Below are positions 1 to 64,000 of a stretch of DNA of 64,000 nucleotides, in pieces. Where the stretch lies: NCBI GenBank assembly GCA_012965045.1, contig DTSZ01000001.1:748024-812023 (forward strand), in the 5' to 3' direction. How positions within the stretch are numbered: the first letter of the stretch is position 1; every line of letters begins with the position of its first letter. This DNA comes from Candidatus Saccharimonadota bacterium (GTDB lineage: Bacteria; Patescibacteriota; Saccharimonadia; Saccharimonadales; DTSZ01). The notes under the pieces are model-generated. The model was not told where the DNA came from and did no database searches. It saw only the letters and a program-made list of their open reading frames with translations. The translations under genes and the position numbers were made by a program.

Positions 1-1741
1 CCATTGGCGCACCAGCAGGAACGTCAGCTTCAAAGGTCGGTTGAGCTTGGTCTCCAGATTCGTCTCCAATAACCGCTAAGGATGCCGCTACAGCAAAAGC
101 ACACAAGGCGCTTACTAAGCGAACGTTACGAGTTGCGTCATGGGCTCGCTCAAAGCCAGCTTGGTCAAACGGTTTAAGAGCGTCTGGGTAGGCAACTTGC
201 ATTTTTTCTACTGCTGTTGCTTCGTCAGGGTTGCCTTCTAGTGGCTTTGGAGCGCGCGTTTGTGACACCTGGTCAGCTAAATGCTCTTTGCGCTTGGTGT
301 CTTCAATTTTATTTTTGTGTCGCTCACTAACACCGGCCTGCCCGACCTTTATTAGACCGTACGAACCAGCAATAATAGCTAGAGTGTTTTCAAAGCCTCG
401 GCTCAAATCCATTTCTGAAACCCTAAAGTATAGTTCAGTAGCAAGAGTAGCAACAGCAGCACCTACATGTGCAACTTTGTGATCTTTGCTCCACTTATAT
501 GATTCACCTTCTTTTTCAACACCTTCGTTTGGGAATAAAGGTGGAACCCCAACCTCATTCGGGTCTTTTCCAGCTTTAGTTTTTGCCTTTCGGCGCTTGT
601 CATCTGCCTTCGATTCTGACTTAGGGTGCAAATCTCGGTAAGTGCTTGTAAACTTAAAGCCTTCTTCAAGGGCGTGGGCGGCTTGCTTGTCAAAAGCCTC
701 GCGCATTTTCATCGCGGCCTGCTCTTCATAGCTGGCTTCTTTTATGGCAACTTCTTCTTCGGTGCCGTCTAGGTGCTCATTTGAGGTGTTAAATTCTTCT
801 CGTGCTTTATGCCCTTTTGCTAATAAAACCTCGCTGCCAATTGTGGCGGCGTGTTTGGTGCATGTTTGCCAGTATGATTCGGCTTCTTCGTCCGTGAGTC
901 TACCTGCGCTGCTTTGTACTGGATTCTCCACGTGCAGCAACTGTGCTTCACCGGCTCTTTGAGCAAGCGAATCTATTAGATCATATGAAAGTGCAAGAAT
1001 TTTCTCACGTACTGTACCGGTGCTACCAACAAGATCGGCATATCGATTAAGTCGAATAGCGACATTTCTTGTAGTGCCGCCATCGTCGAATTCTATTGTG
1101 TTTAATTTTTTTATTGCACCTATTGGTAGTGAGTTGGGGTCAGCAACCAGCTCGTTTGCAACCTCTTGTAAAGCTTTAATTTCTTTGTCTAGTTGATCTT
1201 CAAAATTAGCAGCCGTAAAGTCATCTTTTTTTCGATCATAACTTGTAGATTGCCAAAAACCATCTTCAAACGGATTATTGCGCTCCCACTCTTTGCGGCC
1301 TTTTACTTTTTTCTTTTCCGCTTCTTCAGCTTGTACTTCTGCCGCGCTCTTACCCGCCCCAGTGCCGCTACCGGTTGATTTTGCCCGTGCTGCATCTGCT
1401 GCCGCCCGTGCTTGGTCTGCCTTTGCCCGTGCGTCGGCGTCGGCTTCGGCTTTTCTAGCATCAGCTTCGGCTCGTGCTTTTTCAGCATCAGCATTAGCTC
1501 TTACAACATCAGCAGTGGTTGCTTGAGCTCCTCCAACTAGATCTTTAAGCATGTCAAATGCACTCTGTGTTGCTTCTGCTTGGCCCTCTGCCCGAGCTGC
1601 TCTTTCTATTGCTTCAACCTCTGCTGGCGTAAATGTATGACCTTGTTCAACTACTCCGTCTTGTGCAGCTACAACATGATTGTCGCTATTAGATTCGCCA
1701 TTAGACTCTGGGATTTGAGGGATACTTTCGCCATCCGCCAT
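1..1741 (-). CDS. hypothetical protein, C-terminus beyond window edge (>=580 aa), Ala/Glu/Lys/Asp-rich coiled-coil-like N-terminal third
   Basis: Absent from the ORF track because it has no stop inside the window. I read this frame codon by codon from ATG (complement of 1739-1741) to nt 2 and found no stop. GAGGTG SD (complement of 1749-1754) lies 7 nt upstream. Starts MADGESIPQIPESNGE; contains ADAEKARAEADARKAEADADARAKADQARAAADAARAK. Confidence 0.6.
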   Translation of the reverse strand, partial: MADGESIPQIPESNGESNSDNHVVAAQDGVVEQGHTFTPAEVEAIERAARAEGQAEATQSAFDMLKDLVGGAQATTADVVRANADAEKARAEADARKAEADADARAKADQARAAADAARAKSTGSGTGAGKSAAEVQAEEAEKKKVKGRKEWERNNPFEDGFWQSTSYDRKKDDFTAANFEDQLDKEIKALQEVANELVADPNSLPIGAIKKLNTIEFDDGGTTRNVAIRLNRYADLVGSTGTVREKILALSYDLIDSLAQRAGEAQLLHVENPVQSSAGRLTDEEAESYWQTCTKHAATIGSEVLLAKGHKAREEFNTSNEHLDGTEEEVAIKEASYEEQAAMKMREAFDKQAAHALEEGFKFTSTYRDLHPKSESKADDKRRKAKTKAGKDPNEVGVPPLFPNEGVEKEGESYKWSKDHKVAHVGAAVATLATELYFRVSEMDLSRGFENTLAIIAGSYGLIKVGQAGVSERHKNKIEDTKRKEHLADQVSQTRAPKPLEGNPDEATAVEKMQVAYPDALKPFDQAGFERAHDATRNVRLVSALCAFAVAASLAVIGDESGDQAQPTFEADVPAGAPM

Positions 1742-1860
1742 GTTTATTCACCTCGTAACACTTAATTTTCGTAATTATAGTACAATAATTTTTATTTATT
1801 TGCAAGGATATGTTGAGTTGTTTTTGTTGCTGGCGTAGTGTACTCTGACCTCAAGGAACA

Positions 1861-2745
1861 ATGCAAGTGAAAAAACAAATATTTACATTACTCGTTGGAC
1901 TCGCACTACCAATCGTGTTCTTTTGGCCTGTTTCAGCACAAAGCTCGGTAACAATTTATGACTATGAAGAGCCGGACCCCGTATACACCGCCACTAATAT
2001 ACGGAAAAGACTCTGTGGCAGTAGCGGCTGTGGTGGTGAAGAGCGCTATTTATTCATCGAAAGGGATGGCGCGGAATATATTTTTCGGTCGTCTTCTAAC
2101 CAAGAAATTATTGTAGAAAACATATGTTCACAGGTTGGACTAGTTGTCAGTACAAATACCTATCAGAGTATCGAGGATAGTAACGTTTTTAGAGAAAGAT
2201 TTAATATCAATCAAACTTCTAATCCCATATGCCCAAGCCCTGGAGACTCAGGCCAAAGCACGCCAACTATTCCGGACGACGAACCTGCTCCAAGTCCAGC
2301 AGAAGAGCCGAGTACTGAGGAAACAGCCACTACTGACCCAGAGCCAGCCACACGCCAAGGTCCTGATGCTGTACAGGACTCAACCAGTATCGATGCAACG
2401 CCGTGTGAAGATAACGAGGTTTTTATAAGTATAGGTGTTGGCGATGATCCGGCTATTCGCGAAGTTGAAGGCGGTTATTGTATTCTTTCTGACGCAGATT
2501 CTGGCCTGGCTGGAAACCCAATAATTGTTTATTTAAAAGGGATCATTAGGTTTTTAGCGGTTGGTGTTGGTCTAGTGGTAACCACCGCTATTGTAGTGGC
2601 CGGGATCCAGTATTCTTCGTCGAGGGATAATCCGCAACTTATCCAGGCTGCTATGCAGCGGTTGACTAATGCTATTATAGCTTTGATAACATTTATTTTT
2701 ATGGCGACAATACTTAATTTCTTAATACCAGGAGGACTGTTGTAG
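1861..2745 (+). CDS. secreted Cys/Pro/Thr-rich protein with C-terminal TrbC/VirB2-like two-TM pilin module (array member 1)
   Basis: 294-aa ORF; signal-like N-terminus LLVGLALPIVFFWPVSA. C-terminal FLAVGVGLVVTTAIVVAGIQYSSSRDNPQLIQAAMQRLTNAIIALITFIFM has the same TM-loop-TM layout as the six downstream genes. Confidence 0.6.
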   Translation: MQVKKQIFTLLVGLALPIVFFWPVSAQSSVTIYDYEEPDPVYTATNIRKRLCGSSGCGGEERYLFIERDGAEYIFRSSSNQEIIVENICSQVGLVVSTNTYQSIEDSNVFRERFNINQTSNPICPSPGDSGQSTPTIPDDEPAPSPAEEPSTEETATTDPEPATRQGPDAVQDSTSIDATPCEDNEVFISIGVGDDPAIREVEGGYCILSDADSGLAGNPIIVYLKGIIRFLAVGVGLVVTTAIVVAGIQYSSSRDNPQLIQAAMQRLTNAIIALITFIFMATILNFLIPGGLL

Positions 2746-3392
2746 TGAAGAAGCTTTTCATTCCATTATTAGTAGCTTTGTTGGTTACTGTCTTTCCGTC
2801 CCCTATTAAAGTTAGTGCAGACCACGGTGCAGGGTCGTTGTGTACTGACGGAACGATTATTTTGGACGACAACACTACTTGTTCTGATCAAGGCAAAACT
2901 GCTACATCTGCTGCCGTACAAGCTGCATGTCACGATGCTGGCAGCTCGACCGCTGATGCTGGAGAAAGAGCTGGAGCTCGTTTTGCATGTATCCAAAATC
3001 AAACCACAGATGCTGATCAGCCTGAGAATCCAGTCGTTCCTGGAAGTTCGAGCGGCAATGCTTGTACGCTTGGCCAAAACAACTTTTTTGGTGTTCCGCC
3101 TTGGCACCGGTACCTCGACGGTCAGCTCGACGCTGATGGAAGTTGTTCGGTGAAGATAAATCAACTGACAGACATATGGAAAATAGTACTGGCCGTATTG
3201 CAAATCCTATTAAGAGTAGCCGCCTATGTAGCCACTGGATTTATGATTTATGCCGGCTTTAGATACATGACTTCTAATGGAAACCCAGAAAAAACTAAAC
3301 AAGCACTGGGTTCTATTCGTCTCGCCGCTATTGGGTTAATTATAACTATTGCTTCAAGTTTAATTGTGAGCTTTATTGCGGGGAGGTTCTAG
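2745..3392 (+). CDS. TrbC/VirB2-like pilin-module protein (array member 2)
   Basis: 215-aa ORF; GTG start 9 nt after AGGAGG, abutting the previous stop. Signal peptide LLVALLVTVFPSPIKVSA; Cys-rich ectodomain; C-terminal AAYVATGFMIYAGFRYMTSNGNPEKTKQALGSIRLAAIGLIITIASSLIV. Confidence 0.65.
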   Translation: MKKLFIPLLVALLVTVFPSPIKVSADHGAGSLCTDGTIILDDNTTCSDQGKTATSAAVQAACHDAGSSTADAGERAGARFACIQNQTTDADQPENPVVPGSSSGNACTLGQNNFFGVPPWHRYLDGQLDADGSCSVKINQLTDIWKIVLAVLQILLRVAAYVATGFMIYAGFRYMTSNGNPEKTKQALGSIRLAAIGLIITIASSLIVSFIAGRF

Positions 3393-3692
3393 ATGTTTAA
3401 TATATTTGCACAAGGAATTTTGGGCAGTTGCGAGGATTTGAACCTACCTAATTGTGATGCAGCACGAAATGGTGGCGGCAACGGCGTTGAACAGCTGCTA
3501 AGCATTGTGTTTTTAGTCGCGGGTGGTGTTGCGACACTATACATAATTATCGGGGCTATTAAGTTTGCTTCTTCTAACGGCGACCCTAATAATCTTAAAG
3601 CTGCACGCGATACCATTTTGTATGCGGTTATCGGCTTAATTGTGTCGCTGTCTGCGTTTGGCATAGTTCGCTTTGTAGTTGGGAGCACCTAG
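3393..3692 (+). CDS. TrbC/VirB2-like pilin (array member 3, shortest)
   Basis: 99-aa ORF with GGAGG SD. Cys pair SCEDLNLPNC, then LLSIVFLVAGGVATLYIIIGAIKFASSNGDPNNLKAARDTILYAVIGLIVSLSAFGIV. Confidence 0.65.
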   Translation: MFNIFAQGILGSCEDLNLPNCDAARNGGGNGVEQLLSIVFLVAGGVATLYIIIGAIKFASSNGDPNNLKAARDTILYAVIGLIVSLSAFGIVRFVVGST

Positions 3693-3701
3693 GGACCTAT
3701 C

Positions 3702-4178
3702 GTGAAAGTTTTACGTATTTTTTTAGCAGTAGTATTTATTTCGGCAGCAATGCCGTTAGCTGTTGTTGCAGTAGGGCCAGAACCAGATCCTGCTAATGAT
3801 GATCAACTTATATTGGTTGAACCTTCTGGCGGTGCAATTGACAGCACCATACCGACTACTGGACCAGATGCCGAGAATATTTTGTGCCGCGAAGGCGTGC
3901 CTGTGGTTGGCGGTGAGACCTGCGAAGGAGTAGATAATACCAGTTCGACTAGCGGGCTACTCACCTTATTCGATAATTTAATGGGCGGCCTGACGCGTCT
4001 AGCGGCTGCAATTGCAGTCATAATCATAATTGTATCTGGCATTCGTTACGCGACGTCTGGTGGAGATCCACAAGGGGTTGCAAGCGCTCGGTCTGCCATA
4101 ATATATGCATTAGTGGCATTAATAGTGGCGGTATCGACCGAAATTATTATAGACTTTGTATTAAGAAGGATAAGTTAA
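3702..4178 (+). CDS. TrbC/VirB2-like pilin (array member 4)
   Basis: 158-aa ORF; signal peptide FLAVVFISAAMPLAVVA; Cys pair CREGVPVVGGETC; C-terminal AAAIAVIIIIVSGIRYATSGGDPQGVASARSAIIYALVALIVAV. Confidence 0.65.
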   Translation: MKVLRIFLAVVFISAAMPLAVVAVGPEPDPANDDQLILVEPSGGAIDSTIPTTGPDAENILCREGVPVVGGETCEGVDNTSSTSGLLTLFDNLMGGLTRLAAAIAVIIIIVSGIRYATSGGDPQGVASARSAIIYALVALIVAVSTEIIIDFVLRRIS

Positions 4179-4595
4179 ATGAATAGTTTAGTTCTAAAAT
4201 TTTCATCAATCATGTTTATTGCCCTAGCAATTGGTTTCGTGTTTTTTGCGGGTTCTGTCCACGCGCAAACTGCTCGTGATGAGGTTTGCAAGGTTTCGCT
4301 CAGTGACCCAGGCGCAAGCTTTGATGTAGCAGCTGGTAAGTGTGTAGATAGCAACGGAAACTCACCAGAAGGGTTATTTGAAGGCCCGTTTAAGGCAATT
4401 ACCAATACACTCATTTTTATAACAGGGGCAATCTCAATACTGATGCTTGTCATTGGCGGCTTACGCTATACGGTGTCTGGCGGTGACGCTAATGCTGTTA
4501 GCGGGGCGAAAAATACCATAATTTACGCCATTGTTGGTTTGATCATATCTATCTTTGCGTTCTCAATTGTTAACTTTATCTTAGGAAGGATATAA
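4179..4595 (+). CDS. TrbC/VirB2-like pilin (array member 5)
   Basis: 138-aa ORF with AAGGA SD; signal peptide ending SVHA; Cys pair CKVSLSDPGASFDVAAGKC; C-terminal ITNTLIFITGAISILMLVIGGLRYTVSGGDANAVSGAKNTIIYAIVGLIISIFAF. Confidence 0.7.
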   Translation: MNSLVLKFSSIMFIALAIGFVFFAGSVHAQTARDEVCKVSLSDPGASFDVAAGKCVDSNGNSPEGLFEGPFKAITNTLIFITGAISILMLVIGGLRYTVSGGDANAVSGAKNTIIYAIVGLIISIFAFSIVNFILGRI

Positions 4596-4597
4596 AC

Positions 4598-5035
4598 ATG
4601 ACAAAAACAAAACAACTATTAACTGGGGTGCTAGTAGCCCTGGCATTGCTTTTTGTTGCTGCGGGGCTTTTGAGCGCTCCGGTAAGTGCACAAGATCCAA
4701 AAGCAGAGATCTGTGATTTAAATGATGAAAAAGATGACCAAGGTAACACGATTGTTAATTACACATATGATCCAGCTACCGGTGAATGTACAGCTCCTGC
4801 AGGACAAGGAAATGATATCGGTGACATCTTTAAAACTATTACAAACACCTTGTTGTTTTTAGTAGGTGCATTAGCGGTAATAATGTTAATTATTGGCGGC
4901 TTTAGGTATGTAGTTTCTGGCGGTGACGCCAATGCAGTGACTGGCGCGAAAAACACCATTCTCTACGCTATCGTTGGCATTGTTGTTGCCTTCTTGGCAT
5001 TCGCTGCGGTAAACTTCGTAACAAACAGGCTATAA
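4598..5035 (+). CDS. TrbC/VirB2-like pilin (array member 6)
   Basis: 145-aa ORF with AAGGA SD; signal peptide ending PVSA; Cys pair CDLNDEKDDQGNTIVNYTYDPATGEC; C-terminal ITNTLLFLVGALAVIMLIIGGFRYVVSGGDANAVTGAKNTILYAIVGIVVAFLAFAAVNFVTN. Confidence 0.7.
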   Translation: MTKTKQLLTGVLVALALLFVAAGLLSAPVSAQDPKAEICDLNDEKDDQGNTIVNYTYDPATGECTAPAGQGNDIGDIFKTITNTLLFLVGALAVIMLIIGGFRYVVSGGDANAVTGAKNTILYAIVGIVVAFLAFAAVNFVTNRL

Positions 5036-5049
5036 ACAGATTAGTAGCC

Positions 5050-5078
5050 TTGATATATTTCAAATAAATGGTTAAACT
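5050..5078 (+). promoter_or_regulatory. sigma70-type promoter internal to the pilin array, serving member 7
   Basis: TTGATA (5050-5055), 17-nt spacer, TAAACT (5073-5078); lies in the only sizeable intergenic gap of the array. Confidence 0.5.
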
Positions 5079-5112
5079 AAAATCAAAATAATCACGTTAA
5101 GGAGAATAAACA

Positions 5113-5535
5113 GTGATCAGTTCAGTAAAAAATCTAGGCTATAAAGCAGCAGGAGCATTTACAGCGACTATTGGTGGCGTACTTGCAAATGGTTCTAAGG
5201 TGTTCGCTCAACAGGCTACCCCAGACCCATGTGACATTACTTCAGGCGGAATTCAAGGTGGCGCGGACTGTGCTGCTCCAGAAGGCGCTCGTGGTGACCT
5301 ATTTGGTGACGGCGGTATCTTTAGCACTGTTTCAAACACACTTCTATTCTTAGTTGGTGCTATATCAGTCATTATGTTAATCATCGGCGGTATTCGCTAT
5401 GTTGTTTCAGCAGGTGACCAAAACGCTGTAACTGGCGCAAAGAACACTATTCTTTACGCTATCGTCGGTATTATTGTCGCTTTCCTAGCTTTCGCAGCAG
5501 TTAACTTTGTTACAAACCAGCTCGAAACTAACTAG
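5113..5535 (+). CDS. TrbC/VirB2-like pilin (array member 7; own promoter and terminator, candidate major pilin)
   Basis: 140-aa ORF; GTG start after AAGGAG; Cys pair CDITSGGIQGGADC; C-terminal VSNTLLFLVGAISVIMLIIGGIRYVVSAGDQNAVTGAKNTILYAIVGIIVAFLAFAAVNFVTN, near-identical in protein to member 6 but with many synonymous DNA differences. Confidence 0.7.
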   Translation: MISSVKNLGYKAAGAFTATIGGVLANGSKVFAQQATPDPCDITSGGIQGGADCAAPEGARGDLFGDGGIFSTVSNTLLFLVGAISVIMLIIGGIRYVVSAGDQNAVTGAKNTILYAIVGIIVAFLAFAAVNFVTNQLETN

Positions 5536-5554
5536 TCTACAGTTTAGATAGTTG

Positions 5555-5586
5555 AAAAAACTCCACTTTAATCGGTGGAGTTTTTA
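5555..5586 (+). terminator. intrinsic terminator after pilin array
   Basis: aaaaaaCTCCACtttaatcgGTGGAGttttt: GC stem with A-tract/U-tract flanks, 20 nt after the stop at 5535. Confidence 0.6.
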
Positions 5587-5596
5587 GTATCAAACG

Positions 5597-5626
5597 AAAA
5601 ACCCACTCAGGTTGGAGTGGGTTTTT
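5597..5626. terminator. bidirectional intrinsic terminator (serves hsp20 on the minus strand)
   Basis: aaaaACCCACTCaggttgGAGTGGGTtttt: 8-bp stem with A and T tracts on both sides, 24 nt beyond the hsp20 stop. Confidence 0.65.
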
Positions 5627-5649
5627 GAATTAGCGTATAGCTTGAGGGA

Positions 5650-6108
5650 TTAGCTAATTTCGATTTTTCGTACAGTTTCTTGTTTTACTTTTTCGAAGCT
5701 TACAGTCAGAACACCGTCTTTAAGTTCTGCCTTAATACCTTCTTCTTTTACGCTCACTGGTAGAGTGATTGAGCGCGTGAATGCTCCCCAGTAACATTCC
5801 TGAACGTGGTAGTTTGGTTCGTCTTCTTTTACACCTGAGTGGCGTGTTCCTTGAATGCTCAGCGTGTTGTCAGTGATAGATACATCAAGGTCGCTGCGGT
5901 CGATACCTGCGATTGGGGCTTTTATCACTAATCGTTCTGGTGTTTCGTAAATATCAACAGCTAATTGACCTGGAACGGCATCTTCTTCGAGCCAGTCCTC
6001 TTGTTGTCCTGCTGGTTGCTGGTTGTCATCTTGATCGTCATCACCAAGAAAAGCTGCAGTTAGCTCGTCTTCAATAAGTAAATCGTCGTCTTGGCCTCTT
6101 CTAGCCAT
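5650..6108 (-). CDS. hsp20: Hsp20/alpha-crystallin family small heat-shock protein
   Basis: 152 aa. Alpha-crystallin core AVDIYETPERLVIKAPIAGIDRSDLDVSITDNTLSIQGTR...GAFTRSITLPVSVKEEGIKAELKDGVLTVSFEKV; acidic N-terminal extension; GGAGGG SD. Confidence 0.9.
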   Translation of the reverse strand: MARRGQDDDLLIEDELTAAFLGDDDQDDNQQPAGQQEDWLEEDAVPGQLAVDIYETPERLVIKAPIAGIDRSDLDVSITDNTLSIQGTRHSGVKEDEPNYHVQECYWGAFTRSITLPVSVKEEGIKAELKDGVLTVSFEKVKQETVRKIEIS

Positions 6109-6169
6109 AAATTCTCCCTCCGAATTTGTTTGTAAAGTAGTTTGGTATTTTTAAGACGGCTTTTTATGT

Positions 6170-6178
6170 TGCTATGAT
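6170..6178 (+). promoter_or_regulatory. extended -10 promoter (TGcTATGAT) for comF, back-to-back with a TATAAT on the minus strand for hsp20
   Basis: ttgcTATGATtataacc: TG at 6170-6171, -10 at 6173-6178; the complement of 6177-6182 reads TATAAT. Confidence 0.45.
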
Positions 6179-6209
6179 TATAACCAAAGTAACACTAGAG
6201 GAGCAAGCT

Positions 6210-6884
6210 ATGCATGTTGTCGAATTAGCTATTTCATTGATTGCGCCGCACACCTGCGTTAACTGTGGCTCATCTGAAGCGGTTCTGTGCGACGAGTGCT
6301 TGGTGGGTTTGAAAGATCCAGAAATTTCACGTTGCGTATATTGCAACACTCTAACCCAAGATAATAAAACCTGTGGTTCGTGCCGGCGCACCCACCCTTT
6401 GCAGCATATCTGGTCAACATCTAACTACTTAAAAGCCGAAACAGCAATTCAAGCCTACAAATTTGGACGAGTTCGTGAGTTGTATAAACCGATAGCGAGT
6501 GAAATGGCTATAATAATTCCCTATTCTGACTACGACTACATTGTAGCCGTGCCGACTGCCCCACGCCGAATTAGGGTTCGGGGCTATGATCAAGCAGAGC
6601 TATTAGCTAAACAAATTGCGGAGCTAACTAACACAAAAGCGCTCCAGCCCTTGTTTCATAGCGGTTCAAAGCGACAGCTCGGTTCTCGTCGTGACGCTCG
6701 CTTTATGCAAGCTCATCAAAGCTATCAGCTTAAGCGGGGTGTAGATCTTACAAACAGGCGGATTTTGCTGGTTGATGATGTTGTTACCACAGGAGCAACG
6801 CTGTCGGCATGCGCCCAGCGCTTAAAGTCCGCGGGTGCCCGGTCAGTAGATGGCCTTGTTTTTGCTCGACGCTCTAGGAAGTAA
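6210..6884 (+). CDS. comF: ComF family protein (phosphoribosyltransferase-type, competence-associated)
   Basis: N-terminal Cys pairs CVNCGS..CDEC and CVYCN..CGSC; C-terminal PRTase motif ILLVDDVVTTGATLSACAQRLKSAGA. I prefer ATG 6210 (AGAGGAG SD upstream) over the track start 6174. Confidence 0.85.
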   Translation: MHVVELAISLIAPHTCVNCGSSEAVLCDECLVGLKDPEISRCVYCNTLTQDNKTCGSCRRTHPLQHIWSTSNYLKAETAIQAYKFGRVRELYKPIASEMAIIIPYSDYDYIVAVPTAPRRIRVRGYDQAELLAKQIAELTNTKALQPLFHSGSKRQLGSRRDARFMQAHQSYQLKRGVDLTNRRILLVDDVVTTGATLSACAQRLKSAGARSVDGLVFARRSRK

Positions 6885-6992
6885 TTAAATAAAAAACAGA
6901 AACAAATTCTGCGGCGGATGATTGATAAATGCAAAGGGGTTGATATAATCTGTTGAGCTGGACTTATCAAAGTGTTTAAATACACATTACGC

Positions 6993-7082
6993 GGAAGGGT
7001 GACCGAGTGGTTGATGGTACCGGTCTTGAAAACCGGCGTGCCCTCACGGGTACCGAGGGTTCGAATCCCTCCCCTTCCGCCA
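6993..7082 (+). tRNA. tRNA-Ser (anticodon TGA)
   Basis: GGAAGGG acceptor pairs with CCCTTCC; anticodon loop cTTGAaa; long variable arm; GGTTCGAATCC T-arm; encoded CCA. Close to the E. coli tRNA-Ser(UGA) layout. Confidence 0.95.
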
Positions 7083-7228
7083 CACTACTATTTAAGAAAC
7101 GAAGTTTCTTTACAATTACTCAAACCAAGGAGCTAAGTCGACTGTTTGAGTAATTGAGAGGAAACAACACGATAAACAAAAGTAACCAAACAAGTTTGGT
7201 TACGACAGTTGGCAGTGATTGTTGACGA

Positions 7229-7321
7229 GGAGAGATACCCAAGAGGCTGAAGGGGACGGTTTGCTAAATCGTTAGGGGGAAGAAATTCCCCGCGGGAGTT
7301 CGAATCTCCCTCTCTCCGCCA
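7229..7321 (+). tRNA. tRNA-Ser (anticodon GCT)
   Basis: GGAGAGA acceptor pairs with TCTCTCC; anticodon loop ttGCTaa; long variable arm gggggaagaaattccccg; GAGTTCGAATCTC T-arm; encoded CCA. Confidence 0.95.
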
Positions 7322-7522
7322 GGCGAGTTTTGCTGACCATTTGGTCGGCAAAAGTCTTCTAGCAGAAGAAAGTGAGATTTGAACGGAGTTCGGCGAAATG
7401 ACCAAGCGCACAGAAACTACCTCTTAGTTTCGAGCACTTGGGAATGGAGGAGCGATTGAGCAAAGCGAAAGAAAGCGATATCTCCCCTTTCGATCATATT
7501 TTGCAAAACTTCGAATACGTTT

Positions 7523-7531
7523 TGCTACACT
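7523..7531 (+). promoter_or_regulatory. extended -10 promoter TGcTACACT giving a leaderless mRNA (ATG 7538)
   Basis: -10 TACACT at 7526-7531, exactly 6 nt before the ATG; no SD. The same 11-mer TTTGCTACACT recurs at 9121-9131. Confidence 0.5.
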
Positions 7532-7537
7532 TTAATC

Positions 7538-7801
7538 ATGAAAAAACCTAAAAAACCGGCGTACGACTTTTTATCAAAAGAAGATAAAAAAATACTGATT
7601 GATAAAATCGTGGAGTTTTTTAAAAAGGAATACGACCTTGAGCTGGGTGTTATTGCCGCTGATGAAATTCTTGAAATTACTCACAAAGACATAGCATTAA
7701 ATGCTTACAACCAATCATTAAAGATCACTCAACGGCAGATTGAGCAAAAACTTGAAGATCTTCAGATTGAGTTCGACCTACTACAAAAACGCGCTAGTTA
7801 A
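7538..7801 (+). CDS. DUF2164-like small protein
   Basis: 87 aa. The pattern KIVEFFKKEYDLELGVIAADEILEITHKDIALNAYNQSLKITQRQIEQKLEDLQIEFDLL resembles DUF2164 family members as I recall them. Confidence 0.55.
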   Translation: MKKPKKPAYDFLSKEDKKILIDKIVEFFKKEYDLELGVIAADEILEITHKDIALNAYNQSLKITQRQIEQKLEDLQIEFDLLQKRAS

Positions 7802-7980
7802 TTTTTATTAACAAGGCTAACAACGGCGCTGGTTGCGATGGCTATACCACCAACAGCGGCCAGTTTGAGGAGGTTTTCCCCAAGCTCGTCGAAACTAAAT
7901 ACATCAAAGACAGCCAGGCTGGCTAAGATAGCGGTTGTTAATAAAATTATTGTGATTACGATTTTTATTGCTATATTCAT
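7798..7980 (-). CDS. small two-TM membrane protein
   Basis: 60-aa ORF with two hydrophobic helices (IVITIILLTTAILASLAVF, AAVGGIAIATSAVVSLV); convergent with and overlapping the previous stop by 4 nt. Confidence 0.45.
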   Translation of the reverse strand: MNIAIKIVITIILLTTAILASLAVFDVFSFDELGENLLKLAAVGGIAIATSAVVSLVNKN

Positions 7981-8030
7981 ACGCTAAAGTATACACCTAA
8001 TAAGTGAGCTTGCTATACTGGGTGGTAGCT

Positions 8031-8576
8031 ATGGCGAACAAACATCCAGTAATCAACCCAGTAACAGAGATAAACGACAACCGACCAGAGTATAGTTCTC
8101 AGCGACATGACCACGATGACATGTTGCTAAATTGGGAGGCGTCTGAGTATGTTATGCATCATAAAACTCCCCTGTGGTATGCAAGTTTAGCTGGCGCAGC
8201 CATTGCTTTAAGCGGCTTGCTGTATTGGATAACAGGCGATATTTTAACGGTGCTAGTTATCTTGCTAATGACAGCTGCGCTTGCGGTGTACGCCACTCGG
8301 CAGCCGCAAACACTCCGTTACTCGATGTCCGACAGCACTATCGTTGTTGGTCATAAAGAATTCCATTTTACAGACTTCAAGTCATTTTCGATTATTCACG
8401 ACGGGTCGTTTTACAGCATAAATATGGTACCAACCAAACGATTCGCTCCCCCACTCAGCATTTATTTCGACGAAAAAGACGCTGACAAAATTATGGAAAT
8501 TATGACTCGCCATCTACCTCATGTAGAAAAAGAGCCCGATCCAATCGACAAATTATCAAAATACCTTCGGTTTTAA
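8031..8576 (+). CDS. membrane protein (two TM helices plus soluble C-terminal domain), function unknown
   Basis: The track start GTG 8004 lies upstream of the TGcTATACT promoter at 8011-8019, so ATG 8031 (MANKHPV) is preferred. TM pair LWYASLAGAAIALSGLLYWI / LTVLVILLMTAALAVYA. Confidence 0.6.
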   Translation: MANKHPVINPVTEINDNRPEYSSQRHDHDDMLLNWEASEYVMHHKTPLWYASLAGAAIALSGLLYWITGDILTVLVILLMTAALAVYATRQPQTLRYSMSDSTIVVGHKEFHFTDFKSFSIIHDGSFYSINMVPTKRFAPPLSIYFDEKDADKIMEIMTRHLPHVEKEPDPIDKLSKYLRF

Positions 8577-8579
8577 TTG

Positions 8580-8609
8580 TTGAATAAACTGTTTTAAGTG
8601 TGGTATGAT
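8580..8609 (+). promoter_or_regulatory. strong sigma70 promoter with extended -10, no ORF behind it
   Basis: TTGAAT (8580-8585), 18-nt spacer containing TGg (8601-8603), TATGAT (8604-8609). Confidence 0.5.
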
Positions 8610-8611
8610 TT

Positions 8612-8822
8612 CCCCTGTTCTGTCTCTGATGGCAGAAAGTACCTTGAGTAAGTTCTTGGCGTAATTTCCAAGAACAAGTTGAGTAGCTGATTGCAATCGT
8701 AAGATTAAAATCAGCTTAAAATGCGACCGTAACGATGCGCTTTTTGGTGCTTCGTTACTGGTCAATTTTGTTTGTTATTACTTCTTATAATTGAGCTCAA
8801 TTACAAAAAGGAATAACAAACC
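8612..8822 (+). ncRNA. candidate structured non-coding transcript / long leader of tRNA-Arg (unclassified)
   Basis: Consecutive perfect hairpins GTTCTTGGcgtaatttCCAAGAAC, AGCTGATTgcaatcgtaagattaaAATCAGCT and GTAACGAtgcgctttttggtgctTCGTTAC. Then a 52-nt hairpin GTTTGTTATT...AATAACAAAC (8770-8821) enclosing the 16-bp palindrome TAATTGAGCTCAATTA (8788-8803). Confidence 0.3.
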
Positions 8823-8973
8823 GCACTCATAATGTTATTTCAAGATTTTTACACAGAGGAATTCCTTTAAAATTTTATGCAGATGACTGTTTAAAAATCA
8901 TAAGAGGAGGAATGACGAACAGTTGAAGCTTTTACAATTATGTAAAACGGAAACTGTCAGTCCATTCCGATGA

Positions 8974-9050
8974 GTACCCGTAGCTCAGCTGGATAGAGCG
9001 TTGGTTTGCGGTACCAGAGGTCAGAGGTTCAAATCCTCTCGGGTACACCA
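8974..9050 (+). tRNA. tRNA-Arg (anticodon GCG)
   Basis: GTACCCG acceptor pairs with CGGGTAC; D-arm GCTCagctggataGAGC; anticodon loop ttGCGgt; T-arm AGAGGttcaaatCCTCT; encoded CCA. Confidence 0.9.
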
Positions 9051-9054
9051 AACT

Positions 9055-9086
9055 AAAAACAGTCACTTTTGTGGCTGTTTTTAGTT
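9055..9086 (+). terminator. intrinsic terminator after tRNA-Arg
   Basis: aaaaACAGTCACttttGTGGCTGTtttt with a U-tract. Confidence 0.65.
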
Positions 9087-9137
9087 TCTTCTAACAGTAA
9101 TTTATTTCTTTGATCTAGCATTTGCTACACTAAAATT

Positions 9138-9458
9138 ATGCACCAAGCTATTATTCTGTTCGCTGGCTTCTTTGTAATTATCGCCTTGATAGCAGCGCCG
9201 AAACTCAAGCTAGGCACAGCGTTTCTGTTAATGGCCTCTATTAACTTGTGGCTGAGTGATGTAGCGGGTAATAGCGGACTGGGTGGTTCGCCCAAAAGTT
9301 TTGGCTCTTTTGCAATGGTTATTGCCTGGCTAGTGGTATTTTCTGGGGGATTTCTCGCGGTGCTTGCTTTTATTGATCGCGAGAATAATCAATACAAAGT
9401 ATTCATGGCTCCACTATTAATCCTGACAGTTGTCAGTGCAATTTTTAGTGTTATTTAA
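9138..9458 (+). CDS. small multi-TM membrane protein
   Basis: 106 aa with four hydrophobic segments. Leaderless: TGcTACACT at 9123-9131, 6 nt before the ATG. Confidence 0.55.
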   Translation: MHQAIILFAGFFVIIALIAAPKLKLGTAFLLMASINLWLSDVAGNSGLGGSPKSFGSFAMVIAWLVVFSGGFLAVLAFIDRENNQYKVFMAPLLILTVVSAIFSVI

Positions 9459-9551
9459 AACCTAGTACTACATTCATCAGAAAATCTTCACCATACATTC
9501 TATTTTTTAACTTTGTAAGCTATACTTACATCAAAGCAACCAAAAATAAAT

Positions 9552-11306
9552 ATGACCCAAGAATTACATAACTATATAAAGTCACAACGCGATGCAGGTG
9601 TTGATGATTTGCAAATTAAAAAAGCTTTACTTGATGCAGGGTGGCGAATTGACTTAGTCGAGGCTGGTCTTGCGCCACCAAAAAAACAAGCTGAGACTAT
9701 CCCAGCCCCTATCCAGCCGACTGTGCGCTCTAGTATGAAAACTATTCAGCCATCTGCCGCTTTCATTAAAGAGCAACAAACAGATACTCCACCAGATGAG
9801 CCAAAAGTTAGCAGCCCAAGTCCTATTCAGCCATTGACACAGCCCACTCAAACAAAAGAACCCGCAGCAACCCAAACAATGGCGACAGCTAGCGATACTT
9901 TGGCGACTGGATTGGCTGTTGCAGCTCCATCTACTGCAGGTGATGTGTACCCAGAGCCTGTTAAGGGTGTTCGTGCGGCTCAGTTTGTTGGTGGCACCAA
10001 CGATGAGGTTACCGACAATGAGAGTGCTAATGGCGCTGACTACACTCACAATCCCCTACAGACCTTGCGGTATTCGTTCGTGTATTATTTCCAGAACTTT
10101 GCGTCACTATTAGTTTTGTCACTATTGGCCGGGGCATTTGTTTCGGGGGCAATATATCTCGCCGGCGTACTGTTTGACAACACCAGCAGAACGGACAGCG
10201 GCACACTGGAGTTCATTGTCGGGACCGGTGTTTTTATGGCTATTTTTTCTGCGGTGGTGGCTTTTATTGCGCCGTATGTGTACAAGGTTGTTGGTGGGGA
10301 TAAGGGCTCACTCGGGATGGTGTTTAAGCCACAGGCCGGGGCTTGGGTTCGAGTATTCACCGCAACCTTCCTAGTAACCATAGTTTTTTATATCTTTTAC
10401 TGGCTGCTGTTTTCAGTATTACTCGGTGATTTAAGCGGAGGCGGTTTACTCTTTTTAGTCCTAGCACTATTTTCTTTGGAGACTCAAGATATATTAATCC
10501 TGTATGGATCGTTCCTGTTGTGGTTTATGCTACAGGTGCGATTTTTAGGATTTATGTCTTTTGCAATGACCGAAGCACGCAGTTTTACTGAAGGACTACG
10601 CCTGACATTGTTTAACACCAAAAATGCATTCCTAGCGACTTTTGGAACAACAATCTTGTACGTATGGAGCTATGAACTTTTTAATTACATTAATTCGAAG
10701 TTCCCCGCGGACCAAAACTTCTTGTACCAATTGCAGCTTGATAATACGTATTTATATATAACAGCGTTAATTTTTATTATTACTATAACTTCTATGCCGC
10801 TCGTAATTGCCTATGCCTACCGCTACAGAGCGGCGCGAGCTGGCAGCAAAAATAACGATATTATCGTTACGGTAATTAATGTAGTATTGCTTGCGGCTTA
10901 TCTAGGCTTTTTTGGCTACGATCTGTACAAGGTTGTTGAAACAAATAACGAAACTAAAGAACTATATGGTTTTGATGACAGCTACGAGTCAGACTATTCC
11001 GAACTTGAATCAGACGATGACTTTAACTCCAGCTATACCCTTGGCTACACAGAAACCGAATTACGAACCGATGGCGGTGTGATATCGGCCGCGCTTGAAA
11101 GCTATGCAGCAAACAACGGCGGCGTGTATCCAGACTTTCTTACCGACCTATTGCCAGACTATCTCGATCAAAATGAATTACGTACCAATATTTACAGTTT
11201 TATATACAGCCCGCTGAGTCCAGACGGTCGGGTTTGCTTCGACGAATGTCGAGACTACAGCCTGTCGGTTTATACAGACGACTTTGAATTACTCGAAATT
11301 AAGTAG
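9552..11306 (+). CDS. polytopic membrane protein with N-terminal helical mini-domain, Pro/Thr/Gln linker and C-terminal pseudopilin-like globular domain
   Basis: 584 aa; about 8 hydrophobic helices in the centre. The C-terminal ISAALESYAANNGGVYPDFLTDLLPDYLDQ...YSFIYSP resembles the GspG/type-IV-pilin head pattern (L..Y....G.YP..L..L...YL). Confidence 0.5.
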   Translation: MTQELHNYIKSQRDAGVDDLQIKKALLDAGWRIDLVEAGLAPPKKQAETIPAPIQPTVRSSMKTIQPSAAFIKEQQTDTPPDEPKVSSPSPIQPLTQPTQTKEPAATQTMATASDTLATGLAVAAPSTAGDVYPEPVKGVRAAQFVGGTNDEVTDNESANGADYTHNPLQTLRYSFVYYFQNFASLLVLSLLAGAFVSGAIYLAGVLFDNTSRTDSGTLEFIVGTGVFMAIFSAVVAFIAPYVYKVVGGDKGSLGMVFKPQAGAWVRVFTATFLVTIVFYIFYWLLFSVLLGDLSGGGLLFLVLALFSLETQDILILYGSFLLWFMLQVRFLGFMSFAMTEARSFTEGLRLTLFNTKNAFLATFGTTILYVWSYELFNYINSKFPADQNFLYQLQLDNTYLYITALIFIITITSMPLVIAYAYRYRAARAGSKNNDIIVTVINVVLLAAYLGFFGYDLYKVVETNNETKELYGFDDSYESDYSELESDDDFNSSYTLGYTETELRTDGGVISAALESYAANNGGVYPDFLTDLLPDYLDQNELRTNIYSFIYSPLSPDGRVCFDECRDYSLSVYTDDFELLEIK

Positions 11307-11402
11307 TTCTTCCCTTCAAAAACAGTAGTAAAAAGCGTAGAATTAACACAAGCGACTTATGTGAGGCGCTTGTATTTCGTTGGATAAGCTGTTTAGGAGA
11401 AC

Positions 11403-14400
11403 ATGTCCAAACCAAAAACAAAGAAACATAACCACCCTGTGCGGCATTTTTTGACTGCAAAACTCCATGTGCAGCAATTCGCTGAACCGCTGTCAGTTCG
11501 AGAACGTATAGTTGGGGCCATTGCCCTTATTGTGGCAGTGAATGCCATTCTTGGTTACAGCGGTGTAGCTACAACTCAAAATGTCGGTGATACCCGAGCG
11601 GTTCCGGCCGGGTCATGTGGCCACGATATTGGCTGGGACTCCTCAACCAAAGCCGGTGGACTCCCGAGCCTAGACAGCACAAGTGGTGAAGCGGATTTCA
11701 CGTTTGAAAACTCAGCCGTTCTCGACCCAACCACTAATGGAGCGCTTACCTGTGGTTCCTTCGATTTCCCTCCTGACAGTCAGCTCGACCCAGCAATTGC
11801 CGTGTCGTTTGCAGTGACACAAATTCCAGAAGTTGATGAAGCTGTTGATGAAGTGGAAGAGGAAGCGGAAGTCCAGGCTACGGATGATACCCTCCAGCCC
11901 CCAGTCGAAGACCCTATTGAGCAAAACTCAAATTTTACTTATGACCTGTCATTGTTAAGCCAGGAGGTAGCGGAAACTGCTGTTCACGTAGAACCGAGCG
12001 ACGAACTGCCTGCCGACTCGCTGGCTCAACTAGAAATCAGTGGCGATAACGGCGAAAACTGGCAAGCAGTCTATGCGTTTACGTCTACTCAACAGTCAAA
12101 CTTCACTAACTCGAACTATGTATATATTTCATTGCCGCCTTCGTACTTAGAAAATACTGAAAAATTGCAGGCCCGCGTTGTTGGTTTGTCTCGAGCCGAT
12201 GCCAGCACTACCCTGCTGGTGGACAGTTTGTTTATGACATATGAAATCGGCCAACAAACGAACTTGAGCGTTGTTCAAATTGGCGAAAATGGCGACCCGC
12301 TTACTATCGATGAGCAGCTTGTTTCTACCTCTGACTCAATAGTATTCGAATTTACTACTCAAGCTCAGGATGACACTTTGGTTGATGGAGTTGGCTCTCA
12401 GTTGAACGGACTGTTTGGCCAAGACGATATTCAACCAAGCAACGTTGAGATAAAAACTCAGATCATCAACAGTAGCGGCGAAACGATTGAAGACGTTGAA
12501 ACAAACATTAGCTACAAGCAAAAAGACACCGTAGGCCGAGATGTCTGGGAGGTTGAAGTAACTGCGCCAGCTCAATTTACTCCTGGAGAGCATACGGCTC
12601 ACGTTAGCGTGAGCGATACCGATGGAGCAACCCAATCAATCGAACAAGACTTTTTGTGGGGCGTGCTGGCAATCAACACCGACAAATCAGCCTACACTAT
12701 TGGCGACAATGCCCTGTTGCAGCTAGCGGTGCTAAACGATAATGGTGAACCAGTGTGTGATGCTGAAGTTACGGTTGGAGTGTATCTAAATGACACCCAG
12801 ACTGACAGTCTGTCTACCAAGGACAACCGACTGACGGTGGCTGACAGCTGTAGTTTGTACGAGGATCATATTGAAGCTGACTACAGCGGTAAGACCCAAT
12901 TTAGCCTACCAGGAACCTATGAACTCCGAGTTCAGGCAACTACCCGCACCGGTAGCTACAGCATTGTTGAGGTTATTGAGGTAAGCGACACTCAAGACTA
13001 CAGCGTGCAGCGGACCGGTCCAACGCGTATTTACCCACCATTAACCTACCCAATGATCATTGAGGTAACAACGGCCGACGGGTTTAGCGGCACAGTGGTG
13101 GAACGAGTACCTCGTAGTTTTGAAATCGAGACTATTGATTTTGCGGAAAATTACAAATTAGTGTACACCGACGATCGCTATTCGTATATCGAATGGGACG
13201 TTACTATCGCCGCTGGTGAGTCAAAAAAGCTTGGCTATTCATTTGATGCACCAGACATTGCACCAGAATTCTTTTTAGCTGGCCCGCTTGAATTTAAATC
13301 AACTAGCGATGGCCAGCAGCCGCAACTTCTACATACCGAGCAGCGACAGTGGCAAATAGCTAGTGACGCCCTGGCGGACATTGCTATCTACCGCGAGGCT
13401 ACGGGTGCTGATGTTATTGGCACCACCGTTACCAATATAGATTGGGATACAACTACCACTCAGGGTGCCCCCTATTCGCTTCAAGCCAACACAATCGATA
13501 TTGATCTGGCTGATGCCGGACACTATTTCGTAACCTACACGCTGCCAACTCAAACCAGCAGCGGCAGCAACCGTTCAGAAATTCAATCCTGGCTTCGATT
13601 AAACGATTCAACTGACTTAGCCTACGGTCGTGGACAGGGTTATATCCGTCGTTCTGGTGGAGCGGATGAGGGCTATAATCACGGTGCGGCAATTATTGAT
13701 GTGTCGGCTGGCGATGATATACGACTGCAAGCCCAGCGGACAGATGATAACTCTGCCACCGTTGAGCGACGGGCTAATAAGTCTGGCATTAACCTAGTTA
13801 AGTTGGATGATGATTGGGATTATTTGCGATCCCGACCAACCAGTGATCAAACCATTGGCAGTACCACCAGTTTTGAAACTGTCACTTTGGCTACAGACGA
13901 CGAAATTGATTCAGCCTCATTCAGCCGCTCTGGTGGCACGATAACCATAGCTGAAGCCGGTCATTATTTAGTTACTTTCAACATCGGTGTTACACATACC
14001 GACGGCGGAATTCGTATTAACGACGAAGCGCGACTGACGCTTGATGGTACAGAAATAGACGGCACCCGTGTGAGCACCTATGTTCGTGGAACTAACAGCA
14101 CAAATGATGGCATGTTAACTTGGACGGGAATCATTGAAACCACAGCTGCTAACCAAGATCTAGTGATGGAGATCCGGCGAGAGTCTGAAGTAAACCCAGC
14201 CACCCATAACACTAAAGCAGCCGAATCCGGTATTGCGATTGCTCGTCTGCCAGATGATGGCGACTACATTCGACTTGGTGAAACTGGTGGCGGCCAAGAC
14301 CTAAGCACCTCGCGAACCAGCATAACGTGGGACGAAACACTTGAAGAAGACACCGACAGTTTTGATCACGACGCAACTAACACTGAGCGAATTAACATCG

Positions 14401-17400
14401 AAGCCAATGGTGATTATTTGTTCTTCCATTCACTGTATTCTGCGCGGCCAGAAGGCAACGCCAACCGTGAGGCTCAGTTTTTTGAGTGGCAAGCTAATGG
14501 GTTGAGTTTGTATGAATGGGGCTCTTCCGGGCAGTTTAACCGCGGTGATCAAGGGGCGTATGATGCTCGAACTGCCGGGTCATCAACGGGCTTTGTGGCC
14601 AATAGTCTGACCGACACCGACTACATTGAGTTAACCCAAATAAATGAAACAGCAAATGCGACATCGACCTACCAGGCCGACAGAATGGGCGTGCAAGCTG
14701 TTCAATTGCAAAGTCTTATTGCGCCAGGAACACCGATTATGTCCCAAACTCACTTTCGGTGGCGCGACGACACAACCGACTTAAATTCAAGCGGTGGATA
14801 TTTAGCAGCCGAAGACTCGAATGCAATTTCTAGTATCGAAAAAAATACCAATTATCGGTTGCGTATTGCCGCAGCCAATACTGGCACCGGTGTTGATACA
14901 GTGGCCCGTAGCTATGAATTACAATTTGGAAGAATTACAAGTTCCGAGGCTACGTGTAGCGCTATTACGACCTGGACTGGCTTAAATGACAGTGCGACTG
15001 ACGCTTTTGAAATAGCCGAAACGCCGTATATATCACCAGATGGAGAAGCTACCAATCCAGCCTTACTTGCTAATAGCGAAGCCTATACCTACGTGTTTGG
15101 AGAAGGTCGCGAGTCGGCCGACACCACCGGCACAATCGGCCCCCTAAATGCGGCAACCTACACCGAGCTAGAATACAGTATTGAAGCAACCGACGAAGCA
15201 ATTCCGGCTAGCCAGTATTGTTTTAGGTTATTCGATGCAAATAACACCCAGGCTCTAACGAGCTACGTAACCTTCCCGACGGTCACGGTCGCAAGTGTTG
15301 CTGTTCCAGCTGGCTTGGGTGAGGCCGGCACCTTTACTAGTGCTGTCGATGGTGGTTGGACAACTGTTAATTTCATAGACAGCTATACAACTCCGGTGGT
15401 TGTCGGCAACAGCAACAGCCACAACGGACAAGCTGCATTAGTATTTGAAGCGCGGAACGTAACCAGCACTTCGGCCGACATGCGAGTGTGTGAGTCCGAG
15501 GGCTCATCCAGTAATGGGTGTGACACTCATGCTGCTGAAACAGTTGGCTATTTAGTGATCGACGCTGCAGAAACTGGAAACTACAGTGGGATCGAAGCTG
15601 GGACATTTAGTGTTAATGGAGACTTTACCACCACCACATCAAGCCCAACCTACGTCGACACCTACTCCACTGCCCCGTATGTATTTGCCAATGTAAATAC
15701 CGTAAACGACACCGAAGTCCCGATTGAGGTGGTGGTCACAACGACATCTACCACTGGTTTCACGGCCGGTATTTGTGACCACAGCCAAACAAATTCTGAT
15801 GCTTGTGACAATCATGGCAGCAATGAAACAGTTGGCTGGGTAGCAATTGACCCAAGCAATAGTCCATTTGATGTCACGAGCGACATCGGGCTGGTAAGTA
15901 TAGGCAATAGTACCTGGACTAACGTGTCATTTACGAGCGGATTTGATGATGTGCCGTCGGTGATTGTAGAATCGCAGACTGATACCGGTGCGCAAAATGT
16001 AGAAATTAATGAAGCCCGCAGTGTGAGCGTTGCAGGTGCCGATGTGCGTTTTTGTGAGATCGACACTCTTGATAGTTGCGACACTCACTCTGCTGACGAC
16101 GTTGCATGGGTGGCGATTGAGCAAGACACTTTTCATAACGTTGCTCTAAATCAAGACACCTACCGCTGGTATGCTAATGCAAACTCCACCACCCCTGGTG
16201 CGGCATTATCGAGTGAAAACACTGCTGCGTCTGGAGTGGCCGACGGCGGCATAGTTAGGTTGCGCATGGCTGTACAGGCTGGTACCGACATTGCGGTTAA
16301 CGACATTGATTTCACTTTGCAGTACGGTGCCGGCGAAGATTGTAGTCTAATTGGTAGCTGGACAGATGTTGGCGGTTTGGGTAGCGGCAGCATTTGGCGT
16401 GGCTATAATAACGGCAGTCCAGCTGACGAAACAACTCTACCAACTTCACTGTTAAACGGCGGGGGCAATCAACTACAAACCTATGAAGAAGAAAACGATT
16501 CTGCAACTAACCCTACGGCAATAGCTACTGGTCAACGCGGTGAGTGGGACTGGGTGTTAGAAAATAACGGCGCTACTGAGTCGACCAACTATTGTTTTAG
16601 AATGGTCGGCAGCGGTGGCGACCCTATTCAATATAGCCGCTATGCTGAGCTAATTACGGAAGCTATCCCAAGCAGTTTTTATGTTGAGCGCGCTAATCAA
16701 TGGACAACTGGGTCAACCAGTACTTGGCAGGATATTAATCTATCGAACGCTCCATACAACGTTCCGGCTAATTCGGCTGTAGAAATAACCATTATGAATG
16801 CAGATGCCAGCGATAGCTCCACGGCTGGTGTTCGGCAAAACGGCTCTAGTTTGAGTCGATTTACAAACTTACACGAAGCCGAGGGGGGTGGTTTCTTCGG
16901 AAGCCAGGGAAACGCGGTAATCACTATGCATGTACAAACGGATGCAACAGGAGTCATTGAGTATTACACCGATAATCCAGGTGAGACAACTTTTATGCTT
17001 GATGGCTACTGGGAGAGCGGTAGTTATGTTGAGGGTTGGAGCAACTTTACAGCAGGTGCAAGCAACACCTGGCAAGATGTTGATTTATCAGGGTTTCCTT
17101 ACGACGTACCAGTGAATCGTGTAATAGAAATCGTAGGCCAGAACGGAGAGGATGGAGCTGAAAATCAAATTGGTGTTCGAAGAAACAACTCAAGCTTAAG
17201 TAGAATAGTCGATGTTCAAGAGGCAGAAAATCCAGCCGACAGCTTTACTACCGTTACTTTCTTTACTCAAGCTGATCAAAATAGTCTAATTGAGGTATTT
17301 GCTGAGGATAATTCGAATGTTAATTTTTACTATGCTGGTTATTGGGACATACCGCCAGGCTATTACAACGAACTCGCCACAACCATAACAAACCCAACAA

Positions 17401-18890
17401 GTGACAGCACATGGCAAGCTCGTGATTTAACTGCTCAAGGTATTGCCGACAATGCTGTTGTAGAGGTGATAGCAGCGAATGGGGACACTAATACAGAAAA
17501 TGAATTTGGTTCAAGGACAAATGGTTCGGCGCTAAACCGTATTATAGATTTGGTAGAAGCAGAATCCGGTGGCTCTGAGCTGTGGCGCAATCATGTTCCC
17601 ACCGATACAAGTGGAGGCATTCAGCTGTATCATGAGGATGTGAGTGACACGCCCGTTACTTTTCATATGACAGGTGTTTGGACACCAAATATTGAGCCTG
17701 ACGACCCGGTTAATCTCGATCAACAAGAAACAGATACTACATCGATTCCACTTGGCAATTGGCTAGACACCACAACCGTAAAGTTTGAAGGTGATATTAG
17801 CGATGTGCACGATTATGAGGTATTAGAACTATGTATTGAGGCGCAATTACTCGGGGTTGACTTTACGGATGTCGAAACCGCCTGCTCCAGTGAATTTGCC
17901 TACAATGGCACGACTGTTACCGTCGATTTTAATATCGGCTTAGCCAGTGGCGACAACGAATATCATTGGCAAGCTGCAACCCGTGATTTGTATGGGGCGT
18001 ATTCTAACTGGGTGAGCTTTGGCGCCAATGCTGAAAACGAACGCGATGTTGGCATCGACACTACTCCCCCAGTGCCCGGTATTGTGTATGACGGAACTGC
18101 AACAAGTATTGACGCCGACTTTAATGACGGAGCGCTGGATAGTTTAAGCGCCAATTGGGCTGGCTATAACGCAGGCGGTTCTGGGTTGGATCGCTATGAA
18201 TTATCAATCGGTACATCACAAGGTGCAACAGACGTATTAACCTGGACAGATGTTGCTGCCGTAGAATCGTATACGGCCAATTCATTATCGCTACGAACCA
18301 CTCAAACCTACTACGTCAATGTGCGGGCCTTTGATATTTTTGAGCGCAGTGGGCAAGCCAGCTCCGACGGCATGTATGTAGCGCCAACGCTTAGTTTTGC
18401 GGTGAGCCCAACTAACGTAACCTTCGACAGCTTAAATCCAAGCAATAGCTTTACCGACACCGAAACAGTTAGCCTCACTACCTCGACTAACGCCTATAAT
18501 GGTTACAATATTCGTGCCTATACATTGGGCGTGTTGAACGCGGTTAGCAATCCCGACACTATTGGCTTCTTTAACGGCGGAACCTATGCTGCCCCCGACG
18601 GATGGTTGGCGAGTGATCGAGGCTGGGGCTATCATTCAGATGACTCGCTGGTTGATGGTGTGAACCGGTTTAATTCATCAACCTGTCTGGGTGGTAATCC
18701 GCAGCCATGTTTTGCCCCATTCAGCACCACAGCTCCGGGCGATATTATTGCTGACAACACCGGTCCGATAACAGCTACCCCAATTACCAACGAAATATTC
18801 ACCATTACCCAGCGGGTGGGCGTTGATCAGTTCCAAGTTGCAGACGAATATCAAGGCACAGTTATCTACACTGTGACCCCGAGGTATTAA
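11403..18890 (+). CDS. giant (2495 aa) N-terminally anchored surface protein/adhesin with several repeat families and a C-terminal WxL-like domain
   Basis: Single uninterrupted ORF with AGGAGA SD. N-terminal basic stretch plus TM (IVGAIALIVAVNAILGY); three internal triple-repeat families; an FN3-like module (DTTPPVPGIVYDG...YYVNVRAFD); a C-terminal domain homologous to the products of 19892 and 21162. Confidence 0.85.
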   Translation: MSKPKTKKHNHPVRHFLTAKLHVQQFAEPLSVRERIVGAIALIVAVNAILGYSGVATTQNVGDTRAVPAGSCGHDIGWDSSTKAGGLPSLDSTSGEADFTFENSAVLDPTTNGALTCGSFDFPPDSQLDPAIAVSFAVTQIPEVDEAVDEVEEEAEVQATDDTLQPPVEDPIEQNSNFTYDLSLLSQEVAETAVHVEPSDELPADSLAQLEISGDNGENWQAVYAFTSTQQSNFTNSNYVYISLPPSYLENTEKLQARVVGLSRADASTTLLVDSLFMTYEIGQQTNLSVVQIGENGDPLTIDEQLVSTSDSIVFEFTTQAQDDTLVDGVGSQLNGLFGQDDIQPSNVEIKTQIINSSGETIEDVETNISYKQKDTVGRDVWEVEVTAPAQFTPGEHTAHVSVSDTDGATQSIEQDFLWGVLAINTDKSAYTIGDNALLQLAVLNDNGEPVCDAEVTVGVYLNDTQTDSLSTKDNRLTVADSCSLYEDHIEADYSGKTQFSLPGTYELRVQATTRTGSYSIVEVIEVSDTQDYSVQRTGPTRIYPPLTYPMIIEVTTADGFSGTVVERVPRSFEIETIDFAENYKLVYTDDRYSYIEWDVTIAAGESKKLGYSFDAPDIAPEFFLAGPLEFKSTSDGQQPQLLHTEQRQWQIASDALADIAIYREATGADVIGTTVTNIDWDTTTTQGAPYSLQANTIDIDLADAGHYFVTYTLPTQTSSGSNRSEIQSWLRLNDSTDLAYGRGQGYIRRSGGADEGYNHGAAIIDVSAGDDIRLQAQRTDDNSATVERRANKSGINLVKLDDDWDYLRSRPTSDQTIGSTTSFETVTLATDDEIDSASFSRSGGTITIAEAGHYLVTFNIGVTHTDGGIRINDEARLTLDGTEIDGTRVSTYVRGTNSTNDGMLTWTGIIETTAANQDLVMEIRRESEVNPATHNTKAAESGIAIARLPDDGDYIRLGETGGGQDLSTSRTSITWDETLEEDTDSFDHDATNTERINIEANGDYLFFHSLYSARPEGNANREAQFFEWQANGLSLYEWGSSGQFNRGDQGAYDARTAGSSTGFVANSLTDTDYIELTQINETANATSTYQADRMGVQAVQLQSLIAPGTPIMSQTHFRWRDDTTDLNSSGGYLAAEDSNAISSIEKNTNYRLRIAAANTGTGVDTVARSYELQFGRITSSEATCSAITTWTGLNDSATDAFEIAETPYISPDGEATNPALLANSEAYTYVFGEGRESADTTGTIGPLNAATYTELEYSIEATDEAIPASQYCFRLFDANNTQALTSYVTFPTVTVASVAVPAGLGEAGTFTSAVDGGWTTVNFIDSYTTPVVVGNSNSHNGQAALVFEARNVTSTSADMRVCESEGSSSNGCDTHAAETVGYLVIDAAETGNYSGIEAGTFSVNGDFTTTTSSPTYVDTYSTAPYVFANVNTVNDTEVPIEVVVTTTSTTGFTAGICDHSQTNSDACDNHGSNETVGWVAIDPSNSPFDVTSDIGLVSIGNSTWTNVSFTSGFDDVPSVIVESQTDTGAQNVEINEARSVSVAGADVRFCEIDTLDSCDTHSADDVAWVAIEQDTFHNVALNQDTYRWYANANSTTPGAALSSENTAASGVADGGIVRLRMAVQAGTDIAVNDIDFTLQYGAGEDCSLIGSWTDVGGLGSGSIWRGYNNGSPADETTLPTSLLNGGGNQLQTYEEENDSATNPTAIATGQRGEWDWVLENNGATESTNYCFRMVGSGGDPIQYSRYAELITEAIPSSFYVERANQWTTGSTSTWQDINLSNAPYNVPANSAVEITIMNADASDSSTAGVRQNGSSLSRFTNLHEAEGGGFFGSQGNAVITMHVQTDATGVIEYYTDNPGETTFMLDGYWESGSYVEGWSNFTAGASNTWQDVDLSGFPYDVPVNRVIEIVGQNGEDGAENQIGVRRNNSSLSRIVDVQEAENPADSFTTVTFFTQADQNSLIEVFAEDNSNVNFYYAGYWDIPPGYYNELATTITNPTSDSTWQARDLTAQGIADNAVVEVIAANGDTNTENEFGSRTNGSALNRIIDLVEAESGGSELWRNHVPTDTSGGIQLYHEDVSDTPVTFHMTGVWTPNIEPDDPVNLDQQETDTTSIPLGNWLDTTTVKFEGDISDVHDYEVLELCIEAQLLGVDFTDVETACSSEFAYNGTTVTVDFNIGLASGDNEYHWQAATRDLYGAYSNWVSFGANAENERDVGIDTTPPVPGIVYDGTATSIDADFNDGALDSLSANWAGYNAGGSGLDRYELSIGTSQGATDVLTWTDVAAVESYTANSLSLRTTQTYYVNVRAFDIFERSGQASSDGMYVAPTLSFAVSPTNVTFDSLNPSNSFTDTETVSLTTSTNAYNGYNIRAYTLGVLNAVSNPDTIGFFNGGTYAAPDGWLASDRGWGYHSDDSLVDGVNRFNSSTCLGGNPQPCFAPFSTTAPGDIIADNTGPITATPITNEIFTITQRVGVDQFQVADEYQGTVIYTVTPRY
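13375..14715 (+). repeat. three tandem ~147-aa protein repeats inside the giant ORF (borders approximate)
   Basis: Units carry AGHYFVTYTL / AGHYLVTFNI / NGDYLFFHSL and end LVKLDDDWDYLR / IARLPDDGDYIRL / GVQAVQLQSL. Confidence 0.5.
15340..16125 (+). repeat. three tandem H-type-lectin-like repeats inside the giant ORF
   Basis: GWTTVNFIDSYTTPVVVG...RNVTSTSADMRVCE...CDTHAAETVGYLVIDA; PTYVDTYSTAPYVFANVNT...TTGFTAGICD...CDNHGSNETVGWVAID; TWTNVSFTSGFDDVPSVIVESQ...VAGADVRFCE...CDTHSADDVAWVAIE. Confidence 0.4.
16690..17700 (+). repeat. three tandem ~115-aa repeats of unknown type inside the giant ORF
   Basis: TWQDINLSNAPYNVPANSAVEITIMNAD..VRQNGSSLSRFTNLHEAEGGG; TWQDVDLSGFPYDVPVNRVIEIVGQNGE..VRRNNSSLSRIVDVQEAENP; TWQARDLTAQGIADNAVVEVIAANGD..SRTNGSALNRIIDLVEAESGG. 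Confidence 0.55.
18385..18887 (+). other. C-terminal ~165-aa WxL-like domain of the giant protein, shared with the two ~350-aa paralogs
   Basis: PTLSFAVSP..TNAYNGYNIRAY..GTYAAPDGW..WGYHSDD..FAPF..YQGTVIYTVTPRY* aligns with PTLSFDIQP..TNASSGYNVYLRY..GTYASPSAF..FGFHTDD..FAAF..YNSTLIYTAVATY*. Confidence 0.6.
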
Positions 18891-19792
18891 TGAGTAAGCA
18901 TTTATTAATTGCACTATTAGTTAGCTGGGGCGGACTGTTGCTGCTTTCTTTCACTGCCTCGGCACAGTCGCAGACAACACTGTCGCTAGCTCCGGCCATT
19001 ACAGAAATTGCTCTACAGCCAGCCCAATCAGCACAAGCTACACTACGACTAACTAACCAAACCGATGATCAGCTGGTAATTAGCACCAGCAGCCAGTCGT
19101 TAATTCCAGACGACATGGTAATTGATTCATCGAAACGAACCCAATACGATGCCGCAGAGTGGATTAGCCTGGTGCAAGGTGATTACATTTTAGATCCGTT
19201 TGAAACTCGGGAAGTCAAAGTAGACATTGTGGTTCCCGACAATGCTGGCCCTGGCGGACATTACGCAACAATTCGTTTTAAGCCGGTTACGCCGCCGGCG
19301 GCTGACCAACAAATAAAAGTTGAGTCCGAAGTTGCCGCACTTTTGTTTATTAACGTTGCTGGAGATATTCAAGAAAATATTGAATTTTTGGACATCGACA
19401 CCCCTGCGTACGCAACGCGCGGTCTGCTGCCGATTAGTTTTCGACTCGCTAATATTGGCAATACTCACAGTCTGGTTAAAAACACCCTAACCATAAAAAA
19501 GGGCGACAGCGTTGTATATGAAGAAGATATTAAGCCGCAAATTGTATTACCAAACACTATTCGTACTTTTGAGTCTGGCTGGGAGGCTGCCGGCTTTGGC
19601 AGCTACTCCGTGCAAGTGGTAACCCAATTTGGGTCTGACAACTCAGTCGTAAGCTCGTCTGGCGCCACAGTGTTTATCGGCCCGCCGTTGCTGCCGTTGG
19701 CTATTGGATCTGTCGTTGTGATCGTCCTTGTTAGTATTATCGTGACCAAAAGAACCCTCAGCAGCAAACATCGACCAAAAACTACGACATAA
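18890..19792 (+). CDS. DUF916/DUF3324-like (WxL-interacting-protein-like) surface protein with C-terminal TM anchor, copy 1
   Basis: 300 aa. ATG overlaps the giant gene's stop (TAATG). Signal peptide ...FTASA; LSLAPAITEIALQP..TLRLTN; VPDNAGPGGHYATIRF; VAALLFINVAGDI; C-terminal TM LLPLAIGSVVVIVLVSIIV followed by a KR-rich tail. Confidence 0.55.
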   Translation: MSKHLLIALLVSWGGLLLLSFTASAQSQTTLSLAPAITEIALQPAQSAQATLRLTNQTDDQLVISTSSQSLIPDDMVIDSSKRTQYDAAEWISLVQGDYILDPFETREVKVDIVVPDNAGPGGHYATIRFKPVTPPAADQQIKVESEVAALLFINVAGDIQENIEFLDIDTPAYATRGLLPISFRLANIGNTHSLVKNTLTIKKGDSVVYEEDIKPQIVLPNTIRTFESGWEAAGFGSYSVQVVTQFGSDNSVVSSSGATVFIGPPLLPLAIGSVVVIVLVSIIVTKRTLSSKHRPKTTT

Positions 19793-19795
19793 ACA

Positions 19796-19824
19796 TTGAA
19801 ATTATGTCGAGCTTATGCTATAAA
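19796..19824 (+). promoter_or_regulatory. sigma70 promoter with extended -10 for the first ~350-aa subunit gene
   Basis: TTGAAA (19796-19801), 17-nt spacer ending TGc, TATAAA (19819-19824); AAGGGGA SD before ATG 19892. Confidence 0.55.
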
Positions 19825-19891
19825 TTCACTATAGTTTTAAACATCAAAAACTAATAGCTATTATAAAAAACAAACAAAGGGGAAGATTATT

Positions 19892-20941
19892 ATGAATCTG
19901 ACTGCTATACAAACTAAGCGGGCTGCATGGCGAGCTGCCATGACCGCAACTGTATTTGGCATGGTGCTGAGTACTGTTGCCCCAGCACTTGCGGTACCAA
20001 CAGACGTATCGCTTGAGCTCGGCGATTCTCGGGTGGATGAAACAAGCACCTATGTACTTGATATGAGTACAGTAGACACTGGCACAAGCTTGCAGTGTAT
20101 CGAAATTGACCTTGGCGCAAATGCCGACGGTTCTGGTGCAGTGAGTGGCCTCGATACATCAAGTTCTACTTTTGATGCGTCTGACATTGTTACCTTTGGT
20201 AGCTGGTCAGTCGACAACACAGCTAGCGCAGCTCACCAACTACGTATTACGAACGGCACTGGCGAGAACCCAAGTGCTACAGGTTCTATAACTTGGGGTG
20301 GTGTAACTAACGGCGATACAGCAGAAACAACCTACTACGCAGTTATGACAACCTATACTGACACTGGCTGTTCAACTGCTAACGAAACAACTACTGTTGC
20401 TTTCGTTTACACCAACGGCCAAGCCGTATCAGTAACGGTTGACCCAACACTGAGTTTTGACATTCAACCAGTTGCGTCGTCTACAGCTGTAGCTGGCACA
20501 ACTACAACAGCTACAACTACTGATGGTACTGTACCGTTCGGGTCAGTAACCTCTTCATCAAACGGTGTGGCTGCTCATGACTTACAAGTGGCAACCAACG
20601 CGTCGTCTGGGTATAACGTCTACCTTAGATACACCCAAGCTCTAACTAATGGTAGCGGTGACACAATTGACGATCACACAGGAACCTATGCTTCTCCATC
20701 AGCCTTCCCGGCTGCTGGAACCGAAGCCTTTGGCTTCCACACTGACGACACCGACGTTGCCGGTTTTGGGGCAAGTAACTTTGCAGCCTTTAAAACCAGT
20801 AACGAAATCGTTATGAGCCGAACAACTGCAACACCAAGTGCAGAAACAAACACTGTTGCGTATCAAGTAGGTATTTCTAACACCACAGAAAGTGGTACCT
20901 ACAACTCAACACTTATCTACACAGCTGTAGCTACCTACTAG
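19892..20941 (+). CDS. secreted beta-rich protein with C-terminal WxL-like domain (candidate surface-fibre/complex subunit, paralog A)
   Basis: 349 aa; signal peptide ...STVAPALA|VPTDVSLELGDSRV; Thr/Ser/Gly-rich with no Cys-rich or TM region; the C-terminal half is homologous to the giant protein's C-terminus; ends IYTAVATY*. Confidence 0.6.
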   Translation: MNLTAIQTKRAAWRAAMTATVFGMVLSTVAPALAVPTDVSLELGDSRVDETSTYVLDMSTVDTGTSLQCIEIDLGANADGSGAVSGLDTSSSTFDASDIVTFGSWSVDNTASAAHQLRITNGTGENPSATGSITWGGVTNGDTAETTYYAVMTTYTDTGCSTANETTTVAFVYTNGQAVSVTVDPTLSFDIQPVASSTAVAGTTTTATTTDGTVPFGSVTSSSNGVAAHDLQVATNASSGYNVYLRYTQALTNGSGDTIDDHTGTYASPSAFPAAGTEAFGFHTDDTDVAGFGASNFAAFKTSNEIVMSRTTATPSAETNTVAYQVGISNTTESGTYNSTLIYTAVATY

Positions 20942-20964
20942 TTATAGGTTAGATACCAAGCAAA

Positions 20965-20994
20965 AGCACCCAAATAGAACTGGGTGCTTTTTTG
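20965..20994 (+). terminator. intrinsic terminator after subunit paralog A
   Basis: AGCACCCAaatagaacTGGGTGCTtttttt. Confidence 0.75.
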
Positions 20995-21161
20995 GTATTT
21001 GGGTGTTTGAAGTGTCCGTTATGTATAACCAAAGTGCTAACCACGGGTTTTAGTGTTAAAATGGTGTTAAATTTTAAACATAAGCCTGTCTTATGTATGA
21101 CATAGGTGTTTATGTTGAAAATTTGGATATAAAAAGAAAATGATTAGAGAGAGGGAGAAAA

Positions 21162-22217
21162 TTGCGTATGCAAAAAACCAACCAATTATCAATCAATGCG
21201 CTTAAGGCTGTTGCCTTAGCAACGAGTGTGGTGGGCTTGTTGTTCGGTGTGTTCACGCCTGTAGCGGCAGCTCCGAGTGATGTGTCGCTTGAGCTTGGCG
21301 ATTCTAGAGTCGGTGAAACAAGTACATACATTATCGACATGTCAACGATCGATACCGGTACTAATCTAGAATGTATCGAAATCGATATGGGAACAAGTAT
21401 CGACGGCACGGGTTCAATCAGTGGCCTTGATACCTCAAGTTCTACATTTGATGCAACTGACTTAGTTACCTTTGGTAGCTGGTCTGTCGGCAACACTGCC
21501 AGCGCCGACCACAAGCTTCGTATAACCAATGGTGTTGGTGAAGCTCCAAGCGCTTCTGGTTCTATTACCTGGGGCGGAGTTACAAACGGTGACACGGCTG
21601 AAACAGCCTACTACGCTGTTATGTCAACCTACACCGACGCAGCATGTTCGACTACTCACGAAACATTTACAGTGGCTTTCATTTACACTGATGGCCAAAT
21701 TGTTTCTGCAACAGTCGACCCAACGCTAACCTTCGACATTCAACCAGTTGCTAGCTCACAAGCAGTTGCTGGTACTACTACAACAGTTTCAACAACTGAT
21801 GGTTCAATACCATTTGGTTCAATTACTGCTGTAGCGAACGGCGTAGCAGCGCATGACCTGCAAATCACTACTAACGCGTCATCTGGATACAACGTCTACC
21901 TTCGCTACACTCAACAGCTTACGAGTGCGGCAAGTGACACGATTGACGACCACACAGGAACCTATGCTTCCCCAACATCCTTCCCGGCTGCTGGTACAGA
22001 AGCCTTTGGTTTCCACACTGATGACGGTGATATAGCTGGTTTTGGTGCAAGTAACTTTGCGGCTTTTAAAACTAGTAACGAAGTCGTAATGACAAACACT
22101 GTCGCTGCAACATCTGCAGAGACAAACCGAGTTGGCTACCAAATTGGTATAGCCACCACAACTGAGAGCGGTACGTATACGACCACTCTTATTTACACAG
22201 CAGTCCCGACGTACTAA
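21162..22217 (+). CDS. secreted beta-rich protein with C-terminal WxL-like domain (paralog B)
   Basis: 351 aa, collinear with paralog A along the whole length (e.g. PSDVSLELGDSRVGETSTYIIDMSTIDTGTNLECIEIDMG vs PTDVSLELGDSRVDETSTYVLDMSTVDTGTSLQCIEIDLG). GAGGGAG SD; start TTG 21162 or ATG 21168. Confidence 0.6.
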   Translation: MRMQKTNQLSINALKAVALATSVVGLLFGVFTPVAAAPSDVSLELGDSRVGETSTYIIDMSTIDTGTNLECIEIDMGTSIDGTGSISGLDTSSSTFDATDLVTFGSWSVGNTASADHKLRITNGVGEAPSASGSITWGGVTNGDTAETAYYAVMSTYTDAACSTTHETFTVAFIYTDGQIVSATVDPTLTFDIQPVASSQAVAGTTTTVSTTDGSIPFGSITAVANGVAAHDLQITTNASSGYNVYLRYTQQLTSAASDTIDDHTGTYASPTSFPAAGTEAFGFHTDDGDIAGFGASNFAAFKTSNEVVMTNTVAATSAETNRVGYQIGIATTTESGTYTTTLIYTAVPTY

Positions 22218-22317
22218 CGCTGACGTAACGGCGTAGTACGCCTGACAACAAAGGTGGGCAATTTGCAAACTTGCTTACGCTTAAGGTAAACTTAATATAA
22301 AATTAACAGAGGTAAAT

Positions 22318-23382
22318 TTGCTTATGGTAACTACACTTCGTCGCTCGCTAGCTTTGCTTGGGCTAATCGCGGCAGTAACGCTCGTAGCGTTATTCAATCT
22401 ATCATCAACAAGCGCACAAGACGCAGAACCAGGAAATGCGCTGAGTATTTCCCCGTTCAAATTCGAACTTGACGCCAATCCTGGCGATTCAATCGAACGC
22501 ACAATTCGTGTAACTAACAATGCTGATGTGCAACAAGATATTTCAATCTTGGTTAAAAACTTCACTGCTGACGGTGAAGAAGGACAGGTTAATCTAACAG
22601 AAGACGCTACTTCGTACTCTATTGCAGAGTGGGTAACCGTCAACAAGTCTGAAAGTACAATTCCTGGCCGTACGTCAGAAACATACACGTTTACAATTGA
22701 CGTTCCAGAAAACGCTGAACCAGGCGGACACTTTGGATCAGTCGTATTTGCAACTGACCCAGTAGAGGTTGAAGGTGATCAGAGTGGTGCCACAGTAAGT
22801 GGTGAAATCGCTGCCCTTCTGCTCGTACGAATCGATGGTGACATCGAAGAAGAAATTAGTGTTGCATCTTTCGAAGCTGGTGTCGTTACAACCGACGCTA
22901 ACGACGATGAAGTATTCGACGAAAAATCTTCTTTCGAAAATGGTCCTGTGACATTTGAAACTCGTTTTAAAAACGACGGTAATGTTCACTTAGCTCCAAC
23001 CGGTACGATCACCATTAAGAACATGTTCGGTAGCGTAGTTGAAACACTGCAGCTTGAAGAGCAAAACGTTCTACCCGACGCCGTACGACGTTCACTCGCT
23101 GAATGGGACCCAGGTTTCTCAGTTGGAACATACACAGCTGAACTTGAGGCAACCTATGGTGAAAACAGTACAGTTATTACCGCAGAAACCTCATTCACTA
23201 TCTTCCCATGGAAGGTACTTGTGCCAGTATTCTTAGCAGTTGTTGCTGTTATCGTGGTACTTGTCAAAGGACGAGGACGAATCGCAAGTGCATTCAAAGC
23301 TCTTGAAGGTAAAAATACTGCTGACGCCCCTAAAAAGCCTGCAGCAAATAAAGACGACACTAGCAGCAAAGACAATAGCTAG
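22318..23382 (+). CDS. DUF916/DUF3324-like surface protein with C-terminal TM anchor, copy 2
   Basis: 354 aa; signal peptide; LSISPFKFELDANPGDSIERTIRVTN; VPENAEPGGHFGSVVFA; IAALLLVRIDGDI; TM VLVPVFLAVVAVIVVLV plus a basic/Lys-rich tail. Paralog of 18890. Confidence 0.55.
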   Translation: MLMVTTLRRSLALLGLIAAVTLVALFNLSSTSAQDAEPGNALSISPFKFELDANPGDSIERTIRVTNNADVQQDISILVKNFTADGEEGQVNLTEDATSYSIAEWVTVNKSESTIPGRTSETYTFTIDVPENAEPGGHFGSVVFATDPVEVEGDQSGATVSGEIAALLLVRIDGDIEEEISVASFEAGVVTTDANDDEVFDEKSSFENGPVTFETRFKNDGNVHLAPTGTITIKNMFGSVVETLQLEEQNVLPDAVRRSLAEWDPGFSVGTYTAELEATYGENSTVITAETSFTIFPWKVLVPVFLAVVAVIVVLVKGRGRIASAFKALEGKNTADAPKKPAANKDDTSSKDNS

Positions 23383-23399
23383 AAGTTGTTAGGATTAAG

Positions 23400-24764
23400 G
23401 TGTTTTTACATCGTACATCCGTAGTAAAAGTGTGCTATCTACTGGGTAGCACACTTTTTGCTATTGCCCTGTTTCTACTCGGAAGCAGCCACGTCCATGG
23501 GCAAACTACGCCTGTAGAACTGGTTGTTCCTGACACGGTACTCATTATTAGCGGTAAAACGGCGCCGAATTCCTTCGTAACCATTAAACGTGGCAAAGCT
23601 GTTATTAGCACCTTGCAGTCTGATTCCAATGGTGATTTTTCACAAAGTATTGGTGCTCAACCATTTGGGGCGCAGACGATATCGATTTTTTCACGCGATC
23701 AAGAAGGCGTGGCTACCGACACTGTGAGCCAAGCTATACACATAGAACCGCAAACCGACACCTATATAGACTTTTTCTTGCCACCAACACTTACGCTGAG
23801 TACTGCTAACATTCAAGAAGGTTCTGATCTAACCGTACGCGGCACGGGCTACCCAAACAGTACCGTCGAGATAAACATAGACAATAATTATTTCCTGCAG
23901 GTCAAAACCGATGCCTCAGGCAGATGGCAATCTGTAGTTAGTACCGACAACTTTTTTATTGGCAAGCACACAGTTAACGCTCTTGTAGTTGATTCAATCG
24001 GCTCGCAAAGCGCCCGAACATTATCTCGAGTATTTACTGTCTTTGGCGATCCTAATCCACCGCTAGAAGCAAAAATTCCCGTTATCACCAGCCCCTACGA
24101 CGGCCAGCGCTTTGGAACGCGCAATATTGTTGTAAGTGGTAGTGCGCAAGAAAATGTTCGAATCGAGCTTTTTAGCGACGGCGAACTTGTGGGATCGATT
24201 TTTAGTAATAGCCACGGGCGTTGGAGCATACCATTATCGCTGTACGGCTCAAGTGCTTCCCTACGGGCTCGTGAATGTGTCGGCGGTGTGTGTGGCCAGT
24301 TCTCGGACACTGTCGATATAACCTTTGTTGGCGATGCGCCGGCAGATGGACTGCGGCTATCGCTGAACGACTACAGTTTAACGACGCGCCTCAACGACAA
24401 ACTCAAGGTAAATGCCCGCATAAGTGACGGCAACGAACCGTATGAGCTGTACGTAGAGTGGGGCGACGGACTGTTTACTCGTCGCACCCAATTACAAGAA
24501 GGCGTAAATGTGCTCGATCATTCGTATTTCGATGTCGGCTACTATAACGCTACTATTACCGCGACCGACCAGGACGGAAATACTACTATCCAATTCTTCA
24601 CTGTTGAGGTGATACCGGCTGAAGGTGGCGTGATTGCAAATATATGGTGGGTGTTTCTAGCGGCTTTCTTAATCGTTTACAGTATCGAGCATTATTGGCG
24701 GACTCACTGGTATCACAAACGACGCAAAACAGAAGTAAAAGGGCCAAAACACATTCCTTTTTAA
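23400..24764 (+). CDS. surface protein with Ig-like repeats, a PKD domain and C-terminal TM anchor
   Basis: 454 aa. PKD-like YELYVEWGDGLFTRRTQ...HSYFDVGYYNATITATDQDGNTT; C-terminal TM WWVFLAAFLIVYSIEHYW. Start uncertain (GTG 23400 or GTG 23430) because a terminator-like hairpin sits in the first 60 nt. Confidence 0.6.
   Translation: MFLHRTSVVKVCYLLGSTLFAIALFLLGSSHVHGQTTPVELVVPDTVLIISGKTAPNSFVTIKRGKAVISTLQSDSNGDFSQSIGAQPFGAQTISIFSRDQEGVATDTVSQAIHIEPQTDTYIDFFLPPTLTLSTANIQEGSDLTVRGTGYPNSTVEINIDNNYFLQVKTDASGRWQSVVSTDNFFIGKHTVNALVVDSIGSQSARTLSRVFTVFGDPNPPLEAKIPVITSPYDGQRFGTRNIVVSGSAQENVRIELFSDGELVGSIFSNSHGRWSIPLSLYGSSASLRARECVGGVCGQFSDTVDITFVGDAPADGLRLSLNDYSLTTRLNDKLKVNARISDGNEPYELYVEWGDGLFTRRTQLQEGVNVLDHSYFDVGYYNATITATDQDGNTTIQFFTVEVIPAEGGVIANIWWVFLAAFLIVYSIEHYWRTHWYHKRRKTEVKGPKHIPF
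23426..23459 (+). terminator. perfect 12-bp hairpin plus U-run, 44 nt after the stop of 22318..23382 and inside the 5' end of the next ORF
   Basis: AAAAGTGTGCTAtctactgggTAGCACACTTTTt. Confidence 0.5.
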
Positions 24765-24780
24765 TTGGTATACTTGCTAT

Positions 24781-25167
24781 ATGTCAGACTCTATTTTTAC
24801 CAAAATTATCAATCGTGAAATTCCAGCGTTTATTCCGTACGAAGATGATCAGCATATTGTAATTTTTGATATTAATCCACGGGCCTTTGGCCACCTCTTG
24901 GTGATACCTAAGCAGCCGTATCGCTGGTTTTTGGATATGCCAGAGCCAGAATATGCTCAATTAATGAAAGTCGCACAACAAGTAGCCAAGCAATTAAAAG
25001 ATGCTACTGAAGCTGAGTTTATCCAAGTAGGAATAGTTGGCGATGAAGTTCCGCATGTTCACGTGCACTTGATCCCCCGCTCAGCTGGTGACGACACGCG
25101 GATTAGTGCGTTTAACGAAACCAAAAGCAAAGAGTTGTCGGACACGTTAGCGACTGCATTAGCATAA
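24781..25167 (+). CDS. HIT (histidine triad) family protein
   Basis: 128 aa; histidine-triad motif HVHVHLIP. Leaderless: TGgTATACT at 24766-24774, 6 nt before the ATG. Confidence 0.85.
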   Translation: MSDSIFTKIINREIPAFIPYEDDQHIVIFDINPRAFGHLLVIPKQPYRWFLDMPEPEYAQLMKVAQQVAKQLKDATEAEFIQVGIVGDEVPHVHVHLIPRSAGDDTRISAFNETKSKELSDTLATALA

Positions 25168-25200
25168 GTTCGAAAATACTACCATACCGTAACTAGCATA

Positions 25201-25230
25201 ATACTACTAGCAATGTTATGCTAGTAGTAT
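25201..25230. promoter_or_regulatory. perfect 12-bp inverted repeat (candidate autoregulatory operator) overlapping the -10 and start codon of the XRE-HAD gene
   Basis: ATACTACTAGCA-atgtta-TGCTAGTAGTAT (25201-25212 / 25219-25230). -10 TGtTATGCT at 25214-25222; ATG at 25229. Confidence 0.5.
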
Positions 25231-26074
25231 GAATTCTCAAGACTTTGCAACTCGACTCATTGAGCTGCGCCGCCAAACAGGTTTAAGCCAAGAAGATTTG
25301 GCCTACAAAGCAGATATTTCTTATTCTGCTGTGTCTAAGCTGGAGCAAGGTACAATAAAGAATCCCTCTATTTGGACTGTTTTAAGCCTCTGTGAGGCAC
25401 TTTCTATAGGACTCGATGAAATGCTTATGATCGGTACAAAAACAGCCTCTAACGCCCAAAAAGCAGCCCCAGCACCGATTACATTGGTGGTCTTCGATTT
25501 ACATGGGGTTTTAATCGAAGGACTCGACGATCTATTCCCTGCTATGGCGAGTAAATTTAACGTTGATCCGCATAGATTAGAGGAATTATTTTGGCAATTT
25601 GACGATGATGTTGCACTGGGGAAGCTGAGTGTAGAGATTTTAAACGAGCGAATTCGCCGCATACTAAACATTCCACAGTTCAATTACTTTGAGTTTTACG
25701 TTGAGCATTTTCAACAACACTCCCCTATTCAAAGCGTATTACAACAAATCAAAGCAAGTGGACGAAAAGTCGCACTATTAACCATGATTTACCCAGAAGC
25801 TTATGGCTTGCTTGAGAAAATAGGGAAAGTTCCGCCATTAGCCGACTTTGATGCAACGGCGTTTTCTTACGACATTGGCGAGCAAAAACCAGACAATGAA
25901 TATTATCGAGCGATTGAATCCAAAACAGGGGTAGAGAGTCGGCAGATTCTGTATATTGATGACACTAAGCTAAATATAGACCATGCTCAAAAACATGGCT
26001 GGCAGACTGCTTTATATGATCAAGCCTGCTTCGAAGACGGCTTAAAAGAGATAAACCAATACCTAGGTCTATAG
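25229..26074 (+). CDS. fusion protein: N-terminal XRE-type HTH domain plus C-terminal HAD-like hydrolase domain
   Basis: HTH: LIELRRQTGLSQEDLAYKADISYSAVSKLEQG. HAD-like: VVFDLHGVLI (motif I with His in place of the second Asp) ... YIDDTKLNIDHAQKHGW. Confidence 0.7.
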   Translation: MNSQDFATRLIELRRQTGLSQEDLAYKADISYSAVSKLEQGTIKNPSIWTVLSLCEALSIGLDEMLMIGTKTASNAQKAAPAPITLVVFDLHGVLIEGLDDLFPAMASKFNVDPHRLEELFWQFDDDVALGKLSVEILNERIRRILNIPQFNYFEFYVEHFQQHSPIQSVLQQIKASGRKVALLTMIYPEAYGLLEKIGKVPPLADFDATAFSYDIGEQKPDNEYYRAIESKTGVESRQILYIDDTKLNIDHAQKHGWQTALYDQACFEDGLKEINQYLGL

Positions 26075-26125
26075 ACAGGTTTGTGGCCCTCTATCTTCCA
26101 GCTTCTATCTTCTATCTATCTAAAT

Positions 26126-28804
26126 TTAGTATTGGCTCTGTGATTTGATTATTTGCTCCAGGTTTTCAATCTGTTCTTCAAGCCGTTGTATGTAGTTTTT
26201 GACCGACAGCAAGTTGTCTTTTGTTTCTTGTACAAGTTCTTTTGGCGCTTTGGCGACGTAATTTTTGTCATCTAAACGATTTTGCAGGCCAGTTTGTTTT
26301 TTCTTCTGCTCATCACGACGTTTTATAAGTTTAAACAAGTATGTCCGAGTAATATTGCTTTCAACATCAAGCCAACATTCAATATTAGTTTTAGTTAAGT
26401 GAATTCCACTGCCATCATCGACTTGTTTTAAGGACTGAACACCGGTCATTTTTACAATTGTTGGCCCCATAGTGTCTAAAAATTCACTACTTCGGTAGTA
26501 CAGGCGTGTTTGATTTAACTGTAGGTCAGCGCCAAGTTCTCGCACTTCTGTAACGATATTTATTAGCTCTTCAAAATCACTGGCTTTTTTGGCGTCAGCT
26601 AATTTTTGAGCTTGCGGCCAGTTGGAGGTAATGAGTTGTTTGCTGTCGCCAAATGTTTCCCACAGCACCTCTGTTATAAATGGCGCAATTGGGTGTAGTA
26701 ATTTTAAAATAGTTCGATACATGTCAGCTAAAAGAGGCCCATTTATTTGAGCTTTCGATGCTTCGATATACCAGTCTGCGAAATCATCCCACACTAAGGA
26801 GTAGATGGTTTGCCCGGCGTCGCTAATGCGGTAATTTTGCAAGTTGTCGGTAACATCGCTAATTGCAGCTTGGATTTTGTTGTACATCCAAGCATCTGCA
26901 CCGGTAATAACTTTAGCCTGAGCCGTGCGATCAGACTCGTCTACAGTTACTTCTATAAAACGGCCGATATTCCATAGTTTGTTACAGAAGTTTCGATAGC
27001 CAGCGATTTTTTCTTTGTAGAGCTTATTGTCATTGCCGGGTGTTTGCCCAATAACCATAGATAACCGCAGGGCATCAGCACCAAATTCTGGAATTATTTC
27101 TAAGGGGTCAATGGTTGTTTCGGGGTTAGATTTACTCATTTTTGAGCCATCACGCGTGCGAACCATCCCGTGCAGGTACACGTTCTTAAACGGTGTTTCT
27201 CCAGTTGCGTAGGTAGTCATTAATATCATTCGTGCTACCCAGAAAAATATAATGTCATAGCCGGTTTCCAGTAGTGTGGTGGGGTGGAATTTTTTAAAAT
27301 CTGGCGATTTTTTAAATAGCTTGTCGAGGCTAACTGCTGGGTCGGCTGCAAGGTCTTGGTCAACCAAGGTGCTCCAGGTCCAGGTAGCAGAGCTAAACCA
27401 GGTGTCGAGCGTGTCTTCGTCTTGTTTCCACCCTTCCCCTTCTGGCGGAGTGACACCAACGTACACTTCCCTGTTACCAATTATAGTTTTGTCCTTGTGG
27501 TCATCTTCAGTAATTGGGCGATACCAGGCTGGTATTCGGTGACCCCACCAGATCTGTCGACTAATGCACCAGTCGTGGAGGTTGTTGATCCAATTAAAAT
27601 AGATCTTATTAAAACGATCAGGAATAAGTTTCGTGTCGCCGGACTCGACAACATCAAGCATGACTTCTTTTAAGCTACGATTTTTATGCTTCCACTTAAG
27701 GGCTGGTTTATTGACATCTATAAACCATTGTTCACGTATTTGCGGCTCAATAACCCCTTTACCTCGACTGTTTATAGCAATGCGATGGGTGTACTTTTCA
27801 TCTGTTTTAACCAATAGGCCAAGGCTATCAAGCTTTTCAACAATTTTCGGTCGAGCGTCAGCAATGTGTTGGCCTTTAAACTCCCCTGCTATCGGCAGTA
27901 ATGTTCCATCTAAGTCAATTATCTGTTCGTAGTCTAAATTGTGCCGCTGGGCGATTTCGTAGTCAGTGTGATCGTGCCATGGAGTGATGGTCATGACCCC
28001 TGTTCCAAACTCAGGGTCAATCGCTTCATCTTTAATTACAGTGGCGGTAATTTTGCCGTTAATCCAATCAGCCTCAAATGTGTCGCCGTGCTTGTATTTA
28101 CTGTAGCGTTCGTCGTCTGGGTGCATAACTACGTACTTATCGCCAAACTTGGTTTCTGGTCGAGCGGTGCCAATTTCAAACGGTCCATATTTTATGGTGT
28201 AGAAAGGAGTTGTGGCATCTTTGTGCTCTACCTCGTCGTCGGACACGTTTGTTTGTAGGTTTGGATCCCAATTTACAATGCGATCACCTCTGTAAATCAA
28301 GCCGTCTTCGTACATTTGGGCAAATAGTTTTGTCACAATTGAATTTTGGGCTTGGCCCATGGTGTAGCGTTCTCGCGACCAGTCCACAGAAGCCCCTGTT
28401 GCGCGGATTTGATTGCGAATAGTCGCTTGGCTATCATCCACAAATTCGTGAATTTTTTCTAATAGCCCTTCCCTGCCTAGTTCCTTTCTGGGGTCAGCAG
28501 TTCCTTCAGCTCGTAGCTTGTTTATAACCACATTTTCAGTAGCTATTGCAGCGTGGTCTGTGCCGGGCACCCACACTGTTTCTCTGCCCTGCATGCGGGC
28601 AAAACGAACGAACGTGTCCTCAATAGCGATCATTACGGCGTGTCCAAGGTGAAGTGTTCCAGTGGCGTTTGGAGGGGGCAGAACAATACTAAACGGCTCG
28701 CCTTTCCCTTTAACAGGCTTAAAAGCACCTGATTCTTCCCAGGCTTTATAAATATTTTCTTCGTAATCCTTTGCGGAATATGTTTTTGGCAAACTCATAG
28801 TCAT
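26126..28804 (-). CDS. valS: valine--tRNA ligase
   Basis: 892 aa; class I motifs PPPNATGTLHLGHA and KMSKS; C-terminal coiled coil typical of ValRS. Confidence 0.95.
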   Translation of the reverse strand: MTMSLPKTYSAKDYEENIYKAWEESGAFKPVKGKGEPFSIVLPPPNATGTLHLGHAVMIAIEDTFVRFARMQGRETVWVPGTDHAAIATENVVINKLRAEGTADPRKELGREGLLEKIHEFVDDSQATIRNQIRATGASVDWSRERYTMGQAQNSIVTKLFAQMYEDGLIYRGDRIVNWDPNLQTNVSDDEVEHKDATTPFYTIKYGPFEIGTARPETKFGDKYVVMHPDDERYSKYKHGDTFEADWINGKITATVIKDEAIDPEFGTGVMTITPWHDHTDYEIAQRHNLDYEQIIDLDGTLLPIAGEFKGQHIADARPKIVEKLDSLGLLVKTDEKYTHRIAINSRGKGVIEPQIREQWFIDVNKPALKWKHKNRSLKEVMLDVVESGDTKLIPDRFNKIYFNWINNLHDWCISRQIWWGHRIPAWYRPITEDDHKDKTIIGNREVYVGVTPPEGEGWKQDEDTLDTWFSSATWTWSTLVDQDLAADPAVSLDKLFKKSPDFKKFHPTTLLETGYDIIFFWVARMILMTTYATGETPFKNVYLHGMVRTRDGSKMSKSNPETTIDPLEIIPEFGADALRLSMVIGQTPGNDNKLYKEKIAGYRNFCNKLWNIGRFIEVTVDESDRTAQAKVITGADAWMYNKIQAAISDVTDNLQNYRISDAGQTIYSLVWDDFADWYIEASKAQINGPLLADMYRTILKLLHPIAPFITEVLWETFGDSKQLITSNWPQAQKLADAKKASDFEELINIVTEVRELGADLQLNQTRLYYRSSEFLDTMGPTIVKMTGVQSLKQVDDGSGIHLTKTNIECWLDVESNITRTYLFKLIKRRDEQKKKQTGLQNRLDDKNYVAKAPKELVQETKDNLLSVKNYIQRLEEQIENLEQIIKSQSQY

Positions 28805-28977
28805 GCACTAGTATCTCGTATCTGTTCCTGACTATCAAGCTAAGTAAACAGTTGGCGGAGAGTACAGAGGGCAGAGAGCTGATATCGAATACTATCTTTA
28901 GTTGAATTTTCGTGTGAAATGAAAAAACCAACAAAAGCCTCTATTTCAAGGAACCTCCGTTGGCTAAAACCGTTTTT

Positions 28978-29006
28978 GCCACCCAAAAGGGTGGGGTTTT
29001 TGTTTT
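28978..29006 (+). terminator. orphan plus-strand terminator-like hairpin in the valS-tsaD intergenic region
   Basis: gCCACCCaaaaGGGTGGggtttttgtttt; no annotated plus-strand gene ends here. Confidence 0.35.
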
Positions 29007-29076
29007 CATACTTATTGTATACCCGCCGTATTATTTTGCAAAGGGCTTATGGTTGAAAACTATATAAACAGGGCGT

Positions 29077-29268
29077 ATGTTTTTACATATGAGTAACCCA
29101 AACACCGTATCTAATCCTGATTCACTACGTAGTTATCAGCAGGACTATTTAAATCTAGTAAACAACATAGGTTCTCTGAGTACAATTCACTCACAAGAGC
29201 CGGCGCCCGGTACGCATTTTGTACCAGTTAAAGTTATTGAAAAAATACCTAATGGTCTAAGACCATAA
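29077..29268 (+). CDS. hypothetical small protein (doubtful)
   Basis: 63-aa ORF with no recognisable motif. A possible TTGCAA...TATATA promoter lies upstream; the ORF is convergent with tsaD. Confidence 0.3.
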   Translation: MFLHMSNPNTVSNPDSLRSYQQDYLNLVNNIGSLSTIHSQEPAPGTHFVPVKVIEKIPNGLRP

Positions 29269-29297
29269 ACGCGCACAACGGCCCAAGGTAGCAGTAG

Positions 29298-30365
29298 TTA
29301 CATCGACCAACTTGGCTTAATGTCTAAATCATATGGATTATCTGGATCGTTATGTTGAGCGTAGTAAAAACCGAGGGCCGCCATCATTGCTGCGTTATCT
29401 GTACAGAGGCTCATTGGGGCGTATTGAATGTCGTAGTTTGGAAGTTGATTTTTTAGCTCAGACCGCAACAATTTATTAGCTGCTACGCCGCCAGCAATTA
29501 CTACAGATCGTGGACGAAATTCTTCAGTGGCTTTTTTAGTATTTCTCACAAGCGTTTCAATTGCAGTAGCTTGAAAGCTCGCAGCTATGTCAGATACGTG
29601 CTGATCTGTTAATTGGTCAGCGATTTGAAATGAAGGAAAGGAGTAATCTTCGCCAATAAGTTGTTGGCTCTTGCGCAACACAGCGGTTTTTAGCCCTGAA
29701 AAAGAAAAGTTATACGGATTATCTAGCTTTGATATTGGAAAATCGAATGCTTTTGGATCTCCTTCTGTCGCACGGTTGCTAATACTCGGACCACCAGGGT
29801 AGGGAAGACCAATAATTTTTGCGACTTTATCGAAGGCTTCGCCAATTGCATCGTCTTGGGTTTGACCAAGTAGCTTATATTCGAGGTATGAATTAAACAA
29901 AACCAGTTGCGAGTGACCACCACTTACAATCAGTGCTAGCAACGGGAACTGCGGGGGAGCAGTAGGGAGGTTTAAAGACTCGAGGCCATTTTTACCTCTG
30001 GTAATCATGTTGGCAAATACATGTCCAAGTACGTGATGTAGCCCATAGATAGGCTTTTGTTTTGTAATGGCTAGCGTGCGAGCAGCCATGCTGCCAATAA
30101 GCAGGGAACCAGATAAGCCGGGGCCTTTTGTAAGGGCAATACCGTCAATGTCTGTCCATTGGCAATTGGCTTCTTGTAGTGCTTTTTCAATAACAGGAGC
30201 AATAACTTCTACATGTGAGCGAGCTGCTACCTCTGGTACTACGCCACCAAATTCTTTGTGAATATCAATTTGGCTAATAACTACATGAGACAGCAAAATA
30301 GAGCCGTCTTCTACAACTGCGGCTGCGGTTTCATCGCAACTGGATTCAATTCCCAATATTTTCAT
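29298..30365 (-). CDS. tsaD: tRNA N6-adenosine threonylcarbamoyltransferase TsaD
   Basis: 355 aa; MKILGIESSCDETAAAVV N-terminus, HVLGHVFA metal-binding His pair, Kae1/TsaD layout. TGaTATACT promoter 9 nt upstream of the ATG. Confidence 0.95.
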   Translation of the reverse strand: MKILGIESSCDETAAAVVEDGSILLSHVVISQIDIHKEFGGVVPEVAARSHVEVIAPVIEKALQEANCQWTDIDGIALTKGPGLSGSLLIGSMAARTLAITKQKPIYGLHHVLGHVFANMITRGKNGLESLNLPTAPPQFPLLALIVSGGHSQLVLFNSYLEYKLLGQTQDDAIGEAFDKVAKIIGLPYPGGPSISNRATEGDPKAFDFPISKLDNPYNFSFSGLKTAVLRKSQQLIGEDYSFPSFQIADQLTDQHVSDIAASFQATAIETLVRNTKKATEEFRPRSVVIAGGVAANKLLRSELKNQLPNYDIQYAPMSLCTDNAAMMAALGFYYAQHNDPDNPYDLDIKPSWSM

Positions 30366-30404
30366 ACGAAATGTAGTATATCACCTCTGTGAATTTGTTT
30401 AGGT

Positions 30405-30887
30405 GTAAGCTGTCGCTTACTAAAACTAATACTCCATTTGTACAGACAAACGGAACCCAAAACTGCTGGGCGATTCATTTAATTCTTTATGTGTTGTTAG
30501 TTATTAAAACGTTCTCAATAAGAGTACTTGATGTAAAAGCGCTCCCAGCACTTTTACTCAGGCACGCTTCTCTCGGTGAGGATCACACGTTTTGAATAAC
30601 AACATTCACATCAGGAACTAAATGTTTTATGCCCAGACCCAAGCGAGCGAAGCTCGCTAACCCACTCCGAAAGCTTCCTGATCAGCGAGCGTTAAAAATA
30701 CAATTTAAGCGAAGAACTCTGTATGAAGTAATCAAACAAAAATATAGTCAGACCGACTGAAAGGAGTTGTTCTGAGCATTGTATTTATTAACAAGCGAGA
30801 TGATAAAGAAGGTTGAGTGTGGTCGTGTTTTTGGCTTCCGTTTTTGATGAGACAAAAATGGAAGGATGCTGAGAAGCGTAGCTTGCC
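30405..30887 (+). ncRNA. unclassified large (~480 nt) structured RNA, copy 1
   Basis: Homologous to 34258-34733, including a 40-nt block with one mismatch (30433-30472 vs 34283-34322). Hairpins retain pairing through compensatory substitutions; crossing helices 30466-71/30631-36 and 30610-17/30675-82 form a pseudoknot. Only short, non-conserved ORFs overlap it. Confidence 0.6.
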
Positions 30888-30935
30888 TATTAAAAATCAT
30901 TAAAATATAAATTTTTACCATGTAAACTATTGGTA

Positions 30936-31925
30936 ATGCCCAAAAAACCCGCACATGATCATTTATTAAATACCGTTGCCTGGCGCACGTACCGCGCAAA
31001 CCATAATTGGCCTAACGAAGCTATTGAGTTGCCGTACTACCAAGATCAGGTCGTTTTTAGCCGATCTATGCCGTTGGTTGGGCCGATAAACGTAATTGCC
31101 GCTCAAGAACAAAAACTAAAAGTTAAAGATATCGATGACTTTACCGAACAACTAAAGTCAAACCTTAACGGAGCTGTCGCGAAGTGCTGGTTTACGCAAA
31201 AGTTTGACGAACGAATAGCCGCCAATTTAGTCAAAGAAGGTTGGGTGCCGTGTAAACACCCAGTTTCTACAGTGAGCGAGCTCAAAATAGACCTCGCACA
31301 AGGCGCTGAGGCGCTGCGTGCCAGTCTAGACAAGAAAACTCGTTACAAACTACGCAAGGCTGAAAAAGCGGGCATAGAAGTGAGCATGAGCAGTGGCGAT
31401 GCCACAGACATTGAAGAATTAGCTACGTTGGTAGAGATTACCAAAGACAGAAGCAGCAGTGGCGTGCGCAGTATGCAACAAATGCGGGAAGCGTGGGATT
31501 TGTTTAAACAGCATGATCAGCTGCGTATTTGGAAGGCCACCCATGATGGCAAGGTTTTAAACGCGATTGCAGTAGTTATGACTCAAGATACGGTTTGGAA
31601 CCGTGACAGCGGTAGCTTGCGGGGCTTTAATAAATTAAATGCACCACTGTATTTACGCTGGAAAATCGCCGAACACTATGCCAATGAAGGCAAGCGAAAA
31701 ACCTATAACTTGATGGGTGTTTCGCCTAAGTCGCACCGCGATGCGGGCAGACCACATACACTTGACGGTGTTACTAAATTCAAACAATCATTTAATCCTC
31801 ATATCAGTGACAGTTTAGGAGTATTCGAGCTTCCACTTGATGCTAAGTTATATAAACGATTTAAAACATTAGAGCCGTGGATTCTACGGTATTACTTTAG
31901 AATCAAAAAGGAATACTGGTATTAA
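30936..31925 (+). CDS. FemAB-family peptidoglycan bridge-forming aminoacyltransferase (FemX-like) 1
   Basis: ~329 aa; KTRYKLRKAEKAGIEV, YNLMGVSP..LDGVTKFKQSF pattern typical of FemA/B/X. ATG 30936 preferred over TTG 30930 (TAAACT -10 lies 7 nt upstream). Confidence 0.75.
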   Translation: MPKKPAHDHLLNTVAWRTYRANHNWPNEAIELPYYQDQVVFSRSMPLVGPINVIAAQEQKLKVKDIDDFTEQLKSNLNGAVAKCWFTQKFDERIAANLVKEGWVPCKHPVSTVSELKIDLAQGAEALRASLDKKTRYKLRKAEKAGIEVSMSSGDATDIEELATLVEITKDRSSSGVRSMQQMREAWDLFKQHDQLRIWKATHDGKVLNAIAVVMTQDTVWNRDSGSLRGFNKLNAPLYLRWKIAEHYANEGKRKTYNLMGVSPKSHRDAGRPHTLDGVTKFKQSFNPHISDSLGVFELPLDAKLYKRFKTLEPWILRYYFRIKKEYWY

Positions 31926-32902
31926 TGGCTAAACCAACGCAAAAAAATATTCTCAACAACTCGGGCTACATTCGCTTCAAGCAAGCTCATGGCTGGGAGT
32001 ACCAACAACTGGAACTAAACGAGCTACCAGCGGCCAATTTATGTGTTCGTACCATGCCGGGTGTGGGTAGAGTTGGCATGATTCAGGCGTACACCAACGA
32101 GCTTAATGCTAAAGAGCTGGGGCAATTCACTAAGCAGCTCAAACAGCTTAATCTTCAAGTTGTTAAGGTGTTTTTCGTTCAGCCATTCGACAAAAAAACC
32201 TTTAAACGTCTTGACGATTTGGGTTGGAAACCAGCTAATCATCCAAAAGTGCCTCGTTCTGTGATGATTTTAACTCTCGGTAAAGATTTTGAAGAAACTT
32301 CTACTCAGTTTACTAAGCAGGGGCGATACGAAGCTCGCAAAGGCGCTAAAGAGGAAGTAGTTGTTGAAGAGCTCGAAGTAAATCAGCCTAACTATCAGCG
32401 TCTACTGCCCTTAATTGAAGCCACCTACAAACGAGCAGGGATACATCGGTCAATGAAAGAAAAAACTCGTGGCTGGGACGAATACGCTAAAGATGGTTCA
32501 TTGCGTTTTTTTATAGCACACGCAGAAGGGGAAGACTTAGCCTGCGCAACACTCGTTCGTGATGCCGACACCGCCTGGTATTTAGATGGCGGCAGTGTGC
32601 CATATCGCAACCAGCTTTATGCAACACAAGTCTTGCAAAATGCTGTCATTAAAGCCGCTCAAGAGTCTGGCGTAAAATATTATGACTTTCTAGGCGTTAC
32701 ACCTAAGGTTGTCCGCGAAACAGGCAAGCAACACTCCATGGACGGTGTCACCAAGTTTAAGCAAAAGTTTTGTAGTGACTTTTACGATTATATTGGGGTC
32801 TACGAGTTACCAATTAAAACAAAAAATTACGCAGTATTTAAAAAACTAGAACGCTACTATGTTGCAATTTTTAAGCGGTTAACAGGGAAGTACTGGTATT
32901 GA
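31925..32902 (+). CDS. FemAB-family aminoacyltransferase (FemX-like) 2
   Basis: 325 aa, paralog of the preceding gene (GRYEARKGAKEEVVV, YDFLGVTP..MDGVTKFKQKF, both end YW Y*). ATG overlaps the previous stop (TAATG). Confidence 0.75.
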   Translation: MAKPTQKNILNNSGYIRFKQAHGWEYQQLELNELPAANLCVRTMPGVGRVGMIQAYTNELNAKELGQFTKQLKQLNLQVVKVFFVQPFDKKTFKRLDDLGWKPANHPKVPRSVMILTLGKDFEETSTQFTKQGRYEARKGAKEEVVVEELEVNQPNYQRLLPLIEATYKRAGIHRSMKEKTRGWDEYAKDGSLRFFIAHAEGEDLACATLVRDADTAWYLDGGSVPYRNQLYATQVLQNAVIKAAQESGVKYYDFLGVTPKVVRETGKQHSMDGVTKFKQKFCSDFYDYIGVYELPIKTKNYAVFKKLERYYVAIFKRLTGKYWY

Positions 32903-32932
32903 TACAATAGTTCATATCAGGAGGAAATAATC

Positions 32933-34240
32933 ATGGGTGTGTTCAAAACATACAGCAGTATAAAGTCAGCAGTTAAAAAATTCATTCCTGATTCGGTATT
33001 TAAGGCTTTGGTGAACCCGTTTCATTGGCTGGAAACCGTAGTAGCAATGGCTATTAATGGTTTTCCGCAACGGGGAATACGTTTTGTGGGAATCACAGGA
33101 ACAAATGGTAAAACCACTACAGCAATAATGATTACCAAAATCTTAGAAGAAGATGGTTATAGTGTTGGTTTAAATTCAACAGCGGTAATCGGCTTTAAGG
33201 GAATGTATCATGACAATACCTTTGCTCTAACCACTGCTAATCCGTTCCAGATTCATAAATTACTCAAGCAAATGCGCCGCGAAGGAGTTGATACTGTCGT
33301 TATGGAAGTGGCCTCACATGCTCTGGTTCAGCACCGAGTCTGGGGATTAAAATTCGAGACAGTTGTTTTTACTAATCTAAGTCGCGACCACTTGGACTAC
33401 CACAAAACAATGGAAAATTATGCCAGCGCAAAAGGGAAGCTATTTAGTAATTATCCAAAACTGTCAGTTATCAATAAAGACGATGAGTGGTTTAAGTTTT
33501 TTGATCAATACGACGCTGAGCAAAAGATTAGCTTTGGCACCGATAAAGCAGCCGACTGCAGAATTACAAAAGCCAAATTAAGCCAGAAGGGCAGCAAACT
33601 CACCTTTAAATTAGAAGACCGTGAAGCAGACATAAAACTGAACATTCCGGGTAAATATAATGCCTATAACGCTCTTGCAGCAGCAAGTGCAGCCTATGGA
33701 ATGGGAGTTGGCGTCGATACTATTCGGGCTGGTTTAGAAAAAATTGACGCCATACCTGGCCGGACGCAAATCATCGACGAAGGACAAGACTTTGTGGTGA
33801 TAATCGACCATGCTCACACCGAAGACGCCTTAGAAAACCTACTTACAACAGTGCGGTCAACACTAAAAGGACGTTTGATTTGTATAATCGGCGCCGACGG
33901 CGATCGCGATCCAACTAAACGTCAGCCATTGGGTAAAATTGCCGCCGAAAACAGCGAACTCGTCATTGTTACAGATCAAGAACCCTACACCGAAGATCCC
34001 GAAAAAGTTCGAAAGGCAGTCTTAAAAGGCGCAAAAACTGTTGAACTTGGTGTTGTAGTAAAAGAGATAGCCGATCGCAAGGAAGCTATAAAAGAGGCGT
34101 TGCGGTTTGCTAAAAAAGACGATGTTGTAGTTATTCCAGGGCTTGGAAATCAATTAACACGTGGTGTAGCCGACGGCAAAATGGACTGGGACGAGAGAGA
34201 GGTTACAACTGAGCTTTTGAAAGAGCTATTAGAGGAATAA
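32933..34240 (+). CDS. Mur ligase, MurE-like, with a short N-terminal domain
   Basis: 435 aa; P-loop GITGTNGKTTT; MEVASHALVQHRV..FTNLSRDHLDYHKTMENYASAKGKLF; IDHAHTEDALENLL; IGADGDRDPTKR. The position of the canonical DNPR motif reads TDQEPYTEDP. Confidence 0.8.
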   Translation: MGVFKTYSSIKSAVKKFIPDSVFKALVNPFHWLETVVAMAINGFPQRGIRFVGITGTNGKTTTAIMITKILEEDGYSVGLNSTAVIGFKGMYHDNTFALTTANPFQIHKLLKQMRREGVDTVVMEVASHALVQHRVWGLKFETVVFTNLSRDHLDYHKTMENYASAKGKLFSNYPKLSVINKDDEWFKFFDQYDAEQKISFGTDKAADCRITKAKLSQKGSKLTFKLEDREADIKLNIPGKYNAYNALAAASAAYGMGVGVDTIRAGLEKIDAIPGRTQIIDEGQDFVVIIDHAHTEDALENLLTTVRSTLKGRLICIIGADGDRDPTKRQPLGKIAAENSELVIVTDQEPYTEDPEKVRKAVLKGAKTVELGVVVKEIADRKEAIKEALRFAKKDDVVVIPGLGNQLTRGVADGKMDWDEREVTTELLKELLEE

Positions 34241-34257
34241 TTTAATAGAATTATTAA

Positions 34258-34733
34258 GCAAACTGTCGTTTGCGATTAATGTTCCATTTGTGCAGACAAA
34301 CGGAACCCAAAACTGCTGGGCGGAGTCACTTTTCTTTATTATTTGTTGCTAATTTAAATTGTTCTCATTCAGAGTGCATTCAATCAATAAGCCCCCAGCT
34401 TATTGAAGAAGCACACTTCACTCGGTGAGGTTCACACAATTTGAATCACAACATCTAATCAGGAAAACTGTCTTTTGTGCCCAGACCCAGCGAGCGAAAC
34501 TCGCACTGCAGCTAATCCACTCCGAAACCTTCCTGATGAAGAACGTATCAATAACAATTGTTCGAAGGGCGAGGACCACAAATGTGAGATTACGAACATT
34601 TTCTCGCAGCCAATTGTTATTTATACAAGAGAATCATAACGAAGAGTGAGTGTGGTGATCTTTTGGCTCCACCGTTTTGATCACTCAAAATGGTAGAAAT
34701 GGATGCAAGCGCCAGCTTGCTTAAACTATTTTT
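34258..34733 (+). ncRNA. unclassified large structured RNA, copy 2
   Basis: Same order of conserved blocks as copy 1; ends with hairpin GCAAGCgccaGCTTGC (34705-34720) followed by a T-rich run. Sits between the murE-like stop and a convergent gene, so it is not a 5' leader. Confidence 0.6.
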
Positions 34734-34738
34734 AAAAA

Positions 34739-35527
34739 CTATCTTAACGTCAGGGTTAAACACTTTATCCCACCACCGGATTTTTTGAATTCATTGATTT
34801 TTATAGCATGGGTATTAAAACCAGCGTTGCTAATGTCTTGAATAAGCTGTGGTGCGTCGGCGCTGATAACTACGTTGTTGCCGTCGCTAAACGTATTTAG
34901 GCCAAAGCCGATGGCGTCGGGCTCGCTGGCAATAATTACCGTACCTGCGAGTGCTTTAAGTTTTTCTTGTGCTTCTGGTGAAAAGGCGCCAGGGAAGTAG
35001 GCTAATGTGTCGTCGTTTAGCACAGTTAAACAAGTGTCGATGTGATAAAATCGTGGATCGACAAGTTCAAGTGAAATAACCTCTTGGTCTGTGAAAGTAT
35101 TCTGTAGCTCTTGATGAGACGCAAGGTCAGACCTAAACCCGTGCCCCGCTAAAATTTTGTTTCCAAAAAGTAGTGCGTCACCTTCGCCTTCAAAGTCAGC
35201 ATGCGGGATAGTTGTCTGCGAGTAGCCATTTTGAGTAAACCAATGCTTAAACAATTGAGTTTCAGGTTGGCGCTCAGGGAATTTAAATCGAGGTAACACC
35301 ACTTTGCCATCGATAACTAACGCTCCATTAGCGGTAAACACCATGTCCGGCAAGCCGCTTACTCCATCAATAAGTTGAATGTTATAGCCAAGAAAGTTAT
35401 AAATCTCAAAAAGCTCAATCCATTGTTGTTTGGCGCGCTGTGTATTAACGGGAGTGTCCGTTTTCATCCAGGCATTAATTTCGTAGCTAACTTCAAAATA
35501 ATCTGGTCGGCACATAAGTATATTCAT
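34739..35527 (-). CDS. amidinotransferase/DDAH-like guanidino-group-modifying enzyme family protein
   Basis: 262 aa; MNILMCRPDYFEVSYEINAWM N-terminus; catalytic-Cys C-terminus GGGIKCLTLTL typical of the arginine deiminase/DDAH/amidinotransferase superfamily. Confidence 0.65.
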   Translation of the reverse strand: MNILMCRPDYFEVSYEINAWMKTDTPVNTQRAKQQWIELFEIYNFLGYNIQLIDGVSGLPDMVFTANGALVIDGKVVLPRFKFPERQPETQLFKHWFTQNGYSQTTIPHADFEGEGDALLFGNKILAGHGFRSDLASHQELQNTFTDQEVISLELVDPRFYHIDTCLTVLNDDTLAYFPGAFSPEAQEKLKALAGTVIIASEPDAIGFGLNTFSDGNNVVISADAPQLIQDISNAGFNTHAIKINEFKKSGGGIKCLTLTLR

Positions 35528-35596
35528 AAGCTATAAGTGTAAATTAACATTGCATAATCGACTAAATGTTTTTTAAATGTGCTATATTATCTGTTA

Positions 35597-35857
35597 ATGA
35601 CAAGTCCAGAATCACCCAAACCAACAGTTGAGGAACGAGCTTTACAGGCCTTTAAAGAGTCTGTTGAAAGAATGGCCCGTGAAACTTTATCAGGGGCAGA
35701 GGAGCATACTTCAGAGGCTGTAGCATATTACAAACACCCCGACCGGACAGACGGAGAGCGAGTTGCATTTGCACTAGGAAGCCTAGTCGGCTCTTATGTC
35801 GAAGCGCTAAGGTTTGCCTCACTAGTTGACGCCGACATTGGTGCTAGTCTCTTATAA
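35597..35857 (+). CDS. hypothetical small protein
   Basis: ATG 35597 lies 8 nt after TGcTATATT (35580-35588), so the track start 35579 is inside the promoter. No recognisable motif. Confidence 0.45.
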   Translation: MTSPESPKPTVEERALQAFKESVERMARETLSGAEEHTSEAVAYYKHPDRTDGERVAFALGSLVGSYVEALRFASLVDADIGASLL

Positions 35858-35941
35858 TATTGACTAACAGTCAATATAATGCTATTGTTTATTTATTAAT
35901 TCACAAATTCACAAAAACAAAAAAAGGATATAAAAATAAAA

Positions 35942-36394
35942 ATGGAACAATTACCAGCACCCTCAAGTGAAGTTCAAAATATAATCGATAGCGATAATTT
36001 TACAGTCAACGAGATAGATGCGTTTGAAAGCGGCGCTCAAGCTTTATCAGAGTCGGCTACTCCAGAAGATCGTACTGAAGCCTTTCAGTTAGTAGTAGAT
36101 TCATCAGATGAGCCTGACTTAGCTCGCTTTCGGCGCTACCTTAATGCACGAAGACAAGATGATTCTGTAAGTGAACAGATGAATGCAGCCTATTTTGATG
36201 AAACATCCCCACCGCCCAACTCAAAACTACAAGATGCTGTCGAATATGGAGAAAGCACCGTGTCGCGGAAAATTGATGTCGTTAACAAGACAAAAGATGC
36301 TGTCAAAATTTTTGTTGATAACCGAGGTATCGTGCATTCGAATAAGGCAGAGGCTCTTACTACCGAGCGTACTTACGATAAACTAGCGCACTAA
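35942..36394 (+). CDS. hypothetical acidic protein
   Basis: 150-aa ORF with AAAGGA SD-like upstream; no recognisable motif. Confidence 0.5.
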   Translation: MEQLPAPSSEVQNIIDSDNFTVNEIDAFESGAQALSESATPEDRTEAFQLVVDSSDEPDLARFRRYLNARRQDDSVSEQMNAAYFDETSPPPNSKLQDAVEYGESTVSRKIDVVNKTKDAVKIFVDNRGIVHSNKAEALTTERTYDKLAH

Positions 36395-36520
36395 ACCAAA
36401 AATCGCCCAGTATTTAATTAAATACTAATATTGAATTATTTATAAAAATATGATATAAATACAACACCCTAGGTGAACCAAAGGACTTCTCTGGTTTGCT
36501 TCCCCTATCAAGGAAAGGGT

Positions 36521-37111
36521 GTGATTGAGTTGCGTAAGCACCTCACGTTCTTGTCCATCGACTACCCTGTAGCACTGGCTGGCTTGTTGGCCCTTGGACT
36601 GGCGTTCGTCATGCTCCTGGCCACACCAGCGCATGCGCAGCGTCCACCAAGCGAAGAGCCGCCTCCAGCGTCCTGCGCTGGCGTCGACCAGGACATCATC
36701 GAGATGCCGGTTGACGTTGCGGTTGCCAGCTTCTACGGCGGCAACGGTCTGGTCTCATCCGACTATCTCGTCGCCGATGCGCTGGCTCCGGCCGCACCTG
36801 TGCGTCGTGCTGTGGCGTCGACCTTCGCTGCCGACACGCCCGACCTACCAAGGTCCACCGTCGAGATGCTCGAGCACTACGCTTCGCTCTACCACGACCT
36901 TGGTATCGTTATCATCGGTGGCACCGCCGCCGTTGACGACCTGCAGGCCCAGCGTATCGCCGACCTGGCTGCTGACCTGGGAGCTCCCGATGTGCGCGTT
37001 ATGCGCATCGCCGGCGAGACTGGTCTCGACACCGCCGCAATGGTAGGCTGCGTAGTTGCAGCGAAGGCCCGGTACACGTTCGAGAACTCCACGTACTCCA
37101 GCCTGCGCTAG
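36521..37111 (+). CDS. secreted protein with a CWB2-type (cell-wall-binding repeat 2-like) domain, encoded on a GC-rich patch
   Basis: GTG 36521 after AGGAAAGG; signal peptide LAGLLALGLAFVMLLATPAHA. SSDYLVADALAPAAP...GIVIIGGTAAVDDLQAQRIADLAA..VRVMRIAGETGLDTAAMV matches the CWB2 pattern (ADALs..GG..avs..RiaG.dRy.Ta). 39/60 GC at 36661-36720 versus 20/60 at 35941-36000. Confidence 0.55.
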   Translation: MIELRKHLTFLSIDYPVALAGLLALGLAFVMLLATPAHAQRPPSEEPPPASCAGVDQDIIEMPVDVAVASFYGGNGLVSSDYLVADALAPAAPVRRAVASTFAADTPDLPRSTVEMLEHYASLYHDLGIVIIGGTAAVDDLQAQRIADLAADLGAPDVRVMRIAGETGLDTAAMVGCVVAAKARYTFENSTYSSLR

Positions 37112-37172
37112 GGCTACCTGCCAACGCCTGTTACTAGAGGAAGAAGTTGAATGACATGAACTCACTACAAAC

Positions 37173-37237
37173 AACCCCGCTACGCTGGTCGCTCACGCGA
37201 CATCAATTTACAGCAACAGCGGGGTTCATACTTTTTA
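37173..37237 (+). terminator. compound hairpin plus U-run ending the GC-rich patch
   Basis: AACCCCGC...(inner GTCGCtcacGCGAC)...GCGGGGTT then catacttttt. Confidence 0.4.
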
Positions 37238-37299
37238 CCTAGTTATATAAATACTTCACTGACGTAATTGTGTAAATCGAAGTTAGTTAACAGTTTAAT

Positions 37300-38262
37300 T
37301 TAATCATGGCGAATATATAAATATGGTGAGCCACTGCTCAGGCTTGTATGAAGGTTTTCTAAATCTGCTAGATTAGCCTCGCCTGGCTCAAGTTCTGGCC
37401 CTATATACTCAACCAAGCTATTTGGGTATTCTCGCGCGACATTAATCGCTCGCTGGTATAAGGTGATGTATTCACTTTCTTCAGGGTCTAAAAAGGCAAA
37501 CTCTTGATCGGGTGATTCATCATCAAATAGTTCCTCTGGAAGCTCTGGTTGTTTGCATTCTTGTTTCTTGCGCAGTTTATAAGCTCGCAAACGCTTCTTA
37601 ATGCCCGAGGGACACTTTTCGGGATAGCTCGCCTGAACCGCTGCAATAGTTGGCGGGACTAAGCGTGGGGAAACTTCTATTTCTTTCGGAAAAAGATCCT
37701 CGAATAAATTCACTAATTTTCTTGAAGCTCTTTGAATTTGTTCGTCGCGGTAGGTGCGCGCTATTGGCATAACAATGTCAGGGTAGTGTTTGCGAGCTAC
37801 TGGCACACGCTCTACTCCATCGTGCTGCAAGCGAATACTGGCGATTGCATTGTCAGTAAGTTCAGCTCTGGTGTCTTCGAAGTCTTGCCCTTGGAATCGA
37901 ACCACCAACATTCGCTTGTTGTCATATTTCATAACTTTTATCCGTGGGTCGGTAAGAGTTATTTCATCACGCCCATTCATTTGTCGAAAATCCTCCGATG
38001 CGTGGATCATTAAGCGGTATGGATTGTCGGATCCTTCAGGAAAGTACGCCTCAGGTTGAGAGAAAGTGTTTAGCGGTACACACGGACGATATCTTCGGCG
38101 CAACTCGGAAAGATTTTGTTCATGCACGCCATCAAAAAAGGCCGCTAAAGCGACCTGTGATTCAATAGTTGGGGTTAAAAGTAGTCGTGGCTTGTTTGGC
38201 TCGTACTCGTGCCAAGCGTCCACGGGTGTCTCTTGTGGTGTTTGTTTTAGACTACCTCTCAC
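37300..38262 (-). CDS. hypothetical protein
   Basis: 320-aa ORF with normal composition; no motif I can name. Confidence 0.55.
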   Translation of the reverse strand: MRGSLKQTPQETPVDAWHEYEPNKPRLLLTPTIESQVALAAFFDGVHEQNLSELRRRYRPCVPLNTFSQPEAYFPEGSDNPYRLMIHASEDFRQMNGRDEITLTDPRIKVMKYDNKRMLVVRFQGQDFEDTRAELTDNAIASIRLQHDGVERVPVARKHYPDIVMPIARTYRDEQIQRASRKLVNLFEDLFPKEIEVSPRLVPPTIAAVQASYPEKCPSGIKKRLRAYKLRKKQECKQPELPEELFDDESPDQEFAFLDPEESEYITLYQRAINVAREYPNSLVEYIGPELEPGEANLADLENLHTSLSSGSPYLYIRHD

Positions 38263-38362
38263 TAAATAAATATTAACAATATAATTTATATATATGCAAA
38301 TTAATTATGCTTAAACAACAGCCGATATTTGCTATTCTGTACAGGTATAACTATTGGAGGAA

Positions 38363-39121
38363 ATGGTGAAAAAAGTCTTAGCCTTTGATTTAGACGGGAC
38401 ATTAGCAGAAAGTAAATCAGCAATAACTCAAGAAATGTCAGATGTTCTTTCTGTACTTTTACAGAAATTCCAGATTTGTGTGATTTCAGGAGGAAAATAT
38501 GAACAATTTGAGAAGCAATTAATAAATAACCTTAAAGTAGATGAAAAATTATTACTTAATTTACACGTAATGCCAACGAGCGGCACACGATACGACCGCT
38601 ATGATATTGACTCACACAGCTGGCAAGAAGTTTATGCAGAGAATTTTACTGATAAAGAGAAGAAAGACATTATTACGGCTTTAGAAACCGGCGCAAAAGA
38701 GCTTGGCTTGGAGCCAGATAAAACCTGGGGAGATATAATTGAGGATAGAGGTAGTCAAATAACATGGTCTGCACTTGGGCAACAGGCACCTTCTAAAGAA
38801 AAACACGAATGGGACCCAGACCACTTAAAAAAAGTAGCTCTACGAGATTTCGTTGCTACTCGTCTCAAAGGTTTTAATGTGCGCACTGGTGGAACAACAT
38901 CTGTCGACATAACGAAAGACGGAATAGACAAGGCATATGGCATGCGTAAACTCATGGAAATTATTGGTCTAGAAAAAAAGGATATTCTATTTTTTGGTGA
39001 CGCAATTTATGAAGGTGGTAACGACTTAGCCGTAAAGGAGCTGGGAATCGACTCGGTGCAGGTTCGAGATCACTTAGAAACAGAGGCAATCTTGACATCT
39101 ATACTGCATTTAACAAAGTAG
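38363..39121 (+). CDS. HAD-IIB family hydrolase (phosphomannomutase-like/Cof-type)
   Basis: Motif I LAFDLDGTLAES; cap region VISGGKYEQFEKQL; motif IV FFGDAIYEGGNDLAV. Start ambiguous (TTG 38354 / ATG 38363 / GTG 38366; GGAGG at 38356-38360). TGcTATTCT promoter at 38330-38338. Confidence 0.75.
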   Translation: MVKKVLAFDLDGTLAESKSAITQEMSDVLSVLLQKFQICVISGGKYEQFEKQLINNLKVDEKLLLNLHVMPTSGTRYDRYDIDSHSWQEVYAENFTDKEKKDIITALETGAKELGLEPDKTWGDIIEDRGSQITWSALGQQAPSKEKHEWDPDHLKKVALRDFVATRLKGFNVRTGGTTSVDITKDGIDKAYGMRKLMEIIGLEKKDILFFGDAIYEGGNDLAVKELGIDSVQVRDHLETEAILTSILHLTK

Positions 39122-39154
39122 ACTATTTAGCAATATTATGCTAATGTATAATTT

Positions 39155-39541
39155 ATGGAAAAGCCTGCTTCTGGACCAGACCAAGAAAGAATACATGTAC
39201 TTCATAAACATTCCGTACTCGCAGATGAAGTTTTAGACCTGATTGACAATAAACTTCAAAAAAACGGTATTGCCTATAACGACCTTCTTGAAGAAAAAGT
39301 AGTCGCCTTTGAGCCTTATCAAAGAGAAGGGTGGAGTGTTCATGTATCGGTACCAAAAAGCCCAGCAGCACCTGCAGATAGACCTCTGCAGCCGCGTTGC
39401 ATTGTTGCAGCAGAAGATGAATGCGGAAGAATTGCCATCGGTGTACTCAATAAAGACAACGAGTTTTTAGATCCCGAGACGGCCGAACTAGTCGCTCCTG
39501 ATGAATTAGAACAATTAGAACAAGCTTTTGGCATAAATTAG
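39155..39541 (+). CDS. hypothetical protein
   Basis: 128-aa ORF. Leaderless: TGcTAATGT at 39139-39147, 7 nt before the ATG. Confidence 0.5.
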   Translation: MEKPASGPDQERIHVLHKHSVLADEVLDLIDNKLQKNGIAYNDLLEEKVVAFEPYQREGWSVHVSVPKSPAAPADRPLQPRCIVAAEDECGRIAIGVLNKDNEFLDPETAELVAPDELEQLEQAFGIN

Positions 39542-39564
39542 CACTTGCACCCTTAGAGTGCTAA
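39538..39564. promoter_or_regulatory. CIRCE operator (HrcA-binding inverted repeat) upstream of groES
   Basis: TTAGCACTT-gcaccctta-GAGTGCTAA versus consensus TTAGCACTC-N9-GAGTGCTAA (one mismatch). Its right arm overlaps a TGcTAATGA -10. Confidence 0.85.
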
Positions 39565-39608
39565 TGATACATTATTACCTACGAACATTAACGGAGGTAT
39601 TACTAATT

Positions 39609-39872
39609 ATGGCGAAGATCAATCCTTTGTCTGAATGGGTGGTTGCGACCAGAGAAGAGGCCAGCAACAAGACCGCATCTGGCTTTTATTTACCTGACAA
39701 CGCAAAAGAACAACCAAAAGTTGCCGTAGTAGAATCTGCTGGCGCTGCGGTTAAGACTGTAAAAAAAGGTGACCGTATTTTATTTAAGGAATACAGCACC
39801 ACCGAAGTTAAGTTAGACGGTACTGAATATATTTTAGTTAAAGAAGAAGACATTCTAGCTACTGTTAAATAG
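39609..39872 (+). CDS. groES: co-chaperonin GroES
   Basis: 87 aa from ATG 39609 (GGAGG SD); MAKINPLSEWVVATREE...GFYLPDNAKEQPKVAVVESAG...GDRILFKEYSTTEVKLDGTEYILVKEEDILA. The track start 39558 would run through CIRCE. Confidence 0.9.
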   Translation: MAKINPLSEWVVATREEASNKTASGFYLPDNAKEQPKVAVVESAGAAVKTVKKGDRILFKEYSTTEVKLDGTEYILVKEEDILATVK

Positions 39873-39985
39873 CTAGAATTTACAGTTTTCATTTTACATT
39901 TCACAGTGAATGAAAATTGATCATTGAAAAATTAATGCAAATTGTAAATTGTGAATTGATAAAACTCGACTGAAAGGAGAGAAGA

Positions 39986-41623
39986 ATGGCAAAACGAATG
40001 TTTTATGACGACGATGCTCGACGCAGAGTTTTAGAAGGCGCACGTCAATTATTTGAAGCAGTAAAAGTAACTATGGGGCCAAAAGGTCGCAATGTGGTTA
40101 TTAGTAAAAGCTACGGCGGACCAACCGTAACGCACGATGGTGTTACTGTGGCAAAAGCAGTAGAACTTGATGAAAAAGATGACGATACGCTTGGCTACAG
40201 TGTTGGTGCTGAACTTATTAAACAAGCGGCTAGCAAAATGAACGATGTAGCTGGCGACGGAACCACAACTGTTACAGTTTTGACCTACCATATTCTAAAC
40301 GAAGCCAACAAGCTTATTGCCGCTGGCCATAACCCAATGGACTTACGTCGTGAAGTCGAAGCAGCTTCAGAAAAAGCTCTTGCTGCTCTTAAGACTATGC
40401 GCGAAGACATTACCGCAAAAGGTGACAAAGTCGCTCAAGTTGCTAGCATTTCTGCCGGCGACGAAACAATTGGCACCATGATTGCCGATGTTATGAGCAA
40501 AGTCGGGAAAGACGGCGTTGTAACTGTAGAAGAAGGCCAAGGATTAGAGCTGGAAAGTGAAGTTGTTGAAGGCTTTAACATGGACCGCGGATTCGTAAGC
40601 CCATACATGGTTACTGACACCGCTCGTATGGAAGCCAGCTACGACCGACCACTTGTACTTGTTACCGACAAAAAAGTTAGCAGCATCCAAGAATTCCTAC
40701 CAGTGCTTGAAAAGGCTGCACAGGCTGGCAAAAAAGACCTCGTGCTAATTGCTGACGACGTTGAAGGTGAAGCACTTGGAACGTTGGTACTAAATAAGCT
40801 AAAAGGCACATTTAATACCTTAGCTATTAAAGCACCGGCGTTTGGTGATCGACGAAAAGCGATTCTAGAAGACATCGCAATCCTAACCGGAGCAACGGTA
40901 ATTAGCGAAGACCGCGGATACACTTTCGAAAACGCTGATCTTTCTATGCTTGGAACAGCTCGCAAAGTAATTGCCGACAAAGACAACACCACAATTATTG
41001 AAGGTGGCGGCACTGCAAGTGACATTGCTTCTCGCGTAGCTCAAATTAAGGGTCAGGTCGAAAACGCAACCAGCGAATACGACAAAGAAAACCTTGAAAA
41101 ACGCGTAGCTGCTCTAGAAGGCAAGGTTGCAGTCATAAAAGTTGGTGGCGCAACCGAGACCGAAATAGAAGAGAAAAAGTTCCGCGTTGATGACGCAGTA
41201 GCGGCAACCAAAGCTGCGTTGGACGAAGGTATCGTTGCTGGTGGTGGAGTTACGTTAGTTAACATTGCCGACAAACTAAGCGGTAAAGACACTGGCACTC
41301 AGCTACTTAAGGAAGCTCTTGCTAAGCCGTTCTTACAACTTATGACTAACGCTGGGCAAAATGGTGAAGTGAAATTAGCCGAACTTCGTGCAGGCAAAGC
41401 TGGTCAAGGCTTTAACGTTAAAGACACAACCAAGCTTGTAGACATGAAAACCAGCGGAATTGTCGACCCAGCTCGCGTAACCCGAGAAGCTATTCAAAAT
41501 GCAGTCAGCATTAGCTCAACCAGCATGACAATGGGAGCTCTGGTAGTAGAAGTGCCAGAAAAAGATGAAGCTCCAGCTATGCCAGGTGGCGGCATGGGCG
41601 GCGGTATGCCGGGAATGATGTAG
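39986..41623 (+). CDS. groEL: chaperonin GroEL
   Basis: 545 aa; AVKVTMGPKGRNVV, AGDGTTTVTVL, C-terminal GGM repeats PGGGMGGGMPGMM. Confidence 0.97.
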   Translation: MAKRMFYDDDARRRVLEGARQLFEAVKVTMGPKGRNVVISKSYGGPTVTHDGVTVAKAVELDEKDDDTLGYSVGAELIKQAASKMNDVAGDGTTTVTVLTYHILNEANKLIAAGHNPMDLRREVEAASEKALAALKTMREDITAKGDKVAQVASISAGDETIGTMIADVMSKVGKDGVVTVEEGQGLELESEVVEGFNMDRGFVSPYMVTDTARMEASYDRPLVLVTDKKVSSIQEFLPVLEKAAQAGKKDLVLIADDVEGEALGTLVLNKLKGTFNTLAIKAPAFGDRRKAILEDIAILTGATVISEDRGYTFENADLSMLGTARKVIADKDNTTIIEGGGTASDIASRVAQIKGQVENATSEYDKENLEKRVAALEGKVAVIKVGGATETEIEEKKFRVDDAVAATKAALDEGIVAGGGVTLVNIADKLSGKDTGTQLLKEALAKPFLQLMTNAGQNGEVKLAELRAGKAGQGFNVKDTTKLVDMKTSGIVDPARVTREAIQNAVSISSTSMTMGALVVEVPEKDEAPAMPGGGMGGGMPGMM

Positions 41624-41698
41624 GTAAATATGAGAGAAGGTGATTCCTTCTCTCATCGCCTAGCATAGCTAGGCTGCTCTCATCCCAATTCGAATCAA

Positions 41699-41727
41699 AG
41701 AACCTGAAGTAAATTCAGGTTCTTTTC
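41699..41727 (+). terminator. intrinsic terminator after groEL (preceded by an 11-bp hairpin at 41630-41656)
   Basis: AGAACCTGAAgtaaaTTCAGGTTCTtttc; upstream ATGAGAGAAGGtgattCCTTCTCTCAT. Confidence 0.7.
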
Positions 41728-41805
41728 TAGTAGAGAATTGAAAGTTGTTTAGATTATTTTGATGCGCGCAATAGTTTTATGAATTTTCTGCTACAGTAGT
41801 AGTCA

Positions 41806-43947
41806 ATGCATATATCAGAAATATATCTTCTTAATAACAATGTAGAAGCCAGCCAATGGTCTGTTTTGCATCAAGTTATTCTGCAAAATATTGGATGGTT
41901 ACGGGCATACGAGCTTTTACTGGTAAATGAAGAAAATAGAATTCGGTTTTTTGTATCAAGCAAGTATGACCTTAGCTCGATATCCAGCAATGTCCCAGGA
42001 TTTATATTGCGTCCGGTAACTTCAACCGATTTTAACCCACAAATCATCGGTAAGGTACGGTTTATTCGATTTGTAACCGGCGGGAACATTTTAGAATTGT
42101 CTGAGAAATATCAGATTAAAAAAGGACTAACTTTTAAAGCGATTCGTTTTAAGACACGAAAAATTCTACCTAACTTCAACTCCATTCAAACAAAACTATT
42201 CTTTAAAAATGCCGCCGACCAATCACTCGTAAACACAAAGCGAGTCCTGCAATTACCAACGCATCTACTAACGATTTCTTTTAAAGGCGATACAAAGTAC
42301 GTCAAAAAAGAACCGCCAAAATATCTTAATATTGAAAAAACTCAATATTTACTTAATCCGGACCCACTAAATGAAGTGTTTGAGGTCGAGGGGTTCCCGT
42401 ATCTATCACGCAAACATTATTTAAATATTGGAGCATTTGATTTTGATAAGCACTCGCTGATTGTTGGAGCTAGTGGTAGTGGTAAATCGAAGCTTATATC
42501 ACTACTTATTGATCGAATCCTCGCTACTGGTCAAGAAAATAACTATCGCATAGCTGTTGTAGACCCGCACGATTCGCTCAGGACAGAACTTGAACACATA
42601 CAACAAAAGCGTGTCTTTAACTTCGCCCAAGAATCGAGTGAGTTGTTCCCGCAAGTGCAAGACATTCAGGCAGCTACAGAACTGACTTCTCAGTTATTAA
42701 AGACGCTAATGGCCGACCAAGCAAACCCACGATTGGAACGAGTTTTACGGTTCAGCCTCTTCGCTTTATTTGCTAATAAAAAAATGAACTTCGATAACTT
42801 GAAACGGTTTTTAACAGATCTAGAATTTAGAACCCAGCTTATTAAAGAACCAAGCCTACCGCTCAACGTGCAGCAGTTTTTTATGACTGACTTTAACGAA
42901 ATTCGTACCCAAAACTACAACGAAGCCATTGTGCCGATAGTGTCATTGGTAGAAGAAGTGTCTTTTTTGCCGTCAATGGGTGGAAGTGAAGATAAAGAAT
43001 CGCTTGGCAAATCCATTACCAAACAGTTTTTGACAATCTTTTCACTTAAAAAATCATCGAGTGGTGAAAGATTAGTAAAAACAGTTGCTGGCACAATAAT
43101 TCAAAATATTTTTCTGCTGGCTCAAGCTGGGGAGTTTCGTCGCAAAGTAATTCTTATAATCGACGAAGTTTCAGTGGTGCAAAACCCAACTCTCGCTGCG
43201 ATTCTATCAGAGGCACGAAAGTTTAATGTTTCACTAATTCTAACGCAGCAGTATCTGAACCAGGTAGATAAAACCATCCTAGATGCAATTTCTTCAAATG
43301 TGCAGAACTACTATATATTTAGGGTTTCTGAAGAAGACGCAAAGGTTTTAGAGAAGAATATAGAGATGACAATTCCCGACCAGACACTCGAGGAAGCAAA
43401 AGCTAAAGGTATTAATGAATCAACGCTGCGAGCTCGCTATATGGTTGAGCAAGATGCGAGACAGGTAATAATTCGTCTGTCCGCTAATGGCCAAGTGCAC
43501 CCCGCAATTCAAGGTCGTACTGTAGATGCTAATTTCGGAAACGTGACACAAGCGCATTTGACGACGCCCCAACCCGTCATTGATCTTGATTCTACAAAGC
43601 AGCAATCTGCACCTGTATCAGCCCAGCAACCTGCTCGGTCTACTGCTAATCAGCAACCCAATGCAACAGAAGTCTCTCAGCCTGCATCGCAGTTCATGCT
43701 CAAAAAAATTGACCCCGCTAAATTAGAATCATCTAAAATTAATCCTGATGATCCGCACTCCATGGTAACAGGCAACACTCGTTTTGATGATCGGCAGATG
43801 GTAGACATGGAAGACTTTAATACGGACGTACCACCAGACCAAGCTGTAATAAATAAACCAGAAGATTTACCACCACCGTCAGCAGTGGAATTACTTCGAT
43901 ATTTTTCAACTAATAGCCAATTTGAAAGGGATGACAAAGATGAATGA
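41806..43947 (+). CDS. FtsK/HerA-superfamily P-loop ATPase (VirB4/VirD4/DUF87-like) with Gln/Pro-rich C-terminal tail
   Basis: 713 aa with no TM. Walker A LIVGASGSGKSKL; Walker B VILIIDEVS; ARKFNVSLILTQQYLNQ, typical of T4SS/HerA-type ATPases. TGcTACAGT at 41789-41797 lies 8 nt before the ATG. Confidence 0.6.
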   Translation: MHISEIYLLNNNVEASQWSVLHQVILQNIGWLRAYELLLVNEENRIRFFVSSKYDLSSISSNVPGFILRPVTSTDFNPQIIGKVRFIRFVTGGNILELSEKYQIKKGLTFKAIRFKTRKILPNFNSIQTKLFFKNAADQSLVNTKRVLQLPTHLLTISFKGDTKYVKKEPPKYLNIEKTQYLLNPDPLNEVFEVEGFPYLSRKHYLNIGAFDFDKHSLIVGASGSGKSKLISLLIDRILATGQENNYRIAVVDPHDSLRTELEHIQQKRVFNFAQESSELFPQVQDIQAATELTSQLLKTLMADQANPRLERVLRFSLFALFANKKMNFDNLKRFLTDLEFRTQLIKEPSLPLNVQQFFMTDFNEIRTQNYNEAIVPIVSLVEEVSFLPSMGGSEDKESLGKSITKQFLTIFSLKKSSSGERLVKTVAGTIIQNIFLLAQAGEFRRKVILIIDEVSVVQNPTLAAILSEARKFNVSLILTQQYLNQVDKTILDAISSNVQNYYIFRVSEEDAKVLEKNIEMTIPDQTLEEAKAKGINESTLRARYMVEQDARQVIIRLSANGQVHPAIQGRTVDANFGNVTQAHLTTPQPVIDLDSTKQQSAPVSAQQPARSTANQQPNATEVSQPASQFMLKKIDPAKLESSKINPDDPHSMVTGNTRFDDRQMVDMEDFNTDVPPDQAVINKPEDLPPPSAVELLRYFSTNSQFERDDKDE

Positions 43948-44644
43948 TCAAAAAGCAAAGCAAATTTTAGATAAAATAATTGCCGAAATTTTTGGGGTAG
44001 AAAACCCAATGAGTCTACATGATTTTCAGCAAAAGTACGCTTTTGATATCAATCTGCCTAAAGAAACCAACTCATCGGTGAGTGGTGAGCAGACATGGGC
44101 TGGCTCAATAAATCCTGCTCGTTTTATTACTCAAGAGGAGATGCGAGCTAAAACCAACGAAGCCGACTGGATGTATGAAAAGAAGCCACTTAGTAATATC
44201 GGAGATATCTTAGAGGCTTGGAATGAAGTTAACTTAACCCTAACCGAAAAACAAAACGATAGTATTAATATTGCGCGTTCTGACGCAGTTATTGGTAGCG
44301 AAAACGTGTGGTGGAGCCAATCAGTTATTAAGTCTAAAAACATCCTGCTGTCAGACGATGTCATTAACTGTGAATACGTAGCAGCGGGGCATAAAAGTAA
44401 TAATTCTACCTTTTGTGCACGGCTAGAAGACTCACAGCAATGTACGGCTAGCTTTAACATTACCTGGAGTGGGAAAATTGCCAAAAGTCTATTTTTGCAC
44501 GACTGCTATGACTGCTATGAGTGCATGTTTAGCAGCCATATAGCTGGTAAACGGTTTGTTATTGCTAACATGCAATTCGAAGAAGAAGAGTATTATAAGC
44601 TCAAAGAACAAGTTGTTCAGTGGTTGCTGGCCCCCGGCAGCTAA
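43940..44644 (+). CDS. hypothetical Cys-rich protein, translationally coupled to the ATPase
   Basis: ATG 43940 overlaps the ATPase stop (ATGAATGA); alternative starts at 43922/43931. C-terminal CEYV..FCARLEDSQQC..LHDCYDCYEC cluster suggests metal binding. Confidence 0.5.
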   Translation: MNDQKAKQILDKIIAEIFGVENPMSLHDFQQKYAFDINLPKETNSSVSGEQTWAGSINPARFITQEEMRAKTNEADWMYEKKPLSNIGDILEAWNEVNLTLTEKQNDSINIARSDAVIGSENVWWSQSVIKSKNILLSDDVINCEYVAAGHKSNNSTFCARLEDSQQCTASFNITWSGKIAKSLFLHDCYDCYECMFSSHIAGKRFVIANMQFEEEEYYKLKEQVVQWLLAPGS

Positions 44645-44746
44645 ACATAGCAAACAGAGCTGGGTTGATAGTTGTTTACTTAATGGACAAAATGTCAATA
44701 ATATGCTAATGTTTACATTAGTTACAGAAAATATAAAAACAAAAAA

Positions 44747-44992
44747 ATGGAAACACTACAGCCAGCACCGGCAGAAGCACAATCACACCTCGACACCGAG
44801 CCAATTATTGCTGCGCCAGAAGAAATTGAGATCGAATCTGGGCTAGCTCTTGTTTATAACCTAAATGGGGAGCACGTTGCGTTTGGATTAAACCCAGACG
44901 AACAGCCTGCTGGTAATCTGAGCAAATTTATGCGAATCCAATTATATAAACCAATACATTTGACAAATAACAAATCATGGGAGTATATTTGA
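44747..44992 (+). CDS. hypothetical small acidic protein
   Basis: 81-aa ORF; promoter/leader motif ATGCTAATGTTTA..TTAGT.ACA at 44703 is shared with 60307. Confidence 0.4.
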   Translation: METLQPAPAEAQSHLDTEPIIAAPEEIEIESGLALVYNLNGEHVAFGLNPDEQPAGNLSKFMRIQLYKPIHLTNNKSWEYI

Positions 44993-45122
44993 GATTAAGC
45001 GTTAGCTTACAAATTATGAAGTTTTTTAAAAACAAACATAAAGACCACTTGAAGCTTGAAAAAGCAGAGAGTACACTACAAATCAAATCAAGAGGACGGC
45101 CTGTGCGGGCCGATTTTTAATT

Positions 45123-45608
45123 ATGAGTGGATCTTTTTCTGCAGACATTATCAACCATGGGTTACCACGACCGCAGGTCGATGAGGCTTGGAGAAACTCG
45201 CCGCTTATGGGAATGATTACCTCAGAGCAGAGGAGAGCATTAGTGGGCGGTGATGAAGAAGCCTTCACATCAGTTGCTACGTTTGCTTTTCGGCACCTAG
45301 GTATGCCGGCGGTGTTCGGTGATTTTGTTAAACCCGATGACACCTTTACTGCTCGACGAGTTAAGAACGAGCTCCAACGCAGAGAAGTCGATCATACTAA
45401 GATCGGACCGAATGCTAAGCGGAATTTATTCAATGAATTGTATGGCCTTATTGAACGGTCTCTTGACCCTGTAGAAACAGACCAGTTTGTGCATGAATTA
45501 CAAGTCGCTTCAGAGGAAATGCAAGAATTGTCTAAAGTGATTGATAATAGAATTGCCCAAGAAGCTGGCTATTTGGCGGTCTTTGATTCAGTTCCTGTCG
45601 CTGAATAA
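45123..45608 (+). CDS. hypothetical protein
   Basis: 161-aa ORF; terminator-like AACGTCgattagaGGCGTTttttt at 45636-45659 lies downstream. Confidence 0.5.
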   Translation: MSGSFSADIINHGLPRPQVDEAWRNSPLMGMITSEQRRALVGGDEEAFTSVATFAFRHLGMPAVFGDFVKPDDTFTARRVKNELQRREVDHTKIGPNAKRNLFNELYGLIERSLDPVETDQFVHELQVASEEMQELSKVIDNRIAQEAGYLAVFDSVPVAE

Positions 45609-45682
45609 CTTGCTCTAAACAGAAACTCATACATGAACGTCGATTAGAGGCGTTTTTTTGTTGAGAAATAAACTAAAAATAC

Positions 45683-46780
45683 ATGCGCATGGCTCTTTCA
45701 AGTGCTAACATTACTAGTAAATACTTAAAGGGGGATATTCTTGTGCTTGATGACATTCAAAAAATTAATCAAATAGATTCTGAAGGTGCTTTGGGGGTTA
45801 ATGCCAAAGTCGCCGAACTTATTCGTTATTCGTTTAATGTCACGACTAACATTAGCGCTGATTCTGTAACTAACATTGTGGTCGGTGGTATGGGTGGGTC
45901 AAACCAACCAGCAATATTAGCAAAAAACTGGTTACAGTCCCGCCTGAGTTTACCTATAGAAATAGTCCCTGGTTACGACATTCCAGCTAGTGTTACAAAA
46001 AAGACGCTATTTATTGCTTCGAGCTACAGCGGCAATACCGAAGAATCATTATCTGCGCTGGAACAAGCAGAAGAAGCTGGAGCACAGATAGTTGTGATGA
46101 CAAGCGGTGGCAAGCTGGCAGATATTGCTGCAGAAAAAAATTACCCAGTATATATGCTTACAACTGGAATTCAGCCTCGTTATGCGCTCTTTAACGCCGT
46201 TTCTGCTATAACTCATCTGCTTGAGGATAGTGGTTTTGTTGAGGGAGCTGTGAGTGAGCTTGAAGCAGCTGGCGACAACGTACAAAAGGCGGTTGAAAAC
46301 TGGTTGCCAGAGGTAGAGACTGCAGATAATTTAGCTAAGCAAATTGCTCAAAAAGCGGTGGGAAATTCGGTAGTTATTTATGGCGGGCCACTACTTAAAT
46401 CTGCGGCCTATCGATGGAAGATCACAATAAATGAAAATGCCAAAAATGTCGCGTGGTACAACGAATGGCCTGAATTTAACCATAATGAATTTATTGGCTG
46501 GTCAGTCGCGCCAGAGAACAAGCCATATTTTGTGGTCGAGCTGCAGTCCAACCTTGAACACCCACGAGTTAATAAACGCTTTGAAATTAGCAATGATCTA
46601 CTAGCCGGCAACATGCCCACCCCATATATTGTTGATGTGGTCGGGGATACGCAAATAGAGCAGTTGCTATGGGCAATAAAGCTTGGTGATTTTGCCAGTC
46701 TGTACCTTGCTGTTTTAAATGGGGTAGACCCCAACCCAGTACATCTTGTCGAAGAGCTAAAAGTTCAGCTTAAAAAATAG
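45683..46780 (+). CDS. bifunctional phosphoglucose/phosphomannose isomerase (SIS-domain PGI/PMI family)
   Basis: 365 aa; VVGGMGGS, ASSYSGNTEESL, C-terminal PMI-type segment EWPEFNHNEFIGW. Confidence 0.75.
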   Translation: MRMALSSANITSKYLKGDILVLDDIQKINQIDSEGALGVNAKVAELIRYSFNVTTNISADSVTNIVVGGMGGSNQPAILAKNWLQSRLSLPIEIVPGYDIPASVTKKTLFIASSYSGNTEESLSALEQAEEAGAQIVVMTSGGKLADIAAEKNYPVYMLTTGIQPRYALFNAVSAITHLLEDSGFVEGAVSELEAAGDNVQKAVENWLPEVETADNLAKQIAQKAVGNSVVIYGGPLLKSAAYRWKITINENAKNVAWYNEWPEFNHNEFIGWSVAPENKPYFVVELQSNLEHPRVNKRFEISNDLLAGNMPTPYIVDVVGDTQIEQLLWAIKLGDFASLYLAVLNGVDPNPVHLVEELKVQLKK

Positions 46781-46788
46781 CTTAGTAA

Positions 46789-47523
46789 TTATTTAAATTC
46801 AAATTCGACAGACACCGTAAAGGTTACGTCTTGAGTGCCACTATAAAATCTTTGAGATGAGCTGGTAGAAGAATCGAGTGCTATTTCGGCGGTGGCGTAT
46901 GGATACATGTCAAAACCAGACACGTCTTTAAAGCTAACTACTTCACCTAAGCGACCATCTAGTTTTTCGGCTGATATTTGCGCTTGTTTTCGGGCGTCGT
47001 CAATTGCTTCTGCTCGAGCTTGGCTTTCCACGTCTTTACGTTTTTGTTCGCTTAGCTGACTATATGGGTCGATACCAGAGCTGACATCTGCATTGTTAAG
47101 CAGCACATTATAAACCTTGTCGGATTCATCTTGTGATTTAGCCGTAATGCTAAGACGGTAGTTGCCAACCCATCCGTCAGAATCTTGTTCATCGAATTTA
47201 TAGTTCTGGTATACATCAAGGCTTGAGTCGAGTTGCGATTCGTTAAGGCCAAGCGCAACGATAGAATCAGCCAAAGCTTGGCCTTTGGATTGTGCTTCGT
47301 CTTTGGCGTCTTGTTGAGTGGCGGCTTCAGTTTGAATTGTAGGGTAGAATAAAAATTCATCAGGCTCCACTTCGATAGTTGAGCTGCCCTCAAGGGTAAT
47401 TGTTTTGCCGCTGGTACTTGAGCCAAAAGGCGCCCATAACCCTATTAAAATACCAACTATAAGGCACAGAGCCCCTGTTAATAGTTGCGGAATATCTATG
47501 TTAAGCGTAAGTTGTTTTTTCAT
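46789..47523 (-). CDS. SIMPL/DUF541 domain protein (secreted or membrane-anchored)
   Basis: 244 aa; N-terminal TM; TITLEGSSTIEVEPDEFLFYPTIQTEAATQQDAKDEAQSKGQALADSIVALGL pattern of DUF541. Confidence 0.65.
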   Translation of the reverse strand: MKKQLTLNIDIPQLLTGALCLIVGILIGLWAPFGSSTSGKTITLEGSSTIEVEPDEFLFYPTIQTEAATQQDAKDEAQSKGQALADSIVALGLNESQLDSSLDVYQNYKFDEQDSDGWVGNYRLSITAKSQDESDKVYNVLLNNADVSSGIDPYSQLSEQKRKDVESQARAEAIDDARKQAQISAEKLDGRLGEVVSFKDVSGFDMYPYATAEIALDSSTSSSQRFYSGTQDVTFTVSVEFEFK

Positions 47524-47574
47524 ACTACCAGTATAGCAAAACGTTAATGCTTACTTAGTGTAGTCGCGCAACGG

Positions 47575-47787
47575 CTAATCGCTATTAATCGGAATTTCGT
47601 TGCCTGTTAGTTCTGCTTCTTGAAGCAAGGCATCCACAACAGCTACACCTTTGGCTTGGTCTTTTTGCCTAGCAGCCTCAGCTCGTGCCACATAGCCAGT
47701 CTCGTTACCCGGGGTTTCTTCAATCAAAGTTCGTTGTCTATCAGCAGCCTTTTGCTCGCCAGCTTCACTTAGTACTATTGTTTCCAT
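47575..47787 (-). CDS. hypothetical small protein
   Basis: ATG (complement 47785-47787) lies 5 nt after GAGGGAG; 70 aa, charged. Confidence 0.45.
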   Translation of the reverse strand: METIVLSEAGEQKAADRQRTLIEETPGNETGYVARAEAARQKDQAKGVAVVDALLQEAELTGNEIPINSD

Positions 47788-47848
47788 GAACACTCCCTCA
47801 ACTAAAGTTAGATGTTAATAGTAAACAAATTTATATAAAAATCAAAAA

Positions 47849-49075
47849 TTATTCGTATCGCAACGAAGTAATGGGGTCTTTTTTAGCAGCCTGCCAGGCC
47901 GGCCAAATTCCAGCAACAACTCCAACAACAGCCGAAACGCTGGTAGCTAGGAATATAGTATTCAAACTAAATGAGCCATTTATATCTGTAGCAATGGTTA
48001 GTCCAGCTACAATTGCGTATGCAAGCCCAACTCCGATTAGGCCACCAATAATACTTAAAATAATAGACTCGATTAAGAACTGGCTTAGTACCTGCCAGTT
48101 ATTTGCGCCAATTGCTTTACGCAAACCAATTTCCCGTGTTCGCTCGGTAACAGACACCAACATAATGTTCATTATGCCAATTCCGCCCACGAACAATGAA
48201 ATACCGGCAATGGAAGCAACGAAAGTAGTAACTAAGCCAAAAATAGTGTCGGTTACGCTAATAAAGTCTTCTTGTTTTAGAATTGTAAAATCCTCTTCGC
48301 CACCATGGTTTGCAATAAGTGCATTTTTAATTTCTTCAATAACTGGGTTAATATCTTCAACTTCGTCATTTATTTTAGCGTCAATTTCTTGAATTTGAGC
48401 TACGTCTTGGTTAAAGGTTTTACCTAGTTCTAATGGAATTAAAACAGCTCTGTTTAAGTCTGGCCCGAAGTTTGCGCCAACGTTAAATTCTTCCATGACA
48501 CCAGTTACAACAAAACCTTCGCCACGGATTCTTAATACACCGCCAATACCACGACCGCCATACAATTCATCTGCTAAGGCTGAGCCAATGACTACTCGTT
48601 TTTTGTCTTCGTTTGGAGCAAAGAACTCACCCTCCACAACCTCTTGATTAAAAGCGTCCGGGTAGTCTGAGTTAGTAGCAATTATTTGCGTACCATTGAC
48701 GCGTTCGTCCTCTGGGCCACTAGTGACTACGCCACTAATTTGCATGAGTGCCGCTGCCGCATCGACGTTAGGATTCTCTTTAATAGTTTGTAGGTCTTGT
48801 TCGCTTAGTGTTGTAGCACCAAAAGCGGCAGTCAAGTCAAAGTTTTCAATATTGCCTTCTTCGTCGCGTGTAATTGAAAGTCCTGGTGTAACGCTTATTA
48901 AGTTAGCACCCAAGTCATTTATTTCTGACCTAACTTCGGCCTTAACGCCTTCGCCAATAGAAATAACGGTAGTTACAGAAGTAACACCGATTATTATGCC
49001 AAGCATAGTTAAGGTAGAGCGTAGCTTGTTTCCGCGTAGTGTTTTAAGTGCCAGTTTAATATTTTCAATAATCAT
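47849..49075 (-). CDS. ABC transporter permease, MacB/FtsX family
   Basis: 408 aa; N-terminal TM, large extracytoplasmic domain, C-terminal FtsX-type three-TM bundle with REIGLRKAIGA. Confidence 0.85.
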   Translation of the reverse strand: MIIENIKLALKTLRGNKLRSTLTMLGIIIGVTSVTTVISIGEGVKAEVRSEINDLGANLISVTPGLSITRDEEGNIENFDLTAAFGATTLSEQDLQTIKENPNVDAAAALMQISGVVTSGPEDERVNGTQIIATNSDYPDAFNQEVVEGEFFAPNEDKKRVVIGSALADELYGGRGIGGVLRIRGEGFVVTGVMEEFNVGANFGPDLNRAVLIPLELGKTFNQDVAQIQEIDAKINDEVEDINPVIEEIKNALIANHGGEEDFTILKQEDFISVTDTIFGLVTTFVASIAGISLFVGGIGIMNIMLVSVTERTREIGLRKAIGANNWQVLSQFLIESIILSIIGGLIGVGLAYAIVAGLTIATDINGSFSLNTIFLATSVSAVVGVVAGIWPAWQAAKKDPITSLRYE

Positions 49076-49106
49076 AGAAAAACTCCGTATTCAGTAGCTG
49101 GTAGTT

Positions 49107-49928
49107 TCATTTTTTACTACCTTTCTTGCTTTTGCTAGCTTTTGTTTTTTTGGAGTTCTTCTTAGAGTCGGCTTTTTTCTTTTTTGGTTCTTCCTTTTTA
49201 GATTCCTCGTTGTCCGCCTCTTCTGATATATCTTCTGCTTCTTCCTTAGCTGGTGCTGACTCTACAACTTTACCGTCTTCGAGTTGGATTATTCTGTGGG
49301 CTTGGTCGGCCACAACTTTGTCGTGAGTTACCATTATGATTGTATTGCCGTCGTCATTTAACTTCTTTAGAAGCTCCATAATGTGCTTGCCAGATTCGCT
49401 GTCTAGATTACCGGTCGGCTCGTCGGCTAAAATTATCGAAGGATTATTGGCAAGCGACCGAGCAATAGCAACGCGCTGCATTTGACCGCCAGACAATTCG
49501 TTCGGCATATGGTGCAAGCGGTCTTCTAAGCCGACACTTTCCAGCAAGTCTGCAGCATGATGCAAGCGGTCAATACCTTTTAGTCGCTTGGTGTAGACCA
49601 TTGGTAGAGCGACGTTTTCTAGGGCTGAGTGGCGTTGAAGCAAATTAAAACTTTGAAAAATAAAACCTATTTTGTCGCGGCGAATCTTAGCCAGTGTTTT
49701 GTCTTTTAGTGACGACACGTCTTTATTTTGCAATTTATACACACCATCAGTTGGCCGATCCAATAGACCAATTATATTCATTAGTGTTGATTTACCAGAG
49801 CCACTAGGCCCCATAATCGCCACTAGCTCACCCTTATTTATCTCTAGTGACACATTGTCGAGCGCTGTTGTTGCGGCATCACCGCTACCGTATGTCTTAG
49901 AGATACCTGCAATAGATATCAAACTCAT
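49107..49928 (-). CDS. ABC transporter ATP-binding protein (MacB/LolD-type) with poly-Lys C-terminal tail
   Basis: Walker A GPSGSGKST, signature LSGGQMQRVAIAR, Walker B IILADEPTGNLD. Tail KKEEPKKKKADSKKNSKKTKASKSKKGSKK. Start ATG 49928 lies 6 nt after TATAGT (leaderless) rather than at track start 49964. Confidence 0.85.
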   Translation of the reverse strand: MSLISIAGISKTYGSGDAATTALDNVSLEINKGELVAIMGPSGSGKSTLMNIIGLLDRPTDGVYKLQNKDVSSLKDKTLAKIRRDKIGFIFQSFNLLQRHSALENVALPMVYTKRLKGIDRLHHAADLLESVGLEDRLHHMPNELSGGQMQRVAIARSLANNPSIILADEPTGNLDSESGKHIMELLKKLNDDGNTIIMVTHDKVVADQAHRIIQLEDGKVVESAPAKEEAEDISEEADNEESKKEEPKKKKADSKKNSKKTKASKSKKGSKK

Positions 49929-50050
49929 ATCTGTACTATAACTGTTGATATATAGTTTGCACAACTACTGTAAATTAGTGTTTACGATAATTTAACAAAA
50001 TTCTGTTAGTATATTTAAGTATTTACTTAATAATTAACGGAGTAAAATTT

Positions 50051-50614
50051 ATGAAATTACTTATAGTTTTGGGTTCAGCAAGAGAAGAACGCTTTGGTAT
50101 TACGGTTGCAAACTGGTATTTACGGCAGGCTAAGGCAGCGAACGTTTTTGGCGAAGTAGAACTAGCAGATCTAGCAACAATAGACTTGCCGTTTACCATG
50201 GAGCCAAACTCGCCTTCTGGGAGAAAAGGCCAATATGAATATGAATACACAAAAAACTGGTCAAAAATTGTAGATTCCGCCGATGCCTATGTTTTTTTAA
50301 CTCCAGAATACAATCATAGTTACAGTGCAGTTTTAAAAAATGCCCTCGATCATATTTATGATGAGTGGAACCACAAGCCCGCGGGCTTAGTTAGCTGGGG
50401 CGGAGTCGGGGGAGCTCGAGCGATTTCAAAACTAGCTGGCGAGATGCGAAATTACGAGATTGTTCCAGTTAAGAGCGATGTCAGAATAGTGACTCGCGCA
50501 GGAGACGTAAACGAATCTGGCGAAATTGAAAGTGAATCGGCTGATCGAGCAGTAGTGCGTCAGCTAGAGCTCTTACTAAAATACGCGGAAGCTTTGAAGC
50601 AAATAAGAAGCTAA
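50051..50614 (+). CDS. NAD(P)H-dependent FMN reductase family oxidoreductase
   Basis: 187 aa; MKLLIVLGSAREERFG, FLTPEYNHSYSAVLKNALD. Confidence 0.8.
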   Translation: MKLLIVLGSAREERFGITVANWYLRQAKAANVFGEVELADLATIDLPFTMEPNSPSGRKGQYEYEYTKNWSKIVDSADAYVFLTPEYNHSYSAVLKNALDHIYDEWNHKPAGLVSWGGVGGARAISKLAGEMRNYEIVPVKSDVRIVTRAGDVNESGEIESESADRAVVRQLELLLKYAEALKQIRS

Positions 50615-50944
50615 CTAAATTAGATAAAAAACTATAATTACAAGTAAGAAGTAAAGTACAACCAACGACCTAACGGTCCTTCTTGAGACGTTAATGTCCG
50701 CAAATTTCTTTGTGTAAAATTGTATAAAGCTTCTACCGCCCATTTCCGGTCGCCATTTTTGTTCAAGCTGTTGCGGTAAACATCCTTTAAAAATGACCCA
50801 CGAAACTATAGTTACAGCTATAAGTACGGTAGTAAGAGTTTTGGCCAGCTCGTAGAAAATACCCATAGGTAAGCCAAAAACAATAAGCAGAATCCATAGC
50901 AGATGAAACAACGCAGCCATATTTGCTTTAACTCTGTTCGACAT
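50615..50944 (-). CDS. DUF2784-like small membrane protein
   Basis: 109 aa with three or four TM helices; HLLWILLIVFGLP...GCLPQQLEQKWR resembles the DUF2784 pattern. Confidence 0.45.
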   Translation of the reverse strand: MSNRVKANMAALFHLLWILLIVFGLPMGIFYELAKTLTTVLIAVTIVSWVIFKGCLPQQLEQKWRPEMGGRSFIQFYTKKFADINVSRRTVRSLVVLYFLLVIIVFYLI

Positions 50945-50960
50945 AATAATTCCTAGTTAC

Positions 50961-51050
50961 TGGCGGAGAGAGGGGGATTCGAACCCCCGAGACCCGATTG
51001 GGTCTACTACCTTTCCAAGGTAGCGCACTAAGCCGCTATGCGATCTCTCC
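50961..51050 (-). tRNA. tRNA-Ser (anticodon GGA)
   Basis: The reverse complement reads GGAGAGA..ctaccTTGGAAAggtag..long variable arm..GGGGGTTCGAATCCCCC..TCTCTCCGCCA. Confidence 0.93.
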
Positions 51051-51370
51051 GTTTGTAAATTCGTCGAAGCGTGGTCACGTTCCGCGACCCCATAATTTCT
51101 GCCAAGCTAACAAGTTAGCTGGTGAAAGTTCTCTTGCAAAATGCTACTAGCATTTCTCACCTTCAGCCTCTCGCCTGCTTGACGGTAGGTAAGGACATCA
51201 CTCCTAGCAGGTACTAGAGAGCCATAAACTCTCTGCTTAGAAGAGTATACGATTTATATTCTTTTCTAAAAAGAGAGTGTTAGGCGGACGGAAAGTCGAA
51301 GAGTAGAGGTGAGTGCGGGTGCACTAACACATACATCTTCGAGCTCCGCCCGCGGTTGAACTAGATCAGG

Positions 51371-51904
51371 TTAGATGAAGGCTAGGTCTTCATCCGGGTC
51401 TGCGGCCACGAACGGCGTTTGTGGTGATTCACCAAGAGCGGCCTTGAAGGCCTCGCAGTAGGCGATGACCTCTTCGATAGACAGAGCGAACTCGCTCTCA
51501 GCACGCAATCGGCCGTTGCTGAACGGCACGAAGTTGCTCACGACGTCGGTGATCCCGTACGTTGCGATCAGCTCATCGCGGTCGTCTGGGGTGCCAGTCC
51601 CGAACTCGTACCACGCACGGTTCGGGGTGTTCGCGAAGGTAGCGATCTGGCGAGGGCGTTCGGTGAACACCATCCAGGATTCGTTTTCCGCGATCTGCTG
51701 AGCATGCCAGTACTCCAGGTCGGCACTGGCGCTGTCGCGCAGTTCTTGTCGTCGTGCCTCCATGAAGCTGTGTCTCTGCTTCATGTGGTAGACCTCATCG
51801 AAGGTCAGCAGGGTGCTGACCCCGTTGTTGGCGCTCCCGCGGTAGAGCGGCTTTGAGCCACTTGGGATGTAGATGCCCCCGGGGGAGACAGCGTATTCGG
51901 TCAT
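51371..51904 (-). CDS. hypothetical protein on a GC-rich patch
   Basis: 177-aa ORF; 34/60 and 39/60 GC in lines 51421 and 51541; G/C-ending codons dominate, unlike its neighbours; no motif recognised. Confidence 0.55.
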   Translation of the reverse strand: MTEYAVSPGGIYIPSGSKPLYRGSANNGVSTLLTFDEVYHMKQRHSFMEARRQELRDSASADLEYWHAQQIAENESWMVFTERPRQIATFANTPNRAWYEFGTGTPDDRDELIATYGITDVVSNFVPFSNGRLRAESEFALSIEEVIAYCEAFKAALGESPQTPFVAADPDEDLAFI

Positions 51905-52122
51905 GTCTTGTCCTCCTTAAGGACTCGTTTGACTTTAGTGCCGAATTGTCGGCTTTAAAAGTACAAACATACCCTAAAAGCCAACAACTCAGCTACTGAT
52001 CTAGATCTGTTAAAGAACACCTAAATCCTCACAGACTTAAGTCTATATATAATAACACAAAAACAACAAAAAAGCAATATCGAGCATGGTATATAATTAG
52101 TTAAATTAAGAGGGCAATCTGA

Positions 52123-52545
52123 ATGAACGTAGATATAAACATAGTGGGAGTATTAGCTGGAGCAGCTGCCAGTATAGTTATTGGGTCAATTTGGTATTCA
52201 AACGCAGCGTTTGGTGACAGTTGGATGAAATTGGCTGGACTTACCGATAAAAAAGTTAAAGCCGGCATGACCAAGGCAATGATAACTACCTTAATTACCA
52301 CGTTAATAATGAGTTTTGTATTAGCCCACGTGATCGGCCTGAGCGTATTTTTTTACACTGACTACAGTTATCTGAAAGCAGCTATTATAACTGCACTTTG
52401 GATGTGGCTTGGTTTTCAGTTTACCCACATCACTATGAACGGTGCGTTTGAACAGAAGCCAAAAAAATTACAAATGATTAACAAGTTCGGGCAGCTGGCT
52501 AGCATTTTAGCCATGGGCATAACTATTGGTTTGATTGGACAGTAA
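52123..52545 (+). CDS. DUF1761 family membrane protein
   Basis: 140 aa; GSIWYSNAAFGDSWMKLAGL motif; four TM helices. Confidence 0.6.
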   Translation: MNVDINIVGVLAGAAASIVIGSIWYSNAAFGDSWMKLAGLTDKKVKAGMTKAMITTLITTLIMSFVLAHVIGLSVFFYTDYSYLKAAIITALWMWLGFQFTHITMNGAFEQKPKKLQMINKFGQLASILAMGITIGLIGQ

Positions 52546-52621
52546 GATTAGCTGAAGGCTATAAAGTCTATAATGTGGCTATACGATGAAAATAATAAAT
52601 TGAGAATTGTGAAATGCAATC

Positions 52622-53056
52622 ATGAACATGTTTAAAAGCGTCAAAGCTGAAAGCGTAGAGACTTATTTAGACTTAGTGCCGGCAGAGCGCAAAGAAATAG
52701 TTGAATTTTTGCATCAATTTATTCAAAAAGTAGCCCCACAGCTTAAACCACATTTTGCCTACAATATGCTTGGTTACGGTAGTTTTGATTACTTAAATTA
52801 CAAAAAAGAACAAATTAAGTGGCCAGTTGTGTCATTAGCGAACCAAAAAAGCTACGTCAGTGTGTATGTCTGCGCGCATGATGGTGGGACATATCTTGCA
52901 GAGAAGTACAAAAAACAACTCGGCAAAGTAAATGTAGGTAAAAGTTGTATTCGTATAAAAAAACTTGAAGATATAAATTTAGACGTACTTGAACAGGTTA
53001 TAAAAGAGGCATCAAAGGCTCCTGGATTAGTCGGAGCGGGGGAGCATTCAAAATAA
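52622..53056 (+). CDS. DUF1801 (YdhG-like) domain protein
   Basis: 144 aa; VETYLDLVPAERKEIVEFLHQFI...GKSCIRIKKLEDINLDVLEQVIKEA. Confidence 0.6.
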   Translation: MNMFKSVKAESVETYLDLVPAERKEIVEFLHQFIQKVAPQLKPHFAYNMLGYGSFDYLNYKKEQIKWPVVSLANQKSYVSVYVCAHDGGTYLAEKYKKQLGKVNVGKSCIRIKKLEDINLDVLEQVIKEASKAPGLVGAGEHSK

Positions 53057-53058
53057 GC

Positions 53059-53334
53059 ATGGTCGAAAAATTTCAAACCCTTCATCCTGACCCGGAAAAA
53101 ACCGGAGTTAATATTGATAAGACAAAATATGACTACGTAAAAAATGCTGTTTTGAACATTTTAACGAAACAACAGCCGCTGACGCCCAAGCAACTATTTG
53201 AGTTTATCGACAGAGATTATTCTACAAATTTTGATGGCTCAATTACATGGTATGCAGAAACGGTTAAGTTAGACCTTGAAGCTCGCAAGAAAATAAGCCA
53301 TGACAGAAAAACACGCATGATCACGTTGCTATAA
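53059..53334 (+). CDS. hypothetical small protein
   Basis: 91-aa ORF tightly packed in an operon (3-nt gaps on both sides). Confidence 0.5.
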   Translation: MVEKFQTLHPDPEKTGVNIDKTKYDYVKNAVLNILTKQQPLTPKQLFEFIDRDYSTNFDGSITWYAETVKLDLEARKKISHDRKTRMITLL

Positions 53335-53335
53335 A

Positions 53336-53863
53336 ATGAAAAAAGTGCAAATTACTGGCTATGGTGGAAGCGGCAAGACTACACTAGCAAATAACTTGTC
53401 GCAAAAACTACACATTCCTCATTATGAAATAGATGGCCTATTTTGGTTAGAGAATTGGCAAATGAAAAATACAGAACTCTTTACTCGCGAGATTGGGCAC
53501 ATAGTGGCGACTGAGTCTTGGATTATATGTGGTGCATACAACAAAATTCTAAAAGGTAGAATACCAAAACAAGCAGATACGATCGTGGTTCTTTGTTATC
53601 CCCTAAGGATAATTTTTTGGCGCTCCCTGAAGCGGACTGTACAAAGAGCTATGACTCACAAAAGGCTCTGGGGCACAAACTATGAGAGTCGTACTAATTT
53701 GTTATTAAGACCCCGCCGTACTCATACAGGTATAATGGTTCGTAAGTATATAAAAAACGGACGGTATTACTTTTTGGATCGTGCTAAAGAATTTGCATCG
53801 CAGAGAAGCATAGTAAGTTTTAATCATCCTAAGGAGCTGGAACAGTGGCTGACAGATCTATAG
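53336..53863 (+). CDS. P-loop kinase-like protein (adenylate kinase / topology-modulation FlaR-like)
   Basis: 175 aa; ITGYGGSGKTTLANNLSQKLHIPHYEIDGLFW. Confidence 0.65.
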   Translation: MKKVQITGYGGSGKTTLANNLSQKLHIPHYEIDGLFWLENWQMKNTELFTREIGHIVATESWIICGAYNKILKGRIPKQADTIVVLCYPLRIIFWRSLKRTVQRAMTHKRLWGTNYESRTNLLLRPRRTHTGIMVRKYIKNGRYYFLDRAKEFASQRSIVSFNHPKELEQWLTDL

Positions 53864-54609
53864 TTCGGTGTAGTTGGGCTACAAGCGACGAACTATATAT
53901 TAAGTATCACGACGAAGAGTGGGGTGTACCTGTGGGGCTTGGCTCCAGGACGGCAAAAACCAGCGCACGAACCGCCCAGTCACTTAAAGCCAATTTTTCT
54001 TCGGTTGACGTACCTTCAGGTACGCCTTTCTCAGATAAAAATGCCTATAAGCCAACTGGCTCGGTCCATGAACCAGGTCTTTCAGCCCAAGAGACAAGCC
54101 ATGCCGACAGAACACATTTTGAGTTCTTAGTTTTAGAGGGGGCACAAGCTGGTTTAAGCTGGATAACAATTTTAAAACGGCGCCAAGGTTACAGGCGAGC
54201 ATTTGCTAATTTTGACCCAAAAGTTGTAGCTAATTTTAGCGACAATAAGCTTGAAGAGTTGCGACAGGACACTGGGATTATTCGAAATAAACTAAAGATA
54301 AAGTCTGCTCGGACGAATGCTCGTGTTTTTTTAGATATTCAAAAGCAATACGGCAGCTTTAATACTTATATTTGGGCTTTTGTAGGCGGTGAACAAAAGG
54401 TTAATGAGTGGCAGTCTGATGATGAAGTTCCGGCTACAAGTATAGAGTCTGATTATTTAAGCAAAGATTTAAAAAAGCGAGGTATGAGTTTTGTTGGTAG
54501 CACAATTATGTATGCGCACATGCAGGCCTGCGGATTGGTGTTTGACCACACAGCTAGCTGCTTCAAGTATAAACAGTTGCAAAATGAAAAAAAGATGGTT
54601 AAAATATAA
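53845..54609 (+). CDS. tag: DNA-3-methyladenine glycosylase I with a ~56-aa internal insertion
   Basis: RCSWATSDELYIKYHDEEWGVPV ... FEFLVLEGAQAGLSWITILKRRQGYR...MSFVGSTIMYAHMQACGLVFDHTASC. Zn ligand positions (C9, H22, H/C near the C-terminus) are retained. The insertion lies between WGVPV and ADRTHFEF. Confidence 0.85.
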   Translation: MADRSIVRCSWATSDELYIKYHDEEWGVPVGLGSRTAKTSARTAQSLKANFSSVDVPSGTPFSDKNAYKPTGSVHEPGLSAQETSHADRTHFEFLVLEGAQAGLSWITILKRRQGYRRAFANFDPKVVANFSDNKLEELRQDTGIIRNKLKIKSARTNARVFLDIQKQYGSFNTYIWAFVGGEQKVNEWQSDDEVPATSIESDYLSKDLKKRGMSFVGSTIMYAHMQACGLVFDHTASCFKYKQLQNEKKMVKI

Positions 54610-54727
54610 AAACTGTTTTTAAAAGTGTTTCATTAACAAAAATCAAAAACTAACTTTCACAATATTGAAAAGCTGGTCCGCTGCATGGCGGAGGGCTATT
54701 AATGATTTTTAGAGAGGAGCCTTAAAT

Positions 54728-56509
54728 ATGGCTCAAAAACAAAAGCGTTATTGGGATAAAACGCTTAAATATTATTGGCAGAGCCTTAGTGGTAATAAGC
54801 TTAGGTTCTTTGCAATGCTTTTACTCGCAATGATTGCTGTGTTGTTCGGCGATGTAGTTGCCACGTATTTTTTAGCAAATTTGTTTGAACAACTACCGGC
54901 AGCAGTCGCTGGCAGTAGGCCAGCTCAAGATATATGGCGATTGGTTTGGTTGAGCCTAGGAAGCATTGCCATTTCTTTTTTGTCGTGGCGAACATTTGGC
55001 TATGTCTGGTTAAAAGTTATATACGAACTCCCGTATCAAAACTCGAAACGGGTTATGGAGCATATGCTACAGCGCAGTTATAATTTTTATACCAACGCCT
55101 TTGGCGGTTCGTTAGTTAACAAGTTCAATCAGTTTAAATGGACAAGTAACGACCTCGTAATAATTGGTACTTTCGAGCTGTTTACATCATTAGTTCGGGC
55201 AATAGCATTTTTTATTGTTCTTGTGATTTTGATTCCAGTAGTTGGATGGAGCCTGCTAGTGTGGATAATTTTTTATGTAATCACAGTTATTGCGCTTGTA
55301 AATAAAAAATCGCCCCTATCTCGGCGAGCGGTACGAGCGCGAACTAAAACCACCGCCTATTTTGCAGATGTGGTGACCAACATACTAACAGTCAAAAATT
55401 TTGGTAAAAGTGAGCTTGAAAAAACAAAGTTTAGGACTGTCATTGAAAGTGAAAAACAAGCCAATCGACGGTCATGGATTTTTGGTGAACACATTCGTAC
55501 CTACCAGTCGGTTGTTAGTTTTCTGTTTCGAGTTTTCGTTTTAATCTTTGCAGTCAGGGGTGCTCTTAACGGCAGCTATTCGGTTGCGTCTGTAATAGTT
55601 GCACAATTTTATCTACAACAAGTAGCACGAGATGTGTTTTCTATTAGTAAGGTTATTCAAGATCTTGAAAAAAGATTTAACGACGCATTTGAAATGGTTG
55701 AGATTTTTGAACAACCATTACTTATAAATGATCCGGAAAATCCTGAACCAATTAAAAACGGGAAGGGTGAAATACACTTTTCTAATGTTGAGTTTAAGTA
55801 CTCAGACGGAGAAGATTCGATTTTAGAAAACTTTAATTTTAAGATCTTACCAGGTCAGAAGGTTGGCTTAGTCGGTCATTCGGGAAGCGGAAAATCAACC
55901 CTAACAAAAATATTGCTTAGATACGAAGATATCAAGGGCGGTGAGATTCTTATTGACGGTCAAGACGTTCGTCGAGTTAAACAAGAGGAGTTGCGATCTA
56001 AGATCGCTACGGTCCCGCAAGAACCAATACTGTTCCACCGTTCTATAGCTGACAATATTCGCTATGGCGATCCAAGCGCTAGCGACGCTCAAGTTGTTAA
56101 AGTGGCTAAACAGGCCAACGCCCACGATTTTATTAAAGATCTACCAAAGGGCTACGAAACTTTGGTTGGTGAGCGAGGCATAAAACTTTCTGGCGGTGAA
56201 AAACAGCGGGTTGCGATCGCGCGAGCCATGCTAAGTAAAGCGCCTATTTTATTACTGGACGAAGCAACCAGTGCGTTAGATTCTAAGAGTGAAAATCTAA
56301 TACAAATTGCACTCGATCGATTAATGAAGCACCGTACAACTATTGTGATCGCTCACCGGTTGAGCACTATTCGCATGATGGACAGAATAGTAGTCATGGA
56401 AAAAGGCAAGATAATCGAAGATGGAACTCATGACGAGTTGTTACAGAAAAACGGGCAGTATGCTCAACTATGGGCCCACCAAGCTGGCGGATTTTTAACA
56501 GAAAACTAA
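54728..56509 (+). CDS. ABC exporter, fused permease/ATPase (MsbA-like type I exporter)
   Basis: 593 aa with six N-terminal TM helices; GHSGSGKST, LSGGEKQRVAIARA, ILLLDEATSALD. Confidence 0.9.
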   Translation: MAQKQKRYWDKTLKYYWQSLSGNKLRFFAMLLLAMIAVLFGDVVATYFLANLFEQLPAAVAGSRPAQDIWRLVWLSLGSIAISFLSWRTFGYVWLKVIYELPYQNSKRVMEHMLQRSYNFYTNAFGGSLVNKFNQFKWTSNDLVIIGTFELFTSLVRAIAFFIVLVILIPVVGWSLLVWIIFYVITVIALVNKKSPLSRRAVRARTKTTAYFADVVTNILTVKNFGKSELEKTKFRTVIESEKQANRRSWIFGEHIRTYQSVVSFLFRVFVLIFAVRGALNGSYSVASVIVAQFYLQQVARDVFSISKVIQDLEKRFNDAFEMVEIFEQPLLINDPENPEPIKNGKGEIHFSNVEFKYSDGEDSILENFNFKILPGQKVGLVGHSGSGKSTLTKILLRYEDIKGGEILIDGQDVRRVKQEELRSKIATVPQEPILFHRSIADNIRYGDPSASDAQVVKVAKQANAHDFIKDLPKGYETLVGERGIKLSGGEKQRVAIARAMLSKAPILLLDEATSALDSKSENLIQIALDRLMKHRTTIVIAHRLSTIRMMDRIVVMEKGKIIEDGTHDELLQKNGQYAQLWAHQAGGFLTEN

Positions 56510-56520
56510 ATAGGTCTACA

Positions 56521-56529
56521 TGGTAGACT
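56521..56529 (+). promoter_or_regulatory. extended -10 promoter TGgTAGACT giving a leaderless mRNA (ATG 56536)
   Basis: -10 TAGACT at 56524-56529, 6 nt before the ATG; no SD. Confidence 0.45.
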
Positions 56530-56535
56530 TTTAGT

Positions 56536-57072
56536 ATGACCTTTGAATTTAGTATTGATTTAAGTGGAACACCCCAAGAAGTATGGGACTTCTTCGACGA
56601 TCCTAGAACCATATACCTATGGCAACCAACGCTTACAAATATGGAGCCAGTTCAGGGTGCACCCGGGGAAGTTGGTTCTGTTACAAAACTTACCTACACC
56701 GAAAAAAACCGAACCACTGTTATTTTGGAAGAGGTTATCACCAAGCGACCTCCAGAGTTTTTGGAAAACATTTTTACTGATCTGTCAGGTAGCATTCATA
56801 ACAAAACAGAAAATTATTTCGAGACTTTTTTTGATCAAACCACCTGGCGAATGGTAGTTGAGTTTGAGTTTAATGGGTTCTTAATGAAGCTGCTATCACC
56901 GCTCCTGAAACCTTCTATAAAAAAGCGAACATTAGCTGACATGCAACGGTTTAAATATGCCTTTGAAAACAGGCCAAAAGATCCAGATGATGATAAGGGC
57001 TCTAAAAAACCAAAAAAATCTAAAAAGAAAAAACCAAAGAAGAGCAAAAAGAAGTCAAAAAAGAAAAAATAA
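56536..57072 (+). CDS. SRPBCC (START/polyketide-cyclase-like) domain protein with poly-Lys C-terminal tail
   Basis: 178 aa; FEFSIDLSGTPQEVWDFFDDPRTIYLWQP; tail DDDKGSKKPKKSKKKKPKKSKKKSKKKK. Confidence 0.65.
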   Translation: MTFEFSIDLSGTPQEVWDFFDDPRTIYLWQPTLTNMEPVQGAPGEVGSVTKLTYTEKNRTTVILEEVITKRPPEFLENIFTDLSGSIHNKTENYFETFFDQTTWRMVVEFEFNGFLMKLLSPLLKPSIKKRTLADMQRFKYAFENRPKDPDDDKGSKKPKKSKKKKPKKSKKKSKKKK

Positions 57073-57855
57073 TTAGCTAGTTTTTTGCGACCGTGCGATA
57101 AAGCGCGTCACAACTTTTCGTGGCAGTATGCGGCATAGTTGAACAGCTGCTATGTTGCGGGTTCCATGTACGGCAACAGTTTTATTTTGCATTAACGAAT
57201 CCCAGCCATAGCGGGCAACTTCTTTGGCTGTTGGTAGTTTACTTTGATTGGCGAAAACACCTGTATCATTTGTTTTTGCAGTAGCAGCAAATTCTGACTG
57301 GGTTGGGCCAGGGCACAAAGCTGACACCACAACGTTGTCATCCTCAAGCTCTACGGCAATAGCCTCGCTAAAACTCAGTACAAAGGCTTTGGTTGCATAG
57401 TAGGTTGCCATATGTGGGCCGGGAAAGAATGCAGCAACCGAAGCAACGTTTAATATGTGTCCGCCTCCATTTTTAGTCATATCGTCTGCTGCTTTTTTGG
57501 ATAACGTCACAAGTGAGCTGCAGTTTAATTGGATCATTTCATGCAGCTTAGTGCTATCTGCATCTTTCAACGAATGCAAGTCGCCGAAACCAGCATTATT
57601 AACCACTACATCAACTTTGTAATTAGAGGCTGCGGTTTTATATAGTTGATCGGCTTGGTCAGGCTGACTAAGGTCACTAACTATAACCTCAAATAGCTGG
57701 TTAGGGTACATCTTAGCTAGCTCTTTTTTGAGTGCGTTTAATTTGTCTTTACTGCGAGCTGTTAAAACAAGGTTTCGACCTTCAGCTGCAGCAATGTAGG
57801 CAAATTCTTTGCCAATTCCGCTGGAAGCACCAGTAATTAATGTTGCATGTTTCAT
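57073..57855 (-). CDS. SDR family oxidoreductase
   Basis: 260 aa; TGASSGIGKEFA cofactor motif, catalytic YYATKAF. Confidence 0.9.
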   Translation of the reverse strand: MKHATLITGASSGIGKEFAYIAAAEGRNLVLTARSKDKLNALKKELAKMYPNQLFEVIVSDLSQPDQADQLYKTAASNYKVDVVVNNAGFGDLHSLKDADSTKLHEMIQLNCSSLVTLSKKAADDMTKNGGGHILNVASVAAFFPGPHMATYYATKAFVLSFSEAIAVELEDDNVVVSALCPGPTQSEFAATAKTNDTGVFANQSKLPTAKEVARYGWDSLMQNKTVAVHGTRNIAAVQLCRILPRKVVTRFIARSQKTS

Positions 57856-57909
57856 TACGCTAATTGTACAGACAGTGCGTATACTTGGGGTAAAGATTTG
57901 GAGGATTCA

Positions 57910-59052
57910 ATGGACGACGTAAAACAGCAAGCACTAGATATTCATAAAAAATTCAAAGGCAAACTTGAGACCGGCCTAAAAGACCCAGTCGATTCGATGG
58001 AAAAGCTTAGTTTGTACTACACGCCAGGAGTTGGAGCGGTTAGTAGCTATGTGGCAGAGCATCCAGAAGAAGCTCGTAATTATACTCAAATCAATAATAC
58101 CGTAGCAGTTGTTAGTGACGGTAGCGCGGTTTTAGGCCTTGGCAATATCGGCCCACTTGGCGCCTTGCCAGTTATGGAGGGCAAAGCCGTGTTGTTTAAA
58201 AGCTTTGCAAATGTAGATGCGGTGCCAATTGTGCTCAATACTCAAGACCCCGATGAAATAATAAATATTGTTAAAGCTATTGCTCCGACCTACGGTGGAA
58301 TTAACCTTGAAGACATTAAAGCGCCGCAGTGTTTTTATATCGAAGAAACACTAAAGCAAGAGCTAGATATTCCAGTATTTCATGACGACCAACACGGAAC
58401 AGCAATTGTTGTCTTGGCTGGATTAATTAATGCCTGCAAACTAACAAACCGCGACCTAAACGATAGCTGGATAACTGTGAGCGGGGTAGGGGCTGCTGGT
58501 GTGGCAATAATCAAATTAATTAAGCAATATGCACCAAAAGCCAACATATTGGCAGTCGATAGTAAGGGTATTATTTGGTCTGGTCGCGACGACCTAAATG
58601 AAACAAAATTGAGTTTAATAAAACAGGATTTAATTTTTGCCGAAGACGGCGGTGATTTAGCAAAAGCAATGACCGAAGCTGACATATTTATTGGCGTATC
58701 GCTTGGGGGATTGCTTAAAAAAGAGATGGTAGCAACCATGAACAAAGACGCTATTATTTTTGCCATGGCAAACCCTGTGCCCGAGATATACCCAGATGAA
58801 GCCAAACAAGCGGGAGCAGCCGTAGTAGCAACGGGGCGCAGCGATTTTGACAATCAAGTTAACAATGCACTAGTGTTTCCAGCACTATTTAGAGGGGCAC
58901 TTGATAACAACGTAAAAGCTATTACCGAGGAACATAAAATGGCAGCAGCTAAAGCTTTGGCTGGCCTTATAGAAAACCCTACACCCGACAAAATCATTCC
59001 AGATATATTCGATAAACGAATATTAGAAGCAGTTTCTTCTGTGGTGAAATGA
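57910..59052 (+). CDS. NAD(P)-dependent malic enzyme (short type)
   Basis: ATG 57910 after GGAGGA (track start 57847 overlaps the divergent SDR gene). [54 protein letters not shown]. Confidence 0.88.
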
Positions 59053-59708
59053 TAGATCCCAAGCAATCACCCAGCTACAGGGCAGATGATTTTAAGCTTA
59101 GCGCCAAAATTATTGAAGAGATAGATGCATATTTTTTACCCACTTTGGATAAATTTAATTATCCAAATCCCAAAGTTTTGGTTGTTTTTAGCGGTGGTGT
59201 TGCGGTCGGGAAGTCAACATTATCAAGTAAAATTGCAAGAGAACTGAACGGCCTTGTCATAGAAACCGATGCAATTAAAAAATGTATACAAAGCAACATT
59301 GACTCGAATCTAGACAGTCGTACACTTGGAAAATATTCATGGGCTTACAGCATGGATTTGTATAGTCGTATATGCAAAATATCGCCTAATGGTTTGGTTG
59401 TACGTGACAGCGTAATCGATTGGTACTTTGATCGAATAATTCCAAAATTTAAAATTCAAGGTTTTGAGCTGTTTGTTGTTAACTTTGACGTTAGCAAAAA
59501 GAAGCGTGAGGAGTTGATACGAGCGCGCGGTGAAGATAAACCAACCACCACCATAGACAGAATGGTCGAAATGATTGACGAAAATTTGTATCATCAAAGT
59601 CGCTTTTTGAACGCCTACCAACCCAACGTAACCCTTGGCGAAGACAATCTATTTGACCATGAAATAGTGATTGATAATTTGAGAGCAAAAATAGATAGTT
59701 TAGTTTAG
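59049..59708 (+). CDS. P-loop NTPase/kinase-like protein (zeta-toxin/AAA_33-like fold suspected)
   Basis: 219 aa; VVFSGGVAVGKSTLSSKIARELNGLVIETD. ATG overlaps the malic enzyme stop (ATGA). Confidence 0.5.
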   Translation: MIDPKQSPSYRADDFKLSAKIIEEIDAYFLPTLDKFNYPNPKVLVVFSGGVAVGKSTLSSKIARELNGLVIETDAIKKCIQSNIDSNLDSRTLGKYSWAYSMDLYSRICKISPNGLVVRDSVIDWYFDRIIPKFKIQGFELFVVNFDVSKKKREELIRARGEDKPTTTIDRMVEMIDENLYHQSRFLNAYQPNVTLGEDNLFDHEIVIDNLRAKIDSLV

Positions 59709-59825
59709 GCTTTTTACAAACTGCTGCTAGCAATTGCTGTTTCAGCTATGCTTAATTTTTATACGTCAAAAACAAGCAATTTTATACAAGTGCTATTATA
59801 GAAACAGATAAAAGGAGTAGATCTC

Positions 59826-60272
59826 ATGGATGTTTTTGCATCGAATGGCTTCGATTACATATTAGACGCCAACAATATTAACGTAATGGCAGTATTCGTA
59901 GCGGCAGTATTGAGTTTTGTGGTTGGGGGAATTTGGTACTACGAAGGTGTATTTGGCAAAAACTGGCAAAAACTTGTAGGCCTAAAAAAGAAGCAAATTG
60001 AAAGCGCCAACATGTCGGTGATCTTTGGTTCTGCTTTTGTGCTTGCTTTAATCCAGGCGCTGTTTATGAGCAGTATAATGAGTGGCTTGAATGTTCGTAC
60101 TGCTTTCGAAGGGTTGTTATTTGGAGCTGTTATTGGCTCGGCATTTGCTGCGACTGCTGTCGGAATCCAATATTTGTATGCTCAAAGAAAACTAGAGCTC
60201 TATGCCATAGACGCTGGGTATATTTTGGCGCAATTTTCTGTCATGGGACTTGTGATTGGTTTGTGGCAGTAA
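59826..60272 (+). CDS. DUF1761 family membrane protein (second copy)
   Basis: 148 aa; GGIWYYEGVFGKNWQKLVGL. AAAGGAG SD; TGcTATTAT promoter at 59791-59799. Confidence 0.6.
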   Translation: MDVFASNGFDYILDANNINVMAVFVAAVLSFVVGGIWYYEGVFGKNWQKLVGLKKKQIESANMSVIFGSAFVLALIQALFMSSIMSGLNVRTAFEGLLFGAVIGSAFAATAVGIQYLYAQRKLELYAIDAGYILAQFSVMGLVIGLWQ

Positions 60273-60342
60273 GCTGAACCAGTTAATGGACAAGAAATCA
60301 AAAACATGCTAATGTTTATTTTAGTAACATAAAGAAACAAAA

Positions 60343-61170
60343 ATGAATAAATTCGAAGTATTAGCACAATTAGGCGGTGAAAACCCCACTATTACATCAA
60401 TAGATATTGCTAAGGTAGCTGTAGGCGAAGAGATCTGCACTATTGAATGTAGTGGTGGTTCAAAATACACCCTAGTGGCTGGCGAAGCTGGTAAGTTGAT
60501 TGTTCGAAACGATACAGAAGAGTCAGAGGTGTATGGCAATGTATTCGAGCTTAATGCTGGGTCCGAAATAACAATAACTAAAGACCAGCAATATAGTCTT
60601 GAAGAAAAAAATACAGATCGCGAACAATTTAGCTTACGTAATAAAGGCTCGCTTGCTTCAATTACCGTAAATCCTGAAGTAATAACTCGTGTCAGCGGTG
60701 ATAAGCAACTATTACCAGAAACTCAAAAAAAGTACACACGAACTAAAAAGGTTTCTACCGGTGAAACCCTTTTTGTCTACCCTGACGAAAAACTTTTCGA
60801 TGGTGCTTTAGCTCGGTTGCGCACCGCCAAAGCTACAGCCTCGGTCTCGATTGAATCAAATAATTCAAGCGATGAAATCTTAGCGTTTACTTTTTTAGAT
60901 GAGGACAATAAACCAAAGTCTGTCCCGCCAGTCGCATTTGGCGCTGATAAGGACGGACAGTTTGTGATTGATTCAGCAGTTAGCAACAGATTGTGGGACA
61001 AACTTGGAATTGCCGAAGGCGCTAAAATTACACTTGGTTCGGTTAACGGACAGAAGATTTTAGGAGTTGAAAACACCTCGCCGAATAACTCGATTGAAAT
61101 CGATTTCAATTCAAACAATCGAAGATTTGTTTCAAAGGCTGCGGTGTCGAATCAATTTTCACTAACCTAA
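60343..61170 (+). CDS. hypothetical protein
   Basis: 275-aa ORF with no motif recognised; shares the promoter/leader motif with 44747. Confidence 0.5.
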   Translation: MNKFEVLAQLGGENPTITSIDIAKVAVGEEICTIECSGGSKYTLVAGEAGKLIVRNDTEESEVYGNVFELNAGSEITITKDQQYSLEEKNTDREQFSLRNKGSLASITVNPEVITRVSGDKQLLPETQKKYTRTKKVSTGETLFVYPDEKLFDGALARLRTAKATASVSIESNNSSDEILAFTFLDEDNKPKSVPPVAFGADKDGQFVIDSAVSNRLWDKLGIAEGAKITLGSVNGQKILGVENTSPNNSIEIDFNSNNRRFVSKAAVSNQFSLT

Positions 61171-61260
61171 GTTGATACTGAACATAATATTTATAGCCAC
61201 TGTGATGATATGATTACAGTATTAAAACTAGCTGAAAGAACGTAACAGAAAAGCAAGTGC

Positions 61261-61650
61261 ATGGATGAGCGAGAGATAAAGAATAAATTGAGCCCAGAAC
61301 AATACCGTGTTTTGCGCGAAAACGGCACAGAAGCACCGTTTACCGGCAAGCACTTAAACGAAAAACGCGACGGCAGTTTTATATGTGCCGCTTGTGGTAC
61401 CCAGTTATTTAGTAGTGAAACAAAATTTGACTCGGGTAGTGGGTGGCCTAGTTTTACCGACCCAATGAACACAGAAAATATAAAACTCATCGAAGACACA
61501 AGTCATGGTATGGTGCGAACGGAGGTTCGTTGCGCTAGTTGTGATTCGCATCTTGGACATGTTTTTAATGACGGACCAGCACCGACTGGGCAGCGCTATT
61601 GTATTAATTCAGTATGTTTAGATTTTAAAGCTAAAGAAGGAGAAGAGTAG
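61261..61650 (+). CDS. msrB: peptide-methionine (R)-S-oxide reductase MsrB
   Basis: 129 aa; two CxxC pairs (CAAC, CASC), [15 protein letters not shown]. Confidence 0.95.
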
Positions 61651-62360
61651 TGAAGGATCAAGATCAAAAAGGGATATTTAAGTCAGACTTAACCATAAAG
61701 AGTGTGTATGAAGGAGCCTGGGAATTATTTACTAGTAATTTACGCACGCTAATTACCCTGGCAGCGATTCCGTCACTGCTACTGCTTATAAATGGCTTAA
61801 TAGGTCTAGGGATATTCGAAGTTGCAGGCAGTGAGGAAAGCTTAAAAGTGGGGGTTGGATTTGCTGGAGTAGCATTTTTTATTGCAACGATTGTGCTGGT
61901 AATTGTTGCGAGTATTTTGGTTGAGGCAGGATCAATTAAGGGCTTACTAAAAAATGGCTCAAAGGAATTTAGTGTTAAAGAAGGTTTTGATCTGGGAAAA
62001 AAGCACTTTATGGCCTTTCTAGGCGTTAGCTTGGTGGTGGTGCTGTATGTGCTATTCGGACTAATCTTGTTGATTGTTCCGGGTGTGTTGTTTGCAATTT
62101 GGTATAGCTTAGCGCCAATAATTGTCTTAGATAAAAATATAAGCACCAGCGATGCAATGAAGCAAAGTAAAGACTTAGTTAGATCAAATATGGGCGTATT
62201 AGCAAAAAATTATGTTGTATTTGTGTTGATTTCCGTAGTGCTTGGTTCGTTGTTTGATGACGCATTTTCTAGCGCAATTTATAACCTGTTTGCAAGTGGA
62301 TTTGGAGCTGCTCTCTACGTCGTAATCTACAAACGGTTACCATTAAAAGATGAGAACTAA
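61650..62360 (+). CDS. multi-TM membrane protein, function unknown
   Basis: 236 aa; GTG overlaps the msrB stop; about 6 hydrophobic helices. Confidence 0.55.
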   Translation: MKDQDQKGIFKSDLTIKSVYEGAWELFTSNLRTLITLAAIPSLLLLINGLIGLGIFEVAGSEESLKVGVGFAGVAFFIATIVLVIVASILVEAGSIKGLLKNGSKEFSVKEGFDLGKKHFMAFLGVSLVVVLYVLFGLILLIVPGVLFAIWYSLAPIIVLDKNISTSDAMKQSKDLVRSNMGVLAKNYVVFVLISVVLGSLFDDAFSSAIYNLFASGFGAALYVVIYKRLPLKDEN

Positions 62361-63336
62361 ATACCCTGATAAATTACAAAAAGGGGACGCCGTTGCTGTT
62401 GTGGCCTTGAGTGGCTCTGATTCATATAAAACCAAAGAAGACTTTAAAAAATCAGAGCGGGCCCTAAAGCAACTTGGTCTGACTGTTACATATGGCAAAA
62501 ATCTCCATAAAGGCGATCTACCACTTGATACACCGAATTTAGCTGATCGGGTTGATGATTTTCATGCAGCTATTGAAGATCCAAAAGTCAAAGCAATTTT
62601 TTTATTAGCCGGCGGATGGCATGCAAATCAAACATTACCACTGATTGACTGGAAAAAAGTAAAAAAGAACCCAAAAATATTTTTAGGCCACTCAGATGGA
62701 GCGGTGTTGTGTAATGCCATATTTCAAAAAACAGGGATCGTTACATACTATGGCGGCAACTATTCAGCTCTAGGTAGTGATATGGGTGCAGATTTTATTC
62801 ATTCATTCCTAAAAAAATCGCTCTTTAATGAGTCTGACTTTGACCTAAGCGAGCCCAACAAATATTTCGATATTGATTTCAGTAGTGGTGAAAAAGTCAT
62901 TACCGAACATAAAAATGATGGTTGGTGGGTCATTCAACAAGCTATAGGGGCAGGCAACATTACTGGCGGAAATCTGTCCAGTGCATTGTTGCTGCACGGT
63001 ACAGATTTTGCTCCAAACTATAAAGATTCAGTACTGTTCGTTGAAATGCACAGAAACAGCTTGGCAGGTTTTGACCGCATGCTAGAAGCAATATTGCAGC
63101 AAAAAGACGGCGATAAGCTTGAAGCATTAGTTATTGGGCGTTTTCAGAGTGAAGCCAACGTTAGTCGAGCTGACTTAGAAAAAATACTGTTAGCTAAAAA
63201 TGCACTACAAGGCGTGCCGATAATTGCTAATGTTGATTTCGGACACACACTACCACGAGTAACTGTACCTATTGGTGCGAGCTGTTTGGTGCGGGCTACA
63301 AAGTCTGAGATACTGATTCGGATAGAAGAACATTAG
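62350..63336 (+). CDS. LD-carboxypeptidase (peptidase S66, LdcA/MccF-like)
   Basis: 328 aa; LQKGDAVAVVALSG, nucleophile motif GHSDGAVL, C-terminal VDFGHTLP. Confidence 0.8.
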   Translation: MRTKYPDKLQKGDAVAVVALSGSDSYKTKEDFKKSERALKQLGLTVTYGKNLHKGDLPLDTPNLADRVDDFHAAIEDPKVKAIFLLAGGWHANQTLPLIDWKKVKKNPKIFLGHSDGAVLCNAIFQKTGIVTYYGGNYSALGSDMGADFIHSFLKKSLFNESDFDLSEPNKYFDIDFSSGEKVITEHKNDGWWVIQQAIGAGNITGGNLSSALLLHGTDFAPNYKDSVLFVEMHRNSLAGFDRMLEAILQQKDGDKLEALVIGRFQSEANVSRADLEKILLAKNALQGVPIIANVDFGHTLPRVTVPIGASCLVRATKSEILIRIEEH

Positions 63337-63354
63337 TGGCGCACTTTGCGCCAC
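63336..63354 (+). terminator. GC hairpin right after the LD-carboxypeptidase stop (no U-tract)
   Basis: GTGGCGCactttGCGCCAC. Confidence 0.35.
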
Positions 63355-63449
63355 GGAGTGTAGTGCATCGAGTAGAGAGTGGTAGACTGAAAATTAATGT
63401 AAAATATTACAAGTAGCTTAGAAATTTCAGAATGATTAGGGGTTTATGA

Positions 63450-63980
63450 ATGACAGATAATACAAAAAAAGCTAGCTTATTATGGATTGATTTAGAAATG
63501 ACCGGCATAGAGCCTGACAACTCAAAAATCATTGAGGTTGGGGTAATTGCGACCGATTGGGATATGACTGAAATAGCTACATATGAAACTGTTATAGCCC
63601 AAGACCAGGCCACCCTTGATCAAGCTGACCCGTGGGTAAAGGAAAACATGGCCGAATTATTAAGTAAATCAACCCAAGGAATACCAGAAGCTCAGGCCGA
63701 GCAAACCGTGGTTGATTTAGTGCAAAAGCACTTTGACCTAAAGCAACCTGTGTATTTAGCGGGCAATTCAATCCATCAGGACCGTAGATTCATTCGAAAG
63801 TACTGGCCTAAATTAGAAGCCTTGCTGCACTATCGCATGGTAGACGTTAGCGCTTGGAAAGTTGTAATGGCTCATAAATACGCCGTTAATTTTAAAAAAG
63901 AAAGCTCACACCGCGCACTTGAAGATATTCGTGGTTCTATCGAAGAAATGAAGCTATATTTCGAGCAGATCAAAGATTAA
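63450..63980 (+). CDS. orn: oligoribonuclease
   Basis: 176 aa; LLWIDLEMTGIEPDNSKIIEVGVIATD, HQDRRFI, HRALEDIRGSIEEMKLY (DEDDh exonuclease motifs). Confidence 0.93.
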   Translation: MTDNTKKASLLWIDLEMTGIEPDNSKIIEVGVIATDWDMTEIATYETVIAQDQATLDQADPWVKENMAELLSKSTQGIPEAQAEQTVVDLVQKHFDLKQPVYLAGNSIHQDRRFIRKYWPKLEALLHYRMVDVSAWKVVMAHKYAVNFKKESSHRALEDIRGSIEEMKLYFEQIKD

Positions 63981-64000
63981 TCTAATCGTCCTGCAATGAT

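Follow-up and report, generated by a model that had tools for sequence, protein, structure and literature searches.

Seven pilin-like genes opposite a T4SS operon

Seven co-oriented open reading frames fill positions 1861 to 5535 of the 64,000-nucleotide stretch of DNA that we analyzed (the window), and they raise the question of whether pilin-like paralogues encoded side by side are alternatives to each other or different parts of one structure. The source of the window is a MAG of a marine Candidatus Saccharibacteria. A first-pass annotation had read the seven as TrbC/VirB2-like pilin genes with diversified loops; their number, orientation and coordinates were borne out, and overall its observation was confirmed in part and its interpretation is partly supported.

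All seven genes, termed here W1 to W7, lie on the forward strand: W1 (1861 to 2745; 294 aa), W2 (2745 to 3392; 215 aa), W3 (3393 to 3692; 99 aa), W4 (3702 to 4178; 158 aa, with an alternative start at 3750 that is called on the JGI contig), W5 (4179 to 4595; 138 aa), W6 (4598 to 5035; 145 aa) and W7 (5113 to 5535; 140 aa, GTG start). The first six are tightly packed, with gaps of 0 to 9 nt or a 1-nt overlap; the overlap joins the W1 stop to the W2 start, and W3 begins immediately past the W2 stop codon. An AT-rich spacer of 77 nt (5036 to 5112) precedes W7. The operon ends in an intrinsic terminator hairpin with a U-tract (5556 to 5585, +; RNA fold, -17.5 kcal/mol; z, -4.0). A second hairpin, placed between A- and U-tracts (5597 to 5626; -17.9 and -18.4 kcal/mol on the two strands), can serve as terminator for the convergent hsp20 and as back-up for the pilin operon. 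The Hsp20 gene (5650 to 6108, -; Pfam HSP20, E 2.5e-20), a conserved right neighbor of the array, is followed by a gene for a ComF/GntX-like phosphoribosyltransferase with a zinc ribbon (6174 to 6884, +; Pfam Pribosyltran and DZR_2) and, 3' of the latter, by a tRNA-Ser (6993 to 7082).

To the left, a divergent intergenic region (1742 to 1860) separates the array from a type IV secretion system (T4SS) operon that starts at 1741 on the reverse strand and runs past the window edge. Its first gene (1 to 1741, -) encodes a protein of 627 aa; the 580 codons at the 5' end are inside the window, and the remainder was read on the source contig. The translation has two hydrophobic stretches close to its C-terminal end, and a Pfam search returned no match. 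On the source contig, the operon further encodes two TrbL_3/VirB6-like proteins, PrgI (VirB3-like; 1.7e-11), a TraC-like protein, a VirB4-type ATPase (P-loop_TraG, 2.6e-27; AAA_10, 2.1e-11) and an Amidase_2 cell-wall amidase. The earlier statement that no VirB4/VirB6/VirB8-like gene is adjacent thus holds only inside the window, because the left edge cuts the divergent operon; the proposed search for virB4 and virB6 elsewhere in the genome found both next door. This divergent arrangement of machinery and pilin genes recurs in ~80 Saccharibacteria loci.

The ATPase gene at 41806 to 43947 (+), previously named as the only candidate T4SS ATPase, is unlinked to the array. It encodes a soluble P-loop protein of the TrwB/VirD4-HerA type (Pfam TrwB_AAD_bind, 1.6e-8; DUF87) with Walker A at residue 221, Walker B at residue 449 and no transmembrane (TM) segment. 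We rejected it as the VirB4 of this system and class it with the T4CP-like homologues; a role in this T4SS is uncertain. Such homologues are usually located far from virB4, and the Southlakia copy is not essential, as stated in PMC12102498.

Family membership and fold

The suggested search with the 'T4SS_pilin' profile (PF18895; Pfam cutoff, 26.6 bits) placed W2 to W7 above threshold, with 34.8, 39, 37.2, 33.4, 42 and 31.8 bits, respectively; W1 scored just under it (23.2 bits) and was not recovered by an HMM built without the window sequences. PF18895 was matched by all 74 aligned homologues and by 120 of 120 among the matches listed for 2,750 homologues at E <= 1e-3. Likeness to TrbC/VirB2 (PF04956) was upheld in so far as weak matches recur: several members gave E values of 1e-5 to 5e-4 (W4, 23.3 bits; W6, 26.1 bits), and 22/74 close homologues matched at E <= 1e-3 (best, 1.3e-7), but every score in the window is under the Pfam cutoff. 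Other two-TM families (DctQ, DUF6112 and DUF456) also gave weak matches.

In every member, a C-terminal pair of hydrophobic helices is linked by a conserved turn, (R/K)(Y/F)..S.GD. The turn motif that the first-pass annotation ascribed to all seven, G-x-(R/K/Q)-(Y/F)-x-x-S-x-G-(D/N)-(P/A/Q), is exact in W2, W4, W5, W6 and W7, but W3 (AIKFASSNGDP, A for the initial G) and W1 (GIQYSSSRDNP, D in the place of G) carry variants. Most members consist of a leader, an extracytoplasmic N-terminal segment, usually with one Cys pair, and the two-TM hairpin; the variable part is this N-terminal segment, not a loop between the TM helices. W3 to W7 have two Cys each, and the Cys-framed strings quoted for the short members are correct; W1 and W2 have six apiece. 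The Cys pair likely forms a disulfide. AlphaFold2 modeled W6 as a helical hairpin (H74-106 and H111-144) with pLDDT >90 (whole model, 81.8); for W2, the hairpin was moderately confident and the ectodomain was not. Searching the PDB by sequence with the family profile found no solved pilin, and Foldseek returned only non-significant generic helical hairpins, among which an archaeal conjugation pilin ranked 4th (E 1.4).

The members are individually distinctive. W1 has a leader and a long six-Cys ectodomain that includes a linker rich in Pro, Glu and Thr; its two-helix module is divergent and terminates in PGGLL, and its ectodomain differs from that of the closest relative by a 140-aa indel. The alignment of W2 reveals a conserved FxG(V/I/F)P(P/T)W(H/Y)xYL motif right outside TM1. 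W3 has a short C-x7-C outer segment and no hydrophobic leader, which is absent from W3-type genes in 24/28 species. W4, W5 and W6 have one Cys pair each; that of W6 bounds a loop rich in indels relative to its orthologues. The outer motif of W7, C-x12-C, ends in GADCA.

It appears unlikely to us that these proteins form no extracellular filament and are instead membrane-embedded parts of a translocation channel or small Sec-exported effectors ('secreted array' proteins). Pili are normally absent from Gram-positive-type T4SSs (PMC10633639, PMC12857230), and the lack of a significant match to solved pilins agrees with such a reading. A filament made of PF18895 array proteins has not been observed to date, which we count against a pilus: filament preparations of the Saccharibacterium M. 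amalyticus yielded Pam pili and no PF18895 filament (bioRxiv 10.64898/2026.03.03.709456). A TM7x transcriptome preprint mentions 'six putative effector genes' in the T4SS region, which may or may not be the array genes. However, a leader, a two-helix hairpin and a conserved basic/polar turn correspond to the VirB2/TrbC design, to which TrbC matches recur; a protein with two TM helices is unlikely to be a soluble secreted effector; and seven types, one of them separated from the rest by a promoter-like site of its own, resemble filament systems with major and minor subunits.

Paralogue types are old, ordered and conserved

A comparison in about 50 Saccharibacteria species revealed old paralogue types arranged in order along the array (W1, W2, W3, middle types and W7), with a W1-type gene first and a W7-type gene last in 50/53 arrays each. 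The pilin array, the T4SS and the downstream Hsp20 and ComF-like genes were found together in most of 82 loci from ~80 Saccharibacteria species genomes. The public copies of the window locus that were compared were all 100% identical.

Identity between paralogues of the window array amounts to 18 to 56%. W6 and W7 share 84.5% over the 71-aa C-terminal module, 27% upstream of it and 55.7% over their full length, and the W5 module is 60.6% identical to that of W6. Within the W6/W7 module, 34 of the 60 identical residues are encoded by different codons; given a saturated pS of 0.73 against a dN of 0.108, dN/dS is at most ~0.04, in agreement with the old duplication under purifying selection proposed earlier. 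Since these synonymous sites are saturated and neither invertible elements nor long identical repeats are present, nothing points to gene conversion or a recent duplication.

These data bear on the idea that the paralogues are interchangeable alternative pilins, in which duplication and loop diversification would generate antigenic or receptor variation, fitting the epibiont to different host strains. The first-pass annotation and PMC12102498 both read the paralogues in this way, as has been proposed for the VirB2 paralogue arrays of Bartonella and Anaplasma. Outer segments are indeed unalignable between paralogues (identity, 0 to 31%) and, when orthologues are compared, evolve 2 to 5 times faster than the membrane module does (dN, 0.25 to 1.02 versus 0.10 to 0.24); in W1 and W6, close relatives differ by large indels, and array size varies by species from 4 to 8 genes. 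However, the loci L007 and L089 contain 1:1 orthologues in identical order, and the Cys counts (6, 6, 2, 2, 2, 2 and 2) are conserved in L007. The outer parts, previously called hypervariable, merit that term between paralogues but are recognizably conserved between orthologues, clearly so in W3, W5 and W7, and the W7 motif is recognizable class-wide. For most members, outer-segment dN (0.25 to 0.6) is near that of the neighboring ComF-like gene (0.39). Taken together with the essential scores of every Southlakia array gene (see below), these observations speak against host- or receptor-specific diversification, and we judge interchangeable pilins quite improbable. That the ORFs are due to chance or encode unrelated two-TM proteins, pilin-like merely in hydrophobic composition as the DctQ-type matches might hint, is extremely improbable and already contradicted by conservation and synteny, namely the PF18895 homologues, the low dN/dS of the module and the T4SS synteny kept in ~80 species.

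A promoter-like spacer precedes the last gene

The first-pass annotation had assigned W7 its own promoter and terminator. The spacer before W7 contains a promoter-like site (TTGATA-17-TAAACT, 5050 to 5078, with TGG just before it) and a strong AAGGAG ribosome-binding site, and shows no terminator-like fold. Taken alone, the promoter-like site is no better than chance, but comparison with other species supported the assignment, as did the hairpin at 5556 to 5585. A spacer of at least 40 nt precedes the last pilin gene in 49/56 arrays, versus 17/228 of the other gaps, and a promoter score of 10/12 was reached in 21/47 last-gene spacers versus 25/940 shuffles. In Saccharibacteria, this spacer is typically ~70 nt long and carries the conserved promoter-like motif.

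Comparison with known systems

The array at 1861 to 5535 is the positional orthologue of SEML1_0014-0019 of Southlakia epibionticum. Both consist of tandem co-oriented PF18895 genes divergent from the T4SS machinery operon, with the last gene behind a spacer (~80 nt in Southlakia), and both are followed by Hsp20 (-; SEML1_0020), a ComF-like gene (+) and tRNA-Ser. Broad synteny with the Southlakia genome extends into the wider window (HIT, ValRS, TsaD, FemAB, MurE, PGI and an ABC transporter). Southlakia has six genes instead of seven, and the long six-Cys W1/W2 ectodomains are a feature of the window. In strain ML1, Tn-seq scored all six array genes as essential (GD/ES/ES; Wang et al. 2023, Cell; PMC10633639), whereas a lone extra pilin was non-essential (PMC10633639). 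Polarity on genes further downstream may account for part of the scores of the upstream ones, and essentiality is known for the Southlakia array only.

According to PMC12102498 (Quinonero-Coronel et al. 2025), Patescibacteria harbor 2 to 11 divergent VirB2-like pilin genes near virB4, which agrees with the earlier view that such arrays are a known feature of this group. Its mean identity of ~25% matches our range, whereas the W6-W7 value slightly exceeds the maximum of 54% reported there. An 'array of small signal-peptide proteins related to VirB2' in TM7x and other Saccharibacteria is described by McLean et al. (bioRxiv 10.1101/258137).

Gram-negative VirB2/TrbC/TraA pilins (PF04956) share the leader, two-helix hairpin and polar/basic turn and are likewise encoded with VirB4 and VirB6. 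Unlike them, the window proteins score under the Pfam cutoff, match no solved pilin significantly in sequence or fold, belong to a monoderm with Gram-positive-type machinery and no VirB5, and form a set of seven paralogues whose N-terminal outer segments contain Cys. Bartonella and Anaplasma phagocytophilum, likewise host-associated bacteria, also have several divergent VirB2-family genes in tandem, thought, according to PMC12102498, to provide antigenic or host-range variation; the paralogues of the present array are instead ancient and kept in order, and each of them is required in Southlakia. A combination of one conserved, separately regulated subunit with several low-similarity paralogues encoded together is also seen in type IV pili and type II secretion pseudopili. 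Their fold and assembly machinery are unrelated, and this functional analogy would suggest a bulk fiber with a tip or initiation complex.

A probable pilus of non-redundant subunits

We consider it likely that the locus is the pilin operon of a chromosomal, conjugation-derived (monoderm MPF-FATA-like) T4SS and that its products are non-redundant subunits of one structure, which the ordered types and orthologue-conserved outer segments favor over interchangeable surface variants. Probably there is one major pilin and several minor ones. The candidate for the major subunit is W7, as judged from promoter, conservation and gene order, because this type is the most conserved (median identity across species, 60%), follows the conserved spacer with its promoter-like motif and has its own terminator.

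The pilin proteins would enter the membrane via Sec or YidC, and the adjoining VirB4, VirB6-like and PrgI machinery would extract them and, by polymerization, build a single short, hollow pilus or conduit directed at the host bacterium. W7-type protein may form the bulk of it and W1 to W6 low-copy specialized subunits (tip, base or adaptor), among which the large, size-variable ectodomain of W1 is the strongest candidate for making contact with the host.

Published work agrees in taking such proteins for VirB2-like pilins that belong to an essential T4SS (PMC10633639, PMC12857230, PMC12102498 and bioRxiv 10.1101/258137), and the kind of locus is already known, since arrays of this type were reported in 2018, 2023 and 2025. 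Neither positional orthology among the paralogue types nor a promoter-like spacer ahead of the last gene is mentioned in the available parts of PMC12102498 and bioRxiv 10.1101/258137. What is added here is the arrangement of these pilins as ordered, old paralogue types, with the most conserved gene last behind a promoter-like spacer and with outer segments that are conserved between orthologues.

Seven tandem genes encode proteins of the T4SS pilin family

The seven co-oriented ORFs claimed in the first-pass annotation were recovered exactly by ORF calling, all on the plus strand: W1 (1861-2745; 294 aa), W2 (2745-3392; 215 aa), W3 (3393-3692; 99 aa), W4 (3702-4178; 158 aa), W5 (4179-4595; 138 aa), W6 (4598-5035; 145 aa) and W7 (5113-5535; 140 aa). 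They form an operon in which W1 to W6 are tightly packed, with intergenic gaps of -1 to 9 nt. A hydropathy scan, a motif search and an alignment revealed that all seven C termini consist of two hydrophobic helices with a conserved turn between them; we refer to this 71-aa part as the module and to the part N-terminal to it as the outer segment. The turn motif proposed earlier for all members is exact in W2, W4, W5, W6 and W7, but in W3 it begins with Ala instead of Gly, and W1 has Asp at the Gly position. The short members do carry one Cys pair each, since W3 to W7 contain exactly two Cys, within the strings first quoted for them; W1 and W2 contain six each. W1, W2, W4, W5 and W6 begin with a putative hydrophobic leader that terminates in an A-x-A/Q-like site, the leader of W7 is weakly hydrophobic, and W3 has none, as is the case for 24 of 28 W3-type orthologues.

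Full-length identity among the paralogues is 18-56%. Over the module, W6 and W7 are 84.5% identical, as compared to 60.6% for W5 and W6. Different codons are used at 34 of the 60 identical residues of the W6/W7 module, and pS is 0.73 (saturated) with a dN of 0.108, which places dN/dS at or below about 0.04. These values confirm that W6 and W7 result from an old duplication and that the module is under strong purifying selection.

The assignment to the Pfam family T4SS_pilin (PF18895; gathering cutoff, 26.6 bits) was right: W2 (34.8 bits), W3 (39.0 bits), W4 (37.2 bits), W5 (33.4 bits), W6 (42.0 bits) and W7 (31.8 bits) all exceed the cutoff. W1 is the sole member below it (23.2 bits; E = 7.2e-5). 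An HMM built from 67 homologues, with the window sequences left out, recovered W2 to W7 with E values of 1e-12 to 1e-57 and did not recover W1, which is therefore a divergent member. W1 is predicted to belong to the family from its architecture, its position in the array and the PF18895 matches of its orthologues, which are only weak. As for the claimed similarity to TrbC/VirB2 pilins (PF04956; gathering cutoff, 27.9 bits), matches recur, but none reaches the cutoff, the best being those of W6 (26.1 bits; E = 1e-5), W4 (23.3 bits) and W5 (20.5 bits). All 74 close homologues match PF18895, and 22 of them match TrbC at E ≤ 1e-3 (best, 1.3e-7). Judged from sequence profiles, the PF04956 scores support remote similarity, not membership.

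In the AlphaFold2 model of W6, a leader helix is followed by a small beta-hairpin, which lies between the two Cys, and then by a helical hairpin whose helices (residues 74-106 and 111-144) have pLDDT >90. A search of the PDB sequences with the family profile found no solved pilin. Foldseek of the W6 model against the PDB gave generic hairpins and nothing below an E value of 0.78; the archaeal conjugation pilin of A. pernix (8dfu) was at rank 4 (E = 1.4). As a fold, the two-helix hairpin is too simple to discriminate. The W1 and W2 ectodomains gave no matches in Pfam or the PDB, and the AlphaFold2 model of the W2 ectodomain is unreliable (pLDDT 67.9), with a shallow homologue set of 11 proteins. 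An alignment of W2-type pilins contains a strongly conserved motif, F(L/F)G(F/V/I)P(T/P)W(Y/H)xYL, located just outside TM1 between the two Cys of a pair; at W120, Y121 and L124 there is little or no variation. The motif matched no known domain.

W2 and W3 share a frame and are separated by a lone TAG followed by ATG (3390-3395), a frame relation also found in L007, a related Saccharibacteria locus. Readthrough into a W2-W3 fusion is unlikely because other species have frame-shifted overlaps at this junction, and we judge the frame sharing to be a coincidence. A natural protein from elsewhere (172 aa) consists of two pilin modules fused in tandem, with four TM helices.

A divergent T4SS operon adjoins the array

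The first-pass annotation held that no VirB4/VirB6/VirB8-like gene was adjacent. This was an artefact of the window edge, as a T4SS operon directly adjoins the array on the source contig. Window positions 1-1741 are taken up by the 5' part of a minus-strand gene, the first of this divergent operon, and the genes beyond the left edge were retrieved by homology search followed by exact-protein look-up. In order, the minus-strand genes encode an unknown protein without a Pfam match (627 aa), two TrbL_3 proteins (963 and 896 aa; both precomputed matches, with only a weak TrbL match at E = 0.0048 for the former in our own Pfam run), PrgI (295 aa; E = 1.7e-11), a TraC-like protein (310 aa; precomputed match), a VirB4-type ATPase (657 aa; P-loop_TraG, 2.6e-27; AAA_10, 2.1e-11), an unknown protein without a significant match (1181 aa) and an Amidase_2 protein (456 aa; E = 1.4e-10).

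The ATPase gene at 41806-43947 (+), previously named as the only candidate ATPase, does not encode the VirB4 of the system. Its 713-aa product is a soluble TrwB/HerA-type P-loop protein with no TM helix that matches TrwB_AAD_bind and DUF87; the Walker A motif is at residue 221 and the Walker B motif at residue 449, and its sequence identifies it as a putative T4CP-like homologue that is unlinked to the T4SS. It matches the "T4CP homologues" of Quinonero-Coronel et al. 2025 (PMC12102498), which are found in almost all Patescibacteria, for the most part at a distance from virB4; the copy in Southlakia is non-essential. The ORFs downstream of it (43922-44644 and 45123-45608) have no Pfam match.

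The locus corresponds to a published, experimentally studied system

In Southlakia epibionticum ML1, SEML1_0014-0019 are six plus-strand genes of 312-558 bp, each listed as GD/ES/ES, preceded by divergent machinery genes and followed by Hsp20 (-), a K02242 ComF-like gene (+) and tRNA-Ser (Wang et al., Table S1; PMC10633639). Positions 1-7082 of the window have the layout of this locus, with tandem PF18895 genes divergent from an operon of VirB6-like, PrgI, TraC/TrsD-like and VirB4 genes and, on the right flank, Hsp20 (-), a ComF/GntX-like gene (+) and tRNA-Ser. The window array is thus in positional orthology with an essential array. The requirement of an array of this type for epibiotic growth comes only from the S. 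epibionticum Tn-seq (PMC10633639).

Long-range synteny extends over 5650-51050 of the window and the first 60 kb of Southlakia, covering Hsp20, ComF-like, tRNA-Ser, HIT, ValRS, TsaD, FemAB, MurE, PGI, FtsX/ABC and a tRNA-Ser. Considering this synteny and that the Southlakia T4SS adjoins dnaA (S. epibionticum ML1 gene list), the window is probably near the replication origin. Its GC skew is positive almost throughout.

Related arrays have been reported repeatedly. According to a preprint, an array of small VirB2-related signal-peptide proteins adjoins VirB4, VirB6, PrgI and a GntX gene in TM7x and other Saccharibacteria (bioRxiv 10.1101/258137). Quinonero-Coronel et al. 2025 describe, for 383 Patescibacteria assemblies, 441 VirB2-like arrays that comprise 2-11 genes and have a mean identity of 25%, and suggest that the arrays help adapt to different hosts (PMC12102498). 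This kind of feature is therefore already known, the array does not represent a new kind of system, and its novelty is low given its orthology to the Southlakia system.

Gene types and their order are conserved across Saccharibacteria

Species-representative genomes were searched with the family alignment, which yielded 80 loci, almost all of them from Saccharibacteria; in these, the arrays were delimited by searching the called ORFs with an HMM of the C-terminal module. Most loci have T4SS genes upstream on the opposite strand and Hsp20 and a ComF-like gene downstream. Among the 59 arrays uncut by a contig end, 30 contained six genes, 11 seven, 5 eight and 5 five. In 50 of 53 arrays, W1 was the type closest to the first gene, and W7 was closest to the last gene in likewise 50 of 53; the usual order of these ancient types is W1, W2, W3, two or three W5/W6-like genes, and W7. 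The most conserved type is W7, with a median cross-species identity of 60%. The length of the last gene is narrowly distributed (interquartile range, 135-146 aa), and that of the first spans 111 to 502 aa. L007 and L089, the closest relative, each contain seven genes that are 1:1 orthologues of W1-W7; the Cys counts of L007 are those of the window, and L089 differs in W1, W2 and W4.

In about a quarter of the related loci, a single additional PF18895 gene stands alone on the opposite strand, a few kilobases downstream of the array, for example, at 8406-8843 (-) in L019, 11921-12337 (-) in L029 and 14608-15015 (-) in L063. It resembles the lone extra pilin SEML1_0024 of Southlakia, which is non-essential (PMC10633639). 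In the window, the module HMM matched only the seven array genes.

The last gene is preceded by a spacer with a promoter-like motif

A 77-nt AT-rich spacer lies 5' of W7 and contains no terminator-like fold. Such a spacer is common: the gap before the last gene had a median of 70.5 nt and was at least 40 nt long in 49 of 56 arrays, as compared to a median of 1 nt for the other intra-array gaps, which reached 40 nt in 17 of 228 cases. A motif resembling CTTAACAA-N15-TCTGnTATAAC, with AAGGAG after it, is common to the spacers before the last gene. The best promoter score, 10/12, was obtained for 21 of 47 spacers and for 25 of 940 shuffles. The TTGATA-17-TAAACT site of the window is, by its sequence, a putative diverged copy of this motif. 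W7 is followed by a 12-bp hairpin with a U-tract (5556-5585; -17.5 kcal/mol; z = -4.0) and a second, bidirectional hairpin at 5597-5626, ahead of the convergent hsp20. The claim that W7 has a promoter and terminator of its own is supported by the recurrence of the promoter-like motif in the spacers of other species and by the hairpin at 5556-5585.

Outer segments differ between paralogues and are mostly conserved between orthologues

The loops had been described as hypervariable. This applies to paralogues, whose outer segments share 0-31% identity, but mostly not to orthologues. Between the window and L089, identity was 65-90% in the module and 30-70% in the outer segments, with dN values of 0.10-0.24 and 0.25-1.02, respectively; the neighboring ComF-like gene and Hsp20 had dN values of 0.39 and 0.04, and dS was saturated throughout. 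As synonymous sites are saturated between species (pS, 0.56-0.89), positive selection and relaxed constraint on the outer segments are indistinguishable by dN/dS. The loops of W3 (SCEDLNLPNC versus DCAELGLPNC) and W7 (CDITSGGIQGGADC versus CDISSGGISGGANC) are well conserved between orthologues, and that of W5 moderately so. Real plasticity was observed in W1, with a 140-aa indel between close relatives, in the W6 loop, with indels, and in W4, with a dN of about 1. The proposed diversification of the loops is at best partly right.

A motif of the W7 type, C-x10-15-GA(D/N)CA, is recognisable across the class, and 18 of 52 species have a Cys-free version instead, so that the putative disulfide is dispensable there. 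Across 74 aligned sequences of W6/W7-like proteins, the conservation of both Cys is at least 90%. Considering all 455 array pilins, the module is Cys-free in 410, and the part before it contains exactly two Cys in 247, none in 126 and odd counts in 35.

At 100% identity, the window recurs in the four public copies of the locus that were compared (Lau Basin and Mariner JGI metagenome contigs, a Logan assembly and an ENA scaffold), and members of its protein clusters differ only in the called start codon; apparently, one clonal population was sampled repeatedly. The array contains no convincing inverted repeat, and its long repeats are only the diverged paralogous modules (63-74% nucleotide identity).

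Other genes of the window

The window is ordinary chromosomal DNA, which also carries genes for ValRS, TsaD, two FemAB proteins, a Mur ligase, GroES/GroEL, an arginine-deiminase-family protein, PGI, ABC transporters and tRNAs. The gene at 11403-18890 (+) encodes a giant protein of 2495 aa, which contains a BclA_C-like stretch that scores below threshold. Five ORFs of 300-454 aa in the same orientation come next, at 18890-24764 (+); one of them has a WxLIP_PGBD domain, and another contains Big_6, Big_7 and PKD-type Ig domains. The region 11403-24764 resembles a gene cluster for cell-surface proteins or adhesins; no link between it and the CPR Pam pili was established. Two paralogous DUF1761 membrane-protein genes, at 52123-52545 and 59826-60272 (+), lie about 7.7 kb apart. 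A link between the array and the Pam pili was rejected, as Pam pilins are Ig-fold, donor-strand-exchange proteins, and none of the window ORFs scanned provided the ATP-synthase context described for these pili. The long thin filaments of M. amalyticus are Pam pili and unrelated (bioRxiv 10.64898/2026.03.03.709456).

What the array may build

The ordered ancient types, the conserved and separately promoted last gene, and the outer motifs conserved between orthologues favour a set of non-redundant subunits that build one structure over a repertoire of surface variants. The proteins would insert such that their N-terminal segment faces outward and the conserved (R/K)Y..S.GD turn inward, after which the T4SS would pull them from the membrane and polymerise them. 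The W7 type may provide the bulk subunit and the other types specialised low-copy subunits. A non-filament role, in which the proteins serve as channel components or are exported small proteins, is possible, since such a pilus has not yet been seen by anyone. That the paralogues are interchangeable variants is disfavoured by the orthology pattern, by the array showing no recent duplication, no gene conversion and no switching elements, and by the per-gene essentiality in Southlakia, the latter with the caveat of transposon-insertion polarity.

If the array encodes non-redundant subunits of a filament, one tentative and rather doubtful extension is a heteropolymeric VirB2-type tube in a monoderm, with W7 forming the shaft and the other types a tip or initiation complex in place of the missing VirB5, for which the W1 ectodomain, being large and varying in size, would be the likeliest tip element. 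The width range of F-family conjugative pili includes 8.6-9 nm. Cryo-ET of M. amalyticus revealed a host-bridging tube that is 8.6-9 nm wide and 60-70 nm long and ends in a tip "barb" (PMC11880426). The postulated tube could correspond to this conduit, a "lance with a tip barb"; the tie is suggestive and speculative. If true, it would be the first T4SS pilus with a set of minor pilins and would give a molecular identity to the feeding conduit of Saccharibacteria.

Few envelope systems have been shown to be essential for epibiotic life in Saccharibacteria, and the T4SS with its pilin array is one of them (PMC11665869, PMC12857230). The comparative picture narrows the hypotheses on what the array builds, and its ordered paralogues yield concrete experiments, with the W7 type as the first gene to tag and image and the W1 type as the one with which to test host contact.

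Follow-up and report, generated by a model that had tools for sequence, protein, structure and literature searches.

A ~490-nt structured non-coding element in two diverged copies around a femX-femX-murE operon of one Saccharibacteria species

What is the ~490-nt sequence that occurs at both ends of a peptidoglycan operon in a Saccharibacteria genome, and what keeps it there? Genomes of Saccharibacteria, as of the other CPR bacteria, are very small and tightly packed. A sequence-only reading of the window (the whole stretch of 64,000 nucleotides of contig DTSZ01000001.1 analysed here) had proposed an unclassified pseudoknotted RNA in two diverged copies with compensatory base-pair changes. We followed up this proposal computationally, and consider below the two copies, their predicted fold, their relation to known RNAs and repeats, and the readings that could account for them.

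Two copies bracketing one operon

The two regions described as collinear homologues (30405-30887 and 34258-34733) were indeed found to be homologous in the same orientation, aligning collinearly on the + strand with ~80% column identity and giving nhmmer E-values of 1e-155 and 1e-151. The elements and their neighbours are as follows.

30400..30889, + strand: copy A, whole element (alignment, nhmmer, MFE, helix table)
34254..34724, + strand: copy B, whole element (alignment, nhmmer, MFE, helix table)
29298..30365, - strand: tsaD, left neighbour of copy A
30936..34240, + strand: bracketed operon of femAB-1 (30936-31925), femAB-2 (31925-32902) and murE (32933-34240), from Pfam and NCBIfam
34739..35527, - strand: dimethylargininase / arginine-deiminase-fold (ddah-like) gene, right neighbour of copy B

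Copy A lies between the divergent tsaD and femAB-1 genes, and copy B between murE and the convergent ddah-like gene, the stop codon of which is 14 nt from copy B; the operon and both bracketing copies share one orientation. The 40-nt block reported at 30433-30472 and 34283-34322 was reproduced exactly, with a single R difference and no match in 100 shuffles, and the remaining near-identical blocks named with it were all seen in the alignment. No third copy was detected in the window, by nhmmer, or in the 18 kb beyond its ends, together 82 kb of the genome. Strain variation was nil, all other contigs of the species being 100% identical across both elements; an apparent 53-bp 'inversion' in L013 was traced to a scaffold gap and a fold-back chimera and was rejected as biology. 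We read the two as old, diverged paralogues of a ~490-nt non-coding element.

The element was absent at the syntenic sites of five related Saccharibacteria (TsaD 65-72% identical), and neither nhmmer --max nor CM searches of the relatives' syntenic loci recovered it. The murE-tsaD or femAB-tsaD spacers there are 26-76 nt in length (L014/15, L016, L023, L028-30 and L031/32). At the other end, the ddah-like gene overlaps the end of murE by 4 nt in L014/L015 and L016, and a different gene lies 5-17 nt from the murE end in L028-30 and L031/32. FemAB-1 and FemAB-2, used as queries for syntenic loci, matched only themselves; the five loci came from relatives of TsaD. An 8-mer in the L016 tsaD spacer, AAGCAAAC, was considered as a shared palindromic target site and dismissed as chance, as it is not conserved among the relatives. 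Relative to these genomes, both copies are insertions. That ~1 kb of non-coding DNA persists here, its core and its pairing both conserved, where the relatives have 26-76 nt or overlapping genes, argues for function.

Predicted fold and compensatory changes

Folded independently, each copy gave the same closed multi-branch architecture, with an MFE of -155.9 kcal/mol (z -8.27) for copy A and -148.5 kcal/mol (z -7.32) for copy B; a 493-nt control spacer from the same genome gave z -1.87. In the predicted fold a P1 stem joins both ends and encloses P2, then PX, then P6, and the PX helix in turn encloses the long arms P3 and P5 and the central hairpin P4. The parts are listed below.

30400..30420, + strand: copy A, P1 5' strand, pairing with 30874-30889; a local hairpin is the alternative
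within 30400..30420, + strand: copy A, palindrome GTAAGC-TGTC-GCTTAC (hairpin 1; helix table)
30433..30472, + strand: copy A, near-invariant core block with P2, the junction, the PX 5' strand CCAAAAC and the P3 base CUGGGCG
30466..30636, + strand: copy A, long arm P3, from its base CUGGGC/GCCCAG up to the tip hairpin 30533-30557 (arm z -6.4)
30642..30658, + strand: copy A, central hairpin P4 (AGCGAGC-GAA-GCUCGCU), marking the dyad centre of the element
30660..30823, + strand: copy A, long arm P5, base CCCACUC/GAGUGUGG
30827..30864, + strand: copy A, PX 3' strand (GUUUUUGG) and hairpin P6 (CUUCCGUUUUUG...CAAAAAUGGAAG)
30874..30889, + strand: copy A, P1 3' strand (helix table)
34283..34322, + strand: copy B, near-invariant core block (P2, junction, PX 5' strand, P3 base)
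34316..34484, + strand: copy B, arm P3 with tip hairpin 34384-34406 (arm z -6.3)
34490..34504, + strand: copy B, central hairpin P4 (helix table)
34515..34656, + strand: copy B, arm P5 (helix table)
34661..34724, + strand: copy B, PX 3' strand, P6 (34671-34694) and P1 3' strand (34705-34724, pairing with 34254-34273)

Transfer of the copy A MFE pairs to copy B, a comparison limited to two sequences of a single species, showed 14 doubly changed pairs, against 5.6 +/- 2.2 in column shuffles and 6.9 +/- 1.8 in the tool's own shuffles. None of 500 shuffles reached 14 double changes and slid controls gave 1-5, and 32 pairs were broken where ~57-60 were expected. With the helices registered by hand, 73 pairs were unchanged, ~16 doubly changed and 4 broken, with no one-sided change. 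These double changes, together with the fold z-scores, bear out the claim of a structured element with covariation. The two double compensatory changes attributed to hairpin 1 (30405-20 and 34258-73) and the three attributed to hairpin 2 (30533-39/30551-57 and 34385-91/34399-405) were both recovered, and outer P1 has three double changes, with UAGG/CCUA in one copy and UUAA/UUAA in the other. Covariation was likewise present in the proximal and middle parts of P3 and in its tip hairpin.

Conservation is unevenly spread along the element. The junction core is 90-100% identical between the copies (95-100% over P2, the junction and the P3 base), against 35-57% in the termini and distal arms. The P2 hairpin, UCCAUUUGU-ACAG-ACAAACGGA, keeps an A.C mismatch in both copies. 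The distal part of P5 cannot be aligned between the copies, yet it is a hairpin in both. In the termini and distal arms the sequence has drifted almost to randomness with the pairing kept, and because the unconstrained parts are saturated while the core is conserved, purifying selection on the core is indicated.

Symmetry, strand and relation to known families

The left half of the element resembles the reverse complement of its right half, with half-versus-half scores of 71.5 against 43 +/- 8 in shuffles for copy A and 79.5 against 38 +/- 8 for copy B (3.6-5.4 sd above), and the resemblance holds between the left ~100 nt and the right ~100 nt. The PX 3' strand and P6 mirror P2 and PX, and the reverse complement of P6 matches a P2 model with E 0.009. 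This mirror side is far less conserved (53-60% identity), P2 being 95% identical between the copies and P6 53%.

This symmetry bears on the pseudoknot that had been proposed from two crossing long-range helices. The crossing complementarities, CUGGGC/GCCCAG and the 8-nt ATCAGGAA/TTCCTGAT, do exist where they had been placed. All 14 of their pairs are invariant, so that they yield no evidence for a pseudoknot, and that part of the proposal is unsupported. The 8-nt complementarity is explained by the dyad symmetry of the element, and nested helices in arms P3 and P5 take up both of its strands and have covarying pairs directly beside them (AUGUG/CACAU to AUUA/UAAU and AUCA/UGAU to AUGA/UCAU). 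As an isolated duplex the proposed 8-bp pseudoknot helix has a predicted -9.3 kcal/mol, and the nested segments that it would displace have -7.1/-5.9 kcal/mol in copy A and -4.2/-6.0 kcal/mol in copy B.

Both strands fold nearly alike, with z-scores of -8.3/-7.3 on the + strand versus -6.9/-4.4 on the - strand (copies A/B). G.U totals are few and equal on the two strands and were rejected as a means of choosing between them; the conserved wobble positions alone, four conserved G.U pairs read on the + strand versus one conserved A.C, lean to +. The + strand is mildly favoured. Scans of both copies detected no clear promoter and no canonical terminator, and canonical terminators are used elsewhere in the same genome. 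At the right end of copy A, an outward-facing -35-like TTGCCT (30883-88) is followed 17 nt on by TATAAA (30906-11) ahead of femAB-1, and this pair could be a candidate promoter for femAB-1.

The view that no known RNA family is involved held against Rfam 15 (4227 models, including RNase P, tmRNA, SRP, 6S, T-box, group I/II introns, OLE, GOLLD, ROOL, raiA and HEARO), in which nothing in the element reached a gathering score. Three tRNAs were the only matches at that score in the whole window. At E <= 10, a 4.6-kb segment and each copy alone gave only unrelated sub-threshold noise that differed between the copies. ARAGORN found no tmRNA here. A T-box leader was considered because FemX enzymes use aminoacyl-tRNA, and was rejected: there was no RF00230 match at E <= 10, and copy B has no same-strand gene downstream of it. 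Hammerhead and k-turn motifs, sought by eye from the conserved CUGAUGA and CGAAA, were rejected for unfit order and spacing. By these comparisons the element matches no described RNA family.

The statement that neither copy has a conserved ORF also stood, translated matches being <= 22 aa, in every frame, and confined to the conserved nucleotide blocks. Two ORFs of 43 and 54 aa over the core have ~10 residues in common and their differences are non-synonymous; with no conserved frame and no Pfam match in the element, a hidden small protein or pseudogene was rejected. What did not stand was the likeness to widespread 'ornate' bacterial RNAs, as no homologues were found outside the species. An 18-mer scan of genome contigs gave 12 chance matches, none reaching 20 nt, and a degenerate 26-mer gave four matches in metagenomes, all within one unrelated coding sequence. 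Neither pattern scans of viral collections nor blastn searches of phages and plasmids produced a match. These pattern searches need exact or near-exact blocks, and distant homologues could escape them.

Origin and possible role

Two kinds of known system resemble the element. Like ERIC, Correia/CREE and the bcr1 repeats of the Bacillus cereus group, it is non-coding and intergenic at gene ends, has terminal inverted repeats (its ends pair over ~20 nt), forms a long, stable, cruciform-like RNA fold on either strand (z -7 to -8 on +, -4 to -7 on -, in keeping with the long RNA stem-loop of MITEs) and varies in presence between related genomes, as MITEs do. It differs from these repeats in being 3-4x larger (~490 nt versus ~100-160), in being multi-branched and not a single hairpin, in having a core more conserved than its termini and unequal mirror halves, and in being seen as two copies in 82 kb, both at one operon. 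Nor is a target-site duplication recognisable: the flanks are TTTGTT and TTAAAA for copy A and GAATTA and ACTATT for copy B, allowing at most a trivial TA that overlaps the terminal stem, and no transposase was found inside the element or nearby. OLE, GOLLD, ROOL and raiA are likewise several hundred nt long and non-coding, with multi-helix junctions that hold conserved sequence, and with sequences that do not reveal function. By contrast, the element matches none of their Rfam models, is found in a single species, is dyad-symmetric and inserted relative to relatives, and its pseudoknot is unsupported; the definition of those classes, according to PMC5737381 and PMC12286853, rests on sequences that are conserved and covary in many species.

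The same features can be read in several ways. Strands that do not clearly differ, insertion relative to the related genomes and long inverted-repeat ends speak at least as much for a foldback repeat of mobile origin as for a classical RNA gene. It is possible, though doubtful, that the copies are a pair of paralogous genes for a large structured ncRNA of a new class, one that stands alone and acts in trans. Its junction would bind a protein or ligand, and its place beside the operon would be a coincidence or a sign of a shared regulon. Core conservation exceeding that of the periphery, the ~16 compensatory changes, z-scores very strong against the control spacer, the upkeep of ~1 kb of non-coding DNA in a compact genome, the unequal P2 and P6, which fit a strand-specific RNA motif, and the blank Rfam result speak for such genes. 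They are hard to reconcile with the lack of a homologue in the genomes and metagenomes searched, with absence from the locus in the five nearest relatives, with scans in which neither promoter nor terminator was recognisable, and with a dyad symmetry and near-equal strand folding unusual among RNA genes; moreover, paralogues would have no reason to bracket one operon in the operon's own orientation. Another reading, rather unlikely, places an undescribed ~490-nt RNA class in a sparsely sampled Saccharibacteria lineage, with a 40-nt block and five-helix core that would specifically bind protein, tRNA or a metabolite. Through this site, and with a copy at either transcript end, a cellular signal would control how the FemX/MurE operon, which depends on aminoacyl-tRNA, is expressed or processed. 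The crossing helices invite a further comparison, in which CUGGGC/GCCCAG and the AUCAGGAA/UUCCUGAD-type helix with the intervening hairpin mimic P3-P8-P7 of a degenerate group I-like intron or ribozyme. Solely this topology and the element size point that way, and we regard it as extremely unlikely: the isolated copies matched neither Intron_gpI (RF00028) nor another ribozyme at E <= 10, the stretch in the place of 'J8/7' spans 16 nt and takes part in pairing (CCCACUC/GAGUGUGG), the candidate P1 is purely Watson-Crick without a U.G pair, the element is intergenic with its ends joined by a ~20-bp stem, and the adjacent covariation backs the nested alternative.

That the copies are decayed, functionless non-autonomous MITE or foldback repeats, their complementarity stemming from palindrome-templated mutation or repair or from different master copies, is unlikely. 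Long inverted-repeat ends with whole-length dyad symmetry, presence or absence among related genomes, strands that fold alike with few G.U pairs, intergenic sites at gene ends and outward-facing -35-like hexamers in the termini all agree with such decay and with the MITE features listed in PMC3184786. However, termini less conserved than the core, unequal mirror halves, the restriction to one operon in 82 kb and the lack of a clear target-site duplication and of a nearby transposase do not; double changes in local hairpins inside one half (hairpin 1, P3 and the P3 tip) cannot be explained by co-evolution of terminal inverted repeats, and 90-100% core identity amid saturated parts implies selection. 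Very unlikely, in turn, is action at the DNA level, with the palindromes (GYAARC-N4-GYTTRC at both ends and TCCATTTGT-N4-ACAAACGGA) as dimeric-protein sites or ssDNA folds in recombination, replication or the nucleoid. Strand-neutral pairing, the lack of one-sided (wobble) changes in the hand-registered helices, the symmetric arrangement of the palindromic sites and a gene block flanked by the copies as direct repeats would suit it. Recombination between the copies would remove murE, however, and nearby genes include no recombinase or other partner candidate; covariation within the terminal palindromes indicates that their sequence is not the recognised feature, and protein operators explain neither 150-170-nt arms with conserved pairing nor several conserved G.U pairs on the + strand.

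We tentatively prefer, with less than even confidence, a lineage-specific foldback element of MITE-like origin that selection keeps as a boundary module of the femX-femX-murE operon, acting in cis as structured RNA. It would have inserted at both ends of the operon and been retained by selection. Its RNA, most likely read from the + strand and co-transcribed with or abutting the operon, would serve as a structured 5'-leader and 3'-trailer setting the transcript ends. It might do so through processing at the ~20-bp P1, by keeping exonucleases off, or by insulating the operon from its divergent (tsaD) and convergent (ddah-like) neighbours; whichever factor reads the element would dock at the invariant 40-nt P2-junction block. 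In rRNA operons and 23S intervening sequences, an end-joining stem cut by RNase III frees a structured RNA. The ends of the element are joined in a ~20-bp stem of this kind, which would release a structured RNA from a longer transcript; the element lies outside an rRNA gene, and the likeness is an analogy only.

This preference for a selected boundary module follows from the homology and the fold shared by independent MFE predictions, from double changes above the controls, a core better conserved than the periphery and significant dyad symmetry, and from the insertion status of both copies, their operon orientation and the lack of a third copy in 82 kb. Precedent supports it as well: ERIC and Correia elements change mRNA stability, as co-transcribed palindromic repeats do, and the RNA structure of bcr1 is reported to be kept by compensatory changes (PMC3184786). 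Against it are the scans without a clear promoter or terminator in a genome that uses canonical terminators, the lack of a recognisable target-site duplication or nearby transposase, a length of 490 bp that exceeds the usual MITE size, termini that are conserved least, contrary to what active terminal inverted repeats would show, and the near-equal folding of the strands. No reason is apparent for a leader and a trailer to share one module, which also counts against it.

As only a single species was found to carry it, the element is at present of limited practical use. Should it function at the RNA level, the phylum would gain a large structured non-coding element, of which very few are known there, beside an operon that builds peptidoglycan cross-bridges. 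A domesticated foldback repeat would mean that mobile palindromic elements shape operon boundaries in an ultra-small genome.

Two diverged copies flanking the fem-murE genes

The window is part of a Candidatus Saccharibacteria genome with a GC content of 43%; the TsaD encoded there is identical to NCBI TPA HIA92240.1/HIO87805.1, and contigs identical in sequence to the window are known from Lau Basin / Mariner vent metagenomes. The element occurs twice in the following gene order.

Gene order around copies A and B
left of tsaD, minus strand: valS
29298-30365, minus strand: tsaD, left neighbour of copy A
30400-30889, plus strand: copy A, between tsaD and femAB-1
30936-31925, plus strand: femAB-1
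31925-32902, plus strand: femAB-2
32933-34240, plus strand: murE
34254-34724, plus strand: copy B, between murE and a dimethylargininase-like gene
34739-35527, minus strand: dimethylargininase-like (ddah-like) gene

Given these strands, the genes on either side of copy A diverge and those on either side of copy B converge; each copy has the orientation of the fem-murE operon that the pair brackets. Genes of mobile elements (transposase, integrase, reverse transcriptase or other) were absent near either copy.

The sequence-only reading had described two diverged collinear homologues, and alignment (about 80% column identity) together with nhmmer, which returned exactly two matches in the window (copies A and B; E 1e-155 and 1e-151), bears this out. 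Its 40-nt block (30433-30472 and 34283-34322) indeed carries one difference, and 0 shuffles matched it. The proposed lack of a conserved ORF also holds, as translated similarity extends over at most 22 aa, over conserved nucleotide blocks and in every frame; frame-shifting indels are common between the copies, and Pfam domains were not found in the element. The element lies outside every described RNA family: the suggested comparison with Rfam 15 gave no match at gathering score, and hits at E up to 10 were unrelated noise that differed between copies.

The related Saccharibacteria whose loci were compared (TsaD 65-72% identical) have only 26-76 nt between tsaD and murE, or between tsaD and a single femAB. 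In the two closest relatives (loci L014/L015 and L016) the ddah-like gene and the end of murE overlap by 4 nt, and in L028-30 and L031/32 another gene is found 5-17 nt away from the end of murE; the element was not detected in these syntenic loci. Since valS, tsaD, femAB-1, murE and the ddah-like gene have orthologues across the relatives at 47-73% identity, the locus is vertically inherited, and both elements and femAB-2 are additions in the window's lineage. FemAB-2 shares only 33% identity with FemAB-1, and an index-based protein search returned no homologue but itself. A further pair of ORFs (150 and 212 aa; 35942-37111), without family match, is likewise missing from the relatives' syntenic region.

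A third copy was found neither elsewhere in the window nor in 18 kb beyond it. Homologues were also absent from 185,579 species genomes (18-mer search), a metagenome collection (degenerate 26-mer), viral contigs, and phage and plasmid records (blastn); because these searches need conserved blocks, distant relatives of the element may be missed. Every other contig of the same species is identical. In one ENA scaffold from this organism (L013, 5053-5115, corresponding to window ~30828-30940), an N run is followed by an inverted P6 hairpin region fused to the start of femAB-1; we rejected a real inversion here in favour of a fold-back assembly chimera, which also cut short the FemAB protein called there (P0001, 285 aa). 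Independent short-read assemblies (Logan, JGI) break within both elements, one ending at window positions 30797 and 34457 (L021) and another at 34387 (L022). Loss of coverage at hairpins, or additional similar copies in other parts of the genome, could account for such breaks; the longest exact match between copies A and B does not exceed 30 nt.

Predicted fold, compensatory changes and dyad symmetry

Folded separately, the two copies gave one common architecture.

Predicted helices and A-B identity by segment
P1: closing stem uniting the ends (A 30400-18/30874-89; B 34254-73/34705-24); 5' strand 57%
P2: hairpin; 95-100% for P2, junction, PX 5' strand and P3 base
PX: helix CCAAAAC/GUUUUGG, with P3, P4 and P5 inside
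P3: long arm; base 3' strand and J3/4 91%
P4: short central hairpin
P5: second long arm; base 79-89%, middle and distal parts 35-40% (effectively random)
P6: hairpin; 53%

Fold z-scores were -8.27 (A) and -7.32 (B), against -1.87 for a control 493-nt spacer of the same genome, and the arms taken alone are still strongly structured (P3: -6.4 and -6.3). When the structure of copy A alone was imposed on a sequence-only alignment with copy B, 14 pairs were kept in copy B via changes on both sides, a pairwise result from two sequences rather than a phylogenetic covariation test. Column shuffles gave 5.6 +/- 2.2 double changes and the tool's own shuffles 6.9 +/- 1.8 (0/500 reaching 14), slid-register controls gave 1-5, and 32 pairs were broken where 57-60 were expected. 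Across sixteen hand-registered helices, 73 pairs are unchanged, about 16 differ by double changes, none has a one-sided change and 4 are mismatched; two of 18 counted double changes are the product of a one-base register shift in P6. These helices include the two hairpins singled out from the sequence, at 30405-20/34258-73 and at 30533-39/30551-57 versus 34385-91/34399-405, with the two and three double compensatory changes claimed for them.

Both strands of the element have near-equal fold energy and equally few G.U pairs, and the compensatory statistics do not differ between them. On the plus strand both copies retain four G.U pairs (three within P3 and one within P6), compared with a single conserved A.C, in P2, that would be a G.U on the minus strand. 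The z-scores (plus -8.3/-7.3; minus -6.9/-4.4) mildly favour the plus strand.

The crossing complementarities CTGGGC/GCCCAG and ATCAGGAA/TTCCTGAT, from which a pseudoknot had been proposed, are present and do cross. However, all 14 pairs are invariant and therefore uninformative, and the pseudoknot itself is unsupported. Both strands of ATCAGGAA/TTCCTGAT also pair in nested helices of P3 (UUCUU/AGGAA) and P5 (CUUC/GAAG, AUCA/UGAU), which are flanked by covarying pairs in both independent folds (AUGUG/CACAU to AUUA/UAAU; AUCA/UGAU to AUGA/UCAU). Partial dyad symmetry is evident in the element: its left half scored 71.5 (A) and 79.5 (B) against the reverse complement of the right half, compared with 43 +/- 8 and 38 +/- 8 for shuffles, a model of the P2 block matches the reverse complement of P6, and in nhmmer the minus strand of the 5' half matches the 3' half. 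ATCAGGAA (P3 3' strand) mirrors TTCCTGAT (P5 5' strand), and TTCTTTAT mirrors ATAAAGAA in the same way, so that dyad symmetry explains the complementarity and we treat the pseudoknot as unsupported. A switch between nested and crossing pairings is conceivable.

The identity pattern by segment indicates that the copies are old. Unconstrained segments are saturated while the junction core and arm pairing are kept, a pattern that marks purifying selection acting on a folded molecule and is the opposite of what is expected for an active transposon end. Given that mirror halves are unequally conserved (P2 95%, P6 53%), the element is not functionally symmetric.

Other features of the window

A sigma-70-like promoter (TTAACA-18-TACAAT with TG, 32879-32908) precedes murE, whose Shine-Dalgarno region AUCAGGAGGAA (32916-32926) has 9-bp complementarity (one G.U) to the conserved element sequence CUUCCUGAU (30674-30682/34529-34537); the element thus holds a conserved SD-like 8-mer (AUCAGGAA) and a conserved anti-SD-like 8-mer (UUCCUGAU). 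The P1 3' strand of both copies carries a -35-like hexamer (TTGCCT in A, TTGCTT in B), and exactly 17 nt past it the flank supplies a -10-like TATAAA (A) or TATCTT (B) (30883-30911, 34717-34745). These outward-facing candidate promoters have the hybrid geometry seen at IS ends; that of copy A aims into femAB-1 and that of copy B antisense to the ddah-like gene.

The valS-tsaD spacer (493 nt, 28805-29297), not unusually structured (z -1.9), contains a canonical plus-strand terminator-like hairpin (CCACCCAAAAGGGTGG then a T-run, ~28979-29005) and a 63-aa ORF (29077-29268) called as a gene by one assembly; it may be the source of a small plus-strand transcript. ARAGORN called four tRNAs and Rfam three, tRNA-Ser(GCT) at 7229-7321 being unlisted by the Rfam tRNA model at gathering score. 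A 60-nt intergenic repeat (44680-44739 and 60283-60342, 78% identity) with the palindrome CTAATGT-TTA-CATTAG inside is possibly a shared operator or promoter. There are also a 2495-aa ORF (11403-18890), three tandem paralogues of about 350 aa (19892-23382), two of them 69% identical in DNA over 300 nt, and several T4SS-pilin-family paralogues in a row (2745-5535; L026 1-9881) beside TraC/TraG/TrbL-like genes just upstream of the window.

Proposed origin and role of the element

Any account has to accommodate ancient duplicates whose core is under selection, pairing preserved in arms of saturated sequence, a partly dyad-symmetric layout with long inverted ends, insertion with respect to related genomes, and placement at either end of a single operon and in the direction of that operon, with no other copies nearby. 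The best fit to most of these features, which we put forward tentatively, is a mobile-derived (MITE-like) foldback repeat retained for a cis RNA-level role at the boundaries of the fem-murE transcription unit. The element would have begun as a MITE-like foldback insertion and been kept as a structured module bounding the unit on its 5' and 3' sides, where it might allow processing at the ~20-bp P1 stem, shield transcript ends, or insulate the unit from divergent tsaD and the convergent ddah-like neighbour. Such effects are known from co-transcribed palindromic repeats, and RNA structure is kept via compensatory changes in the bcr1 family (PMC3184786). Beyond fold conservation and insertion status, every step of this foldback account is what we infer.

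A stand-alone, trans-acting ncRNA would account for core conservation equally well but leaves placement and symmetry unexplained, and we consider it doubtful. The element resembles MITEs in its inverted ends, lack of a transposase, RNA stem-loop and insertion polymorphism, yet it has no clear TSD, is large, and has termini less conserved than its core. That it is simply a functionless, decaying MITE is unlikely, as this would leave the conserved core and the covariation within single halves unexplained. A DNA-level role appears less likely again, and a group I-like ribozyme highly improbable.

Ornate RNA classes are defined by multi-species conservation, whereas the element is seen in one species; judged from its sequence, it would fit the structured palindromic intergenic elements or the large structured non-coding elements. 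The element, known from two sequences of that one species, is genuine and out of the ordinary for a CPR genome.

Follow-up and report, generated by a model that had tools for sequence, protein, structure and literature searches.

A GC-rich islet of about 0.78 kb in a marine member of the Saccharibacteria (Lau Basin plume; genome 43% GC) is best explained as a small, horizontally acquired, self-contained single-gene cassette, derived from a moderately GC-rich donor and lodged in an intergenic slot; the probability of this reading is put at roughly 0.62. The islet is foreign in composition and carries a coding signal, its gene has no detectable homologue, it is present in several assemblies, and a 1.77-kb segment that includes it is absent from one syntenic relative. 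The acquisition would be recent, and the product may serve at the cell surface. The cassette would consist of a Shine-Dalgarno site, a 196-aa ORF and a strong compound hairpin terminator, with transcription probably starting at a promoter-like site in the adjoining AT-rich native DNA. Its setting is as follows (coordinates are positions in the window, i.e., the whole 64,000-nt stretch of DNA analyzed):

35579-35857, + strand: lineage-specific 92-aa ORF of native composition (GC3 0.34), first gene of a 1772-bp segment
35942-36394, + strand: lineage-specific 150-aa ORF of native composition (GC3 0.32), second gene of the same segment
36409-36426, no strand: perfect 18-bp AT palindrome, AGTATTTAATTAAATACT, in DNA of native composition 15 bp past the stop of the 150-aa ORF
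36431-36459, + strand: promoter-like TTGAAT, 17 nt, TATAAA, in the AT-rich spacer left of the islet (putative, read by eye)
36453-36462, no strand: left copy of a 10-bp direct repeat, ATATAAATAC, from a repeat search
36463-37244, no strand: GC-rich islet of foreign composition, 782 bp, between the two ATATAAATAC copies
36510-36519, + strand: Shine-Dalgarno-like AAGGAAAGGG, just 5′ of the GTG at 36521, read from the sequence
36521-37111, + strand: protein-coding gene, 196 aa, GTG start, orphan
36521-36637, + strand: signal-peptide-like N-terminus (aa 1-39), by charge and hydropathy
37173-37237, + strand: compound GC-rich hairpin followed by a U tract, by folding
37245-37254, no strand: right copy of ATATAAATAC, from the same search

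Composition and coding content of the islet

Over its 782 bp the islet has a GC content of 57-65%, against 43% for the genome. In 300-bp windows the values are 0.57-0.65 across 36450-37199 and 0.35-0.47 in both flanks; in 60-bp windows GC climbs at about 36450-36540 and drops at about 37200-37230, the 3′ UTR and terminator being GC-rich too. The 600-bp windows of the whole 64 kb average 0.434 (sd 0.040), and only two stretches exceed the mean by more than 3 sd, at 36.4-37.3 kb and 51.2-52.0 kb. Within the 196-aa ORF, GC at the three codon positions is 0.70/0.48/0.73; GC3 runs at 0.29-0.41 in the neighboring genes, and its median over 69 ORFs of the window is 0.373. Codon choice is inverted relative to that of native genes, with no use at all of the leucine codon TTA (native share 0.26). 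An earlier note on this DNA had reported a jump in GC with a fallback after about 37240, which both window sizes bear out, and the checks it proposed (windowed GC, GC3, and codon usage) all deviate strongly from the resident genome. The long ORFs that it saw in other frames are present as well, at 36594-37046 (+), 36845-37174 (-), 36889-37092 (-), and 36696-36851 (-). Composition thus supports an origin outside this genome, in a GC-richer source.

The reading frame itself is well marked: the GC periodicity over the islet was matched by 1 of 5000 shuffles and the ORF length by 21 of 5000. The 196-aa reading is that of the NCBI call (HIA92247.1, “Candidatus Saccharibacteria bacterium”), while the JGI call is of 212 aa, from an alternative GTG at 36473. 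The N-terminus has, in order, a positive RKH stretch, a hydrophobic core, the sequence TPAHA followed by QRPP, and a Pro-rich linker, QRPPSEEPPPAS. Mean Kyte-Doolittle hydropathy (19-residue windows) peaks at 2.18 for aa 19-37, then falls to -0.76, and aa 15-34 are helical in the AlphaFold2 model; the segment would act as a signal peptide or a membrane anchor, cleavage in the former case falling between TPAHA and QRPP. The mature domain of about 140 aa is acidic (pI about 4.3) and rich in Ala, Val, and Asp, with alternating strands and helices in the AlphaFold2 prediction. The models are too poor for fold comparison (pLDDT 54.6 for the full protein, 43.0 for the mature domain); Foldseek found no PDB structure at E≤0.001, its matches being generic alpha/beta folds (E≥0.19, TM≤0.28). 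The protein is most likely exported and acts at the envelope or surface of the episymbiont cell.

Homology searches recovered the protein itself and nothing else, both in a word-indexed search of 5.8 billion clusters and when 1.84 billion representatives were read exhaustively by HMMER in filter-only mode; no relative, from Actinomycetota or elsewhere, came to light among 15 billion proteins. There was no match among PDB sequences, none by tblastn against phages and plasmids, and none in scans of viral and metagenome contigs. Pfam returned only noise (MerR_2 at 15-17 bits, where the cut-off is 29), and NCBIfam, PHROGs, and PADLOC nothing useful. As far as such searches can detect relatives, the 196-aa protein is an orphan. 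With neither donor nor homologue found, the case for horizontal transfer is made by composition.

Both structures that had been reported at the edges of the patch exist. The palindrome at its left is exact; folded as RNA, it forms a weak hairpin (-3.5 kcal/mol, z -1.9, with 15 of 200 shuffles folding equally well). The compound hairpin at its right edge is strong: on the + strand it folds at -26.7 kcal/mol (z -7.0, none of 200 shuffles being as stable), and on the - strand at -30.4 kcal/mol (z -3.75). Its stem arms are AACCCCGCT (37173-37181) and AGCGGGGTT (37218-37226), with an inner hairpin between them and CATACTTTTTA after. It probably ends transcription of the islet gene as an intrinsic terminator, and may do the same for the 320-aa gene that converges on it. 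The TTGAAT-17-TATAAA site was not listed by a promoter consensus scan, which accepts only -10 hexamers ending in T. The sequence ATATAAATAC occurs three times in the window (two +, one -), and both + copies border the islet; the chance of such a flanking pair is about 0.024, which is suggestive only. Flanking direct repeats as the signature of a mobile element, and a terminal inverted repeat read by eye around CCTAG, were both dropped as not significant.

The proposed insertion site and its relatives

One relative has a syntenic locus (L003), with the order GroEL-GroES-...-PMM-306aa-ADI-MurE-TsaD-ValRS as in the window. In place of the window's 1772 bp (35528-37299, with three + strand ORFs), it has 45 bp. 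The islet is therefore missing at a conserved site in the kind of sister-genome comparison that had been proposed, and so are the two ORFs of native composition; this relative, the only syntenic one, is a remote one, its flanking 320-aa protein sharing 37-39% identity, and loss in its lineage could also explain the absence. The junction expected without the islet would read ...GATATAAATAC joined directly to TTCACTGACG....

Neither the 92-aa nor the 150-aa ORF matches a family in Pfam, NCBIfam, PHROG, or PADLOC, and no relatives of the three ORFs were found in L003 or in the other non-self loci fetched (13 of Saccharimonadia type). An alignment of the ADI family recovered 80 loci, none near enough to date the insertion and none with the three ORFs; searches with the 320-aa neighbor against genome contigs, and with its alignment against metagenome contigs, returned nothing. 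Comparable GC islets are essentially lacking in about 160 kb of other Saccharimonadia-type loci, where a single 500-bp window (in L050) just attains the median + 0.12 GC. As had also been noted, no integrase or transposase lies nearby: no recombinase domain occurs among the genes called within about 10 kb. A TrwB/HerA-like ATPase is encoded 4.7 kb downstream of the islet.

Likeness to wall-binding proteins, and the donor

The earlier note proposed that the patch encodes a CWB2-type wall-binding module taken from an actinobacterial host, which would let the episymbiont bind host-type wall polymer. The resemblance to CWB2 proteins (PF04122; the Clostridium difficile Cwp family and SlpA; PDB 5J72, 5J6Q, 7ACY) lies in the apparent export of the islet protein, in stretches that by eye look like CWB2 landmarks (ADAL, IIGGTAAV, and RIAG..(D)TA; more generally ADAL, IIGG-x3-V, and RIAG motifs), in the alternation of strands and helices in the AlphaFold2 model, and in a sub-threshold Pfam signal. 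This last came from a self-selected 88-aa excerpt, which scored 14.2 bits against PF04122 (CW_binding_2; E 0.068, profile positions 12-70 of 73); this hand-picked excerpt falls 10.7 bits short of the gathering cut-off of 24.9 bits. The full protein has no PF04122 match at E≤1, nor has the 157-aa mature region at E≤10, so that the profile search that was to check the CWB2 assignment speaks against it at the Pfam threshold.

Further comparisons give faint and mutually inconsistent signals. Small HMMs of solved CWB2 repeats scored 5.7-7.6 bits, values reached by 18 and 1 of 5000 shuffles; the 7.6 bits, low in spite of a query that beat 4999 of 5000 shuffles, came from a permuted HMM of the C. difficile repeats. 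Against nine CWB2 repeats from solved structures, hhalign gave 12.5% probability over 32 columns. It places IVIIGG...VDDL...LAADLGAP on the first half of the repeat, whereas the Pfam match covers residues 3-77 of the excerpt, from before ADAL to IIGGTAAV. Such incompatible registers are what would be expected of a likeness between sequences rich in Ala, Val, Asp, Gly, and Leu.

The architecture also differs. CWB2 anchoring requires three non-identical units of about 90 aa in tandem, and a PILL motif, P[ILV][ILV][LV], that is both conserved and essential (PMC4973711). The mature protein of about 157 aa has space for one or two such units, not three, and no internal tandem repeat was detected in it; P[ILV][ILV][LV] is absent from the 196-aa sequence, the nearest approaches being PVRR, PDVR, and PVDV. 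In each of the three solved proteins printed (Cwp6, Cwp8, and SlpA), three stretches aligned with a hand-written CWB2 consensus, whose identity these same PDB matches confirmed. By tblastn, the consensus found seven matches among plasmids, all in Bacillota genera. CWB2 repeats have a toprim-like alpha/beta fold and form a pseudo-trimer; no CWB2 protein is among the 50 best Foldseek matches listed, but the AlphaFold2 models are too poor for this to be interpreted. Compared with CWB2 proteins, then, the islet protein scores below the gathering cut-off, aligns in conflicting registers, and is without the PILL motif, the triple repeat, or a linking homologue. The case is a caution that a CWB2 likeness at the level of motifs failed profile tests.

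The actinobacterial part of this proposal fares no better. A BLASTP search was expected to place the nearest neighbors in Actinomycetota, but only the protein itself was recovered; there is no homologue in any organism, and the GC3 of 0.73 lies well below that of the Actinomycetota sampled. For the latter, homologues of a neighboring gene have GC3 values of 0.87-1.00 in nine Actinomycetota (genomes of 67-75% GC), and this shared gene has 0.56-0.84 in Saccharimonadia, Armatimonadota, and Planctomycetota (50-66% GC), a range that takes in the islet gene; for genomes of 50-60% GC the values are 0.56-0.83. On the positive side, the neighboring ADI-family gene has relatives in Actinomycetota that are 47-49% identical, a likeness that makes gene exchange between Saccharibacteria and Actinomycetota plausible in general. 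Overall, a wall-binding module from an actinobacterial host is an unlikely reading of the islet gene. The donor would have been moderately GC-rich, at roughly 55-63% GC. Other Saccharimonadales, which reach 55-60% GC, would fit, so that a “high-GC donor” need not mean Actinomycetota; the values might also be explained by partial amelioration or by a donor among those actinobacteria that have 55-63% GC.

A second islet and other readings

The other GC-rich stretch in the window lies 15 kb from the first:

50961-51050, - strand: tRNA-Ser(GGA), its 5′ end about 240 bp from the second islet
51284-51353, - strand: long compound hairpin followed by a U tract, past the stop of the 177-aa gene
51290-51940, no strand: second GC-rich islet, GC 0.58-0.61 in 300-bp windows
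51371-51904, - strand: 177-aa orphan gene, GC1/2/3 = 0.58/0.45/0.76, with AAGGAGGA 7 nt before the ATG

The 177-aa protein again matched only itself, and no viral relative was found for it. None of 5000 shuffles reached the GC periodicity of this islet, and 33 of 5000 its ORF length. The 123 nt around its hairpin (51250-51372, - strand) fold at -39.9 kcal/mol (z -6.1). The 196-aa and 177-aa proteins are unrelated, and DNA similarity between the islets is confined to 10-mers. Matches of the second islet to actinobacterial loci by tblastx do not share the frame of the ADI gene in those loci and were set aside as compositional.

RNA genes often form GC-rich spots in AT-richer genomes, and the patch might be a structured non-coding RNA in which the ORF is fortuitous. 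Folding gives this some encouragement: the whole first islet folds at z -7.3, and the sense strands of the coding sequences at z -3.3 (first islet) and -6.1 (second), compared with +0.64 to -2.2 for ten control coding segments. Neither protein has homologues, and the second islet adjoins a tRNA gene, with its own gene on the same strand. However, the whole-islet value is inflated, AT-rich flanks having been shuffled along with the GC-rich core, and both islets look like coding DNA, with strong 3-base GC periodicity and low GC2 (reached by no more than 1 of 5000 shuffles), ORFs of a length that 21-33 of 5000 shuffles attained, and Shine-Dalgarno sites correctly spaced from both start codons; the first encodes a signal-peptide-like N-terminus besides. 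Rfam covariance models match nothing in 36300-37400 at E≤1. Over 50900-52150 the tRNA-Ser alone reaches the gathering score of its family, and three sub-threshold matches fall on the tRNA, at 50900-51068, outside the islet. A non-coding RNA is thus very unlikely.

A more ambitious proposal is that both islets are minimal cassettes of an undescribed kind (Shine-Dalgarno site, orphan ORF, long compound terminal hairpin, unusually structured RNA, and short flanking direct repeats), which would need no recombinase of their own to enter the intergenic spacers of a naturally competent episymbiont and would supply it with surface or effector proteins, the 196-aa product possibly being a minimal, divergent wall-binding module. 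Integron cassettes, in which an attC hairpin comes after a promoterless ORF, offer a partial parallel: they too are compact, have a single and often orphan ORF, and end in a long imperfect hairpin, and the two islets are of similar size (0.65-0.78 kb). Unlike them, the islets have no IntI, attI, or tandem array that could be seen. The ends of the islet hairpin do not, by eye, fit the R″/R′ core sites of attC (RYYYAAC, GTTRRRY), and a U tract follows it, as in an intrinsic terminator; an attC reading of the islet hairpins was dropped. As a whole, the proposal is very improbable.

It is also conceivable that the gene is native, its odd composition being due to selection on the protein or mRNA. 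There is no adjacent mobility gene, the promoter-like site is located in native DNA, the Ala/Val/Asp/Gly-rich composition pushes up GC1, and the excess RNA structure might be selected. One argument against this is GC3, which is largely free of amino acid constraint and nevertheless stands at nearly twice the window median (0.73 against 0.373); others are the inverted synonymous choice (TTA, 0 against a share of 0.26) and the high GC shared by the 3′ UTR and terminator. In addition, the gene is missing from the syntenic relative and from all the other Saccharimonadia-type loci fetched, and about 160 kb of other loci of this type are essentially without such islets. A native origin is accordingly exceedingly unlikely. 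Finally, an assembly chimera, in which reads of a GC-rich organism were joined into a Saccharibacteria contig, might be suspected from the abrupt switch in composition at both ends and from the metagenome assemblies that are the only source of the islet sequence, but such a mis-join, which would have refuted the earlier note's idea, is extremely unlikely: both junctions are 100% identical in two separate JGI metagenomes, 3300001678 (Mariner; contig Mariner_1000007, 202 kb) and 3300001392 (Lau; contig Lau_10052870), assemblies that are only partly independent, the samples coming from one vent field; the same protein is recorded in two TPA MAGs, JYMV01, Logan, and GEM; the 320-aa flanking protein and the patch protein are each found on three JGI contigs, with both on both of the contigs retrieved; and a complete gene unit, from Shine-Dalgarno site to terminator, fits exactly between native genes. 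All available copies of the islet gene are identical.

Proposed acquisition and significance

Horizontal acquisition of a single-gene islet, the reading preferred here, agrees in several respects with what is seen in acquired ORFan islets: atypical composition and codon usage, one gene free of homologues, a slot that is empty in the syntenic relative and, for the second islet, a position beside a tRNA gene. There are differences as well. In bacteria, orphan genes and newly acquired DNA tend to be AT-richer than the host, whereas this islet is GC-richer, and very small (0.78 kb). It comes without integrase, transposase, phage genes, clear att site, or inverted terminal repeats, and its setting is a streamlined genome of the Patescibacteria, where the longest contig known to include it measures about 0.93 Mb.

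The islet would most likely have entered through natural competence, a capacity to take up foreign DNA that has been demonstrated in cultivated Saccharibacteria (PMC10633639), and then have been integrated through illegitimate recombination at a short microhomology.

If this reading is correct, a streamlined Saccharibacteria genome of <1 Mb retains very recent, unameliorated single-gene acquisitions from GC-richer neighbors, with two such acquisitions only 15 kb apart, both lacking classical mobility genes. This would fit a role of natural competence in supplying episymbionts with new envelope proteins and, should this organism or a relative come into culture, the 196-aa orphan could reasonably be considered as a possible lineage-specific surface factor.

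Two GC-rich islets

Mean GC in the window is 0.434 (sd 0.040, 600-bp windows), and only two regions lie more than 3 sd above it, at 36.4-37.3 kb and 51.2-52.0 kb. The first had been pointed out in an earlier note, and both 300-bp and 600-bp windows find it to be genuine and located where that note put it: GC is 0.57-0.65 over 36450-37199, versus 0.35-0.47 on both sides (300-bp windows). The main features of this islet and its twin, 15 kb away, are:

36463-37244: GC-rich islet
36521-37111 (+): islet ORF, 196 aa (212 aa from an alternative GTG at 36473)
36409-36426: perfect 18-bp palindrome
37173-37226: compound hairpin, then a U tract up to 37237
36453 and 37245: copies of a perfect 10-bp direct repeat
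~51290-51940: twin islet, GC ~0.60
51371-51904 (-): orphan CDS of the twin islet, 177 aa, GC3 0.76
51284-51353 (-): long compound hairpin ending the twin islet, then a U tract

GC1/2/3 of the islet ORF are 0.70/0.48/0.73, against a GC3 of 0.29-0.41 in neighboring genes and a median of 0.373 for 69 ORFs in the window, and its choice of synonymous codons is inverted relative to native genes. Additional ORFs in other frames are present as the earlier note described, and the palindrome is exact; it lies within native AT-rich DNA and forms a weak hairpin (-3.5 kcal/mol), while the right-hand hairpin, also described there, is strong (-26.7 kcal/mol, z -7.0). The direct repeat bracketing the islet, ATATAAATAC, has just three occurrences in the 64 kb, and the two on the + strand are the flanking pair. 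Since two AT-rich spacers would have a common 10-mer about 2.4% of the time, it can at most hint at microhomology or a target duplication, and is not treated as evidence.

The islet is most probably a gene. Of 5000 shuffles, one equaled its 3-base GC periodicity and 21 the length of its 212-codon ORF; AAGGAAAGGG has its 3′ end one base short of the GTG at 36521, the AAGGA core leaving a 6-nt spacer. At its N-terminus the protein has positive charges (RKH), then a hydrophobic core and TPAHA|QRPP; a proline-rich linker comes next, and after it ~140 aa that are acidic (pI 4.3) and rich in Ala, Val, and Asp. Beyond “exported envelope or surface protein,” its function is something we can only infer.

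No Rfam family matches the islet at E<=1. As sense RNA its coding region folds more stably, at z -3.3, than any of ten control coding segments, six of which are GC-rich genes (+0.64 to -2.2), and the twin islet goes further still (z -6.1). The ORF contains imperfect inverted repeats (36766-36782/37003-37019; 17 nt, 88%) and imperfect direct repeats (36668-36689/36802-36823; 22 nt, 86%), which may contribute to its excess predicted structure.

Both islets have the same architecture, although neither their proteins nor their DNAs are related. In the twin, a perfect Shine-Dalgarno site (AAGGAGGA) lies 7 nt upstream of the ATG, a 123-nt stretch around the hairpin folds at -39.9 kcal/mol, and the 5′ end of a tRNA-Ser(GGA) is ~240 bp away. 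Searches with the 177-aa protein returned only itself.

Assembly and insertion slot

An assembly artefact is an unlikely source of the patch. The organism of record is a “Candidatus Saccharibacteria bacterium” MAG (islet protein HIA92247.1), and the identical protein is on record in two TPA MAGs, WGS project JYMV01, Logan, GEM, and JGI. Two JGI contigs from separate metagenomes, Mariner_1000007 (202 kb) and Lau_10052870 (4.3 kb), match the window at 100% identity across 8.0 and 4.3 kb, respectively, including both junctions, with independence that is only partial because the samples share one vent field.

The single syntenic relative found (L003, a 204-kb ENA scaffold) has the order GroEL-GroES-126aa-(peptidase C15)-PMM-306aa-ADI-MurE-TsaD-ValRS, its 306-aa protein being 37-39% identical to that of the 320-aa gene flanking the slot in the window. 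Between this gene and the ADI-family gene there are 45 bp in L003 and 1772 bp in the window (35528-37299), the latter holding three co-oriented + strand ORFs, opposed to both flanking genes: two of native composition (92 and 150 aa), then the GC-rich gene with its terminator. The patch is absent from L003, as it is from the other fetched non-self loci; no relatives of the three ORFs were found in these (13 Saccharimonadia-type), and the Saccharimonadia-type loci (~160 kb total) have essentially no comparable islet, one 500-bp window in L050 just reaching median + 0.12. The slot seems to be a plasticity hotspot. The 92- and 150-aa ORFs (35528-36394) are lineage-specific, of native GC, without family matches, and absent from L003.

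As the earlier note stated, there is no integrase or transposase nearby. A TrwB/HerA-like ATPase gene lies 4.7 kb downstream, in a cluster (41806-45608) flanked by GroEL and PGI; at this position L003 carries a different gene, of 291 aa. This 713-aa TrwB/VirD4-like or HerA-like P-loop ATPase (Pfam TrwB_AAD_bind and DUF87; PADLOC mad8 at 4.8e-16) is followed by small ORFs without family matches; the cluster may be a defense, type IV secretion, or mobile-element remnant.

Elsewhere in the window, two intergenic regions of ~500 bp (30366-30929 and 34241-34738), flanking FemAB-FemAB-MurE genes, are paralogous over their full length (76% identity over 268 bp by blastn; 79% mean column identity by MAFFT, with perfectly conserved 20-30-nt blocks). 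The second folds very stably (z -6.5 on +, -5.5 on -) and has no Rfam match at E<=1; of 91 consensus pairs, 10 have compensatory changes and none is broken. No further copies were found in the window, fetched loci, or viral contigs, and neither the copies nor the FemAB genes are present in L003. The pair is a candidate for a large structured RNA or repeat of an undescribed kind. Large ORFs, most of them unannotatable, cluster at 9552-24764 and may code for surface proteins. Among them, one of 2495 aa (11403-18890) has only a weak BclA_C match, another product carries a WxL-interacting peptidoglycan-binding domain (22318-23382), and a third has bacterial Ig domains (23400-24764).

Affiliation of the 196-aa protein

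The islet protein is an orphan in every search made. Both 5.8 billion clusters and 1.84 billion representatives (HMMER without a word index) yielded no match except the protein itself, and there was none in PDB sequences, six-frame translations of phages and plasmids, or viral and metagenome contigs; NCBIfam, PHROGs, and PADLOC gave nothing exceeding noise. AlphaFold2 without an alignment yielded unusable models (pLDDT 54.6 and 43.0), which in a fold search found only generic alpha/beta folds (E>=0.19).

The earlier note read it as a CWB2-type (PF04122) cell-wall-binding protein. Neither the full protein nor its mature region matches PF04122 even at E<=10; an 88-aa excerpt scores 14.2 bits (E 0.068, profile positions 12-70 of 73), below the cut-off of 24.9. 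An independent test used a typed-in consensus, whose CWB2 identity was confirmed by matches to Cwp6, Cwp8, and SlpA (E 1e-42 to 1e-16), and nine real repeats drawn from those alignments: small HMMs from these gave 5.7-7.6 bits, and hhalign a probability of 12.5% over 32 columns. The hhalign register places IVIIGG...VDDL...LAADLGAP on the first half of the repeat; the Pfam match begins ahead of ADAL and extends to IIGGTAAV, so that the two registers contradict each other. CWB2 anchoring needs both a PILL motif and a triple tandem repeat (PMC4973711); the islet protein has neither. The resemblance of motifs was therefore a lead that failed in testing, and a CWB2 identity is considered unlikely.

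Donor and route of entry

Since the protein has no homologues for a phylogeny, among Actinomycetota (where the earlier note expected its nearest neighbors) or elsewhere, the donor was judged from composition only, using as yardstick GC3 of the neighboring ADI-family gene (34739-35527, -) across fetched loci:

Nine Actinomycetota: locus GC 67-75%, ADI-family GC3 0.87-1.00
Saccharimonadia-type (11 of 12 sampled): locus GC 50-59%, GC3 0.56-0.83
Armatimonadota and Planctomycetota: locus GC 58-66%, GC3 0.64-0.84

The two islet genes, with GC3 of 0.73 and 0.76, would suit a donor genome of about 55-63% GC. Possible sources are another Patescibacterium, a phage, an actinobacterium of moderately high GC, or a member of any of many other phyla. 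An actinobacterial host, as proposed in the earlier note, is neither required nor favored. The ADI/amidinotransferase-family gene itself, of native composition, has its best relatives (loci L005-L084) in Saccharimonadia (45-51% identity), then in the Actinomycetota Streptacidiphilus, Nocardia, and Nakamurella (47-49%), which suggests an old exchange between the phylum of Saccharimonadia and Actinomycetota.

The islet is best explained as a single-gene cassette of foreign composition, acquired recently from a moderately high-GC donor and coding for a predicted exported orphan protein. Saccharibacteria are naturally competent (PMC10633639), so it probably entered through uptake of DNA and subsequent illegitimate recombination. 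The islet belongs to a known kind, the orphan genomic islets, and is mildly unusual in being GC-richer than its host genome, in being without mobility genes, and in having a twin only 15 kb away in a streamlined genome.
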